Source: Candidatus Latescibacterota bacterium (GTDB taxonomy: Bacteria > Latescibacterota > UBA2968 > UBA8231). Taken from it: a stretch of DNA of 64,000 nt. The stretch is from contig OZ242318.1 in the NCBI GenBank assembly GCA_965208105.1, positions 501,731 to 565,730 on the forward strand, read 5' to 3'. Both the position numbers and the translations under genes were made by a program. Positions 1 through 64,000 of the stretch are shown piece after piece (positions within the stretch are counted from its first letter, which is position 1; every line of letters starts with the position of its first letter). A model generated the notes under the pieces. It was given only the letters and a program-made list of their open reading frames with translations. It was not told where the DNA came from and did no database searches.

Positions 1-1467
1 AAAGGTGCGCACTTCAAGGCGCAGATCCCGCAGGCGGTCCTTGAGTGCCTGGCCGAACTCGTCCATACCGGCGAAAAGTTCAGGGTCGTCGAGGGCGCGG
101 TGCAGGATCCTCTGGAGCAGGGCGATCTGTCGCTCCAGGTTGCCGAGGTTCACCTTCCCGGGACGGTCCAGGGGAGTATCCAGGTTGAACCGTCCGTCGT
201 GCACGGTGACGAAGGCCAGGGAGACGATCCCGGCCGCGTGGGCCATCTCGCTGTTGACCGGGGCGCCCTGGGGCACGAAAGAGGACCATCCCAACCCCTT
301 GATCGGGCTGATGCCGTTGACGAGGACTTCATTGCCATGCCTGCCCAACAGCGGCGCCATTTGCCTGGCGTAGGCGGTAAACCTGCGGCCGAAGGGGGCA
401 TAGAAGCGCCGCAAATCGGCGTTGTGGGTACTGTTCCACAGGCCCAGAAGATCGCTTTGGCTGGAAAGATCCAGGCTTATGAAGAGCTTCACCTGGAGGG
501 GGTCCGCGACCCGTCCGACGTAATCCTCGTGGAGGCGGGCGTGGCGCTCGAGAAAATCCACCATCCCCTGCATGGCCTGAAAATGAGCCGAAGTGGCAGC
601 CAGAACCACGGTGCGGGCCGGCGGATGCGCCTTCAGGTGGCGGGCAAGCTCCAGAAGGGCGGTTATGCTGCAGGCGGCCTCGGCACTGGGGGCCAGCGCC
701 GGCACCACCGAAGTGCCGTCGTAATAGGCCTCTACCACGATAATTTCGCGATTCAGCTCCGGGTGCGCCCCCGCAATCCTGCCGACGATATTCCAGGCAG
801 GCCTCTCCTCCCAGTCCATCCTTCCCCGCAGCAGCCCTTCAACCTCGCCGCCCTGCCGGAGACGCTGGAGCAGGCTCAGGCCCGCATTCCGCCCGATCCA
901 GAACCGCGGAATATCCAGGGGCGCTTCAACAAATTTGTCGTTTGCCTGTCTCCAGGTGGAGCTCTCGGGCTCAATGAAGATTACCGCCCTTGCTCCCAGG
1001 GCCGCGGCGTGCAGCCATCGGTCCTCGCTGTTGAATTCGAGCAGGGCGATGCGCCCCTCCACCTGCCGGCCGTTGAACTCGGACCAGTCGCCGTGCCCGC
1101 CATAAATCATGGGCGCTCTCACCCCCTCCGCAGGCAGTGTAGAGGTGCGCACCAGGTTGGGCCACAAACTCCAGATCTCGAAGACCCTGCCTTCCACCGT
1201 CAGCAGGAAGCCCCGGTCCATGGGCACCACCACCCCGTACTCCTCCCGGCGCAAATCCTCCACTCCGATGGCACCCAGTTCGGCCTCTACATAATCCGCC
1301 GCCAGAGCACAGCCAGGATAGCCCACCACTCTCGAGCCCGGCGCACTGAAGCGCTCGATGACACCGCGCAGATGGTCCACGTCGGCACCGGCGCAGGCAT
1401 GCGCAATCAGAAGCCCGGAAGCTACCCGGAGAAGAAAAAATGCTCGCAAGGGAAATTTTTTCGGCAT
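1..1467 (-). CDS. Secreted PA-domain / M28-like peptidase family protein; C-terminus lies beyond the window start
   Basis: Absent from the supplied ORF track because it has no stop inside the window. My reverse-strand translation from ATG (rc of 1465-1467) stays open to base 1 (489 codons). It begins MPKKFPLRAFFLLRVASGLLIAHACAGADVDHL (signal-peptide-like). It contains GRIALLEFNSEDRWLHAAALGARAVIFIEPE (PA-domain-like) and IIVVEAYYDGTSVVPALAPSAEAACSITALLELARHL (M28-like core, metal-ligand motif not canonical). The + strand ORF 100..1590 is its antisense shadow. Confidence 0.6.
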   Translation of the reverse strand, partial: MPKKFPLRAFFLLRVASGLLIAHACAGADVDHLRGVIERFSAPGSRVVGYPGCALAADYVEAELGAIGVEDLRREEYGVVVPMDRGFLLTVEGRVFEIWSLWPNLVRTSTLPAEGVRAPMIYGGHGDWSEFNGRQVEGRIALLEFNSEDRWLHAAALGARAVIFIEPESSTWRQANDKFVEAPLDIPRFWIGRNAGLSLLQRLRQGGEVEGLLRGRMDWEERPAWNIVGRIAGAHPELNREIIVVEAYYDGTSVVPALAPSAEAACSITALLELARHLKAHPPARTVVLAATSAHFQAMQGMVDFLERHARLHEDYVGRVADPLQVKLFISLDLSSQSDLLGLWNSTHNADLRRFYAPFGRRFTAYARQMAPLLGRHGNEVLVNGISPIKGLGWSSFVPQGAPVNSEMAHAAGIVSLAFVTVHDGRFNLDTPLDRPGKVNLGNLERQIALLQRILHRALDDPELFAGMDEFGQALKDRLRDLRLEVRTF

Positions 1468-1674
1468 GGAGCTTTCCCGGGGGCCATTCAGAATTTCTAT
1501 CTATTGAAAGCGGGCCCGGCCCCGCTGCCCGGCGGACCCTCCTCAAACGCGAAAAGGCACCCTGGCAACCTCGAGCAAACGCGGATTTGATCGGCTCCCA
1601 CCGGTTTAGTATAGTAAACTATAATCCGACCGTCCCACCCCCATTCAACCCCGGCAGGAGAGGAGAGTCTCCAG

Positions 1675-2988
1675 ATGGAACTGAAAAAGAGCGGCGGCGC
1701 CACCGACTGGTTCGTCCACGACCGATTCGGTCTCTTCATCCACTGGGGTCTCTACGCCCTTCCCGCGCGCCACGAGTGGGTCAAGCAACGCGAGGAAATT
1801 GCGGACGAAGCCTACGACCGCAAGTACTTCTCGCGCTTCGATCCCGACCTCTACGATCCGGACTCCTGGGCAGAGGCCGCCGCAGCCGCCGGCATGAAAT
1901 ATTTCGTGGTCACCAGCAAACACCACGAGGGCTTCTGCCTTTGGGATTCGCAGCTTACCGACTACAAGGCGACCAGGACGCCCGCTGCACGCGACCTCCT
2001 GAAACCCATGGTCGAGGCCTTTCGCCGGCGCGGCATGAAGGTCGGGTTCTACCACTCCCTCATCGACTGGCATCACCCGGACTTCGTCATCGACGACCTG
2101 CACTCAATGCGCAACCACCCCGACCGCGAACGGCTCAACGCCGGGCGCCGGCAGAAAAGCTACATCGAGTATCTGCACGGCCAGGCGCGGGAGCTGTTGA
2201 CCCGGTTCGGCCGCGTCGACCTGCTGTTCTACGATTTCAGTTACCGGCCAGGAGAGCGGGGCCGCTCCCCGGATCTCACCGGCAAGGGACGCGACGACTG
2301 GAACAGCCGCGACCTCATTGCGTTGACCCGCAAGCTGCAGCCCGACATCCTCGTCAACGACCGGCTGGACCTGCACGAAGTGGAGGGAGGCTGGGACTAC
2401 ATGACCCCCGAGCAGTTTCTGCCCCGGGACCCGGTCACAGTTGGCGGCCGGCCGGTGTTGTGGGAAACATGCCAGACCTTCTCCGGCTCTTGGGGCTACC
2501 ACCGCGACGAGACCTCCTGGAAGAGCGTCGAACAACTGATTCGCATGCTGATCGAGGTGGTGAGCAAGGGGGGGAACCTCCTCCTGAACGTGGGCCCCAC
2601 CGCCCGCGGGGAGTTCGACGACCGCGCCCTGGAGCGCCTGCGCGGGATGGGCGAATGGATGAAGCGTCACGGGCGCTCGATCTACGGCTGCACCATGGCA
2701 CCTGGAGAGTTCGCCGCGCCACCGGACTGCCGCCTCACCTACAATGCGCGCACCCGCCGGATCTATCTCCACGTCTTTGCCTGGCCGTTCAGGCAACTTC
2801 ACCTCGACGGCTTTGCAGGAATGGTCGATTACGCCCAGCTACTCAACGATGGTTCGGAGATACTCATCAGTGAAGATCCAGGCCACTACCGCAGCGGCGA
2901 CCGCCACCAGCGGCAGACCCTGACCCTTGAACTTCCAGTGGAGAAACCGCGCGTCGCAGTGCCCGTGGTAGAGCTCTTTCTGAGCTGA
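1675..2988 (+). CDS. alpha-L-fucosidase (glycoside hydrolase family 29)
   Basis: 437-aa ORF with GH29-typical N-terminal motifs DWFVHDRFGLFIHWGLYALPA and YFVVTSKHHEGFCLWDS. Balanced amino-acid composition, unlike the overlapping shadow ORFs. Confidence 0.9.
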   Translation: MELKKSGGATDWFVHDRFGLFIHWGLYALPARHEWVKQREEIADEAYDRKYFSRFDPDLYDPDSWAEAAAAAGMKYFVVTSKHHEGFCLWDSQLTDYKATRTPAARDLLKPMVEAFRRRGMKVGFYHSLIDWHHPDFVIDDLHSMRNHPDRERLNAGRRQKSYIEYLHGQARELLTRFGRVDLLFYDFSYRPGERGRSPDLTGKGRDDWNSRDLIALTRKLQPDILVNDRLDLHEVEGGWDYMTPEQFLPRDPVTVGGRPVLWETCQTFSGSWGYHRDETSWKSVEQLIRMLIEVVSKGGNLLLNVGPTARGEFDDRALERLRGMGEWMKRHGRSIYGCTMAPGEFAAPPDCRLTYNARTRRIYLHVFAWPFRQLHLDGFAGMVDYAQLLNDGSEILISEDPGHYRSGDRHQRQTLTLELPVEKPRVAVPVVELFLS

Positions 2989-3021
2989 GCCGGGGAGACA
3001 CCCTCCGGCGGCCGGGGCGGC

Positions 3022-3447
3022 TCACTCTCCTGATTTGCGCGCCTCCAACAGGCGGACCGCCACATAGGCCAGGAGCGCGAAAACGAAGAAGACGAGCAGC
3101 ATCCATGCAATCCCCTGCAGGGTTTCGATGATGGTGCGGTAGACTTCGAGGACCCAGCGCTCGGTGGTCAGGGCCAGCGCGAACGCCTCTCCGGTCCCAC
3201 CCTTCCGCAACCCGGGCTGGGCCAGGGAACGCGGCGTTATGTAGCGCTCCAGCTCCCAGACCCGCACTCCCTTGGAAATTCCCACCACATAGATGGCGAA
3301 GCGCATGTACCTCACCCAGGCGGAGCTGATCTCCTCGGCGATGATGCGCTGCACAATCCCGGCGATCGGCCCATTGAAGAGGTGGGCGACCAGAGCCGAA
3401 ACCCCCAGGGCGATCAGGAACGTCACCAGCAGCAGTGTGATGAACAC
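3022..3447 (-). CDS. small membrane protein, unknown function
   Basis: GTG at 3447 is preceded by AGGAGGAGG (rc of 3451-3459). 141 aa with two hydrophobic helices (FITLLLVTFLIALGVSALVAHL and IAWMLLVFFVFALLAYVAV). The ORF-track start at 3564 is probably too far upstream. Confidence 0.5.
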   Translation of the reverse strand: MFITLLLVTFLIALGVSALVAHLFNGPIAGIVQRIIAEEISSAWVRYMRFAIYVVGISKGVRVWELERYITPRSLAQPGLRKGGTGEAFALALTTERWVLEVYRTIIETLQGIAWMLLVFFVFALLAYVAVRLLEARKSGE

Positions 3448-3567
3448 CTTCCTCCTCCTTTCACGAAGGGACAACGATGCCGCAACCTGGACCAGGCCGA
3501 ACACTGGCGGACCCAGGACGGATTTCAACGCGGAAGCGGCCTTCCACCTCTCTTCCCGATGCACCGT

Positions 3568-4611
3568 TCAATGGACCGTGCGTTCCCACAGCACCACGCG
3601 CTCGGGGTCGACCAGGGGAAGGACGGTATCTCCCGGCCGCCAGGACGGCTCTCTGGCGGCAAGGACATGGATCTGGCATCCCGCCCACTCTACGAGAAGA
3701 ATCCTGTGGTGCCCCGCGTCTTCGATCACCCGCACCAGGCCAGGGTCCTCCCCGCCGGCGAGGGCGATGTCTTCGGGCCTTATTCCCAGAAGCATCTCGC
3801 CCTTCCTCCCCCCAGCGGGCATTACCCGCGTGCCCCCGGCGGCCACCCAGTAGCCCTCGAACTCCCGGACTTCGAGAATATTCATGGGTGGACGGCCCAA
3901 CTGCCTGGCCACCACGGGTGACAGGGGCCGGAGATAGATCTCTTTCGCTCCACCCGTCTGGAGCACCCGGCCGCCCTCCAGCACGGCAATGCGGTCGCCC
4001 ATGGACATGGCCTCGGCCTGGTCGTGGGTTACGTAAATCATGGGAATCCCCAGCTCGCGCTGGAGCACGACCAACTCCACCCGCAAAGCCTCGCGCAGTT
4101 TGGCATCCAGATTGGTGAGAGGCTCGTCCATGAGAAAGAGGCGCGGCCGCCTGACAACGGCGCGGCCAATGGCGACGCGCTGCATCTCTCCGCCGGACAG
4201 TTGTTCGACCCTGCGCTCCAGGAGATCTCCGATCCGCAGCAGAGACCCCGCCCATTGGATCCGCTCCTCGATCTCGGCCGCCTTCAATCGGCGGCCGGGA
4301 GCCCTCAAAGGGAACTCCATGTTGCGGCGCACGGTCCAATCCGGGTAGAGGGAAAAATTCTGAAAGACCAATGCCACGTCGCGCCCGGGAGGCAGCCGGT
4401 GGGTTATGTCCTCTCCGCCCATTTCGATACGGCCGGCTTCGGGCATCTCCAGTCCGGCAATGGTCCGTAGAAGGGTCGTTTTTCCGGCTCCGGTGGGTCC
4501 CAAAACCACCAGGAGCTCGGAAGGGCCCAACTCCAGGCTGACGGAGCGCAGAGCCTCGACGCGGCCGAAGCGCTTGCAAACACCCAGAAGCCGGAGAAAT
4601 CCGTTTTTCAC
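3568..4611 (-). CDS. sugar ABC transporter ATP-binding protein (MalK/UgpC-like), second of two
   Basis: Walker A GPTGAGKTT, signature LSGGEMQRV, Walker B LFLMDEPLTNLD, and a C-terminal regulatory/TOBE-like region. GTG start at 4611 overlaps the upstream stop (GTGA, 4608-4611). The 661-aa track ORF to 5553 is an out-of-frame extension through the upstream gene. Confidence 0.85.
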   Translation of the reverse strand: MKNGFLRLLGVCKRFGRVEALRSVSLELGPSELLVVLGPTGAGKTTLLRTIAGLEMPEAGRIEMGGEDITHRLPPGRDVALVFQNFSLYPDWTVRRNMEFPLRAPGRRLKAAEIEERIQWAGSLLRIGDLLERRVEQLSGGEMQRVAIGRAVVRRPRLFLMDEPLTNLDAKLREALRVELVVLQRELGIPMIYVTHDQAEAMSMGDRIAVLEGGRVLQTGGAKEIYLRPLSPVVARQLGRPPMNILEVREFEGYWVAAGGTRVMPAGGRKGEMLLGIRPEDIALAGGEDPGLVRVIEDAGHHRILLVEWAGCQIHVLAAREPSWRPGDTVLPLVDPERVVLWERTVH

Positions 4612-5672
4612 AGAGCCTCGCCCGTATCCGGGTCGAAGCAGCGAATGTGTCGCAGGTCGAAGCCCAGGGAAACCTCCTCGCCGCGTCGATACGAGCCACC
4701 CCCACCCACCTGCATGGTCAGGCGGCCCGACCCCGTATCCAGGTAGACATTGCGGCAGAATCCCAGGTACTCCTCCGTCAGCACCCTGGCTTCGAGGAGC
4801 CCCGGAAAAGCCGGGCGCACGAACTCCGGACGCACCCCCAGGACAGCCCTGCCCACGCGAAGGGGACGCGGCAAGGGAAGATCCCACCCTCCGGCTGACG
4901 GGGTGAAGCGGCAATCCTCCCCTTCCCCAGCCACCTCTCCCTCGATCAGGTTCATTGCCGGACTGCCGACGAAATGGGCAACGAAGAGGCCGGCAGGCCG
5001 ATCGTAGACTTCGGCGGGGGTACCGCTTTGTCTGATGCGCCCCTCGTCCATCACCACCACCTGGTCGGCGAGGGACATGGCTTCCTCCTGGTCGTGAGTG
5101 ACGTAGATGGTGGTCACTCCCATTTCCAGTTGCCGGGAGCGGATCCACTCGCGCATCTCCAGGCGCAGGTCGGCGTCGAGCGTGCCCAGGGGCTCGTCCA
5201 TCAGGTAGAGCCGCGGCCTGCGCACCATCGCCCTCGCCAGGGCTACCCGCTGCTGGTCCCCCCCGCTCAACTGGGGCGGATACAGGTCGGCCAGTGCTTC
5301 GAGCCCGAGGCGCGCGAGGATCTCGGCGACGCGCTCGCGGCGCTGGCGGGGGACACCCTCCATGCTCTCCAGGGGGAAGGCGATATTGTCGCGCACCGTC
5401 AGGTGGGGATAGAGCGAGTAGAACTGAAAGACGAAACCCACATCCCGCGCCGCCGGGGACATGGCGCTGACGTCGGCTCCGGCCACTTTGATCTGTCCCC
5501 CGGTGGGGACCTCGAGCCCGGCGATCATGCGCAGAGTGGTGGTCTTGCCGCACCCGGAGGGCCCGAGAAGTACCACGAACTCCCCTTCCTCGCAGCGCAA
5601 GTCGATGCCTTTGACCGCTGCGGTACCCTCCGCATAGATTTTGCTGAGGCGGTTCAGTTCCAGGAAGCTCAT
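4608..5672 (-). CDS. sugar ABC transporter ATP-binding protein (MalK/UgpC-like), first of two
   Basis: Starts at MSFLELNRLSKIYAEG (ATG, rc of 5670-5672). Walker A GPSGCGKTT, signature LSGGDQQRV, Walker B LYLMDEPLGTLD. Confidence 0.85.
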   Translation of the reverse strand: MSFLELNRLSKIYAEGTAAVKGIDLRCEEGEFVVLLGPSGCGKTTTLRMIAGLEVPTGGQIKVAGADVSAMSPAARDVGFVFQFYSLYPHLTVRDNIAFPLESMEGVPRQRRERVAEILARLGLEALADLYPPQLSGGDQQRVALARAMVRRPRLYLMDEPLGTLDADLRLEMREWIRSRQLEMGVTTIYVTHDQEEAMSLADQVVVMDEGRIRQSGTPAEVYDRPAGLFVAHFVGSPAMNLIEGEVAGEGEDCRFTPSAGGWDLPLPRPLRVGRAVLGVRPEFVRPAFPGLLEARVLTEEYLGFCRNVYLDTGSGRLTMQVGGGGSYRRGEEVSLGFDLRHIRCFDPDTGEAL

Positions 5673-5884
5673 GTGTGTTCGTAGATTTCCATCAGGGGAC
5701 CGGTTGGAGCACCAACCGGATAGATAGTAACTTCCCGATGCGCGCTTGACGCCTGAGCAGGGGGAATTACAGGTCAAAACTACGATTCAATCGCCGATCT
5801 GCAAAAGATCGAAGACCTGCCATCTGCCTTGACCGGAAAACCGGAAGGTTCTTTAAATGTCTGTACTGGAATCCACCTCGTCCG

Positions 5885-6303
5885 CTACCCCGAAAGTTTT
5901 TGGTCCAGACCTCACCGAGTCGGAGGACATGATGCCAATCGTTCAATTGGAACTTGTGATTCGAGGTAATTTCGAGCGAATCAGCGGCGACACCCTGCAG
6001 GACCTCGCCGACGAACTCGGTGAATATTTCCAGACGGACAGGGCCGCCACCTGGGTCAAGGTCGGCTACCTTCCATTCGAGCAATATGCGGAAAATCGGA
6101 CCGCGCTTGGAGGCGAGGTAAGGCCCACCCTGGTCTACGTGCTGAAATACCGGCTTCCCCCACGGGACCAACTAGCACAGGAAGCAAAGGACCTGTCGCG
6201 GATCGTGGCGAAACGCCTGCAGCGCCCCGAAGAAAACACTCACATAATTTTCGAGCCGGACGGGATAGGGCGGGTCGCTTTCGGCGGCGAACTGGTCACC
6301 TGA
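5885..6303 (+). repeat. direct repeat copy 1 (tautomerase-like gene plus ~45 nt upstream); partner at 32785..33203
   Basis: My hand alignment with 32785..33203 shows colinear similarity across the whole CDS and ~45 nt upstream. I estimate roughly 85-90% nt identity (not computed). Similarity ends at the stop codon in both copies. Confidence 0.8.
5932..6303 (+). CDS. tautomerase-superfamily-like protein (tandem 4-OT-like halves), copy 1
   Basis: MPIVQLELV N-terminus (Pro directly after Met, hallmark of the 4-oxalocrotonate tautomerase superfamily). C-terminal half ends THIIFEPDGIGRVAFGGELVT, resembling a 4-OT C-terminus. GGAGGA lies 4 nt upstream of ATG 5932. 123 aa. Confidence 0.55.
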   Translation: MPIVQLELVIRGNFERISGDTLQDLADELGEYFQTDRAATWVKVGYLPFEQYAENRTALGGEVRPTLVYVLKYRLPPRDQLAQEAKDLSRIVAKRLQRPEENTHIIFEPDGIGRVAFGGELVT

Positions 6304-6365
6304 TGCTTTTCAGCACTCCGCCGACGCCTTGTCGAGTTTCGATGCAATTGTCCTGAAGGAGGCGG

Positions 6366-6680
6366 TTATACTACGGAAAGCGGTTCGATCCGGGCTAGTT
6401 CGTCTCGATACTGTTGCTTCAAATCCCAAAGATCCCTGGCATGTTGGGCTTGCAGCCAAAATTCAGGAGAGTTCTTGAACACGCGGGCTAGTTTCAACGC
6501 CATGATGGGCGAAACAGCACGCCGCTCGCGCACCAGTTCGTTAACGGTTTGACGAGAAACGCCCAATGCGGCAGCCAAAACAGTCGTCGTCAGACCATAA
6601 TCGGGAAGAAAGTCTTCTCGCAACATCTCCCCAGGATGGGTAGGGGGAATGTTGCGTTTTTGCTTATTTGCAATAGCCAT
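6366..6680 (-). CDS. higA: HigA-family antitoxin (XRE helix-turn-helix)
   Basis: 104 aa. HPGEMLREDFLPDYGLTTTVLAAALGVSRQTVNELVRERRAVSPIMALKLARVF is a typical HigA/VapI HTH. Lies directly downstream of the higB remnant (toxin-first order). Confidence 0.9.
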   Translation of the reverse strand: MAIANKQKRNIPPTHPGEMLREDFLPDYGLTTTVLAAALGVSRQTVNELVRERRAVSPIMALKLARVFKNSPEFWLQAQHARDLWDLKQQYRDELARIEPLSVV

Positions 6681-6690
6681 GGATTATTCC

Positions 6691-6971
6691 TTAATGGTAA
6701 TCCGTGATTTCAACGTCGTAGGCCTCTCCGTCGACGAAGCGAAAACAGATGCGCCATTGGTCATTGATCGATATTGAATGTTGTCCTTTGCGGTCCCCTT
6801 TCAAGGGATGCAGGCGGTTGCTCGGCGGTACCCTCAAATCGTTCAATGTACGAGCGAGATCGATGTATTCCAATCGCCGTATGGCTCTTCGAATCAGATG
6901 GCGGATAATCGTTTGAATTGTCCCGTGGTATAGAGCTGTTGAGTTGCTCTATCGGCGAATGTTTTGATCAC
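6691..6971 (-). pseudogene. higB: HigB-family (RelE/ParE-fold) toxin gene, frameshifted
   Basis: From GTG (rc of 6969-6971), frame A reads VIKTFADRATQQLYTTGQFKRLSAI then stops. Frame B continues LIRRAIRRLEYIDLARTLNDLRVPPSNRLHPLKGDRKGQHSISINDQWRICFRFVDGEAYDVEITDYH. Together they make a full-length HigB-like protein if one base is restored near 6896-6902. The span is 281 nt (3n+2). Confidence 0.75.
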
Positions 6972-7069
6972 AGGTCAATTGTAACGTGCCACGTGATAAT
7001 TGTCAATTCCGGTTAGGGTTCATCCCCGCGTAGGCGGGGCAGCCTCTAACACCGGTGAGTGTATATATA

Positions 7070-7092
7070 TACTGAACTATTGCAAACTTCGG
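7070..7092. repeat. IS left terminal inverted repeat
   Basis: See IS entry. 18/23 match to the reverse complement of 10426-10448. Confidence 0.6.
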
Positions 7093-7607
7093 CTGTGTGT
7101 CCAGCGAAGGCTGGCGTGTTCAGCAGGAGACAGTCCTGCCGGGGTAAGAGTCAGCAGCCCCGTAGCTTGGATAGCAGGGTGGCGGGAAACCAACATCCTG
7201 AAGCCTATCGACAGAGTCTCCCTGGGGAGACTGCGAGTCATTGGGCCGTAACGAAAGTGAACGCAGAGGTGGCCTCGAAAGTGCAAAGCCCCGAAGGCCG
7301 AGCCGACAACCGGACGGCGAAGGCAGCATGGGCAGCCGAAGGCTGAATGAGACGGCTGCTTTACTTCGGCGGGTTGGTAGCGACGGCACGATGGCAAGGA
7401 CATGCCGAGCAACTGGAGAAGCCCTCCTCGCCCCGGCGCGAAATCGCCGGAGCAGGGTAGGTCCTATAACCGGAGACACCGGGAAGGGGACCGAAGGCGA
7501 GAGGGTGGCGGATGGGTGCATAGTAGCGAGGAAGCGGGGTAACGCCCGTGGAGCGAAGGCGCCCTGCTGTTGAACATTCTCCGACAACAACGGGAGGCAC
7601 GGGTGGA

Positions 7608-8909
7608 ATGATAAAAACGCCCATCACGGTGCAGGACCTGAGAAGGAGAATATACCTCAAGGCGAAGGCTGACAAGGCCTGGCGTTTCTGGGGACTGTAC
7701 GTCCATGTATGCAAGAGGGAAACACTCCACGAGGCCTACAAGGCGGCCAAGCGCAATAACGGAGCCCCGGGTATTGATGGCATGACGTTTGCGGCCATCG
7801 AGCAGTCCGGCGTGGAGACGTTTCTGGAAGGCCTACGTGATGAACTGATCTCCGAGACCTATCGGCCCATGAGGAATCGTCGGGTGGAAATTCCCAAGGG
7901 AGAGGGTACAACCCGTACTCTGGGGATACCCAGCATACGAGACCGCGTGGTCCAGGGGGCGCTCAAGCTGATTCTGGAGCCTGTCTTCGAGGCTGATTTC
8001 CAACCGGGGTCGTATGGGTACCGGCCGAAGCGCACGGCCCATCAGGCCATTCAGCGGGTGGCGCAAGCGGTGGTTCAGAACAAGACCACGGTAATAGACG
8101 TGGACCTGGCTTCGTATTTCGACAGGATCCGCCATGACATTTTGTTGAGGAAAGTGGCGGAACGGGTTGATGACCAGCAGGTTCTGAGGCTGCTGAAGTC
8201 CATTCTCAAGACCGGCGGCCGACGCGGCGTTCCTCAAGGGGGTGTCCTTTCCCCGTTGCTCAGCAACCTCTATCTCAACGGGGTAGACCAGATGCTGGAG
8301 CGGGCGAAGCGCGCCACTCGACGAGGGCGGTATACTTATATCGAGTATGTGCGGTTTGCTGATGATGTTGTGATCCTGGTCGACGGCTATCGGCGGTGGA
8401 AGTGGCTCGCCGCGGCGGTCGACCGACGACTTCGGGAAGAATTGGCCAAGCTCGATGTAGCGCTCAATCACGACAAGACGCGTCGAATCGACCTGACCCG
8501 AGGCGAACACTTCGGATTCCTGGGGTTTGACTCTCGTCGAACCAGGACTCGGCGGGGGGTATGGGGCGTGCGCAACGTGCCGACGATGAAGGCACGTACG
8601 GCGCTTCTGCGCAAGCTCAAGGAGCTTTTTCGACGTTTTCGCTCCCAACCGATCGATCGGGTCATCGGCCTGATCAACCCGGTGTTGCGCGGATGGGTCA
8701 ACTACTTCCGTGTGGGGCAGTCGAATCGATGCTTCAGGTATGTGAAAAACTGGGTTGAGAAGAAGATCAGACGCCATCTGATGCGCGCGCGCCAAGGTCA
8801 GAGTTTTGGCTGGAAGAGGTGGAGTAGCCGGTGGTTATACAAAGAGCTCGGGCTATTCTCCGAGTATCGGGTGGCCTACCACCGGCCGAAAGCCCCTCCG
8901 GTACAATAG
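7608..8909 (+). CDS. group II intron reverse transcriptase/maturase (intron-encoded protein)
   Basis: Start MIKTPITVQDLRRRIYLKAKADKAWRFWGLYVHVC is typical of bacterial IEPs. RT motifs RVEIPKGEGTTRTLGIPSIRDRVVQ, GYRPKRTAHQA, GVPQGGVLSPLLSNLYL and RFADDVVILV (FADD in place of YADD). Maturase/X domain INPVLRGWVNYFRVG. Confidence 0.9.
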   Translation: MIKTPITVQDLRRRIYLKAKADKAWRFWGLYVHVCKRETLHEAYKAAKRNNGAPGIDGMTFAAIEQSGVETFLEGLRDELISETYRPMRNRRVEIPKGEGTTRTLGIPSIRDRVVQGALKLILEPVFEADFQPGSYGYRPKRTAHQAIQRVAQAVVQNKTTVIDVDLASYFDRIRHDILLRKVAERVDDQQVLRLLKSILKTGGRRGVPQGGVLSPLLSNLYLNGVDQMLERAKRATRRGRYTYIEYVRFADDVVILVDGYRRWKWLAAAVDRRLREELAKLDVALNHDKTRRIDLTRGEHFGFLGFDSRRTRTRRGVWGVRNVPTMKARTALLRKLKELFRRFRSQPIDRVIGLINPVLRGWVNYFRVGQSNRCFRYVKNWVEKKIRRHLMRARQGQSFGWKRWSSRWLYKELGLFSEYRVAYHRPKAPPVQ

Positions 8910-8941
8910 GTCCCATAGCCCTTGAGAGGAAATCAACAGGA

Positions 8942-8975
8942 AAGCCCGGTGCGGGAAATCCGCATGCCGGGGTTT
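8942..8975 (+). ncRNA. candidate group II intron domain V
   Basis: AAGCCCGGUGCGGGAAAUCCGCAUGCCGGGGUUU has an AGC triad at the 5' base, two helices separated by a 2-nt bulge on the 3' strand, and a GAAA-type loop. One extra G makes the lower helix imperfect. Confidence 0.5.
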
Positions 8976-9081
8976 GACGTGGCGGGAGTTGGAAACGTGA
9001 TCAGGGGAGCCGGACTGAGGCCCATCGCGAAAGCGGTGGAATCGTCACCGGACCCTACCGTTGGCGCGCCAGCTCTCGACC

Positions 9082-10311
9082 CTACCAGGCCAGCTCAAGA
9101 TATGTGACGATGCGCTGCTGATTCCACCCCAAAGTTGTAGCCTGTTCGACGGCCCAATGGATGGTCTTACTGAGCGTTTCCCGCGACACGGCTCGACAGG
9201 CTTGGCCGATGGTCGTCAGCACACCATGTGGCCAGTCACGCGCACGGCCCTGCCCCATTTGGGCTATGAGGAGACTGTGCGCCAGCATCGCCAGATACAG
9301 GTGCCGGGTCTGGCCCTTGGCGCTGCGTAGCTGACAGTCTCCCATGCCCAGATGTTGCTTGCCGTCCCGGTGAAAGGTCTCCGTGCCCGTCCAGCGTTTG
9401 CGGTAGACGTTCAATATACGGCTGATCTCCCAATACACCCGGTTGGTCACCAGGTACTTGACCGGCTTCCTGCCGTTCTTGCGATCCCACAGAATCACCA
9501 GGCGGACGGGGTGATCGAGGTGGGGAAGACGCACGGTTCGGGTGTAATACCACTGTTTGCGATCGCCGATGTCGACCCGTTTGCGCTCCTCGGGGGCGAC
9601 CCCGGCGGCCCACTCGACCGCCTTCATCTCACCGCCCTTGAAACGCACCTTGCGGTTGCTCTTCAAATCCCCCACGTAGCCGCGCGTATGGCCTTGGATA
9701 TGGTTGAGACTCTCGGCACTGGTGAAGTAGCAGTCAAAGGCGAAATCCCCGGGAATCTCTCGCTCCACCACCCCGTCCACCAACTCCTTGAACAGGTCCG
9801 TGTGATTCTTGAAGGGCTCGGCCGACTCGCCTTCGACGCCCTCTTCCCGCTTGCGAAAACGACGAAACTCCAAAGGATAATGTTTCCCCGACGAACACAC
9901 GTAGTTGGCGATCACGTAGTCGTGCGCAATCAGATGGCGCCCCTCGGCATGGTCCCAGAACCAACCCGCGCCCTCGATCATCTCCCCGCTATGGCCGACC
10001 AGGGTGTTGTCGATGGCGATCACCCCCCGCGCTGAATAGCGGGTCGAAGAATGACCCTGCAGCCAGGCCAAACGATGTTCGTTGAGTTGTTCCACGTCCC
10101 ACGGCACCTGGGTGATCCAACGGTTCAGGCAGGATTGATCCGTGGTCTGGGCAAACTCGGCGTTGATCGCCGAAACGTTCTTGCGCTCGGCGACCATCAG
10201 CCCGGTCAGATACTCGGCAAAATGCCAGCGCTCCGGGGTGTTGGCGAACATCCAGCCGAATTCGTCCACGGTTTTCTCGACTATCGTAGGAAAAGAAATA
10301 ATACCCGGCAT
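9082..10311 (-). CDS. IS701-family (IS4-like DDE) transposase
   Basis: 409 aa. The C-terminal region YLVTNRVYWEISRILNVYRKRWTGTETFHRDGKQHLGMGDCQLRSAKGQTRHLYLAMLAHSLL matches the conserved DDE/RW..E.F..K...G pattern of IS701/IS4-type transposases as I recall it. Confidence 0.8.
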   Translation of the reverse strand: MPGIISFPTIVEKTVDEFGWMFANTPERWHFAEYLTGLMVAERKNVSAINAEFAQTTDQSCLNRWITQVPWDVEQLNEHRLAWLQGHSSTRYSARGVIAIDNTLVGHSGEMIEGAGWFWDHAEGRHLIAHDYVIANYVCSSGKHYPLEFRRFRKREEGVEGESAEPFKNHTDLFKELVDGVVEREIPGDFAFDCYFTSAESLNHIQGHTRGYVGDLKSNRKVRFKGGEMKAVEWAAGVAPEERKRVDIGDRKQWYYTRTVRLPHLDHPVRLVILWDRKNGRKPVKYLVTNRVYWEISRILNVYRKRWTGTETFHRDGKQHLGMGDCQLRSAKGQTRHLYLAMLAHSLLIAQMGQGRARDWPHGVLTTIGQACRAVSRETLSKTIHWAVEQATTLGWNQQRIVTYLELAW

Positions 10312-10425
10312 GAACCCCTCTCACAGCGTCAGGGGACGTGCAAGGCGGGGGAGACCTTGCCTCGCCAATATACTCAGGTGGGCGACATATCTGCTACCGA
10401 AAACCTGGACTCATCAGCGGGAAAT

Positions 10426-10448
10426 CCTCATTTTGCAAAAGTCCAGTA
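10426..10448. repeat. IS right terminal inverted repeat
   Basis: See IS entry. Confidence 0.6.
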
Positions 10449-10676
10449 GTTCATGCAAATTCACCGCTGCTTGCGGTGGAAAGATTACCTCTACTTCTTT
10501 GATACCTCTTCATCTTTCCATATATTGGATATTAATAGTTAGTTTTGTGGCCCAAAGCAACGCTGGTCGAAACGGCAAAGGGCAACCGACCAGGGCAGAG
10601 CACCATAGGGTCATTTCCAAGCTGATGTGGCCCTGTCTCTCCTAGTTCTATATCCCAGGAAAGGAGTGAGTTTAAA

Positions 10677-11822
10677 TTGGAGCGGTCGCACTACGCCGAA
10701 GAAAAACCCGGGAGAAGACGACCCGCGCGTTTGGCTTCCCCGCAAGCAAAACAGGGAAAAAACAGGGAGGAAGGGACGCTCTATCGCGACCTCTTTGAAG
10801 AATCCCACGAGGCCCTCATCATCACCGAGCGAGACGGGAAAATCGTCGATGCCAATAACGCTGCCAGCGCTCTGTTTGGCTACGCACGCGCCGAGCTGGT
10901 GGGCATGAATATCCGCTTCGTCTACTTGAACGCGGAAGACCGAGAGCGCTTTCAGGAAAAGGTCGAGAAGCAGGGATTTGTGCGCGATTTTGAACTGGCT
11001 TTTCACACCAGCAATGGACGTCGACTCGACTGCTTGGTGACGACCACCGTGCGGCGAGCTACAGACGGTACCGTAGCAGGCTATCAGGGCATCATCTTCG
11101 ACATTTCCGAGCGCAAGCGCATGGAAAAAAAACTGCACAAGTATCAGCGAAAGCTCCAGTCGTTAACGGTAGAACTTTCCAGAAACGCAGAGCATGAACG
11201 GCGGTGTCTTGCCGATAACCTCCACGATGGCCTCGGGCAGGACTTGGTGCTGGCGCAGTTAAAGCTCGAAACCCTGCGGCATGCCAACGATAGTGATCAC
11301 AAGGCTCTGATCGCCGATCTGCAGGCTGTGCTCGACCGGATGAGTCTCTACCTCCGCTCCGTGACCTTTGATCTCACCCCCCCCATGCTCCACGACCTAG
11401 GGCTCATACCGGCCCTGGAGTGGCTCAGTGAACATATCGAGCAGGACTACGGATTGAAGGTGGAACTAAAAACCAATGGCGACTGCGAAGTCCCTGATCA
11501 AAATACACGTGACCTGACGTTCAGATGCATTCGCGAGTTGTTACACAATGCCGCACGGCACGCCAATACGGATCTGGCCACAGTGTCGTTGTGTCCTGGC
11601 TCGACGCATTTGCAGGTGCTGGTAGAGGACACCGGACAGGGCTTTGACCTTGTGCAGTTGGACCCTGAGAAGGATAATTCTCATTTCGGCCTGTTCAGCA
11701 TTCGCGAGCACCTGACCTATATCGGTGGCCATTTCGCCATCGAGTCGAGCTTGGGACAAGGCACGAGTTGTCTGCTGACAATTCCGTTTTCCCTCTCCGG
11801 CCAAGAGGATAATTCCCAATGA
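10677..11822 (+). CDS. PAS-domain sensor histidine kinase (HisKA_3 / NarX-type, cytoplasmic)
   Basis: PAS region: YRDLFEESHEALIITERDGKIVDANNAASALFGY...GIIFDISERKRME. H-box: ERRCLADNLHDGLGQDL. HATPase_c: LHNAARHANT...VEDTGQGF...GGHFAIESSLGQGTSCLLTIPF. TTG start 9 nt after AGGAGTG. The stop overlaps the RR start (ATGA). Confidence 0.85.
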   Translation: MERSHYAEEKPGRRRPARLASPQAKQGKNREEGTLYRDLFEESHEALIITERDGKIVDANNAASALFGYARAELVGMNIRFVYLNAEDRERFQEKVEKQGFVRDFELAFHTSNGRRLDCLVTTTVRRATDGTVAGYQGIIFDISERKRMEKKLHKYQRKLQSLTVELSRNAEHERRCLADNLHDGLGQDLVLAQLKLETLRHANDSDHKALIADLQAVLDRMSLYLRSVTFDLTPPMLHDLGLIPALEWLSEHIEQDYGLKVELKTNGDCEVPDQNTRDLTFRCIRELLHNAARHANTDLATVSLCPGSTHLQVLVEDTGQGFDLVQLDPEKDNSHFGLFSIREHLTYIGGHFAIESSLGQGTSCLLTIPFSLSGQEDNSQ

Positions 11823-12466
11823 CTTCGCGTGTTCTTCTGGTGGACGATCACCAGATAGTGCGTCAGGGGCTGCGCTTGCTGCTCGAAAGAGAAAGCGATA
11901 TCGAGATGGTCACCGAGGCCGGAGACGGCCAGACGGCCATCAACTTGGTCCTGGCCTCTCCACCTGACCTTGTGGTCATGGATATCGGCATGCCCGGCTT
12001 GAACGGCGTCGAGGCCACGCGCCAGATTCGAGCCAAGAACCCCCAGGTGCAAGTAATAGCCCTGTCGATACACGCCGACAAGCGCTTTGTGGCCGCCATG
12101 CTGCAGGCGGGGGCCTCGGGCTTTTTGCTAAAAACGGAGGCCGCCCGCGATCTGGTGGAAGCGATCCGGACGGTAATGGCCGGCCACAAGTACCTGAGCC
12201 CGCGATTGATTGATCCCCTCGTTGACGATTACGTGGAGCACCTCGTCGACCAAGGCGACCCATCCCTCCTGACCGCACGCGAGCGCGAGGTGTTGCAGCT
12301 CATCGCCGAAGGAAAGACAACGGCGCAAATAGCCAATCAACTCATGGTAAGCGAGAAAACCGCCGCCACTCATCGCCAGCATATCATGGAAAAGCTCAAC
12401 CTGCATAATGTGGCCGAGTTGACCAAATACGCGATCAAAGAAGGGCTCACTGGACTGGATGAGTGA
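11819..12466 (+). CDS. LuxR/NarL-family response regulator (REC + HTH)
   Basis: REC: VLLVDDHQIVRQGLRLLLE...DLVVMDIGMPGLNG. LuxR HTH: LTAREREVLQLIAEGKTTAQIANQLMVSEKTAATHRQHIMEKLN. Confidence 0.9.
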   Translation: MTSRVLLVDDHQIVRQGLRLLLERESDIEMVTEAGDGQTAINLVLASPPDLVVMDIGMPGLNGVEATRQIRAKNPQVQVIALSIHADKRFVAAMLQAGASGFLLKTEAARDLVEAIRTVMAGHKYLSPRLIDPLVDDYVEHLVDQGDPSLLTAREREVLQLIAEGKTTAQIANQLMVSEKTAATHRQHIMEKLNLHNVAELTKYAIKEGLTGLDE

Positions 12467-12677
12467 TCCTTTGGGCTGGGTGGCCGCTTCGCTTCGTCCA
12501 ACCAGGTGTCCTTGAACTATTACCTCCTCGACCTCGCCGGCAAGATACGGTAAATCCGTCGGCGCAAAAGACGGTCCTTGCTCTTGGAAGGATGGGCAGG
12601 TGTGATCGCGCAATTGAAAACATGCCCCATTGGCTTCCTGCTCTTAGCTATTGACGCTCTTTGAGGAGGCCTGAGAA

Positions 12678-14021
12678 ATGTTCAAAAATGCACACTGGCT
12701 ATGGAGGATCGGAGCACTTTGTATCTCCAGCGTCCAGGCTGAAGAGGCTGCCAAGCTCGACTTGGACTACTGCCTTGAAGCGGCCATGGAGCACAACCGC
12801 GAGTTGATTCAGGCGCGCGGAAAAATCCGCCAAGAAGAGAGCAATGGAGTCATGGTCCACTCCCGCTTCATGCCCAGTCTGGACCTGAGATCCAACTACA
12901 ATGCCAGCCGCACGGAAGCGCAGGGAAAGACCGAAGATCATGTCGCCAGCCATCTGCGTTTTTCCCAACGCCTCTTCGAATTTGGCCCCGAATTAGCCCA
13001 TGACGTGCAGCAGCGCGAGAACCTGCGCAAAGCTATCTATGCCTACCAAGACCAGGTCTACCGGGTGCTTTCCCAGGTGTGGCAAACCTTTCATTTAATC
13101 CTGCTGCAGGAGCGTCAGATCGCCACTCGCCACCGGTCTCGCCAGGACTTTCAAGAGGATTACGAGCGCAAGCAAGCCCGTTTCGAGCGCCGCCTCGCCG
13201 GCGAAGAAGAGGTGCTCAGCGCCTATCTCAACGTCCTCAACGAGGAGTTGGCCATCAACAATCTGGAGCGCGAGCAGTTCAACGACGAGATGACCCTGCT
13301 GCGCCTCATCGGCCAGCCCATCGGCCTCCACCTGCGGCTTTCGAGCGCGCATGTGAATTTCACCCTGGAGCCGGAGCAGGCCGTGAAGCTAGCTCTCGAA
13401 AACAGCGTGCCAATCGCTTTGGCCGCTTGGCGCCTTGAGGAGCAGCAGCGCATTCTGCGCGAGATCGACTGGGAGTACAGCCCGGATCTGTCCTTTGGCA
13501 CCGGCGTGGAGGACGGTCGGCGCAATGCCAAGGTGAGCCTCGACAGAGACGGCGGGACCTGGGGAATGGATCTGTCTTCGGAACTCCAACTCCGCGAGGA
13601 GCAGCCGGAGGACCCGGCATTCAGCGACGAGACCCGCTGGTTCGCACAAGTCGAGGCGCGCATCCCCATCTTTGAAGGAGGCTTGCGTCTGGGTCTGGAG
13701 CGCCGTGAGAAAGCGCGCTTGCACCAGATCGAAGTCGAGTTGGGCGACCTACGCGCCAGCGCCGAGCTGCAGGTGCGCCAGGCCTACCAGTCCATGCTCG
13801 AGGCCGAGGGCCGCCAGCGCATCCAACAGGAACGAGTGCGCATTGCCCGCCGCCGCCTGGAGATCAACCAGATTCTCATGGACAAAGGCCAAGCCGACGA
13901 GAGCAAACTGGAGCAGCTCCGCAGCCAGTTCTTCCAGGCTCAGGACGTGCTTTTTCAGAACCAGGTAACTTACATCATCCAGCAGGCCACCTTGCGCCGC
14001 TTCATGGGATATTTTAAGTGA
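12678..14021 (+). CDS. TolC-like outer-membrane efflux protein (OEP family)
   Basis: 447 aa. The N-terminal LDLDYCLEAAMEHNRELIQARGKIRQEE and a second-half repeat with LRLGLERREKARLHQIEVELGDLRASAELQVRQAYQSMLEAE are typical of the two OEP repeats. The stop overlaps the next gene start (14018-14021). Confidence 0.8.
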   Translation: MFKNAHWLWRIGALCISSVQAEEAAKLDLDYCLEAAMEHNRELIQARGKIRQEESNGVMVHSRFMPSLDLRSNYNASRTEAQGKTEDHVASHLRFSQRLFEFGPELAHDVQQRENLRKAIYAYQDQVYRVLSQVWQTFHLILLQERQIATRHRSRQDFQEDYERKQARFERRLAGEEEVLSAYLNVLNEELAINNLEREQFNDEMTLLRLIGQPIGLHLRLSSAHVNFTLEPEQAVKLALENSVPIALAAWRLEEQQRILREIDWEYSPDLSFGTGVEDGRRNAKVSLDRDGGTWGMDLSSELQLREEQPEDPAFSDETRWFAQVEARIPIFEGGLRLGLERREKARLHQIEVELGDLRASAELQVRQAYQSMLEAEGRQRIQQERVRIARRRLEINQILMDKGQADESKLEQLRSQFFQAQDVLFQNQVTYIIQQATLRRFMGYFK

Positions 14022-15532
14022 AATCCTGGTTCCTCTTTATTTTTTCCGGCCTTACCGTCTTCGCTCCGGCCCATGCCGCTGAACAGGGCCTGACAAAAGA
14101 GCAGCAACTCAGCAAGCTCCGTCTCCAGGAGCGTCTCCTATCGCTCGAGGAGCGCCGAACCCGCCTCCAGACTCACAGAGAGGAACTGGACGCCACCCGC
14201 GAACTCTTCGACCAAGGCTTCATCGCTCCGCAGAAATTCAAGCAGACCCAAAACCATTACGAACGGGCGCGCTTGGACCACGAGCGGGCCGAGATCCTGC
14301 TCGAAGAGGCCAAACTAGACTTGCTGAAGACGGCCACCCACATCATTGTGGCCGAGGCGCGCAAGTACAAAACCGAAGACGGCAAGATCATGGTGGACAT
14401 TACTCTGGAGAACGCCTCGGATATCCGCGATGCTCTGTTAGTAGACGCAGCCCTTACCGAGGAGGAGGTGCGCATTCTGCTCAAGGTAGAGAATATCTTC
14501 GTCTCCCTGCGTAACGGCCCCATCGTCGGCGAGCCCTACGAGATCCGCGTTCCCGCCCTCGCCGTGGGCGAGCGCCGCCAACTCACCTACCGCCTCCTCA
14601 GTGATAAAAACGCCGTCATCGTCGGCCTCAGCTACTTGGACATCAAGGACGAAAAGCCCGTCATCCTCAAAAAGGGAAGCCAGCAGGAACTGCCCAGCAT
14701 CAACTCGGCCCAGTTCTCGCAGGAAGGCGAATTGAACCAGAAGGTCCACTTTGGGCTCACCCTGCAGCGCCTGGCCGAGGAGGAGCGCAATTTTGCCTTG
14801 GCCGTGGTAGGCTTGCCGCAGCGCATCAACTACGCCTTTGTCAATCGGGGTGCCAAAGTGAACCAGGTCAAATTCGACGAAAACATTTCGGAGGTCGACC
14901 TGGCCCTGGAACTGGAAATTCCCGAGAAGCTGAACGGCCGCTTCATCGGGATCACCCGGACTTTCTTCGCTCTCGTCATTCAGCCTGGAGAGTACGCCCG
15001 CATCAACGCCCTCAAGGCCCGTTACGGCGATGCTCCCCTGCCCGAAAAGGAGGTCAAAGAACTCAAGGCCAACTACGTCAAGCTGGAGTTGGTTCCCGTG
15101 GGCATCGGCAAGCTCGAAGTTCTGATCTCCAACCGCTACCAGGAAATCCAGGCAGGAGAAGGCCTGCAGATCCAGGTCGAGTTTCTCAACCGCGGCACCG
15201 CGGCTGTACAGAACATCAAGGCCGAACTCGACCTGCCCTACGAGTGGGACAGCAGGGTGGAGCCCGCGCTCGTCAAGCTGCTCCAGCCAGGCGAAAGCAC
15301 TCCGGTGCAGATCTGGGCGCGGCCTCCAGAGCACATCGCCGTGGGCGACTACGAAGTGGGATTGGAGGCTCAGGGCCAGGTGGGCACCGAGAATATCGAG
15401 TCTTTGGAGAAGAACATTACCATCCGCATCAGCGCCCGCTCGAATATTACCGGCAATGCCATCCTCATCGGCGTCCTCGTCCTGCTGGTTCTGGGCATTG
15501 GCGTGGCCAGTATAAAAATCAGCCGCAAATAG
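14018..15532 (+). CDS. secreted coiled-coil + NEW3/CARDB-like beta-sandwich protein with C-terminal TM anchor (paralog 1)
   Basis: Signal peptide MKSWFLFIFSGLTVFAPAHAAEQ. About 100 aa heptad-rich region (LDATRELFDQGFIAPQKFKQTQNHYERARLDHERAEILLEEAKLDLLK). C-terminal NEW3-like segment (LQIQVEFLNRGTAAVQNIKAELDLPYEWDSRVEP...GDYEVGLEAQG). TM tail NAILIGVLVLLVLGIGVASIKISRK. Confidence 0.75.
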   Translation: MKSWFLFIFSGLTVFAPAHAAEQGLTKEQQLSKLRLQERLLSLEERRTRLQTHREELDATRELFDQGFIAPQKFKQTQNHYERARLDHERAEILLEEAKLDLLKTATHIIVAEARKYKTEDGKIMVDITLENASDIRDALLVDAALTEEEVRILLKVENIFVSLRNGPIVGEPYEIRVPALAVGERRQLTYRLLSDKNAVIVGLSYLDIKDEKPVILKKGSQQELPSINSAQFSQEGELNQKVHFGLTLQRLAEEERNFALAVVGLPQRINYAFVNRGAKVNQVKFDENISEVDLALELEIPEKLNGRFIGITRTFFALVIQPGEYARINALKARYGDAPLPEKEVKELKANYVKLELVPVGIGKLEVLISNRYQEIQAGEGLQIQVEFLNRGTAAVQNIKAELDLPYEWDSRVEPALVKLLQPGESTPVQIWARPPEHIAVGDYEVGLEAQGQVGTENIESLEKNITIRISARSNITGNAILIGVLVLLVLGIGVASIKISRK

Positions 15533-15534
15533 AT

Positions 15535-17067
15535 ATGGCTTTCTTCTACCTTGCCATTGCCGCCGCTCTCCTGCTCTTCACTCCGCCGGCTACGGCCGCC
15601 AAGGATCTACGCACCAAGGAGCAGCGCCTTTACGATATTCAGCTACGCAACGCCCAGTGGCAGATAGACAAGGCGCGGCTCGACATGGAAATCAAGCGGA
15701 GCGATTACGATGAGATCCAGGAACTCTTCGACCAGAAGATCAGTACCCTGGAGGCACTCAACGAGGCGCGACGCCACTACCAGCAAGCCAAGCTCAAATA
15801 CGATCAGGCCGTGATCAACCTCGAGTCGAGACGCCTCTCCTTTCTCAGGGACGCCACCCACATCTCGATTGTCGAGGCCAAGAAGTACCGCACCCCTGAG
15901 GGTTACCGCCAGGTGGAGATCACCTTGGAGAATGCCTCTAACCTCAACCAGGCCGCCTCGCTCAATCCCGACAAGAGCCTGGACGAGGTGAAGGCTCTGC
16001 TCGAAATCCAGAATGTCCGGATATCCGTGCGCCAGAACAATGACCTGATCATCGGCGACCCCTACGAGATTCTCGTACCCTCCTTCAGACTAGGCGAGCG
16101 CAAAAACCTGGTCTTTCGTTTGCTCAATGACTTGGACGATGTGAATATATCTTTGATCCTGCGCGACAACCAGCGGGAAGACTTCAGGATTGTGCTGCGT
16201 AAGGAGTCTCCCCAGGATATCCCCACCATTAATTCCGTGCAGTTTTCCCAAGAGGGCAACCTCAACTCCCGGGTCCACTACGACCTCATCTTGGAGCGTC
16301 TGGCCGAAGACGAGAAGACCTTTCACTTGAACGTCATCAACCTACCGCGCGAGATCGACTTCGCCTTTCTCGACAAGGCCACCAACGCCAGCCTCACCCA
16401 GGTGAAGTTCAGCGAAGAGGTCACCCGTCAGCAACTCGAACTCGAGATCCAGATCCCCGAAAAACTCAGCCGGCACTACGTTGACCAGACTATCGAGTTC
16501 TACGTCTTTGCCACCGACCAGGAAGGCTTCCAGCAGGTCAGCCAGTTGAACCGCAAGTACGGCGTCAAACGCATGGAATTGGAGGACATCAACTCCATCA
16601 AGGGGAACAAGGAGCGCTTTGAATTGATTCCCCGGGGACAAGGCGCCCTGGAGACGATCATCGCCAACCGCTACCAGGAGATCAGGGTGGGCGAAGAGGT
16701 CACCGTGCGACTCGACCTGCTCAATACGGGGACCCTTGAGGTCGAGGCGGCGCACTTGATTTTGACCCCCCCGTTGGGGTGGAGCCGTGAGGTCGCGCCC
16801 GATACCATCGCCCGCATCATCCCCGGCGAGAAAGAGCCCGTCAATATCATTCTCTCCCCCCCAGCCGAAATAGATGTAGGCGAGTACGGCGTCCGGGTGG
16901 AGGCGGCTGGCTACGTGGGCAGCGAGAAGGTCGAGGCCGAGGAAAAGGACATCACCATCCGGGTCGAGGCGCGCGCGCGTATCGTGCGCAATGCCCTCAT
17001 CGTCGTCGCGGTAATCGCCTTGGTGGTGAGCGTGGCTGTCTGGAGCATCAAGGTCAGCCGCCGATAA
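15535..17067 (+). CDS. secreted coiled-coil + NEW3/CARDB-like protein with C-terminal TM anchor (paralog 2)
   Basis: ATG at 15535, 3 nt after the previous stop. Signal peptide MAFFYLAIAAALLLFTPPATAAKD. Same domain order as 14018..15532 (VTVRLDLLNTGTLEVEAAHLILTPPLGWSREVAP...GEYGVRVEAAG; TM tail NALIVVAVIALVVSVAVWSIKVSRR). The track ORF start at 15244 runs through the upstream gene. Confidence 0.75.
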   Translation: MAFFYLAIAAALLLFTPPATAAKDLRTKEQRLYDIQLRNAQWQIDKARLDMEIKRSDYDEIQELFDQKISTLEALNEARRHYQQAKLKYDQAVINLESRRLSFLRDATHISIVEAKKYRTPEGYRQVEITLENASNLNQAASLNPDKSLDEVKALLEIQNVRISVRQNNDLIIGDPYEILVPSFRLGERKNLVFRLLNDLDDVNISLILRDNQREDFRIVLRKESPQDIPTINSVQFSQEGNLNSRVHYDLILERLAEDEKTFHLNVINLPREIDFAFLDKATNASLTQVKFSEEVTRQQLELEIQIPEKLSRHYVDQTIEFYVFATDQEGFQQVSQLNRKYGVKRMELEDINSIKGNKERFELIPRGQGALETIIANRYQEIRVGEEVTVRLDLLNTGTLEVEAAHLILTPPLGWSREVAPDTIARIIPGEKEPVNIILSPPAEIDVGEYGVRVEAAGYVGSEKVEAEEKDITIRVEARARIVRNALIVVAVIALVVSVAVWSIKVSRR

Positions 17068-17072
17068 AGAGA

Positions 17073-17147
17073 AAACCTGCGAAACTCCAAGCGGCCGAAT
17101 TGACCAAGTACGCGATCAAAGAAGGACCCGCTGGACCAGAGAAATAA
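17073..17147 (+). pseudogene. remnant of the 3' end of a LuxR-type response-regulator gene
   Basis: AACCTGCGAAACTCCAAGCGGCCGAATTGACCAAGTACGCGATCAAAGAAGGACCCGCTGGACCAGAGAAATAA aligns with the last ~70 nt of the RR gene at 12395-12466 (...VAELTKYAIKEGLTGLDE versus AELTKYAIKEGPAGPEK). No upstream coding part is present. Confidence 0.7.
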
Positions 17148-17164
17148 CCCCTGGGTCCGGTGCC

Positions 17165-17245
17165 TCTCCGCCGCAAAATCAGCTTTTCTGAAGGCAAAAA
17201 TCAGGTGTTTGCCCGATTGAAAAGCACCGTCTCCGTCTCTAATTT
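17165..17245 (+). promoter_or_regulatory. operator/promoter module copy A (upstream of the ABC ATPase)
   Basis: Palindrome GGCAAA-N9-TTTGCC at 17193-17213. Preceded by AAAATCAG (17175) and AAAATCAG (17197), 22 bp apart. Followed by TTGAAA (17217-17222), a 17-nt spacer and TAATTT (17240-17245). ATG of the next gene at 17290 with GAGGGAGG RBS. Homologous copies at 18685-18763 and 32180-32257. Confidence 0.6.
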
Positions 17246-17289
17246 AATTTGAACGACTCAACAACTTCTTACCCTGAGGGAGGTATATC

Positions 17290-18012
17290 ATGCTTGAAAT
17301 CATCTCCATGTCCAAGCACTACGGCGAGGTGCAGGCGGTCGACGAGCTCAACCTCACCATCCGCCCCGGTGAAATCTTTACTATGCTGGGGGCAAATGGC
17401 GCCGGCAAGACCACTACTCTTATGGTATCCCTTGGCTTTACCGAGCCGACGGCAGGCACGGTGAAGATCTGCGGCGTCGACGTGACCAGGGATCCCTTGG
17501 AGGCCAAAAAACACGTGGCTTACGTGTCAGAAAACGTCATGCTCTACGGCAATTTCACCGCCCGTCAAAACCTGGATTTCTTCGCCAAGTTAGGGGGGCG
17601 CAAGGACGCCACCGACGAAGAGTACGAGCGCATCATGGAGCGGGTGGGTCTGCAGGCGGACGCCTTCAACCGGAGGGTAAAAGGCTTTTCCAAAGGCATG
17701 CGCCAGAAGCTGGGCATCGCCATTGCGATCGTCAAAAACGCCGAGGTCATTTTGCTGGACGAGCCCACTTCAGGGCTGGATCCCCAGTCAGGGACCGAGT
17801 TTTTGCAGCTTTTGACCGAACTCAGGCACGAAGATAAAACCATCTGGATGACCACGCACGATGTCTTCCGCGCCAAGGCCATCGCCGACCGGGTGGGGAT
17901 CATGGTGAAGGGCAAGCTGGTAAAGACCTTTACGCGCGAGGAGTTGGAACGCGAGGATCTGGAGAAGATCTACGTGGAGTATGTCAGCCAGGAGGTGGGA
18001 CAGGCCGCCTGA
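17290..18012 (+). CDS. ABC-2-type transporter ATP-binding protein (no intact cognate permease adjacent)
   Basis: Walker A GANGAGKTT, signature FSKGMRQKLGIA, Walker B ILLDEPTSGLD. 240 aa, single NBD. Confidence 0.9.
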   Translation: MLEIISMSKHYGEVQAVDELNLTIRPGEIFTMLGANGAGKTTTLMVSLGFTEPTAGTVKICGVDVTRDPLEAKKHVAYVSENVMLYGNFTARQNLDFFAKLGGRKDATDEEYERIMERVGLQADAFNRRVKGFSKGMRQKLGIAIAIVKNAEVILLDEPTSGLDPQSGTEFLQLLTELRHEDKTIWMTTHDVFRAKAIADRVGIMVKGKLVKTFTREELEREDLEKIYVEYVSQEVGQAA

Positions 18013-18097
18013 GCACAACTCAGAAGTACTTACTTGTGATCGCCAAAAAAGAGATTGTCCACAATATCCTGAGTTTCAGGTCTGTGGCGATCCATGG
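18009..18097 (+). pseudogene. stub of an ABC-2 permease gene (first ~28 codons only)
   Basis: The frame overlapping the ATPase stop reads (L)STTQKYLLVIAKKEIVHNILSFRSVAIHG. This resembles the N-termini of the intact permeases at 24966/26383/27802 (MFKTILFKEIKGQLGTVTF). It has no ATG (CTG at the position of the usual ATGA overlap). Similarity ends near 18097. Confidence 0.55.
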
Positions 18098-18102
18098 GTT
18101 GC

Positions 18103-18196
18103 CAGTGGCAGTTTCGCGATCGAGTCAACGCCGGGGCAAGGCACGCGCTGCCTGCTGGCGGTTCCATTTTTATATCCAAGCCGGAGGGGACCCTCC
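18103..18196 (+). pseudogene. 3'-terminal remnant of a second sensor-kinase gene
   Basis: Encodes SGSFAIESTPGQGTRCLLAVPF, colinear with the C-terminus GGHFAIESSLGQGTSCLLTIPF of the kinase at 10677..11822. Nothing upstream of the G2 box is present. The reading frame runs into the next ATG without its own stop. Confidence 0.7.
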
Positions 18197-18628
18197 ATGA
18201 ATACGCAGGTGTTATTAGTAGAGGACCACGAGGCCGTGCGCCAGGAGCTGCGCTTGTTGCTTGAGCAACAAAGCGGAATTGAGGTAGTCGCCGAGGCCGG
18301 CGACGGCCGCACGGCCGTCGCCTTGGCCTCCACCTGTCTACCCGACATTGCGGTCATGGACGTTGGCCTGCCCCACCTGAATGGCATTGAGGCGACGCGA
18401 CAGATACGCGTCAAGGCGCCGGGCGTGAACGTGGTGGCGCTGTCGGTGCACGCGGACCGGCGTCTTGTAGACGGCATGTTTCAAGCAGGGGCTTCGGCGT
18501 ATGTGTTGAAAACGGCGGCTACCCGCGAGTTGGTGGAAGCGATCCGGCAGGTACAGGCCGGCCGCAAGTTCGTAAGTCCCGAATTGATCGCCCTCTTCGG
18601 CGAGGACTATGGCGCGTCTTCCTTCTGA
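18197..18628 (+). CDS. REC-only response regulator (LuxR-type paralog lacking the HTH domain; possibly a truncated gene)
   Basis: 143 aa. MNTQVLLVEDHEAVRQELRLLLEQQSGIEVVAEAGDGRTAVALAS...DIAVMDVGLPHLNGIEATRQIR is colinear with the RR at 11819..12466 up to ...SPELIALFGEDY, then diverges and stops. GGAGGGG RBS 7 nt upstream. Confidence 0.7.
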   Translation: MNTQVLLVEDHEAVRQELRLLLEQQSGIEVVAEAGDGRTAVALASTCLPDIAVMDVGLPHLNGIEATRQIRVKAPGVNVVALSVHADRRLVDGMFQAGASAYVLKTAATRELVEAIRQVQAGRKFVSPELIALFGEDYGASSF

Positions 18629-18684
18629 CGGCGCATTACAGAGAAAGATTCACCGAACTGGTGTTGTGAATCTCTCAGACACTC

Positions 18685-18763
18685 AGGCCGCAAAATCAGC
18701 TTCTCTGAAGGCAAAAATCGGGTGTTTACCCGATACCGACCAACCTGTCCTGTTGCTTAATTT
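18685..18763 (+). promoter_or_regulatory. operator/promoter module copy B (upstream of the peptide operon)
   Basis: AAAATCAG (18692) and AAAATCGG (18714) are 22 bp apart. Palindrome GGCAAA-N9-TTTACC. Conserved TAATTT at 18758-18763. The -35 position reads ACCGAC (poor), suggesting activator dependence. The first operon ATG is at 18860. Confidence 0.55.
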
Positions 18764-18859
18764 ATCCTTAAGAGTTGCGTCGATTTTTAACAAGTTGGAC
18801 AAGCAGCACTGGACGCCGAGGTAGTCGACCTACCGCCGCAAGCCTGGAGGAGAGATCGA

Positions 18860-20854
18860 ATGAAAAACATGAACATTAATAATGTATGCCTCTTCCTCGT
18901 GGGTATAATAGTATGGCCAACCTGTGGGACGGCAAGTTGGCACCTGAAGGCGTCCGGATATGAAGTTTCCAAGGTAAGGTATTCGATTTTCGGCGAAGGG
19001 TTGAAACAACACCGAGGATACTACTTTCCCGAATACCTGCCCGCAGACCGCGCGTTACATGTCGGATTCAAGCCCATCCGCTTCCAGAAATTTTCCGCCC
19101 TGGCCGAAGCTCTCGGCGCGAAAAGCGAAAAAATCCACGCTTGGAAAACCGAATTTGAGTCTCCTGTCAGGTGCTTGGACCAGATCACCTTCTTGTATCG
19201 CCGCATATATGCCAGGAACGTCAGTGAATACACAATTTATCTCCAATCCCCTCAGACTGAACAGTGGTACAGAAAAAGGATAATAATCCCTTTTAAGGGG
19301 TACCAGATCCCTTCATACGACGCGATTTCGCAATGGGAACCGTTGGTAGACGACGGCTCCGAAGAGGTATCCCAGTTTTTGAGCGAGGTTAACCATTTCG
19401 ATAAAATTGGCCAATTGGCGATCGTGGTTACTCCCTCGGATACGGACTTCGATTTTGTCATCGGAGACTTGCAAATAGTGGACCGGGAAATCGGCTATGC
19501 CGATTTCCATCATCCTTTTTTCGACCCGATTTTGAGCGAGGATTCCGCCCAGTACATCGAAAGAGATTCCTTTTACAATGCCTCAGGTATTCCCGCCCTG
19601 CTCCTTCCCATCAGTTGTTATGCCATGCACAGGAATTACGGGTCGGTTTTCCATTTCGACCCAGGGAATCGGGAAGTGGATGCCGGAGACATCAGGGACC
19701 TGAAAGTCAACGTTATCAAGCGAATTTTAGAGCTGTACTCATTCTATGAAGAACGCGGATTGGATAGGAAAAGCGCCCTGAACAGGTTTGCCTTCATCGA
19801 GAATTACGGGCTGGACAGAGAAGCTTTCGAGGACAGCGTCCGCGCTTTATTGGCAGATTTTCATGATGCCCATCTATCCGTAGCAAACAACGCCCATCTA
19901 TCCATAGCAAACAAGAAGAACAGATGCGCTTTCAATCATCCATTGGCGCTGTACAATATCGGCGGCAAAGTCTACGTGGCGGCGGTGTTCGACTCCCTAC
20001 TCGCGGACGATATAGAAGTGGGTATGAAGGTGCTCAAATTTGATGGAGTACCTGTGATTGAAGCGATAGACAGGGAAAGCGAGCATTACCGGGGCAGCAG
20101 CAAAATAAGAAGAAGGAAAGCGACGAGAAACCTGCTCGCATGCAGGCGAGACGAAAGGGCAACATTGAAACTTGCATCTGTTGATGGGGCAGTTAAAGAC
20201 GTCCTGATTGAAGACAGGAAAGTGCGGATTCCGTCGAATCTCGTGCCGCGACACGGAGAATTCAGGGTAGAAAGTGGGATAGTGTATTTTCGTATCCGCC
20301 AATGGACCTATGACGTGTGGATCCGGTTTTTGAACCATGCGGATGAACTCGAAAGCGCGAAGGGCCTGATCATCGATTTGAGGTCCAACGGTGGAGGTGA
20401 CGGCGGCACGGTGCTAAGGATGGTATCGGCGTTCATAGACGAGAACGCGCTATGTGGGAGCGAGTACTGTCCCGCCGACGGCAGAATCGAGAGCATGGTG
20501 ATAAGACCCAACGACAAATTCCATTTCGATCTGCCCGTCGTCATCCTGGCCAATGAGGCGACTGCCTGCGCAAGCGAGAACTTCATCGATATAATGAGAT
20601 CTACCAATCGGGCCATCATGGTGGCGGATAGTCACACACAGGGCCTTTTTTCGTCCAGGATCGACTTGATATTCCCGGACGGGATGAGGATTCATACCAA
20701 TAGCTTATCCAAACCGTTGAGACCCGATGGTTCTTCATACGAGGTAAAGGGGCTCGAGCCAGACATCTGGGTACACTTGAACACAATTGATGATCTGGCA
20801 CATCGGGAAGACAAGATACTGCGAACCGCAAATCATCTGCTGGAAGCGCAGTAG
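18860..20854 (+). CDS. S41-family (C-terminal processing / tail-specific type) peptidase with PDZ-like domain, N-terminal signal/anchor
   Basis: 664 aa. N-terminal hydrophobic segment VCLFLVGIIVWPTCG. PDZ-like GGKVYVAAVFDSLLADDIEVGMKVLKFDGVPV. S41 motifs GLIIDLRSNGGGDG and VVILANEATACASENF (Ser motif). The usual G-K-G lysine motif is not evident (DSHTQGLFSS). Lower-GC codon usage. Confidence 0.7.
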   Translation: MKNMNINNVCLFLVGIIVWPTCGTASWHLKASGYEVSKVRYSIFGEGLKQHRGYYFPEYLPADRALHVGFKPIRFQKFSALAEALGAKSEKIHAWKTEFESPVRCLDQITFLYRRIYARNVSEYTIYLQSPQTEQWYRKRIIIPFKGYQIPSYDAISQWEPLVDDGSEEVSQFLSEVNHFDKIGQLAIVVTPSDTDFDFVIGDLQIVDREIGYADFHHPFFDPILSEDSAQYIERDSFYNASGIPALLLPISCYAMHRNYGSVFHFDPGNREVDAGDIRDLKVNVIKRILELYSFYEERGLDRKSALNRFAFIENYGLDREAFEDSVRALLADFHDAHLSVANNAHLSIANKKNRCAFNHPLALYNIGGKVYVAAVFDSLLADDIEVGMKVLKFDGVPVIEAIDRESEHYRGSSKIRRRKATRNLLACRRDERATLKLASVDGAVKDVLIEDRKVRIPSNLVPRHGEFRVESGIVYFRIRQWTYDVWIRFLNHADELESAKGLIIDLRSNGGGDGGTVLRMVSAFIDENALCGSEYCPADGRIESMVIRPNDKFHFDLPVVILANEATACASENFIDIMRSTNRAIMVADSHTQGLFSSRIDLIFPDGMRIHTNSLSKPLRPDGSSYEVKGLEPDIWVHLNTIDDLAHREDKILRTANHLLEAQ

Positions 20855-20903
20855 AATCCATAGGCTTTGGAAGGCGACAAACTGTAAGAAAGGAGAACAT
20901 GCC

Positions 20904-21062
20904 ATGAAAGAGCTCATTAAGCCCAACTTGACTGAGGAAGAGTGCGAGAATAACGAGGTCGCGGCATATTGCGACCTTTATTCCTGCGCGCCCGTGAGTT
21001 GCAACCTTTGGTCGTGTCAACCCGTTTCGGGTGATGACGAGTCCGGGGACATTCTGTTCTAA
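20904..21062 (+). CDS. Cys-rich precursor-peptide candidate (52 aa) with four C-X3-S pentads
   Basis: AAGGAG (20889-20894) lies 9 nt before ATG 20904. MKELIKPNLTEEECENNEVAAYCDLYSCAPVSCNLWSCQPVSGDDESGDILF. It sits immediately upstream of a radical SAM/SPASM gene. The 91-aa track ORF from 20787 overlaps the end of the upstream gene and is less likely. Confidence 0.75.
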   Translation: MKELIKPNLTEEECENNEVAAYCDLYSCAPVSCNLWSCQPVSGDDESGDILF

Positions 21063-21248
21063 TTGCCAATTGTTCAGCGGAGGCCATAACAGCGAAGGAC
21101 CATTCGCCTGGAACACGTCTCTTGACCGTTTGACCCCATAACTACTTTTCGATCAGTTTGTCGCCTTCCACGTCTTTCAGAAGCCGTCTTAGACCCTCGG
21201 TGAGGATCACTAGGAACTTTAAGGAGGCTTCTTAAAAAGGAAAATGAG

Positions 21249-22730
21249 ATGTTTAAGTTGAGCTATTATACCTTCATCATCCCCGTAACCGAGAAGGGGA
21301 TGTACCTCGCCTATAATTCATTTACCAATGCATTGCTGGAATTGGAGTGGCATGAAGGCAAGAAGATGCTGGAGTGGAAAAAGAAGGATGCCATTCCCTC
21401 TTCGGAACTCGACAGCGAAGAAAAGCGCTTTGTAAACGCTTTGCTCAACAATCACTTTCTGGTAGACGAGGGGGTTGATGAGAAAGAGCGCTTGCATCGC
21501 CGCATTTCTACCCAGAAAGAAAGGTTCTGGAGAGAACCAGCGACCATGGCGCTCACCATATTGCCGACTATCTCGTGCAATATGGGTTGTTCCTATTGTT
21601 TTGAGGGATACAAGCCGTTCGGCAAGGTTATGAACAATGAGGTCATGGACGATATAGCCGAATTCGTGGTAAGAGAAATCAAGCAAAGCACTGTCGTCAG
21701 TTCCTTCAAAAAAATGTTCATCCAGTGGTACGGGGGGGAGCCCCTGCTGCAACCACATGTCGTCGATAGACTTTCGGAAAAATTGTACCGAATCGCCGAC
21801 GACAACCAAATCCCCTATACTTCGATGATCATTACGAACGGAACCTATCTAACGCCCGCTATATGGGATCTGTTAAAGGAAGCGAGAATTGACCGGATAC
21901 AAGTGACCATTGATGGCCACAAGGACTCCCACAACAGGCAACGCCCCCTCACCTTGCCGATCATCGGCCAGGAAATAGAGGCGGGTAGCTATGACACCAT
22001 ACTGGAAAACCTGAAGTATTTTCCGGACAAGATGGCTCTTAATATCCGGATAAATTCGGATAAGAATATAATCAATTCCCTGGGCGACCTCCTGGACGAC
22101 CTGGAGGAAATTGGCCTGTGGCCTCAGCAGGCTAGCCATGTGAGCCTGACCCTCGCCCATAAGGAAACTCCTTATGAAGAGTCGGGAGTAGTAGACATCG
22201 AGTCTCAGTACTTGAGCCTCAAGCAGCAAACCAAGGCGCAGAAGATATTCCAGGACATGAAGCTCAATCACTACAACAATTGGGCCTCCAAAAATAACAG
22301 GGTTTTGGCCAGGAAGCGTCTGGCCTACCCTGAACCGGCAACTTTTGTATGTGGGACTGCCTCGCTGCCTTACAGTTTTTCCATAAGTTACGACGGGCAT
22401 ATTCACCAGTGCATGGAGCAAGTCAACGATCCTAAAGCTAAGTCACATTACATTGGCGATACCTACAATATCCACGATCCCCTGCGGAAAATTTTCCTGA
22501 ACTGGGATAAATTCCTTCACCATCCAATGTGCACTGATTGCAGGGTACTGCCCATATGCGACATGGTTTGTCCTCACAAGGACCCGCCCGAAGCGTGCTG
22601 TGATTGGAAGGTAGACCTCAAATCGCGGTTGAAGGAGCAGTATATCGCGTCCATTGATACGCCCCACCTAATTGAGTCTTTCGACGCAGTAGAACAACAG
22701 CGGCAGAAAGATTTCACCCTCGTGATATAG
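21249..22730 (+). CDS. radical SAM / SPASM-domain peptide maturase
   Basis: CNMGCSYC (CxxxCxxC, 21576-21599). GGEPLL motif. SPASM 7-Cys pattern CGTASLPYSFSISYDGHIHQC ... CTDCRVLPICDMVC (C-x2-C-x5-C-x3-C). About 100-aa N-terminal extension that could be a leader-recognition (RRE-like) domain. Confidence 0.9.
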   Translation: MFKLSYYTFIIPVTEKGMYLAYNSFTNALLELEWHEGKKMLEWKKKDAIPSSELDSEEKRFVNALLNNHFLVDEGVDEKERLHRRISTQKERFWREPATMALTILPTISCNMGCSYCFEGYKPFGKVMNNEVMDDIAEFVVREIKQSTVVSSFKKMFIQWYGGEPLLQPHVVDRLSEKLYRIADDNQIPYTSMIITNGTYLTPAIWDLLKEARIDRIQVTIDGHKDSHNRQRPLTLPIIGQEIEAGSYDTILENLKYFPDKMALNIRINSDKNIINSLGDLLDDLEEIGLWPQQASHVSLTLAHKETPYEESGVVDIESQYLSLKQQTKAQKIFQDMKLNHYNNWASKNNRVLARKRLAYPEPATFVCGTASLPYSFSISYDGHIHQCMEQVNDPKAKSHYIGDTYNIHDPLRKIFLNWDKFLHHPMCTDCRVLPICDMVCPHKDPPEACCDWKVDLKSRLKEQYIASIDTPHLIESFDAVEQQRQKDFTLVI

Positions 22731-22744
22731 GGCCCCTAATACCC

Positions 22745-24640
22745 ATGCGAATAGCAATCATAGACAGCGGAATAGATGCGGGACACAAGCGTCTCAAGAA
22801 TTGCGTGTGCAGCGGCGTTTCGCTGCGGTGCGGCGAAGAAAAACCCACCCTTAGCTACGAATACGGCGACTGCCTGGGCCACGGGACCGCCTGTGCGAGC
22901 CTCGTGCACAAGGTGGACCCGCAGGCGGAAATAGTGGCGGTGAAGATATTTCACCGCGAGCTATCCGCCAAAGAGGAGCTACTTTGTGAAGGTATCAGAT
23001 GGTGTTTGGGCAACGACATCGACGTCATCAACCTGTCCCTCGGAATCCTGACGGATAGCCCCTCGCAAGCGCTGATCGGCCTGCTCGAAGAGGCCTTTGT
23101 GAAAAACGTCGTCGTCGTCTCGGCGGCGCACAACGACTTGAGGCTGGAATGCTACCCGGCGCATTTCCACACCGTGTTCGGCGTGACCTGGGGAAAGGTG
23201 GACCATCACTGCTTGTATGGTTATCTGCCCGACTCGGCCATCGAATTCATCGCCAAGGGGACGATACAGCGGGTCGCATGGAAAGACGGGGGCTATTCCC
23301 TATTGAGCGGAACGAGTATGGCCTGTGCCCATTTCACCGGCATCACCGCGGGCGTACTAAGGCAGAGCCCCTCTATGTCGGTCGGGGAACTCAGGAGCCA
23401 CCTTATCGGGAAGGCGGACGCGAATATTCGGGCGCTGCAACCTGGCAGCAAAATTCAGGGAGCCTTCCCGAGGATCATCAGCGGCGATCTGGACGAGGCG
23501 GGACGGAGGCTGTTCCGCTGGGAGGAAAAGATGGATTGGCTGGGGGACCTGGCCCTTTTTCCCGCCAGCGAAAAGGAGATGAGCGGCTTTGTCGAATTTC
23601 CCGGCTATTGTACGCAAAAGATAGCGAAGTACATTGACTACCCAAGAAACATGAAGAGGCAGGCCCCAAACGGCAGCGGCAAAAGCGATGCTATCAAAAC
23701 ATACGACAAGATGCTGGACGCGGCGGCTTGCGAAGACTTCGACACGATGGTTCTGGGATATTTTTTTGATCAACTCTTTGAGGCGAATATCCGCTTCGGC
23801 AACGACTTGCTGGCCGTGTGCATGGAGGCCCAAAAGAACCTCTACGTGTACGACCCCAGGTTGAAAGCTCATATCGATAGCCTGAACGGAAGTGCCAAGC
23901 CTTTGTTTCGGCTGTATATGCCGGAGGTCAATGGCCGGTTGCACGACCGTGTCATGCAGTTTCGCCATCTGCCCAGGGTACGGGTGCCCGTCATGGCAGT
24001 GATGGGCACGAGCAACCGCCAGGGGAAGTTCACCGCGCAACTCCGGCTCAAAGACATCCTCAACAGAGAGGAATACAAAGTCTGCCACCTATCCACTGAG
24101 CCCCAGGGTGAGTTGTTCGGGGCGGATTTCAGTTTTCCCTATGGCTATAACGGGACAGTTTCCATCCACCGCAAAAAGTGGTCGATGTTCCTCCGCACCC
24201 TGCTCAAAGCCGTCCAGGAATACAACAGACCCCATATCATCCTGACCGGGACACAAGGCATGACGATTCCCCGGGCACCCAACCAAGCCCCGCTGGGAAA
24301 TGAATGCGACAGCCTGGAATTCATGTACGGTGTCCATCCTGATGCTTTAGTTTGCGCCATAAATCCCCAGGATTCCATCGAACTGGTCGTCGACGCGTGC
24401 CAGGCGGCCCGGATATTCTGCGGGGCGGAACCCTTGTTTTTCATCATGACTCCCTGGATGAGAGACTACACGCGCGCCGGCAACGGCCGCATGGTACGCC
24501 ATCACCGATACCTGCATAAGGAAGAGATGGCGGAGAAAATGAACCATTTCCAGGAGGTATTGCACAAGCCGGTCATCGATATCATGGATTTGAACAATGA
24601 CAAGCTAATCTTGGACGCCATCCAGGATTTCTTTTCGTGA
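22745..24640 (+). CDS. S8 subtilisin-like serine peptidase fused to a ~400-aa C-terminal P-loop (DUF1611-like?) domain
   Basis: Catalytic triad contexts IAIIDSGIDAGH (Asp), CLGHGTACASLV (His), LLSGTSMACAHF (Ser), all within the first ~230 aa and with no signal peptide. The C-terminal part contains VMAVMGTSNRQGKFT (G-x5-GK-type loop). Confidence 0.75.
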   Translation: MRIAIIDSGIDAGHKRLKNCVCSGVSLRCGEEKPTLSYEYGDCLGHGTACASLVHKVDPQAEIVAVKIFHRELSAKEELLCEGIRWCLGNDIDVINLSLGILTDSPSQALIGLLEEAFVKNVVVVSAAHNDLRLECYPAHFHTVFGVTWGKVDHHCLYGYLPDSAIEFIAKGTIQRVAWKDGGYSLLSGTSMACAHFTGITAGVLRQSPSMSVGELRSHLIGKADANIRALQPGSKIQGAFPRIISGDLDEAGRRLFRWEEKMDWLGDLALFPASEKEMSGFVEFPGYCTQKIAKYIDYPRNMKRQAPNGSGKSDAIKTYDKMLDAAACEDFDTMVLGYFFDQLFEANIRFGNDLLAVCMEAQKNLYVYDPRLKAHIDSLNGSAKPLFRLYMPEVNGRLHDRVMQFRHLPRVRVPVMAVMGTSNRQGKFTAQLRLKDILNREEYKVCHLSTEPQGELFGADFSFPYGYNGTVSIHRKKWSMFLRTLLKAVQEYNRPHIILTGTQGMTIPRAPNQAPLGNECDSLEFMYGVHPDALVCAINPQDSIELVVDACQAARIFCGAEPLFFIMTPWMRDYTRAGNGRMVRHHRYLHKEEMAEKMNHFQEVLHKPVIDIMDLNNDKLILDAIQDFFS

Positions 24641-24954
24641 ACGGGCGTGAGGACGGCACCATGAGAGAAGCTATCGAGCAGCGATTGTACGAACTGATAG
24701 GGACGTTTGGAGACCAACCGATCAACTGCTCTGTTGAGAGCGAAGTGCGAAGGATGCTCCATATCATCTTGAGCGAGTCCATACAAGCGATGGAATTCGT
24801 CATCGCCATTGAGAACGAATTCGAGATCGAGTTCGACGACGAAGACATCTCCATCCAATTCTTCCTCGACCCGGATCATATCATCCAATCCGTGCTGAGA
24901 GGTCTGGCGCGGAAGGAGGCGGATGGCCTAACATCATCAAGTGCTGTCACCTGA
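24637..24954 (+). CDS. acyl-carrier-protein-like small protein
   Basis: LHIILSESIQAMEFVIAIENEFEIEFDDEDI aligns with the ACP helix II region (DSL replaced by ESI, Ser retained). GTG 24637 overlaps the upstream stop (GTGA). Alternative ATG at 24661. Confidence 0.6.
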   Translation: MNGREDGTMREAIEQRLYELIGTFGDQPINCSVESEVRRMLHIILSESIQAMEFVIAIENEFEIEFDDEDISIQFFLDPDHIIQSVLRGLARKEADGLTSSSAVT

Positions 24955-24965
24955 GGAGGTCTGCC

Positions 24966-26366
24966 ATGTTCAAGACCATTCTGTTCAAGGAAATCAAGGG
25001 CCAATTAGGCACGGTGACATTCGCCGTCTGGATGGGCGTCTCGTGCTTTCTGGTCTGGATGGCCCTGGAGAGCGGTTATTCGAGATACGAGCACAAGCAT
25101 CAGCAATACCTCGATATGGACAGGGTGGTCAAAGACGGCCTCAGCAAAGAATACGACGTCAACAAGGCGGAAGAGGAGCTCTTCCGGGTTTTGCGGCAGC
25201 CGTCGGTGTTGAGCGCAGTTGTCTACGGGCTGGAAGGCAAGATGCCGATCTATATGAGTGTCAATCCCAACGGCGTACGCTCCGGTTCGGGGTCAGGCAC
25301 GGAAGAATCCGTATTGAGCCTGTTCGGGGAGCTGGATTTTCTCCTGGTCATCGAGCTGATTCTCGGGCTGATGGCCGTGGTGCAGGCGGCCAGTCTGGTG
25401 TCTTCGGAGAGGGAAAACGGCACTCTGAAGCTGATATTGGCCAACCCGGTTTCCCGCAGCACCGTCTTGCTGGGCAAGTGTATGGGCGGATACGCTGTCG
25501 TCGCCTTCGTCTTTGTGTTTTCCTCCTTTATCGGGTTTTTGCTTCTCTCGATCAGGGGGTTTCCACTTTTCGAGTCGGACGTGCTCGCGCCGATACTCCT
25601 GATCTTGGCCGGGAGCCTGGTCTATTTGCTGTGCATCTTTCTGGTGGGGATGGTCGGTTCTATCCTGTTCCTGAACACTCAAACGGCCTTGATATTGAGC
25701 GTGTCGATCTGGGCCGCGCTGTCTTTTCTCGTTCCCAAAAGCGCCCGGATCGCGGCCGAGTTGATCCGCCCGGTAGAGGACGAGCGGACGGTTTACTTGC
25801 GTCAGAAGCACGCCCGTGAAGACCTGATCAGGGCCCAGCATGAGGAAATGAGCGAGAATTACCGCCAGGAGTTGACTCCAGAATGGCTGATGGCCAACTT
25901 CGCGACCTTGGCAGAGGAAGGCGCGGCAGTTTGGAAGAAATACAGCGACCGGATCTCCAAAGACCTGACCACCATCGCCGAGGACCACCACCGGGAGAAG
26001 AAAGCGCAGGAATCTCTGGGTAAGGTGCTGTCCCGGGTATCCCCCGCGGGCAGTTTCCGGCTGCTCTTGGCGAATTTGTCCGGTACGGGCGACCAGGTGA
26101 AGTGGGAATTACTGCAAGTGGCCTGGAACTACCAGAAAACGGTCAATGACAAGGTCTTCGCCAAAAAACCCTTGATCGCTGTCCAGAATATGAGTTTCCC
26201 CCATGATATGGGTACAGAGGATCCGCCGCCCCCACCTCTGGTCATGGCGCCGCCCCTCGGCAGTGTCTTGACCGAATCCGCGCTAGACACAGCCTTATTA
26301 TGCGTCTATGCCGTCATGTTGTTCATGCTGGCCTATATGCTGTTCCTGCGGCGCTCTATCGTGTAA
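24966..26366 (+). CDS. ABC-2-family permease-like membrane protein with long C-terminal extension, paralog 1
   Basis: MFKTILFKEIKGQLGTVTFAVWMGV. Conserved SSERENGTLKLILANPVSRSTVLLGK. Multiple TM helices. Pro-rich stretch and terminal TM helix near the C-terminus. Confidence 0.8.
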   Translation: MFKTILFKEIKGQLGTVTFAVWMGVSCFLVWMALESGYSRYEHKHQQYLDMDRVVKDGLSKEYDVNKAEEELFRVLRQPSVLSAVVYGLEGKMPIYMSVNPNGVRSGSGSGTEESVLSLFGELDFLLVIELILGLMAVVQAASLVSSERENGTLKLILANPVSRSTVLLGKCMGGYAVVAFVFVFSSFIGFLLLSIRGFPLFESDVLAPILLILAGSLVYLLCIFLVGMVGSILFLNTQTALILSVSIWAALSFLVPKSARIAAELIRPVEDERTVYLRQKHAREDLIRAQHEEMSENYRQELTPEWLMANFATLAEEGAAVWKKYSDRISKDLTTIAEDHHREKKAQESLGKVLSRVSPAGSFRLLLANLSGTGDQVKWELLQVAWNYQKTVNDKVFAKKPLIAVQNMSFPHDMGTEDPPPPPLVMAPPLGSVLTESALDTALLCVYAVMLFMLAYMLFLRRSIV

Positions 26367-26382
26367 TAGAGGAGTCATCCCC

Positions 26383-27786
26383 ATGTTCAAGACTATTCTG
26401 TTCAAGGAAATCAAGGGCCATTTAGGCACGGTGACATTCGCCGTCTGGATGGGCGTCTCGTGCCTGGTGGTATGGATGGCTCTGGAGAGCGGCTATTCGA
26501 GATACGAGCACAAGCATCAGCAATACCTCGATCAGGAACGAGAGGCGAAAAAAAGCCTCAGTAAAGAATACTTTGCGTTCTGGCCGGAAGAGGAAATATT
26601 CCGGGTGCTGCGCCAGCCGTCGGTGTTGAGCACCATCGTCTATGGGCTTGAAGGTGAGCTGCCGGTTTATCTGAGCGTCAACCCCAACGGCGTCCGGTCC
26701 GGTTCGAAGGGGATGGGTGGAGCTATGTCGCGCCTGTTGGGAGAGCTGGATTTTCTCCTGGTCATCGAGATGGTGTTCGGGCTGATGGCCGTCGTGCTGG
26801 CGGCCACTCTGGTGTCGTCGGAGGGAGAAAACGGGACGCTCAAGCTGATATTGGCCAACCCGGTCTCCCGCAGCACGGTCTTGTTGGGGAAGGGGCTGGG
26901 CGCCTTCGCCATCATCGCCTTTGTCTTTGTGTTTTCCACTTTTATCGGGCTTTTGTTCCTGTCGGTGAAGGGGTTTCCCCTCCTCGAACGGGAGGTGCTC
27001 GCGTCACTGCTCGTGATTGTGGCGGGAAGTCTGGTTTATTTGCTGTGCGTTTTCCTGGTGGGGATGATCTGCTCCATCCTGTTTTTGAACACCCGGGTGG
27101 CCTTGGTGCTGAGCGTCTTGCTGTGGGCGGTGCTGTCTTTTCTGCTGCCCAAAAGCGCCGGGACTGCGGCGGAGTTGATGCGCCCGGCAGAAGACGGTTG
27201 GACCGTTTACTTGCGTCAGAAATCCGCCCGTGAAGCCCATCTCAAGGCCCACCACGAGGAAGTGAACAAGCATTACCCCCATCTGGGTCCAGCCCCGGAC
27301 TCGAGGGATCTGGACTACCCAGGGATTACGGAGACTGCCGTAGCGGCTTGGGGGAAGTACAGCGACCGGATCGCCAAAGAAGTGACCACCATCGCCGAGG
27401 ATCACAATCGCAACAAGCAAGCCCAGGAAGCCCTGGGGAAGGTGCTGTCCCGGCTATCCCCCGCAAGCAGTCTCCGCCTGCTGTTGGCCAATGTGGCCGG
27501 CACGGGCGACCAGGTGAAGCGCAACTTCCTGCAAGCGGCCTGGAACTATCAGAATACGGTTGACGACAAAGTCTTCTCAAAAAGAATCCATATCACTATC
27601 AGGAAGAATCAGGGTTGGCCCTGGGACATGGGTGCAGAGCGACCGCCGCCCCTGCCCCCGCTCCTGCCGCCGTCTCTCGAGAGTGTCTTGGTGGAGTCGG
27701 CGTTAGAAATCGCTTTATTGTTCGTCTATTCCGTCTTCCTGTTCATGCTGGCCTATATGCTTTTCATTCGTCGATCCATCGCGTAG
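26383..27786 (+). CDS. ABC-2-family permease-like membrane protein, paralog 2
   Basis: ATG 26383 after GAGGAG. The first ~150 nt are nearly identical to paralog 1. SSEGENGTLKLILANPVSRSTVLLGK. Confidence 0.8.
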   Translation: MFKTILFKEIKGHLGTVTFAVWMGVSCLVVWMALESGYSRYEHKHQQYLDQEREAKKSLSKEYFAFWPEEEIFRVLRQPSVLSTIVYGLEGELPVYLSVNPNGVRSGSKGMGGAMSRLLGELDFLLVIEMVFGLMAVVLAATLVSSEGENGTLKLILANPVSRSTVLLGKGLGAFAIIAFVFVFSTFIGLLFLSVKGFPLLEREVLASLLVIVAGSLVYLLCVFLVGMICSILFLNTRVALVLSVLLWAVLSFLLPKSAGTAAELMRPAEDGWTVYLRQKSAREAHLKAHHEEVNKHYPHLGPAPDSRDLDYPGITETAVAAWGKYSDRIAKEVTTIAEDHNRNKQAQEALGKVLSRLSPASSLRLLLANVAGTGDQVKRNFLQAAWNYQNTVDDKVFSKRIHITIRKNQGWPWDMGAERPPPLPPLLPPSLESVLVESALEIALLFVYSVFLFMLAYMLFIRRSIA

Positions 27787-27801
27787 TAATGGAGTCTTAT
27801 C

Positions 27802-29229
27802 ATGTTCAAGACCATTATGTTCACGGAAATCAGGAGTCGCTTGGGCACGGTAACTTTCTCCCTGTGGCTGGGCGTCTCGTGCTTGGTGGTATGGATGGCT
27901 CTCGAGAGCGGCTACTCGAGATACGAGCACAAGCATCAGCAGTACCTCGATCTGAAACGGGCGGCCCAAGATGGCCTCAGCAAAGCATACATGCCGGTCG
28001 TAGCGGAAGAGGACATATTCCGGGTTCTGCGTGAGCTCTCCGTGTTGAGTGCCATCGTCTACGGGCTGGAAGGCGAGATGCCGGTCTATATGAGCGTCAA
28101 TCCCAACGGCGTACAGCCCGGGGCGGGGATAGCGGATAAATCCTTGTTGGACCTGTTGGGAGAGTTGGATTTTCTCCTGGTCATCGAGCTGATTCTCGGG
28201 TTGATGGCCGTGGTGCAGGCAGCCACTCTGGTGTCGTCGGAAGAGGGAAACGGGACGCTCAAACTGATGTTGGCCAACCCGGTCTCTCGCAGCACCGTCC
28301 TGTTGGGGAAGGGGCTGGGCGCCTTCGCCGTCATCGCCTTCACCCTTTTGTTTTCCACCCTTTTCGGACTTTTTTTGCTCTCGGTCCGGGGATTTCCGCT
28401 CTTCGAGGCAGCGGTGCTCGCGCCGATACTCTTGATCTTGACGGGGAGCCTGGTCTATCTGCTCGTCATCTTTCTGATCGGGCTGACCTGCTCTATTCTG
28501 TTTCTGAATTCCCAGGTAGCTTTGATCCTGAGTGTCTCGCTCTGGGCTGCGCTGTCTTTTCTCGTGCCCCAAAGCGCCTGGACTACGGCGGAGTTGATCC
28601 GCCCGGCAGAGAACGAGCGGACGGTTTATGTGCGGCAGAAATACGCCCGCGAAGCCCATCTCAATGCCTACCACGAGGAATTGAACAAGCGTTACCCCCA
28701 CCTGCAACCTGACGCAGAGGGCAATGCGGACTGGTCGGGGGTCAACCAGACCGAGTTGACGAAGGACGCGGTGGCGGTTTGGGCGAAATACAGCGACCGG
28801 ATCGCCAAAGAAGTGACCACCATCGCCGAGAACTACCACCGGAACAAGCAAGCGCAGGAAGCCCTCGGTAGGGTGCTGTCCCGGGTCTCCCCCACCGGCA
28901 GTTTCCGCCTACTCTTGGCCAACCTGGCCGGTACGGGCAACCAGGTGAGGTGGAAATTCTTGCAAGCGGCCTGGGACTACCAGAATATGGCAAACGATAA
29001 AGTCTTCTCAAAAGATCCCATGATCACTATCGGACCCTCGAGTTGGTGGCCCAGTATTATGCGGGGTGCAGATAACCCTCCTCCCCCACCTCCCCCACCA
29101 CCGGTCATGGTTCCGTCCCTCGGCAGCGTCTTGACAGAGTCGGCCTTGGACATGGCCATGCTGTTCATTTACGCCGTCGTGCTCTTCATGTTGGCGTATT
29201 CGCTGTTCATGCGTCGGTCCATTGTATAG
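27802..29229 (+). CDS. ABC-2-family permease-like membrane protein, paralog 3
   Basis: MFKTIMFTEIRSRLGTVTFSLWLGV. SSEEGNGTLKLMLANPVSRSTVLLGK. PPPPPPPPP tract before the last TM helix. Confidence 0.8.
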   Translation: MFKTIMFTEIRSRLGTVTFSLWLGVSCLVVWMALESGYSRYEHKHQQYLDLKRAAQDGLSKAYMPVVAEEDIFRVLRELSVLSAIVYGLEGEMPVYMSVNPNGVQPGAGIADKSLLDLLGELDFLLVIELILGLMAVVQAATLVSSEEGNGTLKLMLANPVSRSTVLLGKGLGAFAVIAFTLLFSTLFGLFLLSVRGFPLFEAAVLAPILLILTGSLVYLLVIFLIGLTCSILFLNSQVALILSVSLWAALSFLVPQSAWTTAELIRPAENERTVYVRQKYAREAHLNAYHEELNKRYPHLQPDAEGNADWSGVNQTELTKDAVAVWAKYSDRIAKEVTTIAENYHRNKQAQEALGRVLSRVSPTGSFRLLLANLAGTGNQVRWKFLQAAWDYQNMANDKVFSKDPMITIGPSSWWPSIMRGADNPPPPPPPPPVMVPSLGSVLTESALDMAMLFIYAVVLFMLAYSLFMRRSIV

Positions 29230-29266
29230 TCCGCCGCTCCCATTGCATGAGGATGAGTTGAGAGTT

Positions 29267-31015
29267 ATGAAACGCGTTCCTGACTCGGAACCTGGGATGA
29301 TCAGAGCTACACTGAAGAGAATCGGATTATACCGCGCAATTATGGCCAACGGACTGAATATATTGCTTCTGTGTATTATCGCCGCGGCAGTGGTAACGTT
29401 GACCATAGCCAAGCCCATCGTGTTTTCCAGGATAATTGACAAGGGAATCCTCAGTGAGGACTGGAGCGTGGTCCGCTCGCACTGCGTCTACTTCCTCATT
29501 ATTGCATTGGGCTTGAGTCTTTTCGGGTTAGCTCACTCTTTAGTCGCGTCGGTAATACACAACAAAATATCCTTGATAATCAAACAGGTTCTCCTGGAAC
29601 GGATCTTTCTCCTGGACGCCGGATTCTTCCACACGAACAAGACCGGAGACGTCATTACCAAGCTGGACAACGACGTATCGAGCATCCAGACCTACATCAT
29701 GTCGGTCCTGAACGCCTCCATGAACAATTTTATCAGCTTTCTAGGGGCGATGATCTATATCGGCTACGTGCAATGGAGGATGTTGATCGTCGGGTTCCTG
29801 GTGACCCCGTTTGTGGGTCTGGCCATTTACGCGTTCCGCAACGTGTTATACTCCAAGGACAAGAAGACCCGGGAGCGGAAGTCCGACGTAAATGACGCGA
29901 TAATAAACGCCGTCGACCATCAGCTTTACCTGAGGAAGGTCGGATTGGACTCGAGATCGCTGTCGAAGTGCAAATGGACCTTGGACCAGTACCGGGTCGC
30001 ATCCATCTTTTACGACCTATGGCGCGGCGGCAGCGGGTCGCTAAACAACCTCCTCCTTGCCGTCGGCTATATTGTTACCATCGGCTACGGTTCGTGGCTG
30101 GTCTTCAAAGGCATGCTCAGCGTCGGCAATCTTTTCGCATTTCTAACCCTGCGCACCATGTTCCTTGCCCCGCTGACGGTCTTCAAGGAAATCTACAGTG
30201 GGTACTTTTCGACTAAATCCGCATTCAAGCGCCTGGACGATTTCTTCTGCCATCGGATCGAGAAGGGTCTGGAACGCATGGACAACTCGAAACCCGAATC
30301 GTTTGGAGAGATCTGTTTGAGCAACGTATCGTTTGCCTATCCAGGGCAACACTGTCTGTTGAACCACATTGACGTTGAATTCGGCAGGGGCTGGAATATC
30401 CTGGCGGGTAGAAACGGTGCGGGGAAATCGTCATTGATCGACCTGCTCATGAAGATTTCGTCTCCAAGGGAGGGGCGCATCTTGGTCGACGGCGTAGATA
30501 TTGGCTCGCTCAACAATCAGTCATGGAGGTCCAACATCAGTGCCATGCCTCAAACCACGTACTTGTTCAAAGGGTCGTTGCGGGAGAACATTCGCCTGTA
30601 TGACGAGGGCATAACCGACGGTCGAATTCAGGCCGTGCTGAACCGCCTGAGCTTCGATTTCGATCCCGAAAAGCTACCAGCAGGGCTCGATACGAACATT
30701 ATGGAGGGAGGGACCAATTTTTCTGGGGGCCAGCGCCAAAAAATCGCGATCGCCAGGACCGCCCTCAAAGACACCCCTATCTACATCTTCGATGAACCCC
30801 TGTCCAGTCTGGATATGCGTTCGCGCGGCCTGGCCTTGGAGTACTTAAAAAAGGCGCTCAAAGGCAAGATCGTCCTAATCGTTTCACACGATGACATGGG
30901 CGAATATACGGATCGGGAGTACAGAATGAAAGACGGGGCCATCGTGACCACCGCCGCAAACGGGTTGGATCGTGTTCCAGAGGAGGGTTCCAATACTTTG
31001 CATATATCAGTCTGA
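29267..31015 (+). CDS. ABC exporter, fused transmembrane + ATP-binding domains (type I exporter, no C39 peptidase domain)
   Basis: ATG 29267. N-terminal 6-TM-type domain. Walker A GRNGAGKSS, signature FSGGQRQKIAIART, Walker B IYIFDEPLSSLD. Confidence 0.85.
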   Translation: MKRVPDSEPGMIRATLKRIGLYRAIMANGLNILLLCIIAAAVVTLTIAKPIVFSRIIDKGILSEDWSVVRSHCVYFLIIALGLSLFGLAHSLVASVIHNKISLIIKQVLLERIFLLDAGFFHTNKTGDVITKLDNDVSSIQTYIMSVLNASMNNFISFLGAMIYIGYVQWRMLIVGFLVTPFVGLAIYAFRNVLYSKDKKTRERKSDVNDAIINAVDHQLYLRKVGLDSRSLSKCKWTLDQYRVASIFYDLWRGGSGSLNNLLLAVGYIVTIGYGSWLVFKGMLSVGNLFAFLTLRTMFLAPLTVFKEIYSGYFSTKSAFKRLDDFFCHRIEKGLERMDNSKPESFGEICLSNVSFAYPGQHCLLNHIDVEFGRGWNILAGRNGAGKSSLIDLLMKISSPREGRILVDGVDIGSLNNQSWRSNISAMPQTTYLFKGSLRENIRLYDEGITDGRIQAVLNRLSFDFDPEKLPAGLDTNIMEGGTNFSGGQRQKIAIARTALKDTPIYIFDEPLSSLDMRSRGLALEYLKKALKGKIVLIVSHDDMGEYTDREYRMKDGAIVTTAANGLDRVPEEGSNTLHISV

Positions 31016-31023
31016 TATTCAGA

Positions 31024-32082
31024 ATGAGCTACCAGATGTCGACTAAAGAGTTATACTTACCGCTCAATCCCAATCCTCCGATTAGAGTCTATCTGCATCA
31101 TGCCTACCCTCTGTCAATTTTATCAAGTACCGAAGAGTATTTGCCCTGGTTCCGAAGCAACTTTGTTCAACTGTATAGCGGGGGTCCCGATCATATCGAT
31201 TTCCTCGTACCCATGCTTACACACGCAGACCATCCTCAGATCTACTATTCTCCTCTTCTGAACGTGGTTCGGCTCAATAGAAAAATCGTCGATTTGATAA
31301 ATGCCGATTCTGAAATCTGGAGATTCATTGTCGACTGTATAACAGAGGGCTTCTACGTCGATATCGAGGTTGATGAATATCACGTTCCTTTTACTCGCGC
31401 ATTCCATAATTTTCATACTGGACATTCTCTTCTGATTCATGGCTACAATACTGCTCAGGAAAAATTCAGTGCCATCGGTTACGATCGAAACGGCAAATAC
31501 GGCATCCAGCTTGTCGATTTTGCCAGCACACTCAAAGCTTACGGTAGCCGGGAAAGTAAAAATCACATGGCAATAGTGTCTCATGCTTTAAGACAGAAAA
31601 CGGGCCGCGATAGCAACATCCAGTGCGAATTCACGCTCGAGTTGGTGGTTGACATGCTCAAGGACTACATCCACTCAATCAACACGCTTGACCGGTTGAA
31701 GTTGGTTTTGAGATCGAACTATAGATCGAATTCCCTGCGTTTTGGAATTGAGGCCGTCAGAAAATTGCGATTTGAACCTAGTGCGGCGAATGCGCCTTTG
31801 GATCTGCGTCCTTCTCACTGTCTCTGGGAGCATAAGAAATGTATGGCCGAGAGGGTTCAGTACCTGGTAGAAAACGGATATTTGGACAAGGTTGGAAATT
31901 TGGTATTTGAGTTCGGAAAAATTGCTAAAATGGCGGAATCACTCAGGCTGCTGGCAATCAAGTACAACTTGCAGAAACAACGAAAAATACTCCATAAAAT
32001 GGACAACCTGAGAAACAAAATAGTTGAGGGTGAGAAATTCCTCATAAAAAATTTACTGGACCGACTACCGTCATGCCCATGA
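31024..32082 (+). CDS. hypothetical protein (orphan, last gene of the lower-GC operon)
   Basis: 352-aa ORF, AT-rich codon usage like its neighbours, 8 nt after the exporter stop. No motif I can assign with confidence. Confidence 0.6.
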   Translation: MSYQMSTKELYLPLNPNPPIRVYLHHAYPLSILSSTEEYLPWFRSNFVQLYSGGPDHIDFLVPMLTHADHPQIYYSPLLNVVRLNRKIVDLINADSEIWRFIVDCITEGFYVDIEVDEYHVPFTRAFHNFHTGHSLLIHGYNTAQEKFSAIGYDRNGKYGIQLVDFASTLKAYGSRESKNHMAIVSHALRQKTGRDSNIQCEFTLELVVDMLKDYIHSINTLDRLKLVLRSNYRSNSLRFGIEAVRKLRFEPSAANAPLDLRPSHCLWEHKKCMAERVQYLVENGYLDKVGNLVFEFGKIAKMAESLRLLAIKYNLQKQRKILHKMDNLRNKIVEGEKFLIKNLLDRLPSCP

Positions 32083-32179
32083 ATAGCTTTACCAATTTGC
32101 AAAAAATTCATAAGACAGTCCGTTCGCGACCCGTAACCTGATGCCGGCGGCGCTTCCGATCCTTTAACCGGAAAGGCCG

Positions 32180-32257
32180 CTCCGCCGCAACATCAGTTTT
32201 CCGAAGGCAAAATCAGGTGTTCGCCCGATTGAGAAGCACCGTTGCCGTCGCTATGTT
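32180..32257 (+). promoter_or_regulatory. operator/promoter module copy C (at the distal end of the lower-GC operon)
   Basis: AACATCAG (32189) and AAAATCAG (32209). GGCAAA-N8-TTCGCC. TTGAGA (32229-32234), 17-nt spacer, TATGTT (32252-32257). No intact gene follows. Confidence 0.5.
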
Positions 32258-32784
32258 AGATAGCGAAAGGTCACTCAGGTCCGCGCAGCATCCCGCCTCA
32301 GCGGGGCAGCCTGATTGAAAAGGAGACGGTTCGTGCCCTCCAGTGCTTTCATCCTGTCTCGTTTCCAGCCGAACCACGCCCCAGAGGTCACGGCGTTTCT
32401 CAACCTGTCGCAACAGCATCAGTGGATGAGACGAGCCCTCCCCGAACGCCGGTGGAGTACGCCGGTGAGGTGGACCTGGTCGTGCACGGCCAGGTCCACC
32501 TGAACTTTGGCGAGAACATACCCGGTATAGGCCTGGTGCTCTGAATGGGCTTCTCCCTGGAGGGAGCACCTTGCTGATCACCGACGGCATCGGCAAACAA
32601 GCTCTTGAATCAGCCGTGTGGGCAGGTACATCCGCACGTTCGGGCGCCTCGGACGAGGGCGCGGCGAGTATTTCTCTACCGGAAGTTTGAAGGAGACGAT
32701 ACCGTGCAAGCGAGGTGTCATTGGCCCTAGATTTAGATTGCAGATAATCCGGTGTCACCTGATTTCGGAAGGGCTGATGAGGCG

Positions 32785-33203
32785 CGGGAGAATGCTTTTT
32801 CTGGGCAAACCTTGCCGAGTTGGAGGACGCGATGCCGATCGTTCAATTGGAACTTGTGATTAGGGGGAATTTCGAGCGCATCAGCGGCGACACCCTGCAG
32901 GAGCTTGCCGATGAGCTCGGCGAGTATTTTCAGACGGACAGGGGCGCTACCTGGGTCAAGGTCGACTACCTTCCATTCGAGCAATATGCGGAAAATCGCG
33001 CCGAGCTCGGAGGCGAGGTAAAGCCCACCCTGGTCTACGTGCTTAAATACCGGCTGCCGCCACGGGATCGACTGGCGCAGGAAGCGAAGGATCTGGCGCG
33101 GATCGTTGCAAGGCGCCTGCAACGCCCCGAAGAAAACACCCATATAATTTTCGAACCTGACGGGGTCGGAAGGGTGGCTTTCGGCGGCGAGCTGGTCACC
33201 TGA
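32785..33203 (+). repeat. direct repeat copy 2 (partner of 5885..6303)
   Basis: See copy 1. Confidence 0.8.
32832..33203 (+). CDS. tautomerase-superfamily-like protein, copy 2
   Basis: MPIVQLELVIRGNFERISGDTLQELADELGEYFQTDRGATWVKVDYLPFEQYAENRAELGGEVKPTLVYVLKYRLPPRDRLAQEAKDLARIVARRLQRPEENTHIIFEPDGVGRVAFGGELVT. 123 aa, about 90% identical to copy 1 by eye. GGAGGA 4 nt upstream. Confidence 0.55.
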   Translation: MPIVQLELVIRGNFERISGDTLQELADELGEYFQTDRGATWVKVDYLPFEQYAENRAELGGEVKPTLVYVLKYRLPPRDRLAQEAKDLARIVARRLQRPEENTHIIFEPDGVGRVAFGGELVT

Positions 33204-33372
33204 GGGTTCGCGAGGTTCCGCCGGGGGTATGGGAGGTGACGATGTGGAGCAAGGTGAAAACCGCGGTTGCCCCGAACCCCCAACCCAGACCCCCACCCCA
33301 CCACGGCTGCAGCATGAGCACCACACCCAGGACCATCCCCAGCCGCGCAATCAGGTCGGCCCAGCGGATCAT
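33196..33372 (-). CDS. possible small membrane protein translationally coupled to the permease gene
   Basis: ATGA overlap with the permease stop (33369-33372). MIRWADLIARLGMVLGVVLMLQPWWGGGLGWGFGATAVFTLLHIVTSH has two hydrophobic segments. Its 3' end overlaps the convergent tautomerase-like gene by 8 nt. Could also be non-coding. Confidence 0.35.
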   Translation of the reverse strand: MIRWADLIARLGMVLGVVLMLQPWWGGGLGWGFGATAVFTLLHIVTSHTPGGTSRTLR

Positions 33373-34250
33373 CTCTTGACGGTCCCGAAGGTGACGCCGC
33401 GCAGCAGGTGTTTGCGCACGAGAACGGTGAACGCGATGATCGGCGCCACGAAGATCAGAATGCCGGCGCTGATCTGGGGCCAGGGCAATCCCCGCACGTT
33501 GCCCTGCAGGCCGGCAAAGTAAACCGGAACGGTTATGGCGTCCTGGTTGTTGAGGGTCATGGCGAATCCGTACTCGTTCCAGGCCGAGATCAGGCAGAAA
33601 ACCGCGGTGACCGCCATGCCTCCGGCGGCGCGGGGCAGGACGATGCAGCGGAAGACCTGGAGGCGGGAATAGCCATCCACAAGCGCCGCTTCCTCGTAAG
33701 CCGGGGGGATCTCGTCGATGAATCCCTTCATCAGCCACACCGCCAGGGAAAGGTTGAACGAAGTGTAGAGCACAACGAGCCCCAGGTGGGTGTTCTCCAG
33801 GTCGAACTGGCGGTACATCACCAGGACGGGAACGACCACGGCAAGAGGAGGGAGAAATCGGGTCGAGAGGATGAAAAAGAGCCAGTCCCTGGCTCCCCCC
33901 ACCCGGAAGCGGCTGAAGCCGTAGGCACAGCAGGTCCCTATCAGGACCGCCGCCAGAGTGCTGAACAGACCTACTACAATGCTGTTGCCGAGGTAGTGAA
34001 GAAAAGCTCGACTGGTTCCGGCGTAGACTTGGGAGAGTTGTCTGTAGCCGTCGAGATTGGGCTCGAAGTAGATGCTGGCTGGAGCCAAGTCACTACTGAA
34101 TGCCGGCGCCAGCTTCGGCCGGATGCTGATGCTGTCGGCCTTGCTCTTGAACGAAGTCAATACCAGCCAGGCCAGGGGCAGGGTGGAAGCCGCGAGGTAG
34201 GACAGGATGAAGAGCCAGCGCAGGAGCTTCACCTCAGACAGCCTCCTCAT
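33369..34250 (-). CDS. sugar ABC transporter permease (MalG/UgpE-like)
   Basis: 293 aa. EAA-loop region IDEIPPAYEEAALVDGYSRLQVFRCIVLPRAAGG. Confidence 0.9.
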   Translation of the reverse strand: MRRLSEVKLLRWLFILSYLAASTLPLAWLVLTSFKSKADSISIRPKLAPAFSSDLAPASIYFEPNLDGYRQLSQVYAGTSRAFLHYLGNSIVVGLFSTLAAVLIGTCCAYGFSRFRVGGARDWLFFILSTRFLPPLAVVVPVLVMYRQFDLENTHLGLVVLYTSFNLSLAVWLMKGFIDEIPPAYEEAALVDGYSRLQVFRCIVLPRAAGGMAVTAVFCLISAWNEYGFAMTLNNQDAITVPVYFAGLQGNVRGLPWPQISAGILIFVAPIIAFTVLVRKHLLRGVTFGTVKR

Positions 34251-35133
34251 GTTTCTTTTGCAGTGAGCCCAGGTAGCGGATGAACAGGCTGGCGAGGGCG
34301 ATCACCAGCACCAGTATCACGTAGGAATAGGATGCTCCCAGGCCCACCCTGCCGTCGCGAAACACGACCTGGTAGAGGAGGGCGCTCAGGGTCTGGGTAG
34401 CCCCGTCGTTGGGTCCGGTCACCGCCGCGACCAGGTCGAACTGCTTGAGGGCGTCGGTAGCCCTGAGCAGCACGGCCAGGCCCAGGAGTGGGGCGCACAT
34501 GGGAAGGGTAATCCGGCGAAACACCCTCCACGGCGAAGCGCGGTCGATGGCCGCCGCTTCGTAGATCGAGGGCGGGATGGCGTTGAGCCCGGCCAGGGAG
34601 ATGAGCATCATGAACGGGGTCCACATCCACACGTCGATGAGGAGGATGGAAAAGAACTTGAGGTCCGGGTCGGTGATCCACTGGGGCTGGAACAGGTGCC
34701 AGGCTCCCAAGACCTGGTTGAGGATGCCGTAGTTGCCGTTCAGGACCAGTTTCCAGTAGAGACCCATCACCGCCTGGGGCAGCATCATGGGCACCAGCAG
34801 CACGGTGAGGACGAAAGCCCTGCCCTCGAAGCGCCGGCGCAGTGCCAGTGCCAGGCCGAATCCCAGGACCAGCTCGATGGTGACCGCCAAAACCACGAAG
34901 AGGGCGGTAGTGCGCAGGGCGGCGGCGTACTTGGCCGCCGAGAATACGACTTCGTAGTTGAGGACGCCGATGACCTGGTAGGCTCCGCCGACCAGGTCGG
35001 CATTGGTGAAACTGAGGAATATGCTGTAAAGCAGGGGAAAGACGTTGAAGGCGATGAGAACCAGGAGGGCAGGTCCCACGAATCCGTACTTTATCCAGTC
35101 GCGGCCCGGGCCCTGTTCTCCCCTGCGCGCCAA
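34234..35133 (-). CDS. sugar ABC transporter permease (MalF/UgpA-like)
   Basis: 299 aa. LNAIPPSIYEAAAIDRASPWRVFRRITLPMCAP. Confidence 0.9.
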   Translation of the reverse strand: MARRGEQGPGRDWIKYGFVGPALLVLIAFNVFPLLYSIFLSFTNADLVGGAYQVIGVLNYEVVFSAAKYAAALRTTALFVVLAVTIELVLGFGLALALRRRFEGRAFVLTVLLVPMMLPQAVMGLYWKLVLNGNYGILNQVLGAWHLFQPQWITDPDLKFFSILLIDVWMWTPFMMLISLAGLNAIPPSIYEAAAIDRASPWRVFRRITLPMCAPLLGLAVLLRATDALKQFDLVAAVTGPNDGATQTLSALLYQVVFRDGRVGLGASYSYVILVLVIALASLFIRYLGSLQKKHEEAV

Positions 35134-35142
35134 TCCAGCCTC

Positions 35143-36444
35143 CTAGCGGCGCAGGCCCGCCTGCATCATTATCAGCTCGTGTTCCTCGGCCATCTGGTCG
35201 AGGGCCTCCTGGGGCGTCTTGACCCCGTCCAGGGCCTCCCCCAGGTGGCGCTGGGAGGACGCCAGGAGCTCGTTGTAGGCCGGCACGTTCCAGAAGTCCT
35301 GCAGGTAGTCCAGGGAGTTGGCGAAGGTGGCGTTGTATGGCGAGGCCTCTCTGAATTCTTCGCTGGCCAGAAGCGCCGTATTGGCTGTGAATGCGCCGGG
35401 ATAGGTGATCCACTTCTTCTGCACCTCGGTCTGCTGAAACCAGGCGATGAACTGCTTGGCCAGCTCCTGCTGCCGCGGCGGGATCTTGGTCGAGATGCTG
35501 AACCCCTGGCCGCCAAGGCTGATGGCGCGGAGCTCCCCCCGCGCCGGGACCACGAAAAAACCGACCTTGTCGCCCATGCTGCGGACGATGCCAGGATAGA
35601 AGGGAAAGTAATCCAGCACCATGGCCGTGGACCCGTTCATGAACACGTCGTTGTTGTAGAAGTAGTCGGCGCTGTTGCCCCCCGGCGGGGTGAAGCGGAG
35701 CAAATCCTTCATGAAGGTCAGGGCAGCCACCGCCTCGGGGCTGTTGAGGTGCCCCTTCACCGCAAAGGTCTCGGGGTCCCCCCAGGACCCTCCCCAGGAC
35801 CAGAGAAAGGGCTGAAAGCCCATGGTTATGCCGTCGTAGCCGCGTCCGGCGAGAATCGAGCACCCGTAGCGCTTTTGCCCGGGGCGCTGGAAGAACTCGG
35901 CGATATCGCGAAACTCCTCCCATGTATCCGGCACTTGCAGGTCGCGGCCGTACTTCTCCCTGAAGGCGGCCTGCTCGCGCGGATCTTCGAACCAGTCCCT
36001 GCGGTAGGCAAAGCCGATGGCGTCGGTCTCGCAGGGCGCCGCGTAGAATCTACCGCTGCCCGCCGGATATTCGCAGAGATAGCGCGCCGCGCGTGGATGG
36101 ATGGTCTCGATGTCCACCGCCTGGGACAGCCAGTCGGTCAGCTCCAGGTAGAGACCCCGCGTCGCACCGCGGCCGATCCACTGGCTGTCACCCACCACGA
36201 TGTCGAAGCTGGTCTGCTTGTTTCCGAAGTTGAGGAAGACCTGGTCGTGATAGGAAGGCCAGGGGATCTGGTGCACCACCACCGAAATCCCGGTCTCCTC
36301 CTCGAAGTCGGCAGCCAGCTCCTGCAGCCCTGCCGCCGGATCCCATTGAGCCCACCAGATGGTGATGGATCCGGCCTCGCCGTGGCCTGCCCGGGCCAGG
36401 AAGGCGACCGCCAGGACCGCCAGGAACATTTTGCGGTTTCTCAT
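35143..36444 (-). CDS. extracellular solute-binding protein, family 1 (sugar ABC SBP)
   Basis: 433 aa. Signal peptide MRNRKMFLAVLAVAFLARAGHG. ITIWWAQWDPAAGLQELAADFEEETGISV is typical of CUT1 SBPs. Confidence 0.85.
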   Translation of the reverse strand: MRNRKMFLAVLAVAFLARAGHGEAGSITIWWAQWDPAAGLQELAADFEEETGISVVVHQIPWPSYHDQVFLNFGNKQTSFDIVVGDSQWIGRGATRGLYLELTDWLSQAVDIETIHPRAARYLCEYPAGSGRFYAAPCETDAIGFAYRRDWFEDPREQAAFREKYGRDLQVPDTWEEFRDIAEFFQRPGQKRYGCSILAGRGYDGITMGFQPFLWSWGGSWGDPETFAVKGHLNSPEAVAALTFMKDLLRFTPPGGNSADYFYNNDVFMNGSTAMVLDYFPFYPGIVRSMGDKVGFFVVPARGELRAISLGGQGFSISTKIPPRQQELAKQFIAWFQQTEVQKKWITYPGAFTANTALLASEEFREASPYNATFANSLDYLQDFWNVPAYNELLASSQRHLGEALDGVKTPQEALDQMAEEHELIMMQAGLRR

Positions 36445-36529
36445 TATTTCCTCCTCTTCGTGGAACCGTTAAGGTACCTTCCCCGCCTGGCCTTGGCAAC
36501 CGGGGAAGCCGGCCAGGGGACCTCCTTCA

Positions 36530-38281
36530 TCACTCCACCAGCTCAAGCCTGACCCAGCGCCTCAGGGAGTTGATCAGGTACAGTTCCTCCGCCCGGCGCA
36601 CCTCCTCCACCGACAAAACGCACTCGCGCAGCTCGCCGCGGGAGAGCAGGTCTGCACGGTAGGTACCGGGCAAAAGCCCGCTGGAGACCGGCGGGGTGCG
36701 CTTCTCTCCCCCGATGACGGCGACCAGATTGCCGATACAGCATTCGGTTGCCTCGCCGCGCTCGTTCTGCATGACGACATCGCCGCAGCCGGGATGAAGG
36801 CGGCGCTGGCCCTCGTAGAGGCGGCGATGGGTGGTCTTGTGAAAGAGCATTGGATCGCTGCTGTCCACCGCTGCGGCGGAAATGGCCGCCTTGAGGCTGT
36901 CCGGCCCCCGCGGCAGGGGAGAACTGCCGACCTCGACCTCGCCGCTGCGGCCAAGGGTCAGCCGCACCCGGTAGTCGCGCGCCCCGAACCCGGCCGCCTC
37001 CTGATTCAGAGCCCGGACTATCGCCTCGGCATCGCACCTGAAACCGAAGTAATCCGCCGAGGCGCGAAGACGCTGCAGGTGACGGTCGAGGAGAAAGTAG
37101 CCTCGGCCGGCTTCGAACAGCATGGTCTCCAGCAGGGCGAACCGCGGCCGGGGCGCCTTCAGCACCCTGGCCTTGACCAGGCATTCTGCGTACTCCCCAT
37201 GAGGAGAGGAATCGCCGGTGATGCCACCTCCTACCCCGAACTCGGCGAGGCCGTAGTGACGGTCGATCAGCACCGTGCGAATGGCCACGTTGAAGCGCGC
37301 CACCGGGCCGGGTGAGACGAAGCCGATACAGCCGGTGTAGATCCCGCGGGGAGAATCCTCCAGAGAGGCGATGATCTGCGTGGTCCGGATCTTCGGGGCT
37401 CCTGTCACCGAGCCGCAGGGGAAGAGAGCGGTGAGGAGTTGCACAAGTCCTACCCCGGCCCGCAGGCGCGAGCGCAGGGTCGAGGTCAGCTGCAGCACGG
37501 TCTCGTAGCGCTCCACCTCCCACAGCCGGAGCACCTTCACGCTGCCGGCCTCCGACACCCTGCCCATGTCGTTGCGCAGCAGGTCGACGATCATCACGTT
37601 CTCGGCGCGCTCCTTGGCCGCGGTGCGCAGGTCTCGGGAAAGTTGCGCATCCTCGCCTGCCCAGCGCCCGCGGCGGCGCGTGCCCTTCATGGGCCGCGCC
37701 GTCAGCACCCCGTTCCCGAGGCCGAAGAACAGTTCGGGGGAAGCCGAGAGGATCTGGTGCCTGCCCAGGTCCAGAAAGGCGCAATATGGCGCTCGCTGGG
37801 AGAGGCACAGGTCGCGGTAGAGGGCCCGCTCGTCCCCGCGAAAGGAGGCGCGCAGGCGGAAGGTGTAGTTGACCTGGTACGTGTCCCCTGCCTCGATGTA
37901 CTGCCCGATCGCCTCCATGGCTTCGGCGTAGGCTCGACGGGAAATCGACGGCTCCCAGGGGGACATGGAATAGCTGCCGCACCTCGGCAGCCCCCCGCAG
38001 GCAACCCGCTCGCGGTGGGCGAAGAGCCCGAACCAGACAAGGGGCAGCTCGCAGCGCCCGCTGGTTTCGAGTTTGGCGCCGAGGCCCGGTGCAGCCTCGT
38101 AGGCCAGGTACCCGGCGGCGTGCAGCCCATCCTCCACCGCCTCCTCGACGGCAGCCAGGGCCGGCTGCACCTCTTCAGGCCGGTGGGCTGCGATCTCCCC
38201 GCGCAATCCGTTGAACGCATAGGAAGCCGTGTCCCTCTCGGAGGAATAGGACTCCAGCAGGACCAGGGGTTCGGAACTCAA
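36530..38281 (-). CDS. aminodeoxychorismate synthase component I fused to an aminodeoxychorismate-lyase-like (class IV aminotransferase fold) domain
   Basis: Chorismate-binding motifs SASPELFF, RPMKGTRRRG, MIVDLLRNDMGRV, PCGSVTGAPKIRT, GIYTGCIGF, GGGITGDS. The C-terminal ~200 aa (FALLETMLFEAGRGYFLLDRHLQRLRASADYFGF...) is PabC/IlvE-like. TTG start. Confidence 0.8.
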   Translation of the reverse strand: MSSEPLVLLESYSSERDTASYAFNGLRGEIAAHRPEEVQPALAAVEEAVEDGLHAAGYLAYEAAPGLGAKLETSGRCELPLVWFGLFAHRERVACGGLPRCGSYSMSPWEPSISRRAYAEAMEAIGQYIEAGDTYQVNYTFRLRASFRGDERALYRDLCLSQRAPYCAFLDLGRHQILSASPELFFGLGNGVLTARPMKGTRRRGRWAGEDAQLSRDLRTAAKERAENVMIVDLLRNDMGRVSEAGSVKVLRLWEVERYETVLQLTSTLRSRLRAGVGLVQLLTALFPCGSVTGAPKIRTTQIIASLEDSPRGIYTGCIGFVSPGPVARFNVAIRTVLIDRHYGLAEFGVGGGITGDSSPHGEYAECLVKARVLKAPRPRFALLETMLFEAGRGYFLLDRHLQRLRASADYFGFRCDAEAIVRALNQEAAGFGARDYRVRLTLGRSGEVEVGSSPLPRGPDSLKAAISAAAVDSSDPMLFHKTTHRRLYEGQRRLHPGCGDVVMQNERGEATECCIGNLVAVIGGEKRTPPVSSGLLPGTYRADLLSRGELRECVLSVEEVRRAEELYLINSLRRWVRLELVE

Positions 38282-38344
38282 CTGGCGGGAATCTCCTGGG
38301 TAGGACCGGGAAGGGGTTGCGGCCGCGGCCTGGGCCCGCCGGCG

Positions 38345-39628
38345 CTAAAGCAATTCGTCGGCGCAGGCTGCCACTTTGCGAAAGGCCCCGGCGTACTCGC
38401 GAATGACCTGGGGCCGATAGTGCTTGAACCAGGGAATCGAGAAACAGCGCTGGGGCAGACTCTCGGTCACGGGCAAGCTTCCCCGCGGCTGCCTCAGCTC
38501 CCTGTCAGCCCGGGCGATGCGGGTCGGCCTGCCGTGGCCGTAAACATCCACGTCGTTCAGCACCGGGTGCAGGTGCATGAGAGGGTTTGCTCCGGGATTC
38601 ACCAACCATGGTCCCGAGGCGCACTCGGCATTGACCGCGGCGCAGAAGCGCGCCAATGGCAAGTCGCCGAGCTCTTCGGGCGCATAGAGCCCGTGGGCCG
38701 CGTACCAACCTCCCATGGTGCTGCCCGAGCCCGGAGGCGGACGGTGCGCGCGCAGTCCGGGCACCCCCTCCAGCAAATCCCAGAAATAGTCCATGGCCCG
38801 CTGTATCTGTGCCATGCGCTGGTCGTAGTGCCTGAGCTGCACCCGGCCGACGGCTGCCGAGAGCTGATGCATGCGGAATTTGCAGCCTCCCAGGGGAATG
38901 CCGGCGGAACCACGGAGCTCCGGGCACTCCAACTCGCTGCCGCGCTCGTAGTGCCCGAAGGCCAGGGCGCGCTGGTGGATTGCGGCGTCCCTGGTGAGAA
39001 GCAGCCCTCCTTCGCCGCAGGCAAGGGATTTGCCCGTCATCATGGACATGGCGGCCACGTGACCGATGGTTCCCACCAGGCGGCCTTTGTAGCGTCCCCC
39101 ATGGGCGTGCGACGCGTCCTCGATGACCTTGATGCCGTGTTTTGCCGCAATCTCCATGATGGGGTCCATGTCCGCCGGGTAACCGCAGTAGTGCACCACG
39201 ACGATGGCCTTGGTGCGCCCGGTGATGCGGCGCTCGATATCACCTGGGTCCAGAGTCAATGTAGCGGGATCCATCTCGGCAAAGACCACCGTGCCGCCAA
39301 GGGAGAACACCTGGAGAACCGATCCCCAGTAGGTCATGCTCTGGCAGATGACCTCGTCGCCCCGCCGCACCCCGCATGCCCACATGGCCGCCTGGATGGC
39401 CGCCGTTCCGGAATTGTGGCACAGGGCAAATCCGCCGCCGAACCAATCTTCCAGTTCGCTCTCGAAGCGGCGGGTCACGTCCATCTTCGACATGGCCCGC
39501 CGGCGCAGGACCTCGAGCACGGCGCCCTCGTCCTCGGCGGTGATGATGGGCCAGTCGAAGACATCACCGGGGTTCGTGCGCAGGGCCCTGTCACCCCCGT
39601 TTATCGCCAATCTGCTTGCGTGGACCAC
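38345..39628 (-). CDS. DegT/DnrJ/EryC1/StrS-family PLP-dependent aminotransferase
   Basis: 427 aa. NSGTAAIQAAMWACGVRRGDEVI, VIEDASHAHGGRYKGRLVGTIGHVAAMSMMTGKSL (Lys in the expected context). Confidence 0.8.
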   Translation of the reverse strand: MVHASRLAINGGDRALRTNPGDVFDWPIITAEDEGAVLEVLRRRAMSKMDVTRRFESELEDWFGGGFALCHNSGTAAIQAAMWACGVRRGDEVICQSMTYWGSVLQVFSLGGTVVFAEMDPATLTLDPGDIERRITGRTKAIVVVHYCGYPADMDPIMEIAAKHGIKVIEDASHAHGGRYKGRLVGTIGHVAAMSMMTGKSLACGEGGLLLTRDAAIHQRALAFGHYERGSELECPELRGSAGIPLGGCKFRMHQLSAAVGRVQLRHYDQRMAQIQRAMDYFWDLLEGVPGLRAHRPPPGSGSTMGGWYAAHGLYAPEELGDLPLARFCAAVNAECASGPWLVNPGANPLMHLHPVLNDVDVYGHGRPTRIARADRELRQPRGSLPVTESLPQRCFSIPWFKHYRPQVIREYAGAFRKVAACADELL

Positions 39629-39654
39629 CCTGGTTGCTCCCCCGCTCCCCGCGG

Positions 39655-40617
39655 TCAGGATCCTTCACCATCGACGTCGGCGGCACCGACGGCCTCTTTC
39701 AACTCCTCCGCCGAGGGCATCTCGAAGTACTCCCATACAGTCCGTACTACGCCGTTGCGCACGAAGGCCAGTCGCGGATAGCCATGCTTGTAGGTGAGAC
39801 GCCGAAAGTCGGTCATGGAAATGCTGGCGATGAGGTAGCGGGGCTGCAGCTGACTCTTGAAGTCCGCCATGGCCTGGGAGTTCTGCGGAAAACTGCTCAG
39901 TGCGACCAGGGACGGCAGATCGCGGCGCGCATTCAGCTTGTTGAGGAAGGGCACCTCCTCCTGGCAGCGACCGCATCTGGGGCTGAAAAGAGCGACAAGA
40001 TAGTCCCCCTCCATCAGGTCGAGGTCCGGTCCCTTCAAGGGAAGACCGACCAGCTTGACCCCCGGCTGCAAATCAGAATTTTCGAGGCGATAGGCATCCG
40101 GAAAGAATCTGATCCCGGCGACCACCAGTGCCAGCAGCGTACCTCCCGCCATCAGTCGGGCGCTCGCCGCCAAAGCCGGGGAGGGCCGGGAGCGGGTTCC
40201 CCACCAGCCGAATACCAGCATTCCCAGCATGATCAGGTCCTCGACCGCCGCTTCTCCCGGGCTGCGGTTGACCAGGGTACCAAAGCAGCCGCAGTCTTCG
40301 GTGGCGCCGAGGCGCCAGGCATAGGTCATCAGCCCCACAAAAAAAGCCATCAACGCCGTTGCCGCGGGGAAAACCAGCCGAGGCCTCCAGTTGAGCAGCA
40401 ACCCCAGTCCCAGGCTGCACTCCAGGGGGCCGAGGAGCAGGGCGAGACGGGTAGCCGCCTTCAGCACCTCGAGGTCCTTCCCCAGCAACAGCTTGGAAAA
40501 GGGCATGGCCTCCCAGTAGAACAACACCGGTTCCCACACCTTGATGAGTCCGGACACCAGCAGGATGAGCCCCATGACCATTTGCCCGGTCCGCGCTGCC
40601 TTCGCAATTCCGCTCAT
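39655..40617 (-). CDS. MauE/DoxX-like membrane domain fused to a thioredoxin-like CxxC domain
   Basis: N-terminal 4-5 TM helices with a CGCFG motif (EDCGCFGTL, MauE-like). The C-terminal domain has FSPRCGRCQEE. The start overlaps the glnE stop (ATGA, 40614-40617). Confidence 0.65.
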   Translation of the reverse strand: MSGIAKAARTGQMVMGLILLVSGLIKVWEPVLFYWEAMPFSKLLLGKDLEVLKAATRLALLLGPLECSLGLGLLLNWRPRLVFPAATALMAFFVGLMTYAWRLGATEDCGCFGTLVNRSPGEAAVEDLIMLGMLVFGWWGTRSRPSPALAASARLMAGGTLLALVVAGIRFFPDAYRLENSDLQPGVKLVGLPLKGPDLDLMEGDYLVALFSPRCGRCQEEVPFLNKLNARRDLPSLVALSSFPQNSQAMADFKSQLQPRYLIASISMTDFRRLTYKHGYPRLAFVRNGVVRTVWEYFEMPSAEELKEAVGAADVDGEGS

Positions 40618-43600
40618 GGTCTCCCCTCTCGCCTGGCGAAGTGCCCTATTGTCCTGGTGAAGATGCCCCGTGTCTCATGCATCAAGGTTCTGACCTCCTC
40701 CTCGAGCTCACCGGGTTCCCGCCTTCCGGCGGCGCGTGCGAGAAGCTCCAGATCGCGGCCCCGGGGCAGCACGTTCGGGGCCTGCTCGCTGGAAATGCGC
40801 ATGCACTTCTCAATCCCTCTGAGCCGCTCGTAAGCATCCAGGAGAAAACGCCCTTCCCGATCATCAAGGTACTGCATTGCCATTAATTGGGAAAGTATCC
40901 GCCTGGTGCTGGTCCTCCTCAGCTCTCTGTGCTTTCGTCCCCAACGCAGCACCCCGAACTGGGCGATGAACTCGATGTCGACGATTCCTCCCGTGCCGCG
41001 TTTTATGTCCACCTGAAGAGCCCGGCCGCGCGCTGCAGGGGGTTCCATCCTCATTCGCAGATCCACCGTCTCCTCGGCTAGCAACCGGTCCACGGGCGCG
41101 CGAAAAACGAAGCGCTGAATGGCGCGTTGCACCCGCTCGCCCAACTCCGGATCACCGGCCACCCTGCGGGCGCGGGTAAGAGCCAGTCGCTCCCAGGTCG
41201 CGGCCCGCCCTTTCAGATAGCGCCGGTAGGCAGCCAGGGACAGAGCAGCGGGCGCGTTACGTCCTTCGGGGCGCAGACGCGGGTCGACCTTGTAGAGCCC
41301 TCCATCCTGGAGCAACTGGATGATCTTCTGAACCAGCTCGCTGAAAAAGGCGCTGTTCGCCGTTCCCGTGCGGCCGGTCCTTCCCTCCCCGGCATAGACG
41401 AAAAACACATCGAGGTCAGCGCCGAAATCCATCTCGCGGCCGCCGAATTTACCGCCTGCAACGCAAACGCCTTCGACCTCCTCCCCGCTCCGGTTGCGCG
41501 GCTTGCCGTGGCGCTGCACGAGGCGGCGCCGGCACAGCTCGTAGGCCGCCCCCAGAATGTCCTCGGCGAGATCCGACAGGCGCAGAAAGGTCTCTTCCTG
41601 AGAGGTCAGCCCCAGCAGGTCATCGGTGCCAATGCGCAACAGTTCCTGGTTGCGGTGGCGTTGGATGGCTCGCTGATCCCGGCGCCATTCGGCTCGTTCA
41701 CCGGCTCCGACATCGATGTCCGGCGTAACCAGCCCATCCAGGAGGCCGGGGTCGCGCTGAATCAGTTCAGCCAGAAAGCGGCTGCTGCCGCAAATCGCCA
41801 GCAGCAGCCTGCGGAATCCCGCATGGGTATGGAGCAGTTCGAATAGAGGGCCGGGAGCTCCATAGGCGGCGACCATCTGGGTAAATCGCACCAGCCCCTG
41901 ATCGGGGTCCGGCTCGGCGGCCAGAGACACAACCAGCTCGGTAAGCAACTCCTCGAGGTGCTGGCGGGCGGTGCTGGTCAGCATTCCCGCGTTGCTCAAC
42001 TGCAGCAAATTGCGGTGCGCCGCCGCCCCATCTGCAAAACCCCGTTCCTGAAGGGCTTGCCGCGCCCTGAGGCTTCCGGGCTCGGCCTCGAGGAGCCAGT
42101 TCAGCCCCTGAACGGGGACCTCATCCCCGTAGAAGAAGCCATCGAAGATGGCGCGCACCTGCTTGAGGTGCACATCCACTGCAGCCGCCAGGTCCTCCGC
42201 TCCGGACAAGCCCAGAATCCGGGCAAGGCCATCTTGTTCGGCGCGCCCCTCAGGCAGGGCGTAGGCCGATCTCCCCGCCTCGATCTGCAGGAGATTCTCC
42301 AGGCGGCGGTAGAACTTGTAGGCTGCTTCCAGGCTGTCAGCTTCGCTGGAAGCGAGGCCTCCGGCCTGGCGCAGGGAGGAGATCGCTTCCAGGGTGCCCT
42401 GGGTGCGCACCTGTGGATTCACACAACCGTTGAGCAACTGCAGACACTGGAGAATGAACTCGATGTCGCGAATTCCTCCGGCTCGCAGCTTGATGTTGTT
42501 GTCCCGCGCCGGGCGCTCCAGGATCCGGGCTTCGATGCGTTCCTTGATCTGGCGGATCTCATGGCGCGGGCTGATACCGAAGTGGGCAGGGTAGATGAAC
42601 CTTGCCAGCATATCTCTGAACCGCTTCCACAAGGGTCCCGATCCGGCGGCACAGCGTGCCTTGATGAGCATCTGCCGCTCCCAGGTCTCTCCCCGGGTCT
42701 CGTAATAGATCCAGTAGCTCCTCAGTGAGCGCACGAGGAGACCGGTCTTGCCCTCCGGCCGCAGCCTCATGTCCACCGGGTAGAGGGAGCCTTCCCGGGT
42801 GGAAGCACTCAGAATCTGGATGATGCGTTCCCCCAGGCGCTGAAAGAACTCCTTGTTGTCGATCCCGGCACCCCGCCGCCCGGGACGGGTCCGTCCATCT
42901 CCATCGTAGACGAACATCAAGTCGATGTCCGAACGGAAGTTCAATTCCCTGCCTCCGTGCTTGCCCAGGCAGACGATGCAGAATTTGGCCACGCGCCCGC
43001 GGTCGTCCCGCGGTCTGCCGTAGCGCCCCACCATTTCCGCCATGGCCAGTTCAAGGACCACCTTCAGAACCGCGTCGGCCAGATTGGACAGCTCCCGGCC
43101 GACCTCCTCGACATCCCCGGCCCCCAGTATCTCAACCGCGCCGAGGCGCAGAAGTTCGCGCCTCTGTGCCCGTCGCAATGCATTGAGCCGATCCTCCGTC
43201 GAGGAGGTCCCTTCCATCTCCCGGCGCAGCCTTCGGCGCAGGGAATTCTGGTCCGGGGACTTGCTCAGGGACTCGGTTCCTGCCAGGACCTGGAGGAGGA
43301 ACTGGGGATTGCGTACAAGGATTTCCGTTAGAAAACGGCTGTGGGACAGCACCTGCAGCAGGCGCTGCTGCAGGGCGGGATCTGCGGAGAGACAGGCCAG
43401 GAGAGAGGGCCCGGAGTCCAAGGCTTCCACCAGCCTCTCAAGGTGATGAAGCCCGCGGTCCGGACGGCTTGTTTTCACCGCGGCCAGAAGTATCCCGGCG
43501 GAAAGGGCAACTGACCCCGCTGCCGAGCCGGCCACGCGGTCCAGGGTCTGCAGGGCTCGTTGCGGATCATCGAACCCCATGCGGGTCAAGGCCTTCAGCG

Positions 43601-43676
43601 CTGCTGCTCCGCTTCGGGTCAGGGCCTGGTGCGCCAGTTTCTTCAGTTCGCGGTTGCTTCCAGGACGCATTGCCAT
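40614..43676 (-). CDS. glnE: bifunctional glutamine synthetase adenylyltransferase / adenylyl-removing enzyme
   Basis: 1020 aa with two nucleotidyltransferase modules (GKHGGRELNFRSDIDLMFVY and GKFGGREMDFGADLDVFFVY) plus GlnE-specific helical repeats. Confidence 0.9.
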   Translation of the reverse strand: MAMRPGSNRELKKLAHQALTRSGAAALKALTRMGFDDPQRALQTLDRVAGSAAGSVALSAGILLAAVKTSRPDRGLHHLERLVEALDSGPSLLACLSADPALQQRLLQVLSHSRFLTEILVRNPQFLLQVLAGTESLSKSPDQNSLRRRLRREMEGTSSTEDRLNALRRAQRRELLRLGAVEILGAGDVEEVGRELSNLADAVLKVVLELAMAEMVGRYGRPRDDRGRVAKFCIVCLGKHGGRELNFRSDIDLMFVYDGDGRTRPGRRGAGIDNKEFFQRLGERIIQILSASTREGSLYPVDMRLRPEGKTGLLVRSLRSYWIYYETRGETWERQMLIKARCAAGSGPLWKRFRDMLARFIYPAHFGISPRHEIRQIKERIEARILERPARDNNIKLRAGGIRDIEFILQCLQLLNGCVNPQVRTQGTLEAISSLRQAGGLASSEADSLEAAYKFYRRLENLLQIEAGRSAYALPEGRAEQDGLARILGLSGAEDLAAAVDVHLKQVRAIFDGFFYGDEVPVQGLNWLLEAEPGSLRARQALQERGFADGAAAHRNLLQLSNAGMLTSTARQHLEELLTELVVSLAAEPDPDQGLVRFTQMVAAYGAPGPLFELLHTHAGFRRLLLAICGSSRFLAELIQRDPGLLDGLVTPDIDVGAGERAEWRRDQRAIQRHRNQELLRIGTDDLLGLTSQEETFLRLSDLAEDILGAAYELCRRRLVQRHGKPRNRSGEEVEGVCVAGGKFGGREMDFGADLDVFFVYAGEGRTGRTGTANSAFFSELVQKIIQLLQDGGLYKVDPRLRPEGRNAPAALSLAAYRRYLKGRAATWERLALTRARRVAGDPELGERVQRAIQRFVFRAPVDRLLAEETVDLRMRMEPPAARGRALQVDIKRGTGGIVDIEFIAQFGVLRWGRKHRELRRTSTRRILSQLMAMQYLDDREGRFLLDAYERLRGIEKCMRISSEQAPNVLPRGRDLELLARAAGRREPGELEEEVRTLMHETRGIFTRTIGHFARREGRP

Positions 43677-43715
43677 CCCGGTCCAATGCCGATTACATTC
43701 TGGGGTGCTTGCGCA

Positions 43716-44063
<348 letters not shown>

Positions 44064-44276
44064 TCATATATCTCCTCCACCTGAAACCGGGGCTGGAGAT
44101 CTGCCTGGACTGAACAGCATGCGGCCTGACAAGGAGGCGGATTGTTTTTGCCATCGCGCCTCCATTGAGCTTTATTACAATCTCGCGCGCCGTGCAATGA
44201 GACCATTATAGAATCCGGCGCGTCTCGTCACAAACCACATGAACTCTTCTCGGCAAAGGGCTTTGGGGGAGAAAAA

Positions 44277-44567
44277 ATGGCATCGAACATCGAAGAGCTG
44301 ACCATCCACTACGAGGAGGAGGGCCAGGTCCTGCGCAAGGAACTGGCCAAGGAAGTCCTGAGCAAAGGCTCCTGGACCACCATCATGTTCCTCTACCAGG
44401 ATCTCAATCGCAGAAGCGGGGAATACGGCCCGTGCAAAATCTCCATCCGCCGCTATCAGAAGCGCGAAGGAACCTATCTGCCGCGAAGCAAATTCGAGAT
44501 CTCGAGCGCCAACCAGGCCAGGGCGATAAGCGCCAAGATTGCGGACTGGTTCCCGGGCCAGGAGTGA
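44277..44567 (+). CDS. small hypothetical protein
   Basis: 96-aa ORF with balanced composition and a GGGGGAGAAAAA purine-rich tract before the ATG. No recognisable motif. Confidence 0.5.
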   Translation: MASNIEELTIHYEEEGQVLRKELAKEVLSKGSWTTIMFLYQDLNRRSGEYGPCKISIRRYQKREGTYLPRSKFEISSANQARAISAKIADWFPGQE

Positions 44568-44680
44568 TCTTTCGGGGCCATCTCTCCCTCATCGCAATTC
44601 TTCCCTTCCCCTTCCCGCGCCGCAGAGCTGCGAAGGTCGGCACGGGGAACCGCTCACTTCCAGCCGGCAAAGACCAAAGG

Positions 44681-45820
44681 CTAAGTGGCGGAAGCACTCT
44701 CAACGTCCACGGGCACCCGATGCCATCCCGTGCGCCCGTCGTAGAGATCCACCCCCTCGTCCTCCATTGGCTGAGTTCCCCCCTGGTCGTCCATTGCCCG
44801 CGCCACAATTTCGTAGCGCCCGCTTGCCGGCAGCGGCCAGCGGTAACTCCAGGTCAGCCATTGATTCGGCAGCGATTGGGTCATGAGTTGCGCCTCCTCC
44901 CAGGACGCCCCGCCGTCGGCGCTCACCTCCACCATTTCCACCCGGCGCTCGCCGGCCATGGCGATTCCGTGAATCAGGAACTCCTCGCCCAACTCGCCCC
45001 GAACGGTCTGCAACTCCACCGTGACACCTCCATTGGCAGGATCCACTACGTCGTCCCATAGAGATGTGGGGGAGTCGACCCGGGAGTTCACCGTTGCAAT
45101 GGCGTCGTCGGACCACTTGAATGGCTTGTTCTTGGGAAGGCTCTCCCAATGGCCCAGGTGGACGAAGTCGATCAGTTCAATATGAGTGATCCACTTGGGC
45201 ATTTTCTGCCCGTAGTGCCCGGGGTTGATCAAGCGCACCGGGAACCCGTGCTTGGATGGCAGCACCTTACCGTTCATCTCCCACACCAGCAGGACCTCGT
45301 CGCGCAGGGCCCTTTCCAGGGGTACCGAAGTATGGTAGCCGTCGACGCTGGTGAACCGCACCCGGATGGCCTCACCGCGCACGCCGACCATGTCCATCAG
45401 GTTGTTGAACGGGGTTCCTCCCCACTCAGCGTTGCCAACCAGGGGCCCCCCTATCCAGTTTCCGATGCACTGCATGGTCAGGACCTGGCGCTGCAGCGGC
45501 ATTGCCACAATCTCTTCATAGGCCATGGCGCGGACGGGATTGTCCACAAGTCCGTCGATTCTCAATCGCCAGCGCTCGACGTTGACCTTGGGATCGTAGT
45601 TCTTGCCGTTGATCGACTGCAGGTAAAACCGTTCGTTCGGCGTGATCGGCGGCAGCGGCAACTCTCCGGCAGGCGTCCCGGGAGGCACCGCCGGTTCCGG
45701 TCCCATGGGGATGCGGCGGAACTTCACTTCGTGGCTCTCGCACCCCAGGCCCGGCACAATGGCGGCTATTGTCACCAGGCCGCCGGCTTTCAAAAAGTTG
45801 CGTCTGTCCTGCTTTTTCAT
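44681..45820 (-). CDS. molybdopterin-dependent oxidoreductase, sulfite-oxidase family, Tat-exported
   Basis: Tat-like MKKQDRRNFLKAGGLVTIAAI. Mo-ligand Cys context LTMQCIGNWIGG. C-terminal Ig-like dimerisation-type domain. Confidence 0.75.
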   Translation of the reverse strand: MKKQDRRNFLKAGGLVTIAAIVPGLGCESHEVKFRRIPMGPEPAVPPGTPAGELPLPPITPNERFYLQSINGKNYDPKVNVERWRLRIDGLVDNPVRAMAYEEIVAMPLQRQVLTMQCIGNWIGGPLVGNAEWGGTPFNNLMDMVGVRGEAIRVRFTSVDGYHTSVPLERALRDEVLLVWEMNGKVLPSKHGFPVRLINPGHYGQKMPKWITHIELIDFVHLGHWESLPKNKPFKWSDDAIATVNSRVDSPTSLWDDVVDPANGGVTVELQTVRGELGEEFLIHGIAMAGERRVEMVEVSADGGASWEEAQLMTQSLPNQWLTWSYRWPLPASGRYEIVARAMDDQGGTQPMEDEGVDLYDGRTGWHRVPVDVESASAT

Positions 45821-45840
45821 GGTTGAAAACCTTTCTCTTC

Positions 45841-46689
45841 TCACCGATAGCTGTAGGAGACCCCGATGCCCCAGGATTTACCCGCGCCGATATTCTCCCC
45901 GGCAACGAGGCTTTCCCACAAAACTTCCACCCATACCGGACCCCCTGCGTGCAAGGCGACGTTTACCCCGGCCTTGGTATAATCTCCCTCGGAAACCTGG
46001 ACCGAAGCTCCCACAACACCGGCGCTTTCTTCCTCGGCGGCAGTCAAGGTGTTCTTGCCATCCAGGTAGGCCTTGGCGAACACCCTGGGGTGCGGCGTCG
46101 CCCCCACCTCGAGGAAATAGGGGACCTGGTTGGAGTATGGCCCGCCGCGCAGGCGCAAACCACTCTCGGCGCCAATGTATAGAGGCCAGGGATAGAGTGA
46201 GCGCGCCGCAAGCATTCTGAACTCCAGGTCCGCTTCACCAGTGCCCAGGGTAGGATCGCGCTTCTGGTCGTATCCGGTGGGAAGCTTGAAGCTCATCATG
46301 GGAGCGAGCACGATCGGGTCGTCCACCAGTTGGTACCTGCCACCCAGGTCGACATCGCCCGTACCCCTGGTCCTTCGCCACTTCACCACCAGGGTGTCCT
46401 GGAAGACCAGCTCGCCCGCGTTCATCTGGGCGACGAGGGTAAGCCTGTCCAGCAGGCCGTATTCCAGATAGAAGAATCCCTGCCGCGATTCGAACCTGTC
46501 CTCGTCCGTTCCCAATGGGTCCCGCTTTCCCATGTCATTGTAGACCTCATCGGAAGAGTAGAAGATCCCCGAAAACTTGGCGTAGTAGCTGCCCTTTGCC
46601 TGACTCCAGGCACCAGCCCAGGCCGGAGAGCCAACTCCCATGGGAAGAGAGAGAAAAATGGCCAGGGTGAGGAGCCAACGGCAACTCAT
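45841..46689 (-). CDS. outer-membrane beta-barrel protein (MetA-pathway/transporter-like family?)
   Basis: Start ATG (rc of 46687-46689) overlaps the upstream stop (ATGA). Signal peptide MSCRWLLTLAIFLSLPMGVGSPAWA. Alternating hydrophobic pattern to the C-terminus GIGVSYSYR. Confidence 0.6.
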   Translation of the reverse strand: MSCRWLLTLAIFLSLPMGVGSPAWAGAWSQAKGSYYAKFSGIFYSSDEVYNDMGKRDPLGTDEDRFESRQGFFYLEYGLLDRLTLVAQMNAGELVFQDTLVVKWRRTRGTGDVDLGGRYQLVDDPIVLAPMMSFKLPTGYDQKRDPTLGTGEADLEFRMLAARSLYPWPLYIGAESGLRLRGGPYSNQVPYFLEVGATPHPRVFAKAYLDGKNTLTAAEEESAGVVGASVQVSEGDYTKAGVNVALHAGGPVWVEVLWESLVAGENIGAGKSWGIGVSYSYR

Positions 46690-47864
46690 TTTCCCTTCCT
46701 TTCCGGCGTGAAAACCCGATCGTAAAGGGCCAGGAGCTTTTGGGCTTCTCCCGCCCAGTTGAATCTGTCTTCGACCATGATCTGCCCTCGTTCCCCCTTT
46801 TCCCGGGCAACGGCGGGATGGTCGAGCAGGAACCCGATGGCCCTGGCGTGAGCCCTTGCATCCGCAGGTTCGACCAGAATGCCCCAATCCGCCTCGGCGT
46901 GAAAGGCGCGGATGGATGGCAGCGCGCTGGCAACCACCGGAATTCCACAGGCAAGGTATTCAAAAAGCTTGGTGGGGACAAACGGCCGGAGATTCTTGAG
47001 GGATACCTGGCCCGGGATCAAGCCCACCCTGCTCTCGCGAATGAGTTCCCCCAACTGTTCGTATGGCACCGGCTCCGACCGGCACACAACCCGTTCCTCA
47101 AGCCCGTACTCCTCCAGCTTCTGCAAGAACAATTTCTCGATGTTGGCAGAGTGAAACTTTCCCTGACTCAGCAGCCGTACGGCGGGATGGGTCTGCCCCA
47201 GGACCCGCATGATCTCGAGCAGAAAGATGCCTCCGCGTTCGGTAGAGAGCGAGCCCACGTGGACGAGTTCGCAGCCCATGCCGGAAGCCGATCTGCCATT
47301 GCCCGCGAACAGTTCCATGCGGGGATAGTTCTTCACGGCGGCGAAGGGACGGCGTTCGAATCGGCTTCCCTGCTCTTCCACCACCCCTACCACGGCACTG
47401 AGGCAGCGGGAAAGCCACTGCTCTCCGGCATCAACCAAAACGGACAACGGACGTCTCAACCCGTCCGGGACCCATGGCCGCACATGAGCCACTTGCGGAA
47501 AATGCTCGTGGACGTCGTAGATCACCTTCTTGCCCCTCAACCACAAGACCACTCCAAGAAGCAGAAGTTCCGCATCGTGAAAATGGTATATGTCCGCATT
47601 GGCTCTCAAGCTCCTTTTCAATAGCCGAACGATGTTCAACAGCCGCTGGCTCAGGGATCTGGCGCGCGGAATTGTCTCGATGCGCACCCCTCCTCTCTCA
47701 CCCGCCAGCTCGGGGGCGCCCGGTCCGATGATGGTCACTTCGTAGCCTGCCTCGGCCAGGCTCATAGCCTGCTTGTAGTAGATCCTCGGATCGAGAGGGC
47801 TGTGGACATTGGTCAACTTGCAAACCCTAAGTCCCAAAAAGCACCTCCCTGCTCGCGTCACCAC
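46686..47864 (-). CDS. glycosyltransferase, GT4 (GT-B fold)
   Basis: NVHSPLDPRIYYKQAMSLAEAGYEV, FHDAELLLLGVVLWLRGKKVIYDVHEHF, EYLACGIPVVAS. The exact start is uncertain. Confidence 0.75.
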   Translation of the reverse strand: MVTRAGRCFLGLRVCKLTNVHSPLDPRIYYKQAMSLAEAGYEVTIIGPGAPELAGERGGVRIETIPRARSLSQRLLNIVRLLKRSLRANADIYHFHDAELLLLGVVLWLRGKKVIYDVHEHFPQVAHVRPWVPDGLRRPLSVLVDAGEQWLSRCLSAVVGVVEEQGSRFERRPFAAVKNYPRMELFAGNGRSASGMGCELVHVGSLSTERGGIFLLEIMRVLGQTHPAVRLLSQGKFHSANIEKLFLQKLEEYGLEERVVCRSEPVPYEQLGELIRESRVGLIPGQVSLKNLRPFVPTKLFEYLACGIPVVASALPSIRAFHAEADWGILVEPADARAHARAIGFLLDHPAVAREKGERGQIMVEDRFNWAGEAQKLLALYDRVFTPERKGK

Positions 47865-48531
47865 AATTGAGCAACAGATCCAGCACGCTCATATTCGCCT
47901 CGAACCCGGGAAAGCACTGTGCATATTCAGGATGCCTGAAAGCGGTGAACCGGCATTCGATCCCAGCCTCGTGAAAATATCGTTCATCGAGATAATCACG
48001 GGAGCCGCCGTCGCCCGAAAGATAGACATCGCAACCGCAAACGGCTGCCATGTCGATCAGCCGCAGATTGCGCTCAGGTCTGAGGTCCAGCTCCGAACCC
48101 ATGCAAATCTTCACTTCGATTCCCATTCGGCGCATGAGGTAGCGGATCATCTCCAGGTTGACGTCTACCAGACGGCGCCAGGTGTGGCGGTAGAAGCACT
48201 CGAGAAATTCGGCGTGATCCTCGAAAAAGGAGGCATTGCGGTAGTTCCAGCGCAAGGCCTCCCAGTGTTTGCGCTGCCAGGTGCTGGCAGGATCGATCTC
48301 CACCTCGCAGATGCGCTGCAGACCCCTTCCCCGGGTGAGAACTGGAACCGTCAACCACTGCCAGCCTTCCAGGGTGCGAATGCGGTTGCGATTGGTCAAG
48401 CCGTGGCGCGAGTACTGCACGTCGTCGGCGATCACCCATACGTCGGCCTGCCCGATTTTGTGGAACATGCCCAACCAGGGGAGGTAGTTGGGCTGGTGCG
48501 CCGCCAGCACCCGGCTCACGACAGTACCCAT
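47827..48531 (-). CDS. WbqC-family protein
   Basis: VLAAHQPNYLPWLGMFHKIGQADVWVIADDVQYSRHGLTNRNRIRT is the WbqC N-terminal signature as I recall it. Start taken at MGTVVSRV (48531), overlapping the upstream gene by 16 nt. Confidence 0.7.
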   Translation of the reverse strand: MGTVVSRVLAAHQPNYLPWLGMFHKIGQADVWVIADDVQYSRHGLTNRNRIRTLEGWQWLTVPVLTRGRGLQRICEVEIDPASTWQRKHWEALRWNYRNASFFEDHAEFLECFYRHTWRRLVDVNLEMIRYLMRRMGIEVKICMGSELDLRPERNLRLIDMAAVCGCDVYLSGDGGSRDYLDERYFHEAGIECRFTAFRHPEYAQCFPGFEANMSVLDLLLNCGDASREVLFGT

Positions 48532-49145
48532 CGCAGAACATCGAAGGCCTCGGCGTAGTCCACCGAGATCTGGCCGCCGCGGCTCCGCGCCCAGCTCCAG
48601 ATGAAATCCTCCTTGCTGTAGGGCCGTTGCTGCTGGGACCTGTAGCACTTGAGGGCTTCGATCTTGGTGCGCACGTGATCTTCGCGCAGCACGACGAAAT
48701 GCCGGTAGTCGAAGCTCAGGTTGTTCCAGGGAAGTTCGTATCCCAGGACTGTGACCATCTTGAAGGCCCTCAGGCCTTCCATGTAGACCGTCTGGTGGTC
48801 CTGGTGCAGATCCTGGCTGCTGGGCAGAAAGACCACCGCCGGATCTATCTCCTTTTTGAGGCGCACCAACTCCTCGAGAATCTCCTGGCGCACGTGAGGA
48901 AGATGGCGGACTGCGTATTTGTAGACCAGGAGATTCTCTGGAGGGATCCCCAGAATACGGGTACCCGCCCTGACCTCCCGCTCGAGAATGTCAGGGGGAA
49001 ACTGTTCGGGCACGGACTCCTCGGCGGTGGAGAAAGCCACGTAGAATACTTCCCTGCCCTCTTCGATAAAACGCCTTATGGTTCCGCCACAACCGAACTC
49101 GCCATCGTCCGTATGGGGCGCAAGGACAAGTATCCTGTGGTTCAT
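48516..49145 (-). CDS. PIG-L/LmbE-family deacetylase
   Basis: ILVLAPHTDDGEFGCGGTIRRF (PHxDD motif). HQDH further on. Confidence 0.8.
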   Translation of the reverse strand: MNHRILVLAPHTDDGEFGCGGTIRRFIEEGREVFYVAFSTAEESVPEQFPPDILEREVRAGTRILGIPPENLLVYKYAVRHLPHVRQEILEELVRLKKEIDPAVVFLPSSQDLHQDHQTVYMEGLRAFKMVTVLGYELPWNNLSFDYRHFVVLREDHVRTKIEALKCYRSQQQRPYSKEDFIWSWARSRGGQISVDYAEAFDVLRWVLS

Positions 49146-49378
49146 CGAAGTTCCTCGAACTGCACTCGAAGAAAATGGCTGACGCCGCTTTGCGGACCTC
49201 CCGCCTCGCTCCTGTATCCCCGGATACGGCTACTCACAGAGCTAAAAAATATGCAGCCTGTCCATTGAGGCAAAAGAGGCGCCTCCCGCAGGATGGAGCC
49301 CGGCGGACTCACAGGGTCTCGTCCTCGGTCGAATCTATTCTCCCGTCCATGGCATCGGGGAGGCCCCGCCGCCGCAGG

Positions 49379-50254
49379 TCATGGGGATTCATCCAGGAGC
49401 CGTCGCAGATAGGCGCAGTAGGGATTCTCGTCTGAATGAGCCGCCACTTCGAGAACTTGATCGCGGGTGATGTAGCCTTTTCTGAAGGCGATCTCTTCCA
49501 GACAGGCGATCTTGAGGCCCTGGCGGTGCTCGATGGTCTGGACGAAATTGCTGGCCTCCAGCAGGCTTTCGTGGGTACCTGTATCGAACCAGGCAAATCC
49601 TCGGCCCAGCACCTGTGCCCGCAGCTGCCGGCGATCGAGATAGACATTGTTGAGATCGGTGATTTCAAGCTGACCCCGGGCCGACGGCCTCAGCGACCTG
49701 GCAATCTCCACCACCTGCTCGTCGTAGAAATAGAGCCCCGTCTGGGCGTAGCTGGACCTCGGACTGCGCGGCTTCTCCTCGATGCTGAGGACATCCAAGT
49801 CCCCGTCGAACTCCACCACTCCATAACGTTCGGGATCGCGAACCTTGTAGGCAAATACCAGGCCCCCCTGCCTAAGCTTTCCCGCCTCTTCCATGATCTC
49901 CGTGAGCCCGTGCCCGTAGAACAGGTTGTCGCCGAAAATCAAAGCGCAGGGCCCGCCCTTGACGAAGTCGGCGCCGATGAGAATGGCCTGCGCCACGCCG
50001 CCGTCGGCCTTTTCCTGGACGGTGTAGCTGCATTGCAGACCCAGCCGGCTGCCATCGCCGAAAAGCTGCTCGTACAAGCCGATGTGCTGTGGGGTCGAGA
50101 TGATCAGGTACTCCCTTATCCCCGCCAGCATGAGGACGGACAGGGGATAGTAGATCATGGGCTTGTCGAAAACCGGGATAATTTGTTTGGAAAGAGAAAT
50201 GGTCTGGGGGTACAGACGGGTGCCGAGACCTCCGGCGAGAATTATCCCCTTCAT
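49379..50254 (-). CDS. rfbA: glucose-1-phosphate thymidylyltransferase
   Basis: MKGIILAGGLGTRLYPQTISLSKQIIPVFDKPMIYYPLSVLMLAGIREYLIISTP is near-canonical RmlA. Confidence 0.9.
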   Translation of the reverse strand: MKGIILAGGLGTRLYPQTISLSKQIIPVFDKPMIYYPLSVLMLAGIREYLIISTPQHIGLYEQLFGDGSRLGLQCSYTVQEKADGGVAQAILIGADFVKGGPCALIFGDNLFYGHGLTEIMEEAGKLRQGGLVFAYKVRDPERYGVVEFDGDLDVLSIEEKPRSPRSSYAQTGLYFYDEQVVEIARSLRPSARGQLEITDLNNVYLDRRQLRAQVLGRGFAWFDTGTHESLLEASNFVQTIEHRQGLKIACLEEIAFRKGYITRDQVLEVAAHSDENPYCAYLRRLLDESP

Positions 50255-50321
50255 GAACACTACCTCATTCTATGGTTTGGGTGGCCCCAAATCCTGGACA
50301 CCGCCCGTGAAGGCGCACCGA

Positions 50322-51215
50322 TCAGCCGACAGTGCCGAATTTCGGGGTGGTGAAGCGCAGGTGGGTGTGGCCGCGCGCCAGGATATGCTGATAATTGGCC
50401 GCTCCATCCTTGAATGCTCCGTGTCCCCACGGGACCCAGGAGCGGGCGTTGCAATAGTGGTTCACGAATGCCCTGCGCCAGCGTTCACGGCTTCGGTTCG
50501 GATGCGAGCGGTGGAGGAGATGCGAATGAAAAAAGACCACGTCACCCGGGTCCACCACCACTGGCAGCGACGACTCGTACCTCTCTGCAACCCTCGACAG
50601 GGTGTTGACCCCGTCGTCCAGGTCACTGGCCTTCTCCACCGTATCCAGGTCCTCGAAGACTCCTTCCGCGTGAATCAGACTGCCGCGCTCGCGGTCCGGA
50701 TAAACGGGCTCGTGGTTGGATCCCGGCACCACCCACAGGCAACCAGTCTCCTCATCGGCCCTGTCCAGGGCCAGCCAGGCGCCCACCAGGGAATCGGGAT
50801 AGGTGGTGATGTAGAAGGAATCCTGGTGCCATCCCTGGCCTCCCATCCCTGGTCCGTTGAAGAATAGCATGGTCTGCAAAGCTAGGACGTCAGGCCCCAC
50901 CAGCGCCTCCACCACGTCCAGGATCCGGGGATGCAGCAAAAATCGCTCGCTCAACGGATCGCGCCGGTGCAGCATGTGAACCCTCGCAACCCTCCGGCGC
51001 AATTCCTCCAGGCTGGCTCCTGGTTCTGGCGGCTCCATCCCTTCCATTCGCACCCGGCCTTCCAGTAAATCCATGGCGTGGTCCTTCAGCTCACCCACCT
51101 CATCCTGCTCTACCAGAGCGGGAACCACGAGGAATCCATTTCTCTGGTATTCCCTGTACTGGCGCACCGCCACTTTGTAGCGGTCGATTCTCTCCCCTGC
51201 CACCGATTTGTACAT
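50322..51215 (-). CDS. phytanoyl-CoA dioxygenase (PhyH) family Fe(II)/2-oxoglutarate oxygenase
   Basis: GWHQDSFYITTYPDSLVGAWLALDRADEETGCLWVVPGSNH and FFHSHLLHRSHPNRS (His-x-Asp ... His pattern). Confidence 0.75.
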   Translation of the reverse strand: MYKSVAGERIDRYKVAVRQYREYQRNGFLVVPALVEQDEVGELKDHAMDLLEGRVRMEGMEPPEPGASLEELRRRVARVHMLHRRDPLSERFLLHPRILDVVEALVGPDVLALQTMLFFNGPGMGGQGWHQDSFYITTYPDSLVGAWLALDRADEETGCLWVVPGSNHEPVYPDRERGSLIHAEGVFEDLDTVEKASDLDDGVNTLSRVAERYESSLPVVVDPGDVVFFHSHLLHRSHPNRSRERWRRAFVNHYCNARSWVPWGHGAFKDGAANYQHILARGHTHLRFTTPKFGTVG

Positions 51216-51521
51216 CGGGTGTCCCCTGCCTTGCCTTGCGATTTCGACGGCGGCAATCCGGGCTGGAACCGGCGCCGGCGCCCAAGACGGTTTTTAATCT
51301 AAACAAAATTCTGCAGGGGTGGAGCCCGGACGGGCGCGGTTTGCCGGGATCTGACGTCATCCCATATATTCTTCACCCGCTGCCTGCGGTCCCTTAGGAA
51401 CTGCCCCCAGCCCCAATCACCATGTATGGAATCGGGATCGAAACAGCAACCCGCGGCAGCCGCATAGCCTGACAGATCCCGGCGCTAACCTTTCAGAGGC
51501 GAACCTCTCTACAGGGAAATA

Positions 51522-52589
51522 ATGTACTCATACCAGCGGCTCAAATCCTTTGCGCGATCGATTTTTTGCAAAATCGGCTGCCCTGAAAATGACGCGGAAT
51601 CGGCCGCTGATTCCCTGCTCGCGGCCGATCTGCGCGGCGTCGATTCTCATGGCGTCGCCCGCCTTTCGGGCTATGTGCGCCTTTGGGAAATCGGACGGAT
51701 CAACCCCAGGCCTGAAACTAAACTGGTTCACCAGACACCCAGCACCGCGGTAGTGGACGGAGACAGGGGGCTGGGCCTGGTGGTCGCACCTCGCGCCATG
51801 GAAATCGCCGTGGAAAAGGCCTCCGCCTGCGGCAGCGGCTGGGTTGCGGTGAGAAACGGCACCCATTTCGGTATTGCCGGCTACCATGCCATGATCGCCC
51901 TAAAAAACGACATGGTGGGTCTGGCCATGACCAATGCCACCCCGACTACCGCCCCCACTTTTTCCACCGAGAGACTGCTGGGAACCAATCCGATTGCCGT
52001 GGCAGTCCCCGCCGGCGACGAGCCTCCCTTCGTGGCTGACTTCGCGACCACCACGGCAGCACACGGCAAGCTTGAAATTCTCCAACGGCAGGGAGAGAGC
52101 GCCCCGCTTGGCTGGGTCCAGGACAGCAGGGGGCGTCCGACTGCCGATCCGCATGCTTTGCGGCACGGAGGCGCCTTGCTTCCGCTGGGCGGAGACCCCG
52201 AACACGGGAGCCACAAGGGTTTCTGTCTGGGGTCCACAGTCGACATCCTCTCGGCGGTTCTTTCCGGCGCCAACTATGGTCCCTGGGCGCCGGCATTCGG
52301 AGGCTTCCTGGCCACTGCAGAGGAGGAGGTGGGCGCGGGTCTGGGCCATTTTCTGGGAGCTCTGCGCATCGATGCCTTCAGGCCCGCGGGCGAGTTCAAA
52401 ACCCATATGGACGGTTGGATAAGGAGATTCAGGAGTTCGGCCACCGTTCAGGGCCAGGACCGGGTGGTGATTCCCGGAGACCCGGAAAGGGAATGCGAAA
52501 AGAAAAGAATCAAGGAGGGAATTCCCCTGGACCCGGAGGTGGAGCAGGATTTAAGGGAGTTGGCCGAGAAGTTCAAGGTCGAACTATAA
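51522..52589 (+). CDS. Ldh_2-family (malate/L-lactate dehydrogenase type 2) oxidoreductase
   Basis: LLAADLRGVDSHGVARLSGYVRLW, NGTHFGIAGYHA, GSHKGFCLG. Confidence 0.8.
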   Translation: MYSYQRLKSFARSIFCKIGCPENDAESAADSLLAADLRGVDSHGVARLSGYVRLWEIGRINPRPETKLVHQTPSTAVVDGDRGLGLVVAPRAMEIAVEKASACGSGWVAVRNGTHFGIAGYHAMIALKNDMVGLAMTNATPTTAPTFSTERLLGTNPIAVAVPAGDEPPFVADFATTTAAHGKLEILQRQGESAPLGWVQDSRGRPTADPHALRHGGALLPLGGDPEHGSHKGFCLGSTVDILSAVLSGANYGPWAPAFGGFLATAEEEVGAGLGHFLGALRIDAFRPAGEFKTHMDGWIRRFRSSATVQGQDRVVIPGDPERECEKKRIKEGIPLDPEVEQDLRELAEKFKVEL

Positions 52590-52725
52590 AGCACCAGGCG
52601 ACCCGGGTGGCGGTGGCACGAGCTCCGGACCTGTCAGTCCCCGTGTCCTCCCTCCCCACCGCGACGGCCGAATCGATCCTCGCAAAGATCACCATACTTT
52701 TTGAACTTATTCGTGGGACACAACA

Positions 52726-54288
52726 CTATACCTGGTAGGCGAACACCTTGGCGCGGAACATCCTGATCCGCATGCAGATGGTATCTCCCACGCTGGAGAT
52801 GTCGCTCCGTCCGTTCCAGGTCACGACCTTCTCGCTTTCGTCACCGAGGATCCAGTCACATTCCGCAAAAGTCAGGCCCGGCCTACCCTCTGCATCGGGG
52901 TATTTTCGCGACGGCACCGAATTCAGCACCTCCACCTTGATCCACCCTCCGTTCTCGCAGCGATAGTTCAGGCGCAGCTCGCTCCTGGTGCGCCTGAGGG
53001 TCGGAACCGTGAAACGCCCCTCGGTTGCAGCGGCGATGCCGCAGAACCGCAGCGGCTCCCAGCGCGCCCAGCGCATCTGCAGCGGTTCCCGGTCCATCGG
53101 CATGCCCGGATGGAACCCATTGTGCAGACTGGTGCCTCCGACAAACGGCACCGCCCAGAAACCGTCCGGCAGCTCCACAATCCCTCCCTGGGCATATACC
53201 GCGCCTTCGCATCCGCTTCCCGCCGCACCGACGGGTACCGCCGCCCGGCGCTCGGGGCGGTCCCAGATAAGGCCGTCGCGGCTGAATGCGATCTGGTTGT
53301 CCACGTGGCCGCTGATCTGATCGAAGACGTGCACCAGCATGCAGTGAATCCCCATGCTGCCAGGGAAGGGAAAGTAGAATCCACCGTAGAACGATACCTG
53401 GGGCCCGTCGTGGGCATCGGGATGGAGAACCAGCTTGGGCGGCGGCCAATCGCAGAAATCACGGGTGCGGGTAAAGCCTATGCAGCGCCGAGCCGAGTCC
53501 CGCTCCGGAGTACTGTGGGCAAGGGTCTGAAACTCGCCCTGCTCCAATCCATGCACCCGGACATAGGTAAAGTAGGTGCTGGTCTCCGGCTCGAAGGTGG
53601 GATTGCCTCCGGTCCCGTCGGAGGGCATGTTGGCGACGGGGCGCTCGATCGGGGTCCAGTGCATGGCGTCGGGGGAGGTATAACCGCGGACAAACGCCCG
53701 CATCACCATCCGTGGCCCCTTGTAGTCACTTCCCCCGAACTGCATCTCTCCCATGCGCTTCAGACCTTCTTCGCCCTCCAGCTCCTCCCCCGTGTCCGGG
53801 TCGAACATGCCTGCCACTTCCACCATTCCCTTGAAGCGCTCCCGGGGTGGAGCATGGGGGTCCTTCATCACGGGGCCGACGCACTGGTCGCAGATCAGGT
53901 TGTTCCTGGTCGAACCCCCGAACTCGATCCTGCCGATTTCTGGCAGAGTCCAGTCGTAGCCGTCCTCGCTTTGAGCGTAGGCGGTGCCACCGGTGTCGCG
54001 GTAGAGGATGCGGTAGAGGCCATCCTCCTTCCACGCGTACAGCGGCAGCAGTCCCCCCTGGCGATCGGATGTCTCGGCAAAGAGCACCGGTGAGACCTTC
54101 GCCTCCTCCACCTGCAGCCGAATTCCGGCCGGAGAATCGAAAAGCCCGAACTGGCCGTGGCGGTCCTTCCAGCGGTTTCCCGCATAAACGTCGAACCAGT
54201 CGATCAGGGGATGCCATTCTCCCGAGTTTTCCCTGGCCTCGCGCCCGAACGGCGCTCCCGGCAGCATAACTTTCTCTTTTTCGGTCAC
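52726..54288 (-). CDS. hypothetical protein, probable beta-propeller glycoside-hydrolase-like fold
   Basis: GTG 54288 with AGGAGA 5 nt upstream. 520 aa with balanced composition. Repeated W/D/G-rich strands (SEDGYDWTLPE, FSRDGLIWDRPE). The family is not identified. The track start at 54570 is an upstream extension. Confidence 0.55.
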   Translation of the reverse strand: MTEKEKVMLPGAPFGREARENSGEWHPLIDWFDVYAGNRWKDRHGQFGLFDSPAGIRLQVEEAKVSPVLFAETSDRQGGLLPLYAWKEDGLYRILYRDTGGTAYAQSEDGYDWTLPEIGRIEFGGSTRNNLICDQCVGPVMKDPHAPPRERFKGMVEVAGMFDPDTGEELEGEEGLKRMGEMQFGGSDYKGPRMVMRAFVRGYTSPDAMHWTPIERPVANMPSDGTGGNPTFEPETSTYFTYVRVHGLEQGEFQTLAHSTPERDSARRCIGFTRTRDFCDWPPPKLVLHPDAHDGPQVSFYGGFYFPFPGSMGIHCMLVHVFDQISGHVDNQIAFSRDGLIWDRPERRAAVPVGAAGSGCEGAVYAQGGIVELPDGFWAVPFVGGTSLHNGFHPGMPMDREPLQMRWARWEPLRFCGIAAATEGRFTVPTLRRTRSELRLNYRCENGGWIKVEVLNSVPSRKYPDAEGRPGLTFAECDWILGDESEKVVTWNGRSDISSVGDTICMRIRMFRAKVFAYQV

Positions 54289-54317
54289 GATTTCTCCTGG
54301 TTTCCGGGAAGCCGGTG

Positions 54318-55577
54318 TCAGTTCCGGCGCTGAAGAATGGCGAAGTGGACCTCGGAGTAATCCCGGGAGAAGCAGCCGGTTCCCTTGACCCCGCGGGTCC
54401 AGGTCAGCGCCGGCGCCTCGGGCGCCTCCTGGTGAAAGCTCGAAACCATCTCCAGGGAGGGCTGCCAGCAGGGCAGCCGATCTCCGCGCCTGGAGATCTG
54501 GCTGGCGCTGAAGTTGCGCCCGCCGTCCTCCGAAAACAGGAGCACCACCTCGGCGCCATCCGATCCCCAATCGCCCACCTTAGCCGATGTCTGCAGGGCG
54601 ATGTAGAGGCCGCCGTGGCGATCGAAGGTGAGCGTGCCGTCGGCGGCGATGAACCCCTCCGGCCTGACCTGGCGCACCTCCTCCAGAAGGAGCCTCCTGT
54701 TCCAGCAGCGGCCATCGTGCCACAGGAGCAGGGCGTCGCCGTCCTCCCGGTCCACTACGATGGTGTAGGGGCGGTCGCTGCTGTCGCATGCCACGTTGGT
54801 GACCCTGATGTATCCCTGCTCCACCTCTTCGAGGACCTCGAAAGTATTCTTTCCAGTTGGAATGGGAACCTGCTCGCCGTCGCTTCTGGTCCAGGTGGAT
54901 CCGGCGCTTTCGGAGCGCAGATAGCCGACCCGAAGACCGCGCTCGACCGGGTGTCCTTCAATCATGTGAAAAACCATGTGAATACGGTTGCGGCGGTCGA
55001 TGCACAGCGAGTTGCCGTACTGGGTGTAGCCGTAGGGCTCCTCGGTGCGCACGAGCTCGGCGGCGGGCAGCCAGTCTCCCCCCTCTGCGCGGGCGCGCTG
55101 GTACATCAGGTGGGAAGCGGGGGCGTGCTCCATCCATTCGACCTTGGAGGCGCAGCCGCGGTAGGCCAGGTGCAACTGGTCGTCGCGGTCGCAGACGAGG
55201 CTGGGATAGGTGGGCCCGTCGCCGACGGGCCTGTAGTGCTGCCACTCCGACTGATCCATCGGGTCGCGGCTTCGGCGGTGTTGAAAGGGACTGAAGCCAT
55301 GGGAACCGGTGACCACGTGGAGGTAGCCGGAACTGTCCATGGCGAGGGCGGGACCGCAGTGATTGTCCACCCCGCAGCCCACGGTGTCGGTGTCGCTCCA
55401 GTCGCCGGTGGCGCGGTCGAGGGTTTTGATCTGGTTGGCGGCGAGATAATCCTGCCAGGTGACGAAGGTCCTGCCCTCCTGGGTCAGGATCTTGCTGGTC
55501 CAGTTGTAGAGGGTCGCCCTGGTGGATCCTCTCGTCGAAAGGAGGGTGTGGGAAACAAGGTCTACGGCCGTGGACAT
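54318..55577 (-). CDS. BNR-4 / sialidase-like beta-propeller family protein (tentative)
   Basis: 419 aa. VDNHCGPALAMDSSGYLHVVTGSHG, SESAGSTWTRSDG and FSEDGGRNFS are BNR/Asp-box-like. Confidence 0.5.
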   Translation of the reverse strand: MSTAVDLVSHTLLSTRGSTRATLYNWTSKILTQEGRTFVTWQDYLAANQIKTLDRATGDWSDTDTVGCGVDNHCGPALAMDSSGYLHVVTGSHGFSPFQHRRSRDPMDQSEWQHYRPVGDGPTYPSLVCDRDDQLHLAYRGCASKVEWMEHAPASHLMYQRARAEGGDWLPAAELVRTEEPYGYTQYGNSLCIDRRNRIHMVFHMIEGHPVERGLRVGYLRSESAGSTWTRSDGEQVPIPTGKNTFEVLEEVEQGYIRVTNVACDSSDRPYTIVVDREDGDALLLWHDGRCWNRRLLLEEVRQVRPEGFIAADGTLTFDRHGGLYIALQTSAKVGDWGSDGAEVVLLFSEDGGRNFSASQISRRGDRLPCWQPSLEMVSSFHQEAPEAPALTWTRGVKGTGCFSRDYSEVHFAILQRRN

Positions 55578-55843
55578 GGGCTCAACTCCTGGGCAGCGGG
55601 GCGGTTGAGTGGTGGCTGCGGACCAGCCCCGCGGCCTGGAACAGGTAAGGTATCAACCCATACCAGGCAAGCGGGCAATACCGGAAGCAGGGGAATTATA
55701 CAGGCAGCATTACACCTGGTCAAGGAGATGGGGCCGGTGGTCCGCACATTCAGGGAGAGGTAGCCCCGCATCTTGCAGCCGGGTTGGGGCCTGGGTATTT
55801 TACCCCTTCCCGCACACCCGATAGAGGACAGAGGAAAGAGGAA

Positions 55844-57643
55844 ATGTCTGATTTTACCACCCGACCGGTCATCATGGGCACCCGCGGGCTCGTTGCCTCG
55901 GGCCACTACCTGGCCACCGCCGCCGGCTTCCGGATCATGGAGCAGGGTGGCAACGCCATCGACGCGGCGGCGGCCATGTGCTTCTGCCTCAATCTCCTCG
56001 AGCCCCAGAGCAACGGCATCGGTGGAGAGGTCCCGACCCTTGTCTTCTCCGCCGAGGAGAATAAGGCATTTGCCGTCAGCGGCATGGGCTGGTCGCCCAT
56101 GGCCTTCACCACGGACTGGTGCCGCGAGCACGGCATCGACCTCATTCCGGGAGACGGCTACCTGCCGGCCTGCGTCCCAGCGGTGGTGGGAACCTGGGCA
56201 GTGGCGGTGGCGCGCTTCGGCACCATGAGCTTCGCCCAGGTCCTGCAGCCGGCCATCGAGCTGGCCCGAAACGGGTTTCCGATATACCCGGGCCTGCACC
56301 AGACGCTGGCGAATCTGCAGGCCAGGTTCACAGAGCGCTATCCCACCAGCGCCGAGATCTACTGCCCGGGGGGAAGGGTGCCGCAGGTCGGCGAGATCCT
56401 GCGCAACGCCGACCTGGCGGGGGTCCTGGAGCAGATGTGCAGAGCAGAGGAAGGGGCGGGGCACAAGGGCCGGGTTGCCGGGATCGAGGCGGCCTGCGCC
56501 ATGTTCTACCGGGGTGAGATCGCCGCCGCCATGGTCGATTTCATCAGCGCCAATCCGGTGGAGGACGCCAGCGGCTCGGCCCACGCGGGGCTGCTCTCCT
56601 GCGATGATTTGGCGGCGTGGGAGGCCCGGGTGGAGGATCCCCTCGTCTTCAACTATCGCGGCCTGGACGTCTGCAAGTGCCCGTCGTGGACCCAGGGACC
56701 GGTGTTCCTGCAGCAGCTGGCCATGCTGCAGGGATTCGATCTGCAAGAAATGGGCCACAACTCCACCGAGTATCTGCACACCTGCATCGAGTGCGCCAAG
56801 CTCGCCTATGCCGACCGCGAGGCCTACTACGGTGACCCGGTCTTCGACGAAGTCCCCCTGGATGTCCTGCTGTCACCGGAATACGGCGCTGAGCGGCGCC
56901 AGCTTATAGGAGCCGAGGCTTCCGGACTGATGCGGCCGGGCGACACCGGGGGCGGGGTGCCCTCCCATGCACTGGAGGAGGTGGCCGATGACAACCGCCG
57001 CGCCCTGGAGCTGGAGGCGCGCCAGGTGCGCGACCTCGGCATAGGCCATGCCCACATGGGGGACACCACCCATCTGGACGCCGTGGACCGGCAGGGCAAC
57101 ATGGTGGCGGCGACCCCGAGCGGAGGCTGGATCGGAACTTCCCCCGTGATCGAAGGACTGGGATTCCCGCTGGGCACGCGGGGACAGATGTTCTACCTCA
57201 ACCCCCGGCGGCCCAACGCCCTCGAGCCGCGCAAGCGCCCGCGTGCCACCCTGACCCCTTCCCTGGTGTTGCGGGACGGACAACCCTTCATGGTTTTCGG
57301 CACCCCGGGCGGCGATATCCAGGACCAGGTGACCCTGCAGTTTTTCCTGAACTACGTCGAGTTCGGCATGAACCTCCAGGAGGCCCTGGACGCGCCGACG
57401 GCCTACACCGCCCACTTCCCCTCTTCCTTCTATCCGCGCCGGGCATTTCCCGGAAAGGTCGTGGTCGAGGGGCGAATCGATCCCGGGGTGGTCGCCGGGC
57501 TGGCACGCCGCGGCCACCAGGTAGAGGTGGGAGGCGACTGGTCACAGGGCAAGGTCATGGGTATCCGCTGCGACCGCGACCGCGGGGTCATGGAGGGAGG
57601 GGTGTCCCCCAGGGGCAACATTGGCTACGCCCTGGGCTGGTAG
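55844..57643 (+). CDS. ggt: gamma-glutamyltransferase family protein
   Basis: VASGHYLATAAGFRIMEQGGNAIDAAAA. Autoprocessing nucleophile context MGDTTHLDAVD. GTPGGDIQ near the C-terminus. Confidence 0.85.
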   Translation: MSDFTTRPVIMGTRGLVASGHYLATAAGFRIMEQGGNAIDAAAAMCFCLNLLEPQSNGIGGEVPTLVFSAEENKAFAVSGMGWSPMAFTTDWCREHGIDLIPGDGYLPACVPAVVGTWAVAVARFGTMSFAQVLQPAIELARNGFPIYPGLHQTLANLQARFTERYPTSAEIYCPGGRVPQVGEILRNADLAGVLEQMCRAEEGAGHKGRVAGIEAACAMFYRGEIAAAMVDFISANPVEDASGSAHAGLLSCDDLAAWEARVEDPLVFNYRGLDVCKCPSWTQGPVFLQQLAMLQGFDLQEMGHNSTEYLHTCIECAKLAYADREAYYGDPVFDEVPLDVLLSPEYGAERRQLIGAEASGLMRPGDTGGGVPSHALEEVADDNRRALELEARQVRDLGIGHAHMGDTTHLDAVDRQGNMVAATPSGGWIGTSPVIEGLGFPLGTRGQMFYLNPRRPNALEPRKRPRATLTPSLVLRDGQPFMVFGTPGGDIQDQVTLQFFLNYVEFGMNLQEALDAPTAYTAHFPSSFYPRRAFPGKVVVEGRIDPGVVAGLARRGHQVEVGGDWSQGKVMGIRCDRDRGVMEGGVSPRGNIGYALGW

Positions 57644-57651
57644 GGCGAGGC

Positions 57652-57680
57652 TTGACAGTACGGGAAGTTGGATCTAATTT
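57652..57680 (+). promoter_or_regulatory. sigma-70-like promoter upstream of the thrS leader
   Basis: TTGACA (57652-57657), 17-nt spacer, TAATTT (57675-57680). Confidence 0.5.
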
Positions 57681-57879
57681 TTTGAGGATTGTCACTCAAC
57701 CTGGAGGTATCCTTCCGATGTTCGCTCTCTCTCCGGTCGCGCCGCCCCCGTCCTGGCAGCGCTTGGTTGTCGCCCCGGCGGAGGCGTCGTCTGCCCCATC
57801 CACCTCCCGCCTCGCAACTGCGACGTCATACCCTGGAGACAGCTGAACTGGACAGACTATCTTTTGCATCGGTCATTTC

Positions 57880-57918
57880 GAGCCCACTGTCTTGCGGCAG
57901 TGGGCTCTTTTTGGTTTT
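57880..57918 (+). terminator. intrinsic terminator-like hairpin 20 nt upstream of the thrS start
   Basis: GAGCCCACTG-tcttgcgg-CAGTGGGCTC (perfect 10-bp stem) followed by TTTTTGGTTTT. Confidence 0.7.
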
Positions 57919-57938
57919 GAACCGCCTGGAGAAACGAA

Positions 57939-59861
57939 ATGATTATCATACTTCCTGAAGGAAAAAGGCTGGAGCACGAGGGCGGCGGCACGCTGAAGGA
58001 AATCCTGCTCGCCGAAGACAGAAAGCTGCTCAAGTCCTTCGTCGGCGCCCTGCGCGGCGGCGAGCGCATCGATTTTCACGCCCACCTGCCGGCCGATGCC
58101 GAGGTGGAACTGATTCCCTGGGACGGCGAGGAGGCGGCATGGATCTTCCGTCACAGCATGGCCCACGTCCTCGCCCAGGCCGTCCTGCGCCTCTTTCCCG
58201 CCGCCAGGCTGGCCATAGGTCCGGCCATCGCCGACGGCTTCTACTACGATTTTGACGTGGACACTCCTTTCACCCCGGAGGATTTGCGGAGGATCGAAAA
58301 GGAGATGAAGCGGGTCGTCAGGGAAAACCACAAGTTCGAGCGCTCTGAAGTAACCCGGGAAGAGGCCCGGTCCCTGGTCGGCGACGACCCCTACAAAGTC
58401 GAGCTCCTCGCCGACATCGAGGAGGGCCAGCCCCTGTCCTTCTACCGCGACGGAGAATTCGTCGACCTCTGCCGCGGACCGCACATGCTGGGCACCGGCC
58501 AGATCAGGAACTTCAAGCTGCTCAGCGTCGCCGGCGCCTACTGGCGCGGAGACGAAAACCGCAAGATGCTGCAGCGCATATACGGAACAGCCTTCGCCAC
58601 CCGCGAAGCCCTGGACCGCCATCTGCGCCTCTTGGAAGAAGCGAAGAAGCGCGACCACCGGCGGCTGGGCCAGGAGCTGGAGCTGTTCATCTTCGACGAC
58701 GAGATTGGACCTGGCCTTCCCCTGTGGCAGCCGCGGGGGGCGGTGCTGATCGAAGAGCTGGAGCAGCTGGCCAAGGAGACCGAGCGCAATGCCGGCTACA
58801 AGCAGGTGCGCACTCCCCATATCTGCAAGGACGTGGTCTACGAGCGCACCGGCCACCTGCCCTACTACGCCGAATCCATGTACCCGCCCATGGAAATGGA
58901 GGGGGTGAAGTACTACCTGAAGCCGATGAACTGCCCACACCATCACAAGATCTATGCCTCCATGCCGCGCTCCTACCGCGATCTGCCCCTGCGGCTCTCC
59001 GAGTACGGCACCTGTTACCGCTACGAGAAGTCCGGGGAGCTCTTCGGTTTGATGAGGGTGCGCTCCATGCAGATGAACGACGCCCACATCTACTGCACGC
59101 TGGACCAGTTCGAGGAGGAATTTCTAGCCGTATGCCGCATGTACCTGGACTATTTCGAACTCCTGGGGATCGACAAATACCTGATGCGCTTCAGCACCCA
59201 CGACCCGGCAGGCCTCGGCAGGAAGTACGTGGACGAGCCCCGGTTGTGGAGGCGCACCGAGGACATGGTGCGGCACACTCTCGACAAGGGCGGCATCAAC
59301 CATGTGGAGGTCGCCGGCGAGGCCGCCTTCTACGGTCCCAAGATCGATGTCGAGGTGTGGAGTGCCATCGGGCGCGAGTTCTCTCTTTCGACCAACCAGG
59401 TGGACTTCGCCGTGCCCAGGCGGGTCGGACTGGTCTATACCAATGACCGCGGCGAGGAGGAAACCCCCTTGTGCATCCACCGCGCCCTGCTGGGCACACA
59501 CGAGCGCACCATCGGATTCTTGATCGAGCACTACGGCGGCGCTTTTCCGGTGTGGCTGGCGCCGGTACAGGCGGTGGTGCTGCCCATCGCCGCCCGCCAT
59601 CAGGACTACGCCGGCCAGGTGCACCAGCAGTTGCTGGCCGCGAATGTCCGCGCCGAGATCGAGGGAGACAATACTCTCAACTACCGCATCCGCCGCGCCC
59701 AGATGCTGAAGGTGCCCTACATGATGGTGGTCGGAGACCGCGAAATGGAGAAGGAACAGGTGTCCGTGCGCCTGCGCTCAGGCCAAAACCTGGAGGCCCG
59801 GTCCACCGCCGAGATCATCGCCATGATCGCCGGCAAGATAGCCGCGCGTGAGCAGAATTGA
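57939..59861 (+). CDS. thrS: threonyl-tRNA synthetase
   Basis: 640 aa. TGS-like N-terminus. HSMAHVLAQAV, class II motifs (RVRSMQMNDAHIY, GEAAFYGPKID), anticodon-binding C-terminus. Confidence 0.95.
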   Translation: MIIILPEGKRLEHEGGGTLKEILLAEDRKLLKSFVGALRGGERIDFHAHLPADAEVELIPWDGEEAAWIFRHSMAHVLAQAVLRLFPAARLAIGPAIADGFYYDFDVDTPFTPEDLRRIEKEMKRVVRENHKFERSEVTREEARSLVGDDPYKVELLADIEEGQPLSFYRDGEFVDLCRGPHMLGTGQIRNFKLLSVAGAYWRGDENRKMLQRIYGTAFATREALDRHLRLLEEAKKRDHRRLGQELELFIFDDEIGPGLPLWQPRGAVLIEELEQLAKETERNAGYKQVRTPHICKDVVYERTGHLPYYAESMYPPMEMEGVKYYLKPMNCPHHHKIYASMPRSYRDLPLRLSEYGTCYRYEKSGELFGLMRVRSMQMNDAHIYCTLDQFEEEFLAVCRMYLDYFELLGIDKYLMRFSTHDPAGLGRKYVDEPRLWRRTEDMVRHTLDKGGINHVEVAGEAAFYGPKIDVEVWSAIGREFSLSTNQVDFAVPRRVGLVYTNDRGEEETPLCIHRALLGTHERTIGFLIEHYGGAFPVWLAPVQAVVLPIAARHQDYAGQVHQQLLAANVRAEIEGDNTLNYRIRRAQMLKVPYMMVVGDREMEKEQVSVRLRSGQNLEARSTAEIIAMIAGKIAAREQN

Positions 59862-60042
59862 GAGGGCCGCGCCTTCATCGGGGTACTTCCGCCGGAGCGG
59901 CTGAGTCAGCTGGCACTTGCCCTGGGCAGATTAGCTCGAGCTCCATGCCCGCGAATCTACCGGGGACCTCCCAGGTCTTGTGCGGCTTTCCAGGTATCTC
60001 GACGGATCTTAGATTGATGCGAATACCCGCGGTTCCCCAGCC

Positions 60043-61113
60043 ATGAAGAGAGTCCCGTATTTTGCACCGCCGGACCTGCCTGCGCCGCAGCTGGTGAATC
60101 GGATCCTCAGCTTCGCCAGCTGCGCCGCGACCGCATGTGTTCTCGCCCTGGTGCTCATCTCCGGCACCCCCCTTCCCGGTCTCCCCTCCCCAACCGATGC
60201 GCAGGTCCTCACCCGGATCGCCCTCGGCTCGTGCAGCAAGGAAGACCTCGAGCAGCCCCTGTGGGAGGCCGTCCTCCGCAGCCAGCCGGAGCTGTGGATC
60301 TGGCTGGGAGACATCGTCTATGCAGACACCGAGGACATGGAGGTCATGCGCCGCAAATACGAGAGGCTGAAGCAACGTCCACAGTATCTATTGCTGCTGC
60401 GATCCTGTCCGGTGATAGGGGTCTGGGACGATCATGACTACGGCGAGAACAACGCCGGCAAGGACTACCTAAAAAAGGCGCAAAGCCAGCAGGTCCTGCT
60501 CGACTTCCTCGACGAGCCGGAGGACAGTCCCAGGCGGAGCCGGGAGGGAGTTTACGCCTCCTATACCTGGGGACCCGCGGGCAGGCAGGTAAAAACGATC
60601 CTCCTGGACACCCGCTACCACCGCGACCCGCCCGGAGTCGATGGTGACGTCCTGGGACCGGAGCAGTGGTCCTGGCTTGAGAAGGAACTGCTCAACAGCG
60701 ATGCCCAGGTACATCTCATCGGATCCAGCATCCAGGTGCTGGCGGAGGAGCACCCCTACGAGAAGTGGGCGAATTTCCCCCGATCGAGAGAGAGGGTGCT
60801 GCAGTTGATCGGGAGCACCCGGGCAAAGGGGGTGATATTCCTCAGCGGAGACCGCCACATCGCCGAGATCGCCAGGTTGAACCACCCTGCCATTGACTAC
60901 CCGCTCCACGAGCTTACCTCGAGCGGCATGACCCACAGCTATGCCAGCCTCCGGGACGAGCCCAACCGCCATCGCCTGGGGACCTTCTTCAACCAGCTCA
61001 ACTTCGGCCTCGTCGAAATCGACTGGCTGCCGGAGAAGGTGGCGGTTCACCTGCAGATCCGCGACCGCCAGGGCGCCGTCGCCCGACAGCAGATCATCGA
61101 GTGGGTGCGATGA
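60043..61113 (+). CDS. PhoD-like alkaline phosphatase / metallophosphatase family protein
   Basis: IALGSCSKEDLEQPLWEAV, WIWLGDIVYAD, GVWDDHDYGENNAG, FLSGDRHIAE. Confidence 0.8.
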   Translation: MKRVPYFAPPDLPAPQLVNRILSFASCAATACVLALVLISGTPLPGLPSPTDAQVLTRIALGSCSKEDLEQPLWEAVLRSQPELWIWLGDIVYADTEDMEVMRRKYERLKQRPQYLLLLRSCPVIGVWDDHDYGENNAGKDYLKKAQSQQVLLDFLDEPEDSPRRSREGVYASYTWGPAGRQVKTILLDTRYHRDPPGVDGDVLGPEQWSWLEKELLNSDAQVHLIGSSIQVLAEEHPYEKWANFPRSRERVLQLIGSTRAKGVIFLSGDRHIAEIARLNHPAIDYPLHELTSSGMTHSYASLRDEPNRHRLGTFFNQLNFGLVEIDWLPEKVAVHLQIRDRQGAVARQQIIEWVR

Positions 61114-61820
61114 TGGCGGTGTTTCAGCGAATCCGCTCCGTTCTCGGCCTCTGTTGGCATTTCCGCTATTACTTCGCGGCAGCCTTCCTGGCGCTGGCCT
61201 TCTGGGACACCCTGCTGATCAAGCCCTTCCGGCTCTTCGTGGTCCTCGTGCACGAGGTATGTCACGCCGCTGCCGCCCTCGCCACCGGAGGAGCGGTGAT
61301 CGAGATGCGCACCAATCTGGACGAAAGCGGCCACACCCTTACCGAGGGCGGCTTCTTTCCCCTGATCAGCAGCGCCGGCTACGTGGGCTCCGCGCTGGCA
61401 GGGGCGTTGCTGATCTATACCGGGATCAGGCCCGGTTTGCAGCGCCTGGCCCTCGTCCTGGTGGGAGCGGCGTGCGCCGGCATGACCCTGGTTTACACAC
61501 CTCGCGGAGGGGTGGATTTCTACCTGGGCATCTTCGGGGGCCTGGCCCTGGTGTTCCTTGCCCTGAAATCGCGGCGCGGAGCCCGGGCCGGTGCCGTGTG
61601 GATGGGGATCATGCTGTGCCTCTACAGCCTCCATGATTTTCGCACCGATCTGTGGCTTCACCCCGAAATGACGGACGCCGGAATCCTGGCGCGCTATTGG
61701 GGCTGGTTCTGGGCCTGGCCCCTGGGACCCTACCTGGTCGCCGCGGTCTGGGTGGGGTTCTCCCTTTTCTGCATGTACCGCGCCATGCGCGCACTGGTCC
61801 GCCGGCAGGGCTCCCGCTGA
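61101..61820 (+). CDS. M50B-like membrane metallopeptidase family protein
   Basis: VLVHEVCHAAAALATGG (HExxH within a TM region). 6-7 TM helices. Confidence 0.65.
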   Translation: MGAMMAVFQRIRSVLGLCWHFRYYFAAAFLALAFWDTLLIKPFRLFVVLVHEVCHAAAALATGGAVIEMRTNLDESGHTLTEGGFFPLISSAGYVGSALAGALLIYTGIRPGLQRLALVLVGAACAGMTLVYTPRGGVDFYLGIFGGLALVFLALKSRRGARAGAVWMGIMLCLYSLHDFRTDLWLHPEMTDAGILARYWGWFWAWPLGPYLVAAVWVGFSLFCMYRAMRALVRRQGSR

Positions 61821-61914
61821 GACCGGCACGAGGCTCTTCCTTGACAGAGCAAGGCCGGGAAAGGAGCTTCCCCTGCTCCCGTGCACGACGGATAGAAAGC
61901 CTTGAGCCTGCACC

Positions 61915-64000
61915 TTGAATCTTCCCTCGTCCATCATTAAAACCTCGGCTGTGTTGGCGCTGCTGACCCCTGTCCTGGCGCGGGCCACTCCCGAGGTCGA
62001 GGCCCGGCGCACCCTCGCGCCTCCCGGCATCGACGGCCGCCTCGACGATGCCGTCTGGCTTCAGGCCCCGCCCATGTCCTCCTTTTTTCAGCGCGAGCCG
62101 CTGGAAGGGGCCCCTCCCAGCGAGCGGACCCAGGTCCGCATCCTCTTCGACGACGACCATCTATACCTCGGCCTGCGCTGCTTCGACAGCCAGCCCCTCC
62201 GCCTGGTGGCCAACCACATGCGGCGCGACGCCGACCTTGAGGAGAACGACAACATCCAGATAATCCTCGATCCCTTCAACGACCGCCGCGGCGGATTTTT
62301 CTTCAGCATCAATCCCCTGGGAGCGCGCCAGGACCTGCTGCTCACCGACGAGGGCCGAACCCGCAACCTGGCCTGGGACGGGGTCTGGCAGGGCAGCACC
62401 TCCATCGACAGCCTGGGCTGGAGCGCCGAAGTGGCCATCCCTTTCGACCAGCTGCGCTACCCTGACACGGAAGAGGGGGTTTGGGGCATCAACATCGGCC
62501 GCGCCATCCGCCGCAAAAACGAGGAGGTCTTCATCGCCCCTCCACCCCAGTCCTTCGGTTTCAGGGGACGCTACCGGACCTCGCGCCTCGCCGCCCTGAA
62601 GGGACTGGGCAAGCTTCGGAGCCGCCCGCCCCTGGTTCTGGTCCCCTACCTGCTGAGCGCCACGCGGAGGGACATCAGCGCCGGCAACTCCGCCGAGAAC
62701 AACCTGGACCCGGGGCTGGACATCAAGTACGGTCTCTCCCCCTCCCTGACTCTGGACCTGTCCTACAAGACCGACTTCGCCCAGGTGGAAGCCGACCAGG
62801 AGCAGGTCAACCTTACCCGGTTCAGCCTCTTCTTTCCCGAAAAGAGGGATTTCTTCCTCGAAGGATCGGGAATTTTCGAATTCGGCGAGCGGGTCGAGAG
62901 GCAGGGCCGCGGAGGCCGGCCGCCAACCATTCTTTTTTACAGCCGCCGCATCGGCATCGAGGAGGGACATATTCTGCCGGTGGTGGCAGGAGGCAAGTTT
63001 ACCGGCCGTGCGGGACCCTACCAGGTGGGCACCCTGCGCATGACCACCCGGGCCATGACCTTCGTGGAGGAAGCCGAGGAGGACCGCTTCGTCACCGCGG
63101 AAGGCGAACTGCTCGACGCCGCGCAGGTGGAGTCGAGCGAGGACAGCATCGTCGATACCTTGCAGTTTGATGTCCCCGACACCCTGCAGGTCGCCCGGAC
63201 CGACTTCACCGTTCTGCGCCTCAAGCGCGACTTCCTGGGCAGCTCGAACCTCGGCTTCATCGCCGTCGACAAGCAGCCCGGGTCCGCGGCCGCCTACAAC
63301 CGCACCGCCGGCGTGGACTTCAACCTGTCCCTGATGCAGGCCTCCTTCAACCTGCGCGGCTATGCCGCCAGGACATGGGATCCCGATTTGGATGGCCGCG
63401 ACGGATCCGGGTTGGTGGAGCTGGACTACCGCCGAGGCCGGTTCGAGACCCGCCTGGGCTACCTGGACGTAGAAGAAAACTTCTCGCCCGAGGTCGGATT
63501 CGTTCCTCGCAGCGGCATACGCCGCTTCAAGGGAAGCTGGCGCTACCGGCCGCGGCCGGCCACCGAGTGGATCCGCCTGGTCTCCATGGGACCCCGCATC
63601 ACCCACCTGAACCGACCAGGACAACTCCCTGCAGAGCCGCGACATGGAACTCTCCGCCTTCGTCAACCTGGAATCAGGCGACTGGTTCGGAGGCCGGGTG
63701 AAGCGGCGCTACGAGCACCTCGACGAGCCCTTCTCCATCCACGACGGCCACGACATTCCCCCGGGCTCCTACGAATTCGACACCTACCAGATCAACCTCA
63801 TCGCCGATCGGAGCCGACGTCTCGCAGGCCGGACTGTCTGTGCCTACGGCGGCTTCTTCAACGGCACGCGCCTTCGCCTGTCCCTCGAGTCGGTCTGGCG
63901 CCCTCTCGCCCGCCTGGGCCTGGAGAGCAGATACGAATTCAACCACATCAGCCTGCCCGACGGCGCCTTCGACACCCACCTGCTGGGACAGCGGTTCCAT
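61915..64000 (+). pseudogene. CBM9-like + DUF5916-family outer-membrane protein gene with a +1 frameshift at about 63610; 3' end beyond the window
   Basis: Not in the ORF track as one ORF. My translation from TTG 61915 begins (M)NLPSSIIKTSAVLALLTPVLARA (signal peptide). It contains PPGIDGRLDDAVWLQAPPMSSFFQREPLEGAPPSERTQVRILFDDDHLYLGLRC (CBM9-like). After ...GPRITHL (63609) the protein-like sequence continues only in the +1 frame (TDQDNSLQSRDMELSAFVNLESGDWFGGRVKRRYEHLDEPFSIHDGHDIPPGSYEF...), which has a TGA just upstream. The original frame becomes Arg/Pro-rich. Confidence 0.7.

What the first reader, a model, noticed from the sequence alone, without database searches (positions are those of the whole stretch)
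17290..29229. Orphan ABC-2 ATPase outside the island versus three orphan ABC-2 permease paralogs inside it
The ATPase at 17290..18012 is followed only by a ~28-codon stub of its permease gene (18009-18097). The lower-GC operon contains three tandem ABC-2-type permease paralogs (24966, 26383, 27802) but no single-NBD ATPase; the only NBD there is fused to the type-I exporter. The components are therefore complementary across a recombination junction.

The three permease genes share nearly identical first ~150 nt, which suggests recent duplication or gene conversion. They look GC-richer than their operon neighbours, so the island is mosaic. Each has a long soluble insertion, a poly-Pro tract and a terminal TM helix.

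By analogy with LanFEG/BcrAB-type self-protection transporters (established for lantibiotic and bacitracin producers), this set could be the immunity pump of the peptide system.
Basis: partly seen in the sequence, partly recalled or inferred. Interest (0 to 1): 0.6.

Follow-up and report, generated by a model that had tools for sequence, protein, structure and literature searches.

The report
Island permeases borrowing a resident ATPase
A horizontally acquired peptide-antibiotic gene cluster in a Latescibacterota genome carries three copies of a transporter membrane subunit but no motor, and sits beside a resident motor (ATPase) gene whose own membrane subunits were deleted; relatives show the same pairing, so the two most likely form one pump that expels the peptide.

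Summary
The ATPase at 17290-18012 is intact. It is followed only by a start-less remnant of its native permease, then by a histidine-kinase tail and a receiver-only regulator. Three tandem ABC-2/DUF3526 permease genes (24966-29229) lie in a 'DD(I/V)LF'-type radical-SAM peptide (RiPP) operon that has no single-domain ATPase.

Comparative genomics supports the proposed complementarity. In about ten related genomes the orthologous ATPase is followed by its own permease pair. In every locus that has the island-type permease, those genes are missing. In three of the four other loci (G010, G153 and a TARA scaffold; the last two are one lineage) the same ATPase clade sits in the cluster. All five loci adjoin an OEP-NEW3-NEW3 module.

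Synonymous divergence separates island genes, permeases included (dS 0.3-0.6), from the resident module and ATPase (dS 1.0-2.1).

Two non-producer genomes keep permease, ATPase and module after losing the maturase. That pattern fits immunity or efflux, but function is untested.

The conserved 5' end is family-wide, and only about 75 nt of perm1/perm2 look converted. LanFEG membership is not met; the fold is NosY-like. I rate this a new variant of a known kind, of moderate interest.

The parts
10677..12466 (+). Resident two-component system: a PAS/HisKA_3 kinase (10677-11822) and a NarL/LuxR-type regulator (11819-12466). It is the source-like paralog of the scar fragment at 18105-18628.
   Evidence: Pfam; blastn 71% identity of 11725-12228 to 18105-18603.
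12678..14021 (+). TolC-like outer-membrane efflux protein (OEP), first gene of the resident module.
   Evidence: PF02321, 106 bits. Orthologs lie next to NEW3a/NEW3b in 10 relatives.
14018..17067 (+). Two paralogous NEW3-domain proteins (NEW3a 14018-15532; NEW3b about 15535-17067). Each has a signal peptide, an alpha-helical hairpin, Ig-like beta-sandwich domains and a C-terminal TM anchor. They are candidate periplasmic adaptors.
   Evidence: PF10633; hydropathy; AF2 model of NEW3a, pLDDT 75.6; Foldseek gives only Ig-chain matches and no MFP.
17166..17230 (+). Copy A of a repeat with three copies in the genome. It contains the palindrome ATCAGGTGTTTGCCCGAT and ends 60 nt (its palindrome 73 nt) upstream of the ATPase start codon.
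   Evidence: blastn against the whole genome finds three copies only; alignment; pattern search.
17290..18012 (+). Resident single-NBD ABC ATPase of the ABC-2/DrrA type, intact. It is the proposed motor for the island permeases.
   Evidence: It is 77-85% identical to orthologs in 13 relatives. Motifs are intact and dN/dS is 0.05-0.10. There is no close paralog in the genome; the next best is 34%.
18009..18097 (+). Start-less remnant (about 29 codons) of the native gene downstream of the ATPase (the N-terminus of permA, or of a permA-like gene).
   Evidence: 15 of 25 residues are identical to the G008/G021 gene, which starts 13 nt after the ATPase.
18105..18628 (+). Recombination scar: a histidine-kinase C-terminal tail followed by a receiver-only response regulator (18197-18628, 143 aa, no HTH).
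   Evidence: PF00072 only; 61% aa and 71% nt identity to the resident regulator/kinase.
18687..18734 (+). Copy B of the repeat, with the perfect palindrome ATCGGGTGTTTACCCGAT, 126 nt upstream of the S41 start codon (the head of the peptide operon).
18860..24954 (+). Biosynthetic part of the island: S41 peptidase (18860-20854), precursor (20904-21062, ending in GDILF), rSAM/SPASM maturase of the FlmE/OhkG type (21249-22730), S8 peptidase fused to a DUF1611-like domain (22745-24640), and an ACP-like protein (24637-24954).
   Evidence: The DD(I/V)LF family is described in PMC12703449.
24966..26366 (+). perm1: island-type ABC-2/DUF3526 permease. It is the ortholog of the single-copy gene in G010 (89.5% aa).
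   Evidence: AF2 pLDDT 81, NosY-like fold.
26383..27786 (+). perm2: paralog, 68% aa identical to perm1 and sister to perm3.
27802..29229 (+). perm3: paralog, 68% aa identical to perm1 and perm2, with the longest poly-Pro run.
29267..31015 (+). Type-I (ABC_membrane + ABC_tran) half-transporter exporter. The ORF is open from a TTG at 29222; the likely start is the ATG at 29267.
31024..32082 (+). BtrH_N-like protein, the last gene of the island.
   Evidence: 28.6 bits, just below the cut-off. BtrH_N homologs occur in the G138 locus and, at about 28% identity, in the TARA and G153 loci.
32180..32242 (+). Copy C of the repeat, directly after the island. It is in direct orientation to copy A, with which it aligns over about 85-95 nt.

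Best explanation
The three island-encoded ABC-2/DUF3526 permeases are the membrane subunits of an ABC transporter. Its motor is the resident ATPase at 17290-18012.

The resident system was originally OEP + NEW3a + NEW3b plus ATPase + permA + permB. This layout is common in the family. A horizontally moving DD(I/V)LF-type RiPP island recombined into this locus and removed permA/permB. What remains is a 29-codon stub and a kinase/regulator scar. The island supplied its own divergent permease, which is present here in three old tandem copies.

I infer that permease dimers (homo- or heteromeric) dock on the ATPase dimer through the N-terminal interface helix and the conserved coupling segment (SSE.ENGTLKLILANPVSRSTVLLGK). 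I also infer that, together with the C-terminally anchored NEW3 proteins and the TolC-like OEP, they expel the mature peptide from the inner membrane or periplasm to the outside. That would give the second export step and self-protection at once.

Shown: gene content, the scar, the phyletic pattern, the divergence strata and the fold. Inferred: physical pairing, the substrate, and the direction of transport.
For: 1. Leftover matching in this genome. The other three PF12679 hits each lie directly downstream of their own ATPase gene. The only unpaired ones are the three paralogs. The only ATPase of this clade is 17290, and the next best ATPase is 34% identical.

2. Phyletic complementarity. Ten related loci have ATPase ortholog + permA + permB and no island permease. 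Four loci have the island permease plus the ATPase ortholog and no permA/permB. These are the window; G010 (permease 229 nt upstream of the ATPase, which is then followed by the acetamidase gene that lies beyond permB in G007, G006 and G002); and G153 and the TARA scaffold (perm-exporter-OEP-NEW3-NEW3-ATPase).

3. All five island-permease loci adjoin OEP-NEW3a-NEW3b. In the concatenated tree these modules are polyphyletic with 99-100% support. The window groups with native G008/G021, G010 with native G007/G019/G018, and TARA/G138 with G006.

4. Divergence strata. Window versus G138, G010 or G153 gives dS 0.27-0.58 for island genes, perm1 included, and dS 1.0-2.1 for OEP, NEW3 and the ATPase. 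The island therefore moved between genera and met a resident ATPase each time.

5. The ATPase is intact, with dN/dS 0.08-0.10 between the three permease-less copies. The paralogs are intact, with dN/dS 0.37-0.40.

6. The permease model (pLDDT 81, pTM 0.79) has a six-TM fold. It is closest to NosY of NosDFY, which works with a separate ATPase (Foldseek target-normalised TM-score 0.74-0.79; PDB profile E = 2e-15). The coupling segment is the best-conserved stretch between island permeases and native permA/permB, at about 17 of 26 residues against about 26% overall.

7. Efflux or immunity. G010 and G153 have no intact maturase anywhere, yet they keep permease(s), ATPase, OEP and NEW3 intact. The permease was also duplicated independently in G153 (93% aa, dS 0.10).

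8. The same 48-nt palindrome-bearing element lies upstream of both the ATPase and the peptide operon.
Against: - No direct evidence of physical pairing.
- In G138 the island permease and OEP-NEW3-NEW3 are present but the cluster has no ATPase; an FtsX/MacB-type permease follows NEW3b. An in-cluster ATPase is therefore not obligatory.
- The conserved coupling motif is generic to ABC-2 permeases.
- Adjacency could partly reflect where the island can recombine rather than function.
- The window's ATPase has a somewhat long terminal branch (0.16 against a median of 0.086). This could mean relaxed constraint.
- The substrate is unknown. The native system works without any RiPP cluster. flm/ohk clusters of Bacteroidota have no such permease.
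- NEW3 proteins gave no structural match to known membrane-fusion proteins.
Confidence: 0.55

Rival explanations
1. Coincidental leftovers. The ATPase is a decaying relic of a system destroyed by the insertion. The island permeases work with some other ATPase encoded elsewhere, or are themselves non-functional cargo.
For: G138 has the island permease without an ATPase in the cluster. It also has three 72%-identical ATPase paralogs elsewhere, one of them without permeases. So use in trans, or no use at all, is conceivable. The window's ATPase has a longish terminal branch. No expression data are available.
Against: The ATPase ORF and all catalytic motifs are intact in three permease-less lineages, with dN/dS about 0.1. 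It has a good Shine-Dalgarno sequence (GAGGGAGG). No other ATPase of this clade exists in the genome. The other PF12679 permeases each have their own adjacent ATPase. The same leftover combination recurs with three different junction architectures.
Confidence: 0.2
2. The pairing is real, but the machine is not an efflux or immunity pump. Like NosDFY or FtsEX/LolCDE, it would be a mechanotransducer. ATP hydrolysis would drive a periplasmic event, such as activating or loading the membrane-anchored S41 peptidase, or maturing or lipid-linking the peptide.
For: The closest solved relative by sequence and fold is NosY. As far as I recall, NosY does not move a substrate across the membrane. The permease has a large helical periplasmic domain (258-400) with a 45-residue helix. 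The S41 peptidase has an N-terminal anchor. A type-I exporter for crossing the inner membrane already exists in the operon.
Against: G010 and G153 lack S41, the precursor and an intact maturase, yet retain permease, ATPase, OEP and NEW3. This argues for a role that does not depend on the biosynthetic enzymes. The constant link to a TolC-like OEP points to passage across the outer membrane.
Confidence: 0.15
3. The adjacency is purely a by-product of integration. The island carries (or carried) its own copy of the OEP-NEW3-ATPase module. It enters genomes by homologous recombination with the resident copy, so co-location says nothing about which ATPase the permease uses.
For: The module genes are conserved enough (ATPase 77-85% aa) to act as recombination anchors. 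The stub, scar and direct repeats A and C flanking 17231-32180 show recombination at this site. The module phylogeny tracks the host.
Against: Even under this model, the island's ancestral form pairs the permease with an ATPase of this clade. Recombination alone does not explain why permA/permB are absent and the ATPase is retained intact in every case, including G010, where the island lies upstream of the ATPase and the deletion lies downstream of it.
Confidence: 0.1

Closest known systems
NosFY (of NosDFY), the ABC-2-type complex of nitrous-oxide reductase maturation
   Same: It is the only solved relative by sequence (PDB profile E = 2e-15 over TM2-TM5) and the best fold match (target-normalised TM-score 0.74-0.79). 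It shares the Pfam family PF12679, has six TM helices and uses a separate single-NBD ATPase.
   Different: NosY (about 270 aa) lacks the 90-aa and 185-aa periplasmic insertions (DUF3526). No NosD, NosL or NosZ genes are present here. The context is a RiPP operon plus OEP/NEW3 proteins, not copper delivery.
LanFEG / BcrAB / McbEF-type self-protection ABC-2 transporters of peptide-antibiotic producers (from my own knowledge)
   Same: A separate ATPase plus ABC-2 permease(s) encoded with a peptide biosynthetic cluster. The proposed role is to expel the producer's own product. Non-producers retain the pump, as happens with orphan immunity genes.
   Different: The curated models are not met (TIGR03740: 154 bits against a 310-bit cut-off; no LanE/G hit). 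The peptide is a radical-SAM DD(I/V)LF type, not a lanthipeptide. The ATPase is not part of the transferred cluster but a resident gene. The system is tied to an outer-membrane channel in a diderm.
Tripartite ABC efflux pumps with ABC-2 permeases (E. coli YbhGFSR; H. pylori HP1486-1489, PMC9570263) and MacAB-TolC
   Same: An ABC ATPase, two ABC-2-type permease subunits and a TolC-family outer-membrane protein are encoded together. The native family system (ATPase-permA-permB with OEP) has this logic.
   Different: No HlyD/MFP-family adaptor is present. Instead there are two NEW3-domain proteins with an alpha-hairpin, Ig-like domains and a C-terminal anchor. The permeases carry their large domain between TM5 and TM6.
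flm / ohk 'DD(I/V)LF' orphan RiPP clusters of Bacteroidota (PMC12703449)
   Same: The precursor ends in GDILF. The best rSAM match is the FlmE/OhkG model. An S41 peptidase, an S8 peptidase, an ACP-like protein and a type-I ABC exporter are present.
   Different: flm/ohk have FtsX-type permeases of about 780 aa and no DUF3526 ABC-2 permease. The window has no peptide arginase and its precursor has no Arg (G138 has both). The rSAM score (378 bits) is below the model cut-off of 500.
Shared-ATPase ABC systems (ECF group II transporters, MsiK-type shared importer ATPases; from my own knowledge)
   Same: One ATPase module serves membrane subunits that are encoded elsewhere or acquired separately.
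   Different: Those are importers with unrelated folds. Here the resident permeases are displaced rather than added to, and the case concerns an exporter-type ABC-2 system.

Membership tests
ABC-2 / type V ABC transporter permease (Pfam PF12679 ABC2_membrane_2, NosY-like) | Sequence match above the curated threshold | tested here: met
   87.3, 98.5 and 100.4 bits against a 27.2-bit cut-off for perm1-3. The PDB profile hits NosY at E = 2e-15.
ABC-2 / type V ABC transporter permease (Pfam PF12679 ABC2_membrane_2, NosY-like) | Six TM helices with an N-terminal cytoplasmic interface helix and a coupling segment between TM2 and TM3; fold similar to solved members | tested here: met
   Hydropathy. 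AF2 model with pLDDT 81 and pTM 0.79: H2-14, TM helices at 17-58, 125-142, 164-196, 204-234, 238-267 and 431-462. Foldseek best hits are NosY, probability 1.0, target-normalised TM-score 0.74-0.79.
ABC-2 / type V ABC transporter permease (Pfam PF12679 ABC2_membrane_2, NosY-like) | Works with a separately encoded single-NBD ATPase, usually the adjacent gene | tested here: inconclusive
   The permeases have no fused NBD and no adjacent ATPase in the operon. The candidate lies 7 kb upstream. Orthologous ATPases are adjacent or in-cluster in G010, G153 and TARA. Physical pairing was not testable.
LanFEG lantibiotic-immunity transporter | LanF-type ATPase (NCBIfam TIGR03740) | tested here: not met
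   154.4 bits against a cut-off of 309.75. The DrrA subfamily scores higher, at 207 bits.
LanFEG lantibiotic-immunity transporter | LanE/LanG-type permeases | tested here: not met
   No lantibiotic-permease NCBIfam model matched at E <= 0.001. PF12730 (ABC2_membrane_4) scores only 31-34 bits, far below PF12679.
LanFEG lantibiotic-immunity transporter | Confers producer immunity to the cognate peptide | not testable with these tools
   There is only indirect support: the pump is retained in G010 and G153, which lack the maturase.
DD(I/V)LF-type RiPP cluster (flm/ohk) | Precursor with a C-terminal DD(I/V)LF-like motif | tested here: met
   The precursor at 20904-21062 ends in ...SGDDESGDILF. It is the only such ORF in the genome. 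The motif is described in PMC12703449.
DD(I/V)LF-type RiPP cluster (flm/ohk) | FlmE/OhkG-family rSAM/SPASM maturase (NF052473) | tested here: inconclusive
   It is by far the best hit (378 bits, E = 6e-113, full length) but below the curated cut-off of 500.
DD(I/V)LF-type RiPP cluster (flm/ohk) | Peptide arginase FlmR/OhkR | tested here: not met
   None is present in the window. The homologous island in G138 has one after its single permease (PF12640). The arginase defines the published set, not necessarily the peptide family.
Tripartite ABC efflux pump (MacAB-TolC / YbhGFSR type) | TolC-family outer-membrane protein encoded with the transporter | tested here: met
   PF02321, 106 bits, at 12678-14021. 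It is linked in all five island-permease loci.
Tripartite ABC efflux pump (MacAB-TolC / YbhGFSR type) | HlyD/MFP-family periplasmic adaptor | tested here: not met
   No MFP Pfam hit in 10.6-32.1 kb. The NEW3a model has an alpha-hairpin at 27-106, but Foldseek returns only Ig-like chain proteins. phmmer to the MexJ adaptor gives E = 0.32, not significant.

The most novel reading that the evidence does not exclude
A horizontally mobile RiPP island carries only the substrate-specific membrane subunit of an ABC-2 pump. It repeatedly lands in the host's resident OEP/NEW3/ATPase tripartite system and displaces that system's own permease pair. In this way it re-programs the host's motor, adaptors and outer-membrane channel to handle the island's peptide. 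This would be a 'plug-in permease' strategy for moving export or immunity between genera without moving the whole pump.
Probability: 0.35. Interest if true: 0.7.

Novelty: new variant of a known kind. Interest (0 to 1): 0.5.

Why it matters
If the pairing is real, it shows a modular route by which a peptide-antibiotic cluster spreads. The cluster brings only the specificity-determining membrane subunit and takes over a conserved host ATPase, periplasmic NEW3 proteins and a TolC-like channel.

That would bear on how immunity or export is predicted for orphan RiPP clusters, because a cluster would look as if it had no transporter ATPase. It would give a first functional handle on DUF3526 permeases and on NEW3-domain 'adaptor' proteins; full-text searches found nothing on DUF3526 and no paper on NEW3 proteins with ABC-2 or OEP genes. 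It would also explain why non-producing relatives keep the pump.

It also supplies complete candidate producers (this genome and G138) for the still uncharacterised DD(I/V)LF peptide family. Both have only been seen in metagenome-derived assemblies.

Tried and rejected
- Recent duplication: rejected. All three paralog pairs are 78% nt and 68% aa identical, with dS about 0.5. perm2 and perm3 split at about the depth of the inter-genus orthologs.
- Gene conversion over the first 150 nt: mostly rejected. Orthologs from other genera are equally conserved there, and synonymous differences are present in codons 26-50. Only perm1/perm2 nt 1-75 (97.3%, against 86.7% to the G010 ortholog) remain suggestive.
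- The permeases as a separately acquired GC-rich patch in this genome: rejected. Their dS stratum equals that of the other island genes. The GC3 pattern recurs in G138, G153 and G010.
- The island permease as a recent derivative of native permA or permB: not supported. It forms its own clade on a long stem (2.28) outside both.
- A decayed ATPase or permease after repeat copy C (32243-34300): blastx found nothing.
- The repeat element as a known RNA or a conserved operator in relatives: no Rfam hit and no copies in related loci.
- ATPase phylogeny as a test of co-transfer: too poorly resolved. The concatenated module tree and dS were used instead.
- Literature on DUF3526 or on NEW3 with ABC-2: nothing relevant except H. 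pylori tripartite ABC-2 pumps.
- P0005's contig was not retrievable.
It was identified later, in the phylum survey, as G138.

Full report
**What is there.** The window is positions 501731-565730 of a 4.85-Mb single-contig genome. The nearest named relative of one locus is a 'Candidatus Latescibacterota' MAG.

On the + strand the region reads as follows:
- PAS histidine kinase (10677-11822)
- NarL-type regulator (11819-12466)
- TolC-like OEP (12678-14021)
- two NEW3-domain paralogs (14018-15532 and about 15535-17067)
- single-NBD ABC ATPase (17290-18012)
- a scar (18009-18628)
- a tightly packed operon: S41 peptidase, a 52-aa Cys-rich precursor ending in GDILF (20904-21062), an rSAM/SPASM maturase, an S8 peptidase fused to a DUF1611-like domain, an ACP-like protein, three ABC-2 permeases (24966-26366, 26383-27786, 27802-29229), a type-I ABC exporter and a BtrH_N-like protein (to 32082).

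The precursor motif and the gene set place the operon in the orphan 'DD(I/V)LF' RiPP family described for the flm and ohk clusters of Bacteroidota (PMC12703449). Those clusters have no ABC-2/DUF3526 permease.

**Check of the observation.** The ATPase is intact and has a good ribosome-binding site.

Right after its stop codon the sequence encodes ...KYLLVIAKKEIVHNILSFRSVAIHG without a start codon. In G008 and G021 the gene that starts 13 nt after the orthologous ATPase begins MTLLYIIRKEIVNNILSFRFVAAYG. In G007, G019 and G002 the first native permease begins in the same way. So the stub is a genuine remnant.

From about 18105 the sequence switches to a 71%-nt copy of the kinase 3' end and regulator 5' end found at 11725-12228. 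This produces a kinase tail and a receiver-only regulator.

The three permeases each match PF12679 well above threshold, and two also match DUF3526. Each has TM1, a 90-aa loop, TM2-5, a soluble region of about 185 aa with a poly-Pro run, and a last TM helix. Their GC3 (0.75-0.76) exceeds that of S41 (0.60), the rSAM gene (0.63), the exporter (0.69) and BtrH (0.50).

One sub-claim is overstated. The first 150 nt are 94.7% identical between perm1 and perm2, but only 85-87% against perm3.

**Age of the paralogs.** All three pairs are 78% nt and 68% aa identical, with dS about 0.5, dN about 0.2 and dN/dS about 0.38. In a tree with orthologs and native permeases, the island-type permeases form their own clade (100/100 support, stem length 2.28). 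perm1 is sister to the G010 gene (89.5% aa). perm2 and perm3 are sisters that branch at about the depth of the inter-genus orthologs.

The N-terminal 50 residues (interface helix, TM1 and ESGYSRYEHKHQQYLD) are conserved in all family members. In codons 26-50, synonymous differences are present (pS 0.28-0.43) while pN is 0-0.03. That is purifying selection, not recent duplication. Only nt 1-75 of perm1/perm2 (97.3%, against 86.7% to perm1's own ortholog) hint at a short conversion tract. G153 carries an independent, young tandem duplication (93% aa, dS 0.10).

**The native system and the phyletic pattern.** Orthologs of the ATPase (77-85% aa) occur in 13 related genomes. In ten of them the ATPase is accompanied by two DUF3526-type permeases, permA and permB. 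These are 24-28% identical to the window's permeases. They lie downstream in most, sometimes after a HEAT-like lipoprotein gene, and upstream in G006 and G020. In most of these genomes an OEP-NEW3a-NEW3b operon lies alongside, often divergently.

The island-type permease is rare. A search of about 5.8 billion proteins gave six close relatives. It is present in four of 167 other Latescibacterota genomes; one of those, G067, is only a distant 32% relative.

Its known contexts are:
- G010: S8 fragment, ACP-like gene, permease, then the ATPase ortholog 229 nt downstream. OEP-NEW3-NEW3 is divergent. The ATPase is followed by the acetamidase gene that in G007, G006 and G002 lies beyond permB. So permA/permB were deleted there too.
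- G153 and a near-identical TARA scaffold: (S8, ACP), permease(s), exporter, small ORF, OEP, NEW3a, NEW3b, ATPase, glycosyltransferase. There is no permA/permB.
- G138: the complete cluster with one permease and a peptide arginase, then OEP-NEW3-NEW3 about 9 kb downstream. NEW3b is followed by an FtsX/MacB-type permease instead of the ATPase.

Thus all five loci adjoin the OEP-NEW3-NEW3 module. Four of the five contain the ATPase clade. None contains permA/permB or any other ABC-2-type ATPase.

**Who moved.** The concatenated OEP+NEW3a+NEW3b tree puts the window with native G008/G021 (100/99), G010 with native G007/G019/G018 (100/99), and TARA/G138 with G006 (99/98). The modules linked to the island are thus polyphyletic.

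Synonymous divergence gives two clean strata. For the window against G138, G010 or G153:
- S41, rSAM, S8, ACP, perm1 and the exporter have dS 0.27-0.58.
- OEP, NEW3a/b and the ATPase have dS 1.0-2.1.

The island, permease included, therefore spread horizontally among genera after their modules had diverged. It ended up next to a resident module at least three times, each time with a different junction architecture.

The GC3 profile (permease highest, S41 and rSAM lowest) is the same in G138, G153 and G010. The 'mosaic' composition therefore travels with the island rather than being a feature of this window. It is consistent with a permease recruited in a GC-rich lineage onto a lower-GC biosynthetic core. 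This last point is inference.

**Is the ATPase alive, and is it the only candidate?** All motifs are identical to those of orthologs that have native partners. dN/dS is 0.08-0.10 among the three permease-less copies, against 0.03-0.06 among native ones. Its terminal branch is somewhat long.

In this genome the other three PF12679 hits each lie directly after their own ATPase gene. There is no second ATPase of this clade; the next best is 34% identical.

A repeat with only three copies in the genome carries the palindrome ATC(G/A)GGTGTT(T/C)(A/G)CCCGAT. It lies 73 nt upstream of the ATPase start, 126 nt upstream of the S41 start, and just after the island. Copies A and C are direct repeats that flank 17231-32180. 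This fits either a shared operator (co-regulation) or a recombination footprint. I could not tell which.

**Structure.** An AF2 model of perm1 (32-sequence alignment; pLDDT 81, pTM 0.79) shows an N-terminal amphipathic helix, six TM helices and a largely helical periplasmic domain. That domain is built from both loops and includes a 45-residue helix.

Foldseek's best matches are NosY chains of NosDFY (target-normalised TM-score 0.74-0.79), then ABCG/ABCA transporters. NosY is also the only significant PDB sequence hit. This family needs a separate NBD.

The segment between TM2 and TM3 is SSE.ENGTLKLILANPVSRSTVLLGK. It is the stretch best conserved between island permeases and native permA/permB, though a looser form is generic to ABC-2 proteins.

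NEW3a is modelled as signal peptide, alpha-hairpin (27-106), a chain of Ig-like domains and a C-terminal TM helix. No membrane-fusion protein appears among its fold matches, so an adaptor role is only inferred.

**Function.** G010 and G153 have no intact maturase anywhere and no precursor in the locus. They nevertheless keep permease(s), ATPase, OEP and NEW3 genes intact. dN/dS between perm1 and the G010 gene is 0.21. The TARA scaffold likewise has a deletion that fuses S41 and S8 fragments.

Retention of the pump without biosynthesis, and repeated amplification of the permease, are what one expects of a resistance or immunity determinant. The constant link to a TolC-like protein suggests expulsion across the outer membrane.

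It does not support membership in LanFEG: the lantibiotic-protection ATPase model scores half its cut-off, and no LanE/G model matches. A NosDFY- or FtsEX-like mechanotransducer role remains a rival.

**Verdict.** The most likely reading (about 0.55) is a chimeric ABC-2 pump: island-encoded permeases, a resident ATPase, and resident NEW3/OEP parts, serving export and self-protection for a DD(I/V)LF peptide. It is a new variant of a known kind (RiPP-associated ABC-2 protection or export transporters). Its unusual feature is that the subunits are split across a horizontal-transfer boundary, and this recurs in three lineages.

Noticed in passing
window 7121-7256 (+): Rfam match to group II intron domains D1-D4 (RF02003, 117.6 bits against a 49-bit gathering score), upstream of the two-component system.
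   Followed up: no
window 17166-17230, 18687-18734, 32180-32242: A repeat present only three times in the 4.85-Mb genome, all within 15 kb. It has an 18-bp palindrome and lies upstream of the ATPase, upstream of the S41/peptide operon and just after the island. It is absent from related loci. It could be an operator or a recombination footprint.
   Followed up: partly
L018 (G008) 10676-12133; L017 (G021) equivalent: The gene right after the ATPase is a 485-aa HEAT-like lipoprotein. Its signal peptide (MTLLYIIRKEIVNNILSFRFVAAYGVLALFLGC) looks like the N-terminus of a native permease fused to a lipobox. G019 and G005 have the lipoprotein with an ordinary signal peptide. The window's stub is most similar to this G008/G021 version.
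   Followed up: partly
L014 7541-7693; L029 7939-8073; G153 between exporter and OEP: A conserved 44-50-aa hydrophobic ORF (MEGYRRNNWKSWFADVGFIYLIVVG...). In the TARA and G153 loci it directly precedes the OEP gene; in G138 it lies about 2.5 kb upstream of OEP. The window has no equivalent upstream of its OEP.
   Followed up: partly
L029 15287-17728 (G138): In G138 the position after NEW3b is occupied by an 813-aa FtsX/MacB_PCD double permease instead of the ATPase. The ohk cluster of Bacteroidota, and the flank of the flm cluster, also contain FtsX-type permeases of about 780 aa (PMC12703449, Tables S2 and S3).
   Followed up: no
L043 5636-7896 (G138): A second OEP + ATPase (72% identical to the window's ATPase) with no permease genes downstream. 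This is another permease-less ATPase, about 0.8 Mb from that genome's RiPP cluster.
   Followed up: partly
window 14018-17067: NEW3a and NEW3b are predicted to have a long alpha-helical hairpin, a chain of Ig-like domains and a C-terminal membrane anchor. This is an adaptor-like layout with no match to known membrane-fusion proteins.
   Followed up: partly
window 20904-21062 versus L013 4855-5013: The window's precursor has no arginine and the cluster has no peptide arginase. The G138 cluster encodes an arginase (PF12640), yet its 52-aa precursor, as read here, also shows no Arg in the core. The arginase's substrate there is therefore unclear.
   Followed up: no

Follow-up and report, generated by a model that had tools for sequence, protein, structure and literature searches.

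The question raised by this locus is what is made from a short open reading frame (ORF) in which Cys recurs at every fifth residue and which is followed by the gene for a radical SAM (rSAM)/SPASM enzyme, and to which residues, if any, that enzyme joins the Cys. In the original prediction, the Cys layout of the peptide was likened to that of the ranthipeptide freyrasin, with Ser or another residue of the C-X3-S pentad as the implied acceptor. On the forward strand of the window (the whole 64-kb stretch of DNA that was analysed), the ORF at 20904-21062 translates as MKELIKPNLTEEECENNEVAAY-CDLYS-CAPVS-CNLWS-CQPVS-GDDESGDILF*, and it lies among the following features:

17290..18012, + strand: ABC transporter ATPase, 5' of the cluster, of uncertain cluster membership
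18860..20854, + strand: S41 (C-terminal-processing type) peptidase, 664 aa, counterpart of FlmF, proposed follower trimmer
20868..20891, + strand: 5' arm of an inverted repeat, with a perfect 17-nt core at 20868-20884 (TGGAAGGCGACAAACTG)
20890..20895, + strand: Shine-Dalgarno (SD) sequence AAGGAG, 8 nt from the precursor ATG, invariant in four related loci
20904..21062, + strand: predicted precursor peptide gene, 52 aa (from translation, NCBIfam and relatives)
20904-20969, + strand: precursor leader, codons 1-22, with the motif K-E-L-I-K-P inside
20970-21029, + strand: precursor core, codons 23-42, two C-x-L-(Y/W)-x-C-x-P-V-x decapeptides with Cys every five residues (four Cys)
21030-21059, + strand: precursor follower, codons 43-52, GDDESGDILF
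21147..21170, + strand: 3' arm of the inverted repeat, with its perfect core at 21154-21170 (CAGTTTGTCGCCTTCCA), within the 186-nt spacer
21249..22730, + strand: radical SAM/SPASM peptide maturase, 493 aa, nearest family FlmE/OhkG (from NCBIfam, alignment and an AF2 model)
22745..24640, + strand: S8 subtilase with a DUF1611/TIGR04066-like C-terminal domain, 631 aa, counterpart of FlmH, proposed leader peptidase
24637..24954, + strand: ACP-like protein, 105 aa, counterpart of FlmJ
24966-26366, 26308-27786 and 27802-29229, + strand: three ABC-2-type permease genes, probably for export or immunity
29222..31015, + strand: fused TMD-NBD ABC exporter, which is downstream in related loci too
31024..32082, + strand: BtrH_N-like protein, 352 aa

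The layout first described for this peptide, namely a 22-aa leader, four C-X3-S pentads at 20970-21029 and an acidic follower ending in ILF, is exactly what a re-reading of the sequence gives. The AAGGAG before the ATG and the 186-nt spacer between the precursor stop, which ends at 21062, and the rSAM ATG at 21249 are likewise both present, with the gap between SD and ATG counted as 8 nt. A further in-frame ATG is found at 20898, 6 nt 5' of the ATG at 20904; since it stands 2-3 nt from the SD, which is too near, 20904 is the likelier start. When the window is compared with its closest homologous locus (L168), the leader codons differ by four synonymous and two non-synonymous changes, and the core codons by two synonymous and nine non-synonymous changes that leave the Cys, Leu and Pro unchanged; the follower and the stretch 5' of the SD are nearly invariant DNA among related loci. 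Judged by these codon comparisons, the ORF is under coding selection, and a conserved leader and follower flanking a hypervariable core is the signature of a RiPP precursor. A rival view, which takes the ORF for a chance frame or for some untranslated piece of an intergenic regulatory region, could draw on its shortness, on the zero matches of the peptide in Pfam and on its position within a conserved long-range RNA/DNA inverted repeat, but it can hardly be credited when the ORF and its strong SD are kept at more than 15 syntenic loci, the changes in the leader are mostly synonymous, the NCBIfam match of the peptide is significant, and homologous precursors have already been expressed and are proven enzyme substrates.

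The "DD(I/V)LF"-type precursors were defined as an orphan RiPP family in 2025, in a paper whose experimental work is limited to the peptide arginases FlmR and OhkR and which states that it is not known what the mature products are, where the core begins and ends, or what the C-terminal motif does (Chembiochem; PMC12703449). Two clusters have been described, flm in Flagellimonas meridianipacifica and ohk in Ohtaekwangia koreensis, with precursors FlmA1-3 and OhkA1-2; the flm genes comprise flmA1-3, flmE (rSAM/SPASM, 486 aa), flmR (arginase), flmF (S41, 653 aa), flmH (S8, 638 aa), flmJ (ACP-like), flmK (holo-ACP synthase) and an ABC transporter (PMC12703449). In these systems, replacement of the tail by Ala left FlmR active and just weakened OhkR, a result that bears on the arginases and not on the rSAM enzyme or the proteases (PMC12703449). 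A literature search for FlmE, OhkG and "every fifth" found nothing beyond this paper.

Against NCBIfam, the sole match of the window peptide is NF052472, "FlmA family RiPP peptide", with 28.3 bits and an E-value of 1.5e-6, which lies under the curated cutoff of 30; for scale, the same model gives 72 bits to FlmA1, 17.7 to OhkA1 and 31.1 to P0081, a member of the same clade as the window, and it is the only peptide-family match for FlmA-type peptides at E-values up to 5. The leader motif K-E-L-(I/V)-K-P is found as MKELIKP in the window and as ...PKELIKPE... in FlmA1, whose sequence is given in the supplement as ...PKELIKPE...EFMCRENDHATTCRVNYGMNEENDILF (PMC12703449), and the C-terminal acidic stretch followed by D-(I/V)-L-F is found in the window as ...GDDESGDILF. 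Genes for an S41 and an S8 peptidase stand in one cluster with the precursor, and the neighbouring enzyme has as its best NCBIfam match NF052473, "FlmE/OhkG family radical SAM/SPASM peptide maturase", with 378 bits (cutoff 500), which is about 180 bits above any other family. The window further resembles flm and ohk in having its last Cys at a distance of 14 residues from the C-terminus and in the sizes of its proteins, with about 490 aa for the rSAM/SPASM enzyme, about 655 aa for the S41 peptidase and about 635 aa for the S8 fusion; an ACP-like protein is shared as well. Unlike those clusters, the window comes from another phylum and lacks a peptide arginase, Arg in the core and 2OG or cupin oxygenases, its HMM scores lie just under the cutoff for the peptide and well under it for the enzyme, and its core is a duplicated decapeptide with four periodic Cys, where theirs has two Cys that are 9-10 residues apart. 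No peptide arginase motif (PF12640) was found in the six frames of the window, nor a Pfam match of this kind among the neighbouring genes, and the window peptide as a whole has no Arg; the gene set of the window amounts to the flm set minus the arginase, the oxygenases and the holo-ACP synthase.

Because the leader motif K-E-L-I-K-P and the acidic, ILF-ended tail occur together with the synteny of S41, precursor, rSAM and S8 fusion, the product of the ORF is very probably a RiPP precursor that belongs to the FlmA/"DD(I/V)LF" family. With matching motifs and synteny, HMM scores below the cutoffs, no arginase and a differing core, the locus is best filed, by sequence, as a sister clade of FlmA/FlmE. 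Taken as a whole, it is probably explained best as an FlmA/"DD(I/V)LF"-type precursor of an arginase-less, non-Bacteroidota sister clade, with the Cys thioether chemistry and the processing that are proposed below. The suggestion that the peptide belongs to an undescribed class does not stand as far as the family is concerned, which is matched by NF052472 and NF052473 and has been published (PMC12703449), and it does stand for the chemistry, which in this family is indeed unsolved.

The relatives of the locus are few at the level of the peptide and more numerous at the level of the enzyme. Only two close homologues of the peptide were found among 5.8 billion proteins, and about ten FlmA-type peptides came out of a profile search against 1.84 billion cluster representatives. 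The rSAM homologues include five that are 79-84% identical to the window enzyme, one at 53% and eight at 39-45%, with the FlmE-like enzymes of Bacteroidota at about 30-35%; among named organisms, a Gemmatimonadetes MAG (L006, 45%) comes closest. Genomes were scanned by rSAM patterns, where a single sequence found no relatives and a repeat based on an alignment did; a metagenome scan with alignment A2, whose patterns were over-generic, found only relatives of at most 31% identity, one of which (L084) has an FlmA-type peptide. In almost all of the loci from GTDB genomes and assemblies, the order is S41, small ORF, rSAM and S8 fusion. A tblastn census found both the S41 and the S8 fusion at nearly every locus with an FlmA-type peptide, the exceptions being L004 and L005, where no S41 was detectable, and L009, where no S8 was found. 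At loci where the rSAM is at most about 30% identical and no FlmA-type peptide is present, neither peptidase was found, except for an isolated S8 at L018 and an isolated S41 at L020. The predicted pairing of the peptide with the rSAM/SPASM gene at 21249-22730 is supported by this census as genetic coupling, and the division into leader, Cys-rich core and acidic follower with a hydrophobic end is borne out by the relatives.

The enzyme carries the motif C110-x3-C114-x2-C117 and, in its SPASM region, C368, C388, C428, C431, C437, C441 and C450. In 26 homologues, C110, C114, C117, C368, G383, C388, C428, C431, C437 and C441 are invariant, and C450 is kept in at least 90%. After NF052473, the next matches are TIGR04463 (196 bits), Clo7bot (187), CefB (142) and PapB (109), with geopeptide also among these. 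The AF2 model of the enzyme has a pLDDT of 90.4, and its top Foldseek matches are CteB (5WHY/5WGG, E about 1e-15), followed by TigE, anSME and SuiB, with E-values from 1e-15 to 1e-13; the alignment spans about 480 columns, so that the fold is that of solved peptide-modifying SPASM enzymes, N-terminal domain included. Based on secondary structure alone, this N-terminal domain is a putative RiPP recognition element. CteB, which makes the thioethers of the SCIFF peptide thermocellin, is the best structural match and resembles the window system in that a thioether-forming SPASM enzyme serves a Cys-rich precursor; the SCIFF model TIGR03974, however, gives 51 bits against a cutoff of 425, and the window precursor lacks the SCIFF signature. 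The enzyme is also a recognisable relative of CefB in the CefA/CefB "Cys-every-fifth" system (NF038107), at 141.9 bits, which is far under the cutoff of 600; as the name of that family says, a class of precursors with Cys at every fifth residue has already been catalogued.

To what extent the pentads are conserved can be seen in the precursors in which four Cys are spaced by five residues. There are six distinct precursors of this kind, the window included, and their paired enzymes are 45-100% identical. Their cores are:

Window: CDLYS CAPVS CNLWS CQPVS
P0005: CDLWV CQPFA CLLWA CQPII
P0006: CDLWC CEPVG CFLWA CFPIL
P0078/L081: CDLGP CLPVT CSLYV CLPVS
P0083/L001/L083: CDLGP CLPLQ CTLGA CNPLS
P0086: CDLWL CQPVW CDLWE CNIAE

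In all six of these ladder precursors the Cys are invariant and the first Cys is always followed by Asp. Position +2 is Leu, Pro, Leu and Pro in turn, with a single exception (Ile), and position +3 is aromatic or Gly in the odd pentads and aliphatic in the even ones. Since the +2 and +3 classes alternate between odd and even pentads, the real repeat unit is, on this alignment, the decapeptide C-x-L-(W/Y/G)-x-C-x-P-(V/I/L/F)-x in two copies, and two copies in turn place a Cys at every fifth residue. The pentad-final (+4) residues of the five relatives are V/A/A/I, C/G/A/L, P/T/V/S, P/Q/A/S and L/W/E/E, so that the C-x3-S regularity belongs to the window sequence alone, while the relatives keep just the Cys and the Leu or Pro at +2. 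No acidic residue, Asn, Ser or Thr is conserved as an acceptor at a fixed offset in this sub-clade. At the DNA level, what is invariant is the codon positions for Cys, Leu and Pro and one hydrophobic second-codon position; this points to protein-level selection as what maintains the core pattern. Recent duplication of 30-nt units was considered and rejected, the two units being about 60% identical and Tandem Repeats Finder reporting no DNA-level repeat in the core.

The equal spacing of the Cys is not obligatory, because at L164, where the enzyme is 83% identical to that of the window, the core is CDNI-CNVFI-CGANT, with three Cys at spacings of 4 and 5; elsewhere in the clade there are 2-5 Cys and the spacing ranges from 4 to 7, and 2-4 Cys are typical of the Bacteroidota members. 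Of the pentad conservation that the original prediction proposed to check in homologues, the recurrence of Cys at every fifth residue held in six precursors, while the Ser did not, and periodicity as a requirement fell with the unequal core of L164. Across the whole family, Bacteroidota included, nothing in the core is universal but its 2-5 Cys and the acidic residue that comes after the first of them. The distances from the core to its flanks vary less: in 35 of 43 precursors, FlmA1-3 among them, the C-terminus is 14-15 residues away from the last Cys, a distance that is exactly 14 in 15 of 17 non-Bacteroidota members, and the first Cys lies 15-17 residues past the leader Pro in 29 of 42. Since the distance from the last Cys to the C-terminus is nearly constant at 14-15 residues, the comparison suggests that the tail is an anchor or ruler which sets distance for one of the enzymes of the cluster.

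In the mechanism that is proposed, the leader would dock on the N-terminal domain of the rSAM enzyme, which would then join each core Cys to a nearby carbon by an intramolecular thioether and so build a ladder of small rings. The acceptor would be other than the pentad-final Ser, at C-alpha or in a side chain and at offset +2, +3 or another. The QhpE-like S8 domain would then cut off the leader in the cytoplasm, the ABC transporters would carry the product out, and the S41 peptidase, with its putative signal peptide, would read the free ...ILF-COOH end and trim the acidic follower. Cys cross-linking is suggested because every well-scoring relative of the enzyme matures Cys-rich peptides and those that have been characterised (PapB, CteB and QhpD) form thioethers, and Cys-centred thioether chemistry is on balance the expected reaction. 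Variation at most positions of the core fits links to C-alpha, which as in sactionines are indifferent to the side chain, or else linkage to the residues that are conserved at +2 or +3.

The roles assigned to the two proteases, S8 for the leader and S41 for the follower, stand in even balance. The S8 domain (residues 2-227) gives 125 bits with the QhpE leader-peptidase model (cutoff 165), and the protein has neither a prodomain nor a signal peptide. QhpE, a subtilisin-like protease of the cytoplasm, takes off the leader once the rSAM enzyme has formed the thioethers. The window S8 domain resembles it, and the window system differs from the QhpC/QhpD/QhpE system of quinohemoprotein amine dehydrogenase in these sub-cutoff scores (for QhpD, 47 bits against 453) and in having a small peptide as its product instead of an enzyme subunit. 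The S41 peptidase has a signal-peptide-like N-terminus and a catalytic domain that can be aligned with Ctp/Tsp C-terminal-processing proteases; its AF2 model, made from an alignment of five sequences, has a pLDDT of 34.7, which is too low for use. Among the remaining genes, the ACP-like protein retains the Ser of the helix-II motif (…LSESIQAMEF…), and BtrH_N/DUF4872 proteins are recurrent at the ends of related clusters; together with the DUF1611-like domain, the ACP-like and BtrH_N-like proteins give a hint of an acyl-transfer step. A GerE HTH was sought 3' of the receiver domain and found in no frame.

Two other accounts of the chemistry bear on this mechanism. If the peptide were a freyrasin-like ranthipeptide, each C-X3-S pentad would be closed by a thioether from the Cys sulfur to the pentad-final Ser, as the original prediction suggested. 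The four perfect pentads of the window peptide arose in 0 of 200,000 peptide shuffles (at least four equally spaced Cys, at any period from 2 to 10, arose in 1161 of the 200,000, about 0.6%), and the enzyme is a distant relative of PapB. The resemblance extends to a short core with strictly periodic Cys and an rSAM/SPASM maturase, which makes a ladder of small local rings plausible. However, in the Cys-ladder homologues the +4 position can be V, A, I, C, G, L, P, T, Q, W or E instead of Ser, and this free variation rules out Ser as a conserved acceptor. The window clade also has no conserved Asp or Glu at +4 such as a repeated C-X3-(D/E) core would show, whereas the acceptors of PapB-type chemistry bear carboxylates. 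The score with the PapB model (NF047865) is 108.8 bits, far under its cutoff of 340, and the window differs further in a conserved follower, another leader and two dedicated peptidases in the cluster. Closure upon Ser is accordingly very improbable, and the analogy with freyrasin and PapB is reasonable as a description of how a peptide with periodic Cys might be worked upon, and not as family membership.

A different reaction altogether is conceivable at the conserved hydrophobic positions, namely cyclopropylglycine formation as by TigE/TvgB, epimerisation, or a C-C cyclophane at Trp or Tyr, where the Cys would serve only for disulfides, an auxiliary cluster or a metal in the product. TigE (8VPO), which installs C-C bonds in Val within repeated motifs (PMC10878394), is the best PDB sequence match of the window enzyme and a top fold match. 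As a cyclopropylglycine synthase on repeated motifs, it indicates that SPASM enzymes acting on repeats need not make thioethers, and the ladder clade does conserve Leu or Pro at +2 and aliphatic or aromatic residues at +3. Against this, the poly-cyclopropylglycine substrates are Val repeats without Cys, whereas the conserved feature of the window is Cys, and family-wide only the 2-5 Cys and the acidic residue after the first of them are universal in the core; the W or Y at +3 gives way to Gly in L081, L001 and L083, and the enzyme families nearest by HMM all mature Cys-rich peptides. Such non-thioether chemistry is judged unlikely.

While the FlmA/FlmE family has been catalogued already, this was without a product structure or an rSAM reaction, and the window clade offers a simpler entry point: it has just one precursor, it lacks arginase and oxygenases, and its four-Cys core is regular, with a clean step of -2 Da expected for every ring. 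The comparisons single out as constrained the Cys, the Leu or Pro at +2 and the Asp that follows the first Cys, with Ser ruled out as a conserved acceptor. The tolerance of the enzyme for differing Cys spacings would be useful for engineering, and the tail is suggested as a handle of fixed length.

The precursor gene is bracketed by the inverted repeat listed above, whose arms are 255 nt apart in the window. Equivalent bracketing repeats are present in 12 of 12 non-Bacteroidota loci examined, with lineage-specific sequences and arms that are 221-279 nt apart. The complementarity of the arms is kept by compensatory change, C:G to T:A between the window and L164, and likewise between L082 and L165. 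In 10 of 15 loci, the longest exact complement between upstream and downstream flank was longer than in any of the 500 shuffles, and mismatched-locus controls gave a mean of 6.8 nt and a maximum of 12 nt; this statistic replaced RNA duplexfold with shuffles, which was uninformative through huge interior loops. When 20860-21180 is folded as RNA, the MFE structure and the centroid structure both contain the stem (z = -4.6). Rfam scans gave no family over the peptide region or the repeat. An origin of the repeat as a MITE or another repeated element was rejected, its arm sequence occurring only at its two sites in the window.

The bracketing repeat is probably, and on the most economical reading, a long-range RNA stem, which may partly cover the SD. 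An alternative is that it acts as DNA, either as an inverton or as paired operator sites. As an RNA stem, it would serve to insulate the precursor cistron, to stabilise it or to excise it, in the manner of the processing stems around rRNAs. All of these elements can be combined in one reading, where a four-ring ladder links the Cys sulfurs to unactivated Leu, Pro or aliphatic carbons at a fixed offset, the ILF end serves as a 14-residue ruler, and the RNA stem sets the dosage of the precursor by excising or stabilising its cistron; as a conjunction this is doubtful, and, if true, the joining of Cys to unactivated carbons of non-acidic residues would be a regiochemistry not yet described for rSAM thioether synthases. 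If the bracketing repeat does act as RNA, it would be a compact means of uncoupling the expression of precursor and enzyme inside one operon.

In the window, as in all non-Bacteroidota loci examined, the precursor open reading frame is flanked by an inverted repeat of 12-24 nt, and in the window its two arms lie as follows:

20868-20891, 5' arm, upstream of the precursor gene
21147-21170, 3' arm, downstream of the precursor gene

The bracketing repeat is present in the window and in L168, L169, L164, L081, L083, L001, L082, L006, L165, L166 and L167, which are related loci carrying FlmE/OhkG-like rSAM/SPASM genes. Its sequence is lineage-specific, yet the arms, which stand 221-279 nt apart in these non-Bacteroidota loci, stay complementary, with two compensatory changes (C:G to T:A). 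In the window the repeat adjoins the Shine-Dalgarno sequence and closes both the MFE and the centroid RNA fold (z = -4.6), while Rfam holds no family for it. The repeat probably forms a long-range stem in the mRNA and in this way governs stability, processing or translation of the precursor message, although it may instead be an inverton or a pair of operator sites.

The distance from the last Cys to the C-terminus is 14-15 residues in 35 of 43 FlmA-type precursors across phyla, a set that combines the window peptide with those of the fetched loci and of PMC12703449, and core length among the same 43 ranges from 5 to 24 residues. The C-terminal ends are hydrophobic (ILF, VLF, LLI or ILV), and this end may serve as a fixed-length anchor. 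In the non-ladder precursors (L006, L082, L165 and Bacteroidota), Asn or Asp usually lies at +3 or +4 from Cys, with the Cys-Asn motif taking the forms CxxN, CRxN and CGxSN, and could mark a Cys-to-Asn/Asp acceptor; the ladder sub-clade, with four Cys five residues apart, lacks this motif at Cys +3/+4.

Three further components are found repeatedly in related clusters:

22745-24640, C-terminal half, DUF1611/TIGR04066-like domain of the S8 peptidase fusion protein
24637-24954, ACP-like protein in which the Ser is kept
31024-32082, BtrH_N-like protein

Together with the holo-ACP synthase that is present as well in the flm cluster of Flagellimonas meridianipacifica, these hint that the peptide undergoes an acyl-transfer step so far unrecognised.

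Upstream of the precursor gene lie putative export and regulatory genes:

10677-12466, intact pair of PAS-HisKA_3 kinase and LuxR-type regulator
12678-17067, TolC-like efflux protein of the outer membrane and two proteins with NEW3 (NPCBM_assoc) domains, before an ABC ATPase gene
18197-18628, response regulator with a receiver domain only, immediately upstream of the S41 gene

The TolC-like and NEW3 proteins, along with three downstream ABC-2 permeases, may form a peptide export or self-protection apparatus. While the regulator in the orthologous loci L083 and L165 combines a receiver with a GerE HTH, no HTH was detectable downstream of the window receiver in any frame, and this regulator may be truncated.

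Mobile elements are also encoded:

7121-8909, group II intron (Rfam RF02003 D1-D4 match at 7121-7256, 117.6 bits)
7548-8909, RT/maturase of this intron
9082-10311 (-), DDE transposase adjoining the intron

Since transposases also flank L081, L166 and L167, the cluster is located in mobile-element-rich DNA.

Follow-up and report, generated by a model that had tools for sequence, protein, structure and literature searches.

RiPP pathways seldom use carrier proteins, and the few known cases make hybrid lipopeptides. In the goadvionin pathway the GNAT enzyme GdvG moves an acyl group from acyl-ACP to the N-terminus of the RiPP, and in butirosin biosynthesis (BtrI/BtrJ/BtrH) a small carrier protein gives an (amino)acyl group to an aminoglycoside amine. 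Among subtilases, QhpE is, reportedly from the work of Nakai et al., the leader protease in quinohemoprotein amine dehydrogenase maturation.

The flm and ohk clusters (Pfeiffer et al, 2025; PMC12703449) encode a precursor with an MKEL..KP leader and a D-I/V-L-F end, a radical SAM enzyme (FlmE/OhkG) and an S41 peptidase, and their arginases are the sole part studied in that work. The flm cluster also contains FlmJ, an 87-aa ACP homologue, FlmK, a holo-ACP synthase, and a stand-alone condensation-domain protein, while ohk encodes an LPLAT-like protein (PMC12703449). In Clostridia and Paenibacillus, the TIGR04066/TIGR04069/TIGR04068 (CcpM) system combines a Cys-rich precursor and a radical SAM/SPASM maturase with a subtilisin-like protease and with proteins related to DUF1611 and to ACPs, a gene set that it has in common with the window described below. 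In Paenibacillus SacP23 one cluster encodes the protease and the TIGR04066 protein in two separate genes, together with a TIGR04069 ACP, and the guess offered there for the TIGR04066 protein was 'immunity' (PMC10731318). Our literature search on DUF1611, TIGR04066/TIGR04069, CcpM, CLI_3235 and ranthipeptides with an ACP found no functional study. DgcN, which has the DUF1611 fold, is an N-acetyltransferase according to the title of PDB entry 7xrj (Yu et al, 2023, as cited in PMC12363236); it is a stand-alone protein of D-glutamate catabolism that uses acetyl-CoA and a free amino acid. Transacylases whose dependence on a carrier protein is established include BtrH, AsbE and CtaG (PMC12865890).

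The locus and its neighbouring genes

The window is the whole 64,000-nucleotide stretch of Candidatus Latescibacterota DNA that was analysed. Around the gene of interest, a fusion of an S8 protease to a DUF1611-like module, it contained the following features:

18860..20854, + strand: S41 C-terminal-processing-type peptidase with a hydrophobic N-terminus (Pfam Peptidase_S41, E 5e-20)
20904..21062, + strand: precursor peptide, 52 aa, with an MKELIKP... leader, core YCDLYSCAPVSCNLWSC and C-terminal ...DESGDILF
21249..22730, + strand: radical SAM/SPASM peptide maturase, 493 aa (Pfam Radical_SAM, E 9e-15)
24966..31015, + strand: three tandem ABC-2 permease paralogues (24966-26366, 26380-27786 and 27802-29229) and an ABC exporter (29222-31015); Pfam ABC2_membrane_2, ABC_membrane and ABC_tran
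31024..32082, + strand: BtrH_N-like (papain-fold) protein (BtrH_N, E 1.8e-6, just below cut-off)

The precursor, with its ...DESGDILF end, scored 28.3 bits against FlmA_fam_RIPP (NF052472), just under the cut-off of 30, and the cysteines of its core followed the pattern C-x4-C-x4-C-x4-C. It resembles the 'DD(I/V)LF' orphan type of PMC12703449, and MKEL(I/V)KP...D(I/V)LF peptides were found in 17 related loci. The best NCBIfam model for the maturase was FlmE/OhkG (378 bits; cut-off 500), followed by Cys-rich, PapB, CcpM, SCIFF and QhpD-type models, and we infer that this enzyme forms thioethers. The S41 peptidase, whose counterparts in known clusters are FlmF and OhkF, occurred together with DILF-type precursors in 17 loci.

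Judged from its sequence, the locus is probably a FlmA/'DD(I/V)LF'-type orphan RiPP locus whose relatives (TIGR04066/TIGR04069 and FlmH/FlmJ/FlmK) are catalogued and uncharacterised; the gene set is thus a new member of an arrangement already on record. The first-pass annotation knew of no such arrangement in characterised pathways. This stands in so far as the arrangement is uncharacterised, but it had not gone unnoticed, since the same genes are listed for flm (PMC12703449) and SacP23 (PMC10731318). The TIGR04066-type neighbourhood of radical SAM/SPASM and ACP-related genes was present in the window itself. Compared with flm and ohk, the window cluster lacked genes for a peptide arginase, a cupin/JmjC protein or a 2OG oxygenase, and its core was free of Arg; its additions were the three ABC-2 permeases (paralogues 67-68% identical) and the BtrH_N-like protein. 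Nor did it contain the qhp dehydrogenase (QHNDH subunit) genes that would be expected of a QhpE system, the neighbours being instead the FlmA-type precursor, the FlmE-type radical SAM enzyme, ABC transporters and the S41 peptidase. A tRNA scan found none, and promoter- and terminator-like matches were not commoner than in shuffled sequence.

A BtrH_N-like gene in the same operon recalls the butirosin set, but the window protein lacks the Cys: His134 was kept and the nucleophile position was His/Tyr. Its product therefore does not have the Cys-His-Asp triad by which the CtaG/BtrH/AsbE transacylases are defined (PMC12865890). In the family as a whole, 9 of 35 members matched BtrH_N and 2 of 35 matched DarH, and a nucleophilic Cys was found in 5 of 35 only. 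The family occurred in about 45 related loci and was absent from Bacteroidota-type loci. The candidacy of the BtrH-like protein as an ACP-to-peptide transferase is weakened by both the missing Cys and this distribution.

The protease-DUF1611 fusion

The fusion gene was confirmed by translation, with the following parts:

22745-24640, + strand: S8/DUF1611 fusion open reading frame, 631 aa
22745..23428, + strand: S8 (subtilisin-like) protease domain, residues 1-228 (Pfam and PDB subtilisin matches)
22763-22765, + strand: codon of triad residue D7
22880-22882, + strand: codon of triad residue H46
23315-23317, + strand: codon of triad residue S191
23429..23959, + strand: linker and N-terminal (Rossmann-like) subdomain of the DUF1611/DgcN-like module, approximately residues 229-405 (AlphaFold2/Foldseek)
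23960..24640, + strand: P-loop subdomain of the same module, approximately residues 406-631 (Pfam DUF1611, TIGR04066, Foldseek)
24005-24034, + strand: loop GTSNRQGKFT, residues 421-430

Pfam Peptidase_S8 (PF00082) covered residues 3-226 (E 6e-21; 75.4 bits against a gathering cut-off of 21.8), and PDB subtilisins matched the domain at E 3e-20. The triad lay in the order Asp-His-Ser, with D7 in IIDSGID, H46 in HGTACAS and S191 in SGTSMACAH, and these residues were kept in 270, 274 and 275, respectively, of 275 full-length relatives. Asn130 (SAAHN) aligned with AAAGN of subtilisin BPN' as the equivalent of the oxyanion residue N155, a position that was Asn in 191 of the 275. With the catalytic Asp already at residue 7, neither a signal peptide nor a pro-peptide could fit ahead of it. 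The top-scoring curated family was QhpE (NF049966), whose 219-position model was matched over its whole length by the window protein (125.1 bits) and was also matched by 31 of 31 aligned fusion relatives; as the equivalog cut-off of 165 bits was not reached, the fusion is not a member of QhpE. Similarity to PatA/PatG was weak (22 bits against a cut-off of 421) and reflects a generic S8 likeness.

The N-terminal half is thus, as predicted from its sequence, a minimal cytoplasmic subtilase that has no pro-peptide and whose triad is intact. The first-pass annotation had called it a cytoplasmic S8 protease on the strength of the triad and the missing signal peptide, and both points are borne out, with a leader protease as the closest curated family. 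QhpE is likewise a minimal cytoplasmic subtilase without a pro-peptide, encoded beside a Cys-cross-linking radical SAM/SPASM enzyme and an ABC exporter, but it has neither the C-terminal DUF1611 module nor a carrier protein.

The remaining 400 or so residues had been described from the letters alone as carrying a G-x5-GK loop of DUF1611/DgcN type, related to an acetyltransferase, and the loop, the fold and the acetyltransferase relative were all borne out, with NTP binding by the domain as a candidate activity. The loop was present and had the form G-x5-GK-x-T (G-TSNRQ-GK-F-T), which is the BioD/DUF1611 variant; it differs from the canonical Walker A motif GxxxxGK[ST] by one additional residue and by Phe after the Lys. 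Pfam DUF1611 (PF07755) matched residues 411-546 (E 4e-7; 30.0 bits against a cut-off of 25), and databases hold a precomputed DUF1611 domain for almost all homologues. When an AlphaFold2 model of residues 231-631 (pLDDT 88.6, pTM 0.88) was submitted to Foldseek, the best match was DgcN (7xrj, deposited under the name 'N-acetyltransferase DgcN'), followed by the uncharacterised DUF1611 proteins TM0796 (2g0t) and Ava_3511 (2obn), with E values of 1.4e-11 to 3.4e-9, a probability of 1.0 and target-normalised TM scores of 0.63-0.67. Alignments to the full-length DUF1611 structures covered about 400 columns, and the next neighbours were cDPG synthetase, MurC/D/E, BioD and MinD/ParF. On this model, the last ~380 residues of the fusion are a complete two-domain DUF1611 fold.

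The likeness to DgcN consists of the two-domain fold itself, a Rossmann-like N-domain followed by a BioD-like P-loop domain, and of the loop G-x5-GK-x-T. Sequence identity to the DUF1611 structures was 13-15%, and a sequence profile of the C-terminal module gave two chance-level matches only in the PDB, with no DUF1611 entry among them; the DUF1611 link therefore rests on Pfam and on the fold. The module differs from stand-alone DgcN in being fused to a protease and partnered by a carrier protein, and the similarity to DgcN is one of fold only. Its context is a RiPP cluster and that of DgcN is D-amino-acid catabolism. TIGR04066 scored 44-46 bits on the window fusion (E 1e-11; curated cut-off 200), over model positions 140-350 only, and was matched by 31 of 31 aligned fusion relatives (best 4e-24).

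The Rossmann-like subdomain had near-invariant K277 and E278 (SEKE) and D333 (FDT), and the P-loop subdomain was marked by GTSNRQGKFT, TEPQG (E452), D533 and D543. K277, E278, D333, G421, G427, K428, Q432, E452, D533 and D543 were each kept in at least 267 of 275 relatives (K428 in 269, E452 in 271). These ten or so polar and Gly residues were near-invariant while overall identity across phyla was 30-50%.

The carrier protein and the conserved core

The gene downstream of the fusion encodes a small ACP-like protein:

24637-24954, + strand: ACP-like open reading frame as first called, 105 aa, GTG start
24649-24653, + strand: Shine-Dalgarno sequence GAGGA, 7 nt upstream of ATG 24661
24661..24954, + strand: carrier protein (ACP-like), 97 aa from ATG 24661 (105 aa if GTG 24637 is used)
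24778-24780, + strand: codon of the putative phosphopantetheine Ser (SESIQ), S40 in the 97-aa numbering

On its own, this protein scored below threshold with PP-binding (PF00550; 17.7 bits against 20.8), and NCBIfam ACP models reached E values down to 1e-6, all below their cut-offs. A profile built from 34 family members, however, matched 139 carrier proteins in the PDB (best E 9e-12); among the same 34, the ACP model PRK07081 was matched by 25 and TIGR04069 by 5. The AlphaFold2 model (pLDDT 81.8) had the four-helix fold, and the top 25 Foldseek matches were all carrier proteins (ACP, DltC and aminoacyl-carrier proteins; TM up to 0.76). S40, which begins helix II (residues 40-54) in the model, was invariant in 34 of 34 members and aligned with the attachment Ser of aminoacyl carrier protein 4h2w. 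The sequence profile and model thus bear out the first reading, which had recognised an ACP-like protein with its Ser retained: this is a true carrier-protein homologue, with putative phosphopantetheinylation at S40. AcpS genes were present in five related loci (L007, L008, L009, L018 and L022), in L009 directly 3' of the ACP-like gene. A search of the window with AcpS and Sfp queries, which gave strong matches in other loci, found no PPTase.

The two genes had been described as translationally coupled through a GTGA overlap. GTG 24637 does overlap the TGA stop of the fusion, but the coupled start did not hold up. The carrier gene has its own Shine-Dalgarno sequence and ATG, the same pair recurs 17-20 nt past the stop in related loci L001-L004, and database homologues are mostly 97 aa; on these grounds the overlapping GTG is probably not where translation begins. 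The overlap arises from a last codon xCG followed by TGA, and we rejected coupling as the likely arrangement. The start is probably ATG 24661, with a true intergenic gap of about 20 nt.

A further expectation, that the fusion should recur in related loci, was borne out. Among the retrieved proteins carrying the C-terminal module, 204 were fused and 11 stood alone, making fusion the prevailing architecture in this subfamily. The subfamily comprises 812 clusters at 50% identity in Latescibacterota, Gemmatimonadota, Bacteroidota and Bacillota, and the relatives include Latescibacterota MAG proteins that are 83-86% identical. At 638 aa, FlmH, which is annotated 'S8 family serine peptidase', has the size of the window fusion (PMC12703449), whereas OhkI, at 371 aa, probably lacks the C-terminal module. 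Across 79 related loci, a same-strand ACP-like gene was found in 70, a same-strand radical SAM/SPASM gene in 64 and the ABC exporter family in 69. In four of the nine loci without an ACP-like gene (L011, L038, L062 and L075), the sequence extends only 0-3.8 kb beyond the fusion on one side, and all of the nine but L011 were also without a radical SAM gene. The fusion, the carrier protein, the radical SAM enzyme and the ABC exporter are the conserved core of hundreds of loci. All-versus-all clustering of the 1351 genes in the 79 neighbourhoods gave no conserved adenylating enzyme, acyltransferase or ketosynthase family, which leaves the DUF1611 module as the one candidate partner for the carrier protein that is widely conserved.

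Candidate chemistry of the module and carrier

Sequence, models and analogy suggest a scheme in which leader cleavage is coupled to carrier-dependent acyl transfer onto the peptide, a predicted chemistry to which we give a little less than an even chance. The first-pass annotation had likewise proposed acylation, or aminoacyl or peptidyl transfer, tied to proteolysis, and this may hold. The Cys-rich core would first be cross-linked by the radical SAM enzyme, and the leader would then be removed in the cytoplasm by the S8 domain. The tethered DgcN-like module would next acylate the peptide, with the holo-carrier protein supplying or relaying the acyl group, and the product would be exported, with removal of its DILF tail by the S41 peptidase. 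The core CDLYSCAPVSCNLWSCQPVSGDDESGDILF offers no side-chain amine, as Lys, Arg and Orn are all absent, and the likeliest target would therefore be the alpha-amine newly freed by cleavage.

Several observations favour acyl transfer: the near-invariant residues of the S8 domain and module, the invariant S40, the AcpS/FlmK genes of relatives and the acyltransferase precedent of 7xrj, acyl transfer to an amine being the one known chemistry of the DgcN/DUF1611 fold. Functional linkage of the two halves is suggested by the predominance of fused over stand-alone modules, by the co-clustered separate halves in SacP23 and by the frequency of the ACP-like gene beside the fusion. Against acyl transfer, DgcN needs only acetyl-CoA and a free amino acid, and therefore no carrier protein; no gene of the window would make an acyl group or attach it to the ACP; and the relation to DUF1611 is remote. 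The proposal shares the logic of the goadvionin, selidamide, butirosin and CtaG systems, in which a dedicated carrier protein donates an (amino)acyl group to an amine. Those transferases, however, are GNAT or Cys-His-Asp papain-like enzymes, whereas the conserved partner here is a DUF1611 module. It is possible, and we suggest it tentatively, that this module and its dedicated carrier protein represent a new, non-GNAT form of RiPP tailoring, coupled physically to leader proteolysis and resulting in N-terminal (amino)acylation or transient carrier tethering.

Carrier-dependent acylation would have consequences beyond this locus. A carrier protein and a DgcN-like enzyme stand in the core of a broad radical-SAM family, which includes the 'DD(I/V)LF' orphans of 2025 and the Clostridial and Paenibacillus CcpM-type bacteriocin loci. 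Proteolysis followed by acyl transfer from the carrier protein is a testable hypothesis for FlmH, FlmJ, FlmK, TIGR04066 and TIGR04069, and annotation would gain, as the fusions are now labelled only 'S8 family serine peptidase'. If true, a large unrecognised class of acylated or otherwise capped radical-SAM peptides would lie behind these sequence clusters, more than 800 in at least four phyla, and the DUF1611 fold would have a second, protein-directed function.

A real if unlikely contender is a ligase function for the DUF1611-like module. As an ATP-dependent enzyme of BioD/CobQ/Mur type, it would activate a carboxylic or amino acid and charge the holo-carrier with it in thioester linkage, for another protein to transfer to the peptide. 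Following the BtrJ/BtrI/BtrH logic of butirosin, the transfer partner would be the BtrH-like protein or, in other clusters, a condensation-domain or LPLAT enzyme. The structural neighbours beyond DUF1611 are indeed ATP-using ligases and SIMIBI NTPases, a fold class that fits a ligase as well as it fits acyl transfer, the P-loop Lys is conserved, and the 79 neighbourhoods hold no other conserved loader. Transfer partners are also at hand, in the BtrH_N-like genes of many loci, the condensation-domain protein of flm and the LPLAT-like protein of ohk, and BtrH, AsbE and CtaG have the required type of activity (PMC12865890). However, the sole characterised DUF1611 protein is, by the title of 7xrj, an acetyl-CoA-dependent acetyltransferase, the loop reads G-x5-GK-F-T and not GK[ST], the window BtrH-like protein has no catalytic Cys and Bacteroidota-type loci have no such gene at all. 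A ligase would also leave the fusion of the module to a protease unexplained.

It is improbable that the module and the ACP-like protein are non-catalytic, whether as a scaffold for substrate or partners, as a nucleotide-controlled regulator of the protease or as relics of another pathway. In favour of this reading, no member has a known activity, the window proteins do not reach the curated TIGR04066 and PP-binding cut-offs, and the nucleophile of the BtrH-like neighbour seems to be lost. Against this stand the near-invariance of the module residues and the carrier Ser across phyla, the dedicated holo-ACP synthase genes of several clusters and a co-occurrence too regular for a relic.

Highly improbable, finally, is resolution of a Ser191 acyl-enzyme by the phosphopantetheine thiol, placed by the DgcN-like module, to give a peptidyl-S-carrier for later cyclisation or C-terminal chemistry, in parallel with PatG-type subtilases, which resolve the acyl-enzyme with an amine: protease and CoA/pantetheine-type binding module do share one polypeptide, with a carrier protein regularly nearby, no conserved carrier-loading enzyme and some S8 similarity to PatA/PatG, but that similarity is generic, the leader and not the core would end up tethered, and S8-to-ACP transfer is purely speculative and without precedent. 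A pseudo-enzyme was likewise judged unlikely, as catalytic-type residues are near-invariant in both halves of the fusion.

A protease fused to a DgcN/DUF1611-like module

The 631-aa fusion, which joins an S8 protease half to a C-terminal DgcN/DUF1611-like module, lies within a single same-strand run of cluster genes extending from 18860 to 32082, as delineated from the ORF list and family matches.

Genes of the cluster
18860-20854, + strand: S41 peptidase (C-terminal-processing type, hydrophobic N-terminus)
20904-21062, + strand: precursor, 52 aa
21249-22730, + strand: radical SAM/SPASM enzyme
22745-24640, + strand: fusion, 631 aa (from the ORF list)
24637/24661-24954, + strand: ACP-like small protein (the 105-aa ORF starts at 24637)
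24966-29229, + strand: three ABC-2 permease paralogues in tandem (pairwise identity 67-68%)
29222-31015, + strand: ABC exporter, 597 aa
31024-32082, + strand: BtrH_N-like protein

The N-terminal half of the fusion matched Pfam Peptidase_S8 over residues 3-226 (E 6e-21) and the subtilisins of the PDB (E about 3e-20). Its catalytic triad is intact (D7, H46 and S191, with N130 as the oxyanion Asn), these three residues being kept in 270, 274 and 275, respectively, of 275 full-length relatives. The best curated family was QhpE, a subtilisin-like leader protease that acts in the maturation of quinohemoprotein amine dehydrogenase; the score of 125 bits across the whole 219-position model is below the equivalog cut-off of 165, and all 31 aligned relatives of the fusion matched the model as well. 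Since the catalytic Asp is already residue 7, the protein has neither signal peptide nor pro-domain so that, to judge from its sequence, the protease must act in the cytoplasm, as the first-pass annotation had proposed.

That annotation had also read the remainder of the protein as a P-loop domain, possibly DUF1611-like, with a G-x5-GK loop, and this assignment was borne out. Pfam DUF1611 (P-loop domain) matched residues 411-546 with 30 bits against a gathering score of 25, and NCBIfam TIGR04066 ('peptide maturation system protein') matched with E 1e-11, far under its cut-off. An AlphaFold2 model of residues 231-631 was confident (pLDDT 88.6, pTM 0.88), and its top Foldseek matches in the PDB were 7xrj ('N-acetyltransferase DgcN'), 2g0t (TM0796) and 2obn (DUF1611 Ava_3511), with E 1e-11 to 3e-9, probability 1.0 and a target-normalised TM of 0.63-0.67. 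The ~400 columns aligned with these entries indicate that both DUF1611 domains are present in the modelled module. At 13-15% identity to the DUF1611 structures the relationship is remote, and no PDB entry was matched with a profile built from module sequences. Weaker Foldseek matches were to cDPG synthetase, Mur ligases, BioD, MinD/ParF and SRP GTPases. The loop itself, GTSNRQGKFT, is a G-x5-GK-x-T variant that departs from the canonical Walker A. Ten residues of the module are near-invariant in the 275 relatives (K277, E278, D333, G421, G427, K428, Q432, E452, D533 and D543), a pattern of conservation that argues for a catalytic module rather than a relic; a non-catalytic module is less likely.

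The carrier protein and conservation of the gene pair

Taken singly, the ACP-like protein gave sub-threshold matches to PP-binding (17.7 bits vs 20.8) and to ACP PRK12449 (E 1e-6). Homologues were gathered from 71 related loci, and a profile built on 34 of them matched 139 PDB carrier proteins, the best being the aminoacyl carrier protein 4h2w (9e-12), ACPs of the E. coli type (about 1e-10) and DltC (2e-9). In the family, the (D/E)S motif keeps its Ser without exception; this residue is aligned to the 4h2w attachment Ser and opens helix II in an AF2 model (pLDDT 81.8), for which the top 25 structural matches were carrier proteins throughout. The small protein is thus an ACP homologue with a carrier fold and a retained Ser, in agreement with its initial identification. 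AcpS-type genes are present in five related loci (L007, L008, L009, L018 and L022); in L009, from Mucilaginibacter rubeus, the gene (3735-4457) starts 10 nt past the ACP-like gene.

The proposal that the two genes are translationally coupled through a GTGA overlap fared less well. A GTG at 24637 does overlap the TGA stop of the fusion, but the ATG at 24661 has its own GAGGA upstream at 7-nt spacing. In the Latescibacterota and Gemmatimonadota relatives a Shine–Dalgarno sequence and ATG are kept 17-20 nt past the stop, the apparent overlap there arising where a terminal xCG codon meets the TGA, and database homologues of the ACP-like protein are mostly called at 97 aa. The genes are tightly linked, but coupling via GTGA is unlikely.

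A word-indexed search returned 514 homologues, more than 110 of them full-length with both Pfam domains (31-84% identity). With the C-terminal module alone, an exhaustive HMMER search reached 812 clusters (50% identity) at E <= 1e-3, and still 666 when the limit was set to E <= 1e-10. The retrieved module-bearing proteins comprised 204 fused to S8, 11 stand-alone and 20 fragments; the fusion is conserved in related loci, and the first-pass annotation passed this check as it had those on the two folds. Counting one genome per species, 116 relatives were found, from Latescibacterota (83-86% identical and probably the phylum of origin), Gemmatimonadota, Bacteroidota, Bacillota, Ignavibacteriota and Spirochaetota. 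Cultivable relatives include Maribacter flavus, Mucilaginibacter rubeus, Chryseobacterium spp., Paenibacillus spp. and Flagellimonas meridianipacifica. Of 79 fusion loci, 70 have a same-strand ACP-like ORF and 64 a radical SAM/SPASM gene; about 45 have a BtrH_N-like gene, and 17 combine an S41 peptidase with a DILF-type precursor. Nine loci lack an ACP-like gene. In four of them (L011, L038, L062 and L075) the sequence runs on for only 0-3.8 kb at one flank of the fusion, and the radical SAM gene is also missing from eight of the nine, the exception being L011. In all-vs-all clustering of 1351 neighbourhood genes, only five families were present in >20 loci: the fusion, the radical SAM enzyme, the ACP-like protein, the BtrH-like protein and ABC exporters. 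Adenylating enzymes, acyltransferases and ketosynthases were not among the conserved families.

A candidate cleavage and capping sequence

From the observed domain identities, conservation of catalytic-type residues and gene linkage, a mechanism can be proposed in which the S8 domain would remove the leader, by analogy with QhpE, and the DgcN-like module would then catalyse acyl transfer, to our knowledge the sole known chemistry of its fold. Our basis for that chemistry is the title of PDB entry 7xrj and Yu et al. (2023), as cited in PMC12363236. The acyl group would be supplied or relayed by the carrier protein. Since the precursor core is without Lys, Arg or Orn, the acceptor would probably be the new alpha-amine, and since the module is fused to the protease, cleavage followed by capping is the simplest logic. 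The chemistry first suggested for this locus, acyl or aminoacyl/peptidyl transfer coupled to proteolysis, is a plausible hypothesis.

The main rival is that the module acts as an ATP-dependent BioD/Mur-like ligase that loads the carrier protein, another enzyme unloading it. This is supported by the SIMIBI ligase neighbours of the module in Foldseek and by the lack of another loader among the conserved neighbourhood families. BtrH/CtaG offers a precedent for carrier unloading (PMC12865890), but it is weakened here because the BtrH_N-like papain-fold protein of the window (31024-32082), while keeping His134, has lost the nucleophilic Cys. That Cys is present in 5 of 35 members of the BtrH-like family, including that of L001, and the window protein may either have become a pseudo-enzyme or rely on a different nucleophile. 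Tethering of the peptide to the carrier protein is less likely.

Published relatives, precursor and neighbouring genes

The 'DD(I/V)LF' orphan RiPP family was defined by Pfeiffer et al. (2025), its arginases alone having been characterised; their gene tables list FlmH as an 'S8 family serine peptidase' of 638 aa, FlmJ (87 aa) as an ACP homologue of 'unknown function', FlmK as a holo-ACP synthase, FlmF as S41 and FlmE as radical SAM (PMC12703449). Besides a subtilisin-like protease encoded on its own, the SacP23 cluster of Paenibacillus polymyxa holds a radical SAM enzyme (TIGR04068), an ACP-related protein (TIGR04069) and a TIGR04066 protein, with gene functions that are guesses only (PMC10731318). 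Whereas the protease and the TIGR04066 protein are separate genes there, they are fused in the window, and SacP23 is thus a split form of the fusion. We found no functional study of the fusion, the ACP-like protein or TIGR04066-69-type proteins in the literature. Because the arrangement already has entries in the family libraries and can be recognised in published gene tables, it is uncharacterised rather than unknown, and the window adds a new Latescibacterota-like locus to it. At their core, the clusters of this large RiPP family encode a carrier protein together with a DUF1611 enzyme, and the putative roles of both are directly testable.

The precursor starts with MKELIKP and ends with DESGDILF and in this resembles the FlmA family, the model of which scored 28.3 bits, just under its cut-off of 30. 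Its core carries a Cys at each fifth position, with a repeated x-x-S-C unit (YCDLYSCAPVSCNLWSC), resembling in Cys spacing the CefB-type ('Cys-every-fifth') systems, and the window radical SAM enzyme matches the CefB-type family (E 2.5e-41). Since the S41 peptidase accompanies only precursors ending in D(I/V)LF (17 loci), the conserved tail is suggested to serve as a follower that is recognised, or trimmed, in an extracytoplasmic compartment.

In several Bacteroidota loci (L010, 11975-13736; L012, L016, L017, L019-L021 and L025), genes for a cupin/JmjC hydroxylase and a 2OG-Fe(II) oxygenase sit between the fusion and ACP-like genes, which hints at hydroxylation steps that involve either the peptide or its carrier. 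One Roseburia locus (L037) has a carbamoyltransferase (Carbam_trans_N/C; 15562-17238), with the exporters on one side of it and the BtrH-like gene on the other, possibly for an extra tailoring step.

G+C is 49-55% in the cluster (about 18000-32000) vs 60-66% in its flanks, a compositional difference that suggests horizontal acquisition. No tRNA gene was found in the whole window, and an ORF just downstream of the cluster (32820-33203, 127 aa) had no Pfam match. Upstream, an ABC ATPase (17290-18012) matches the three ABC-2 permeases, with which it may form an immunity or efflux pump distinct from the 597-aa exporter. An outer-membrane efflux protein (OEP) followed by two ~505-aa paralogues, 39% identical, occupies 12678-17067, and these paralogues may be part of an export or immunity apparatus.
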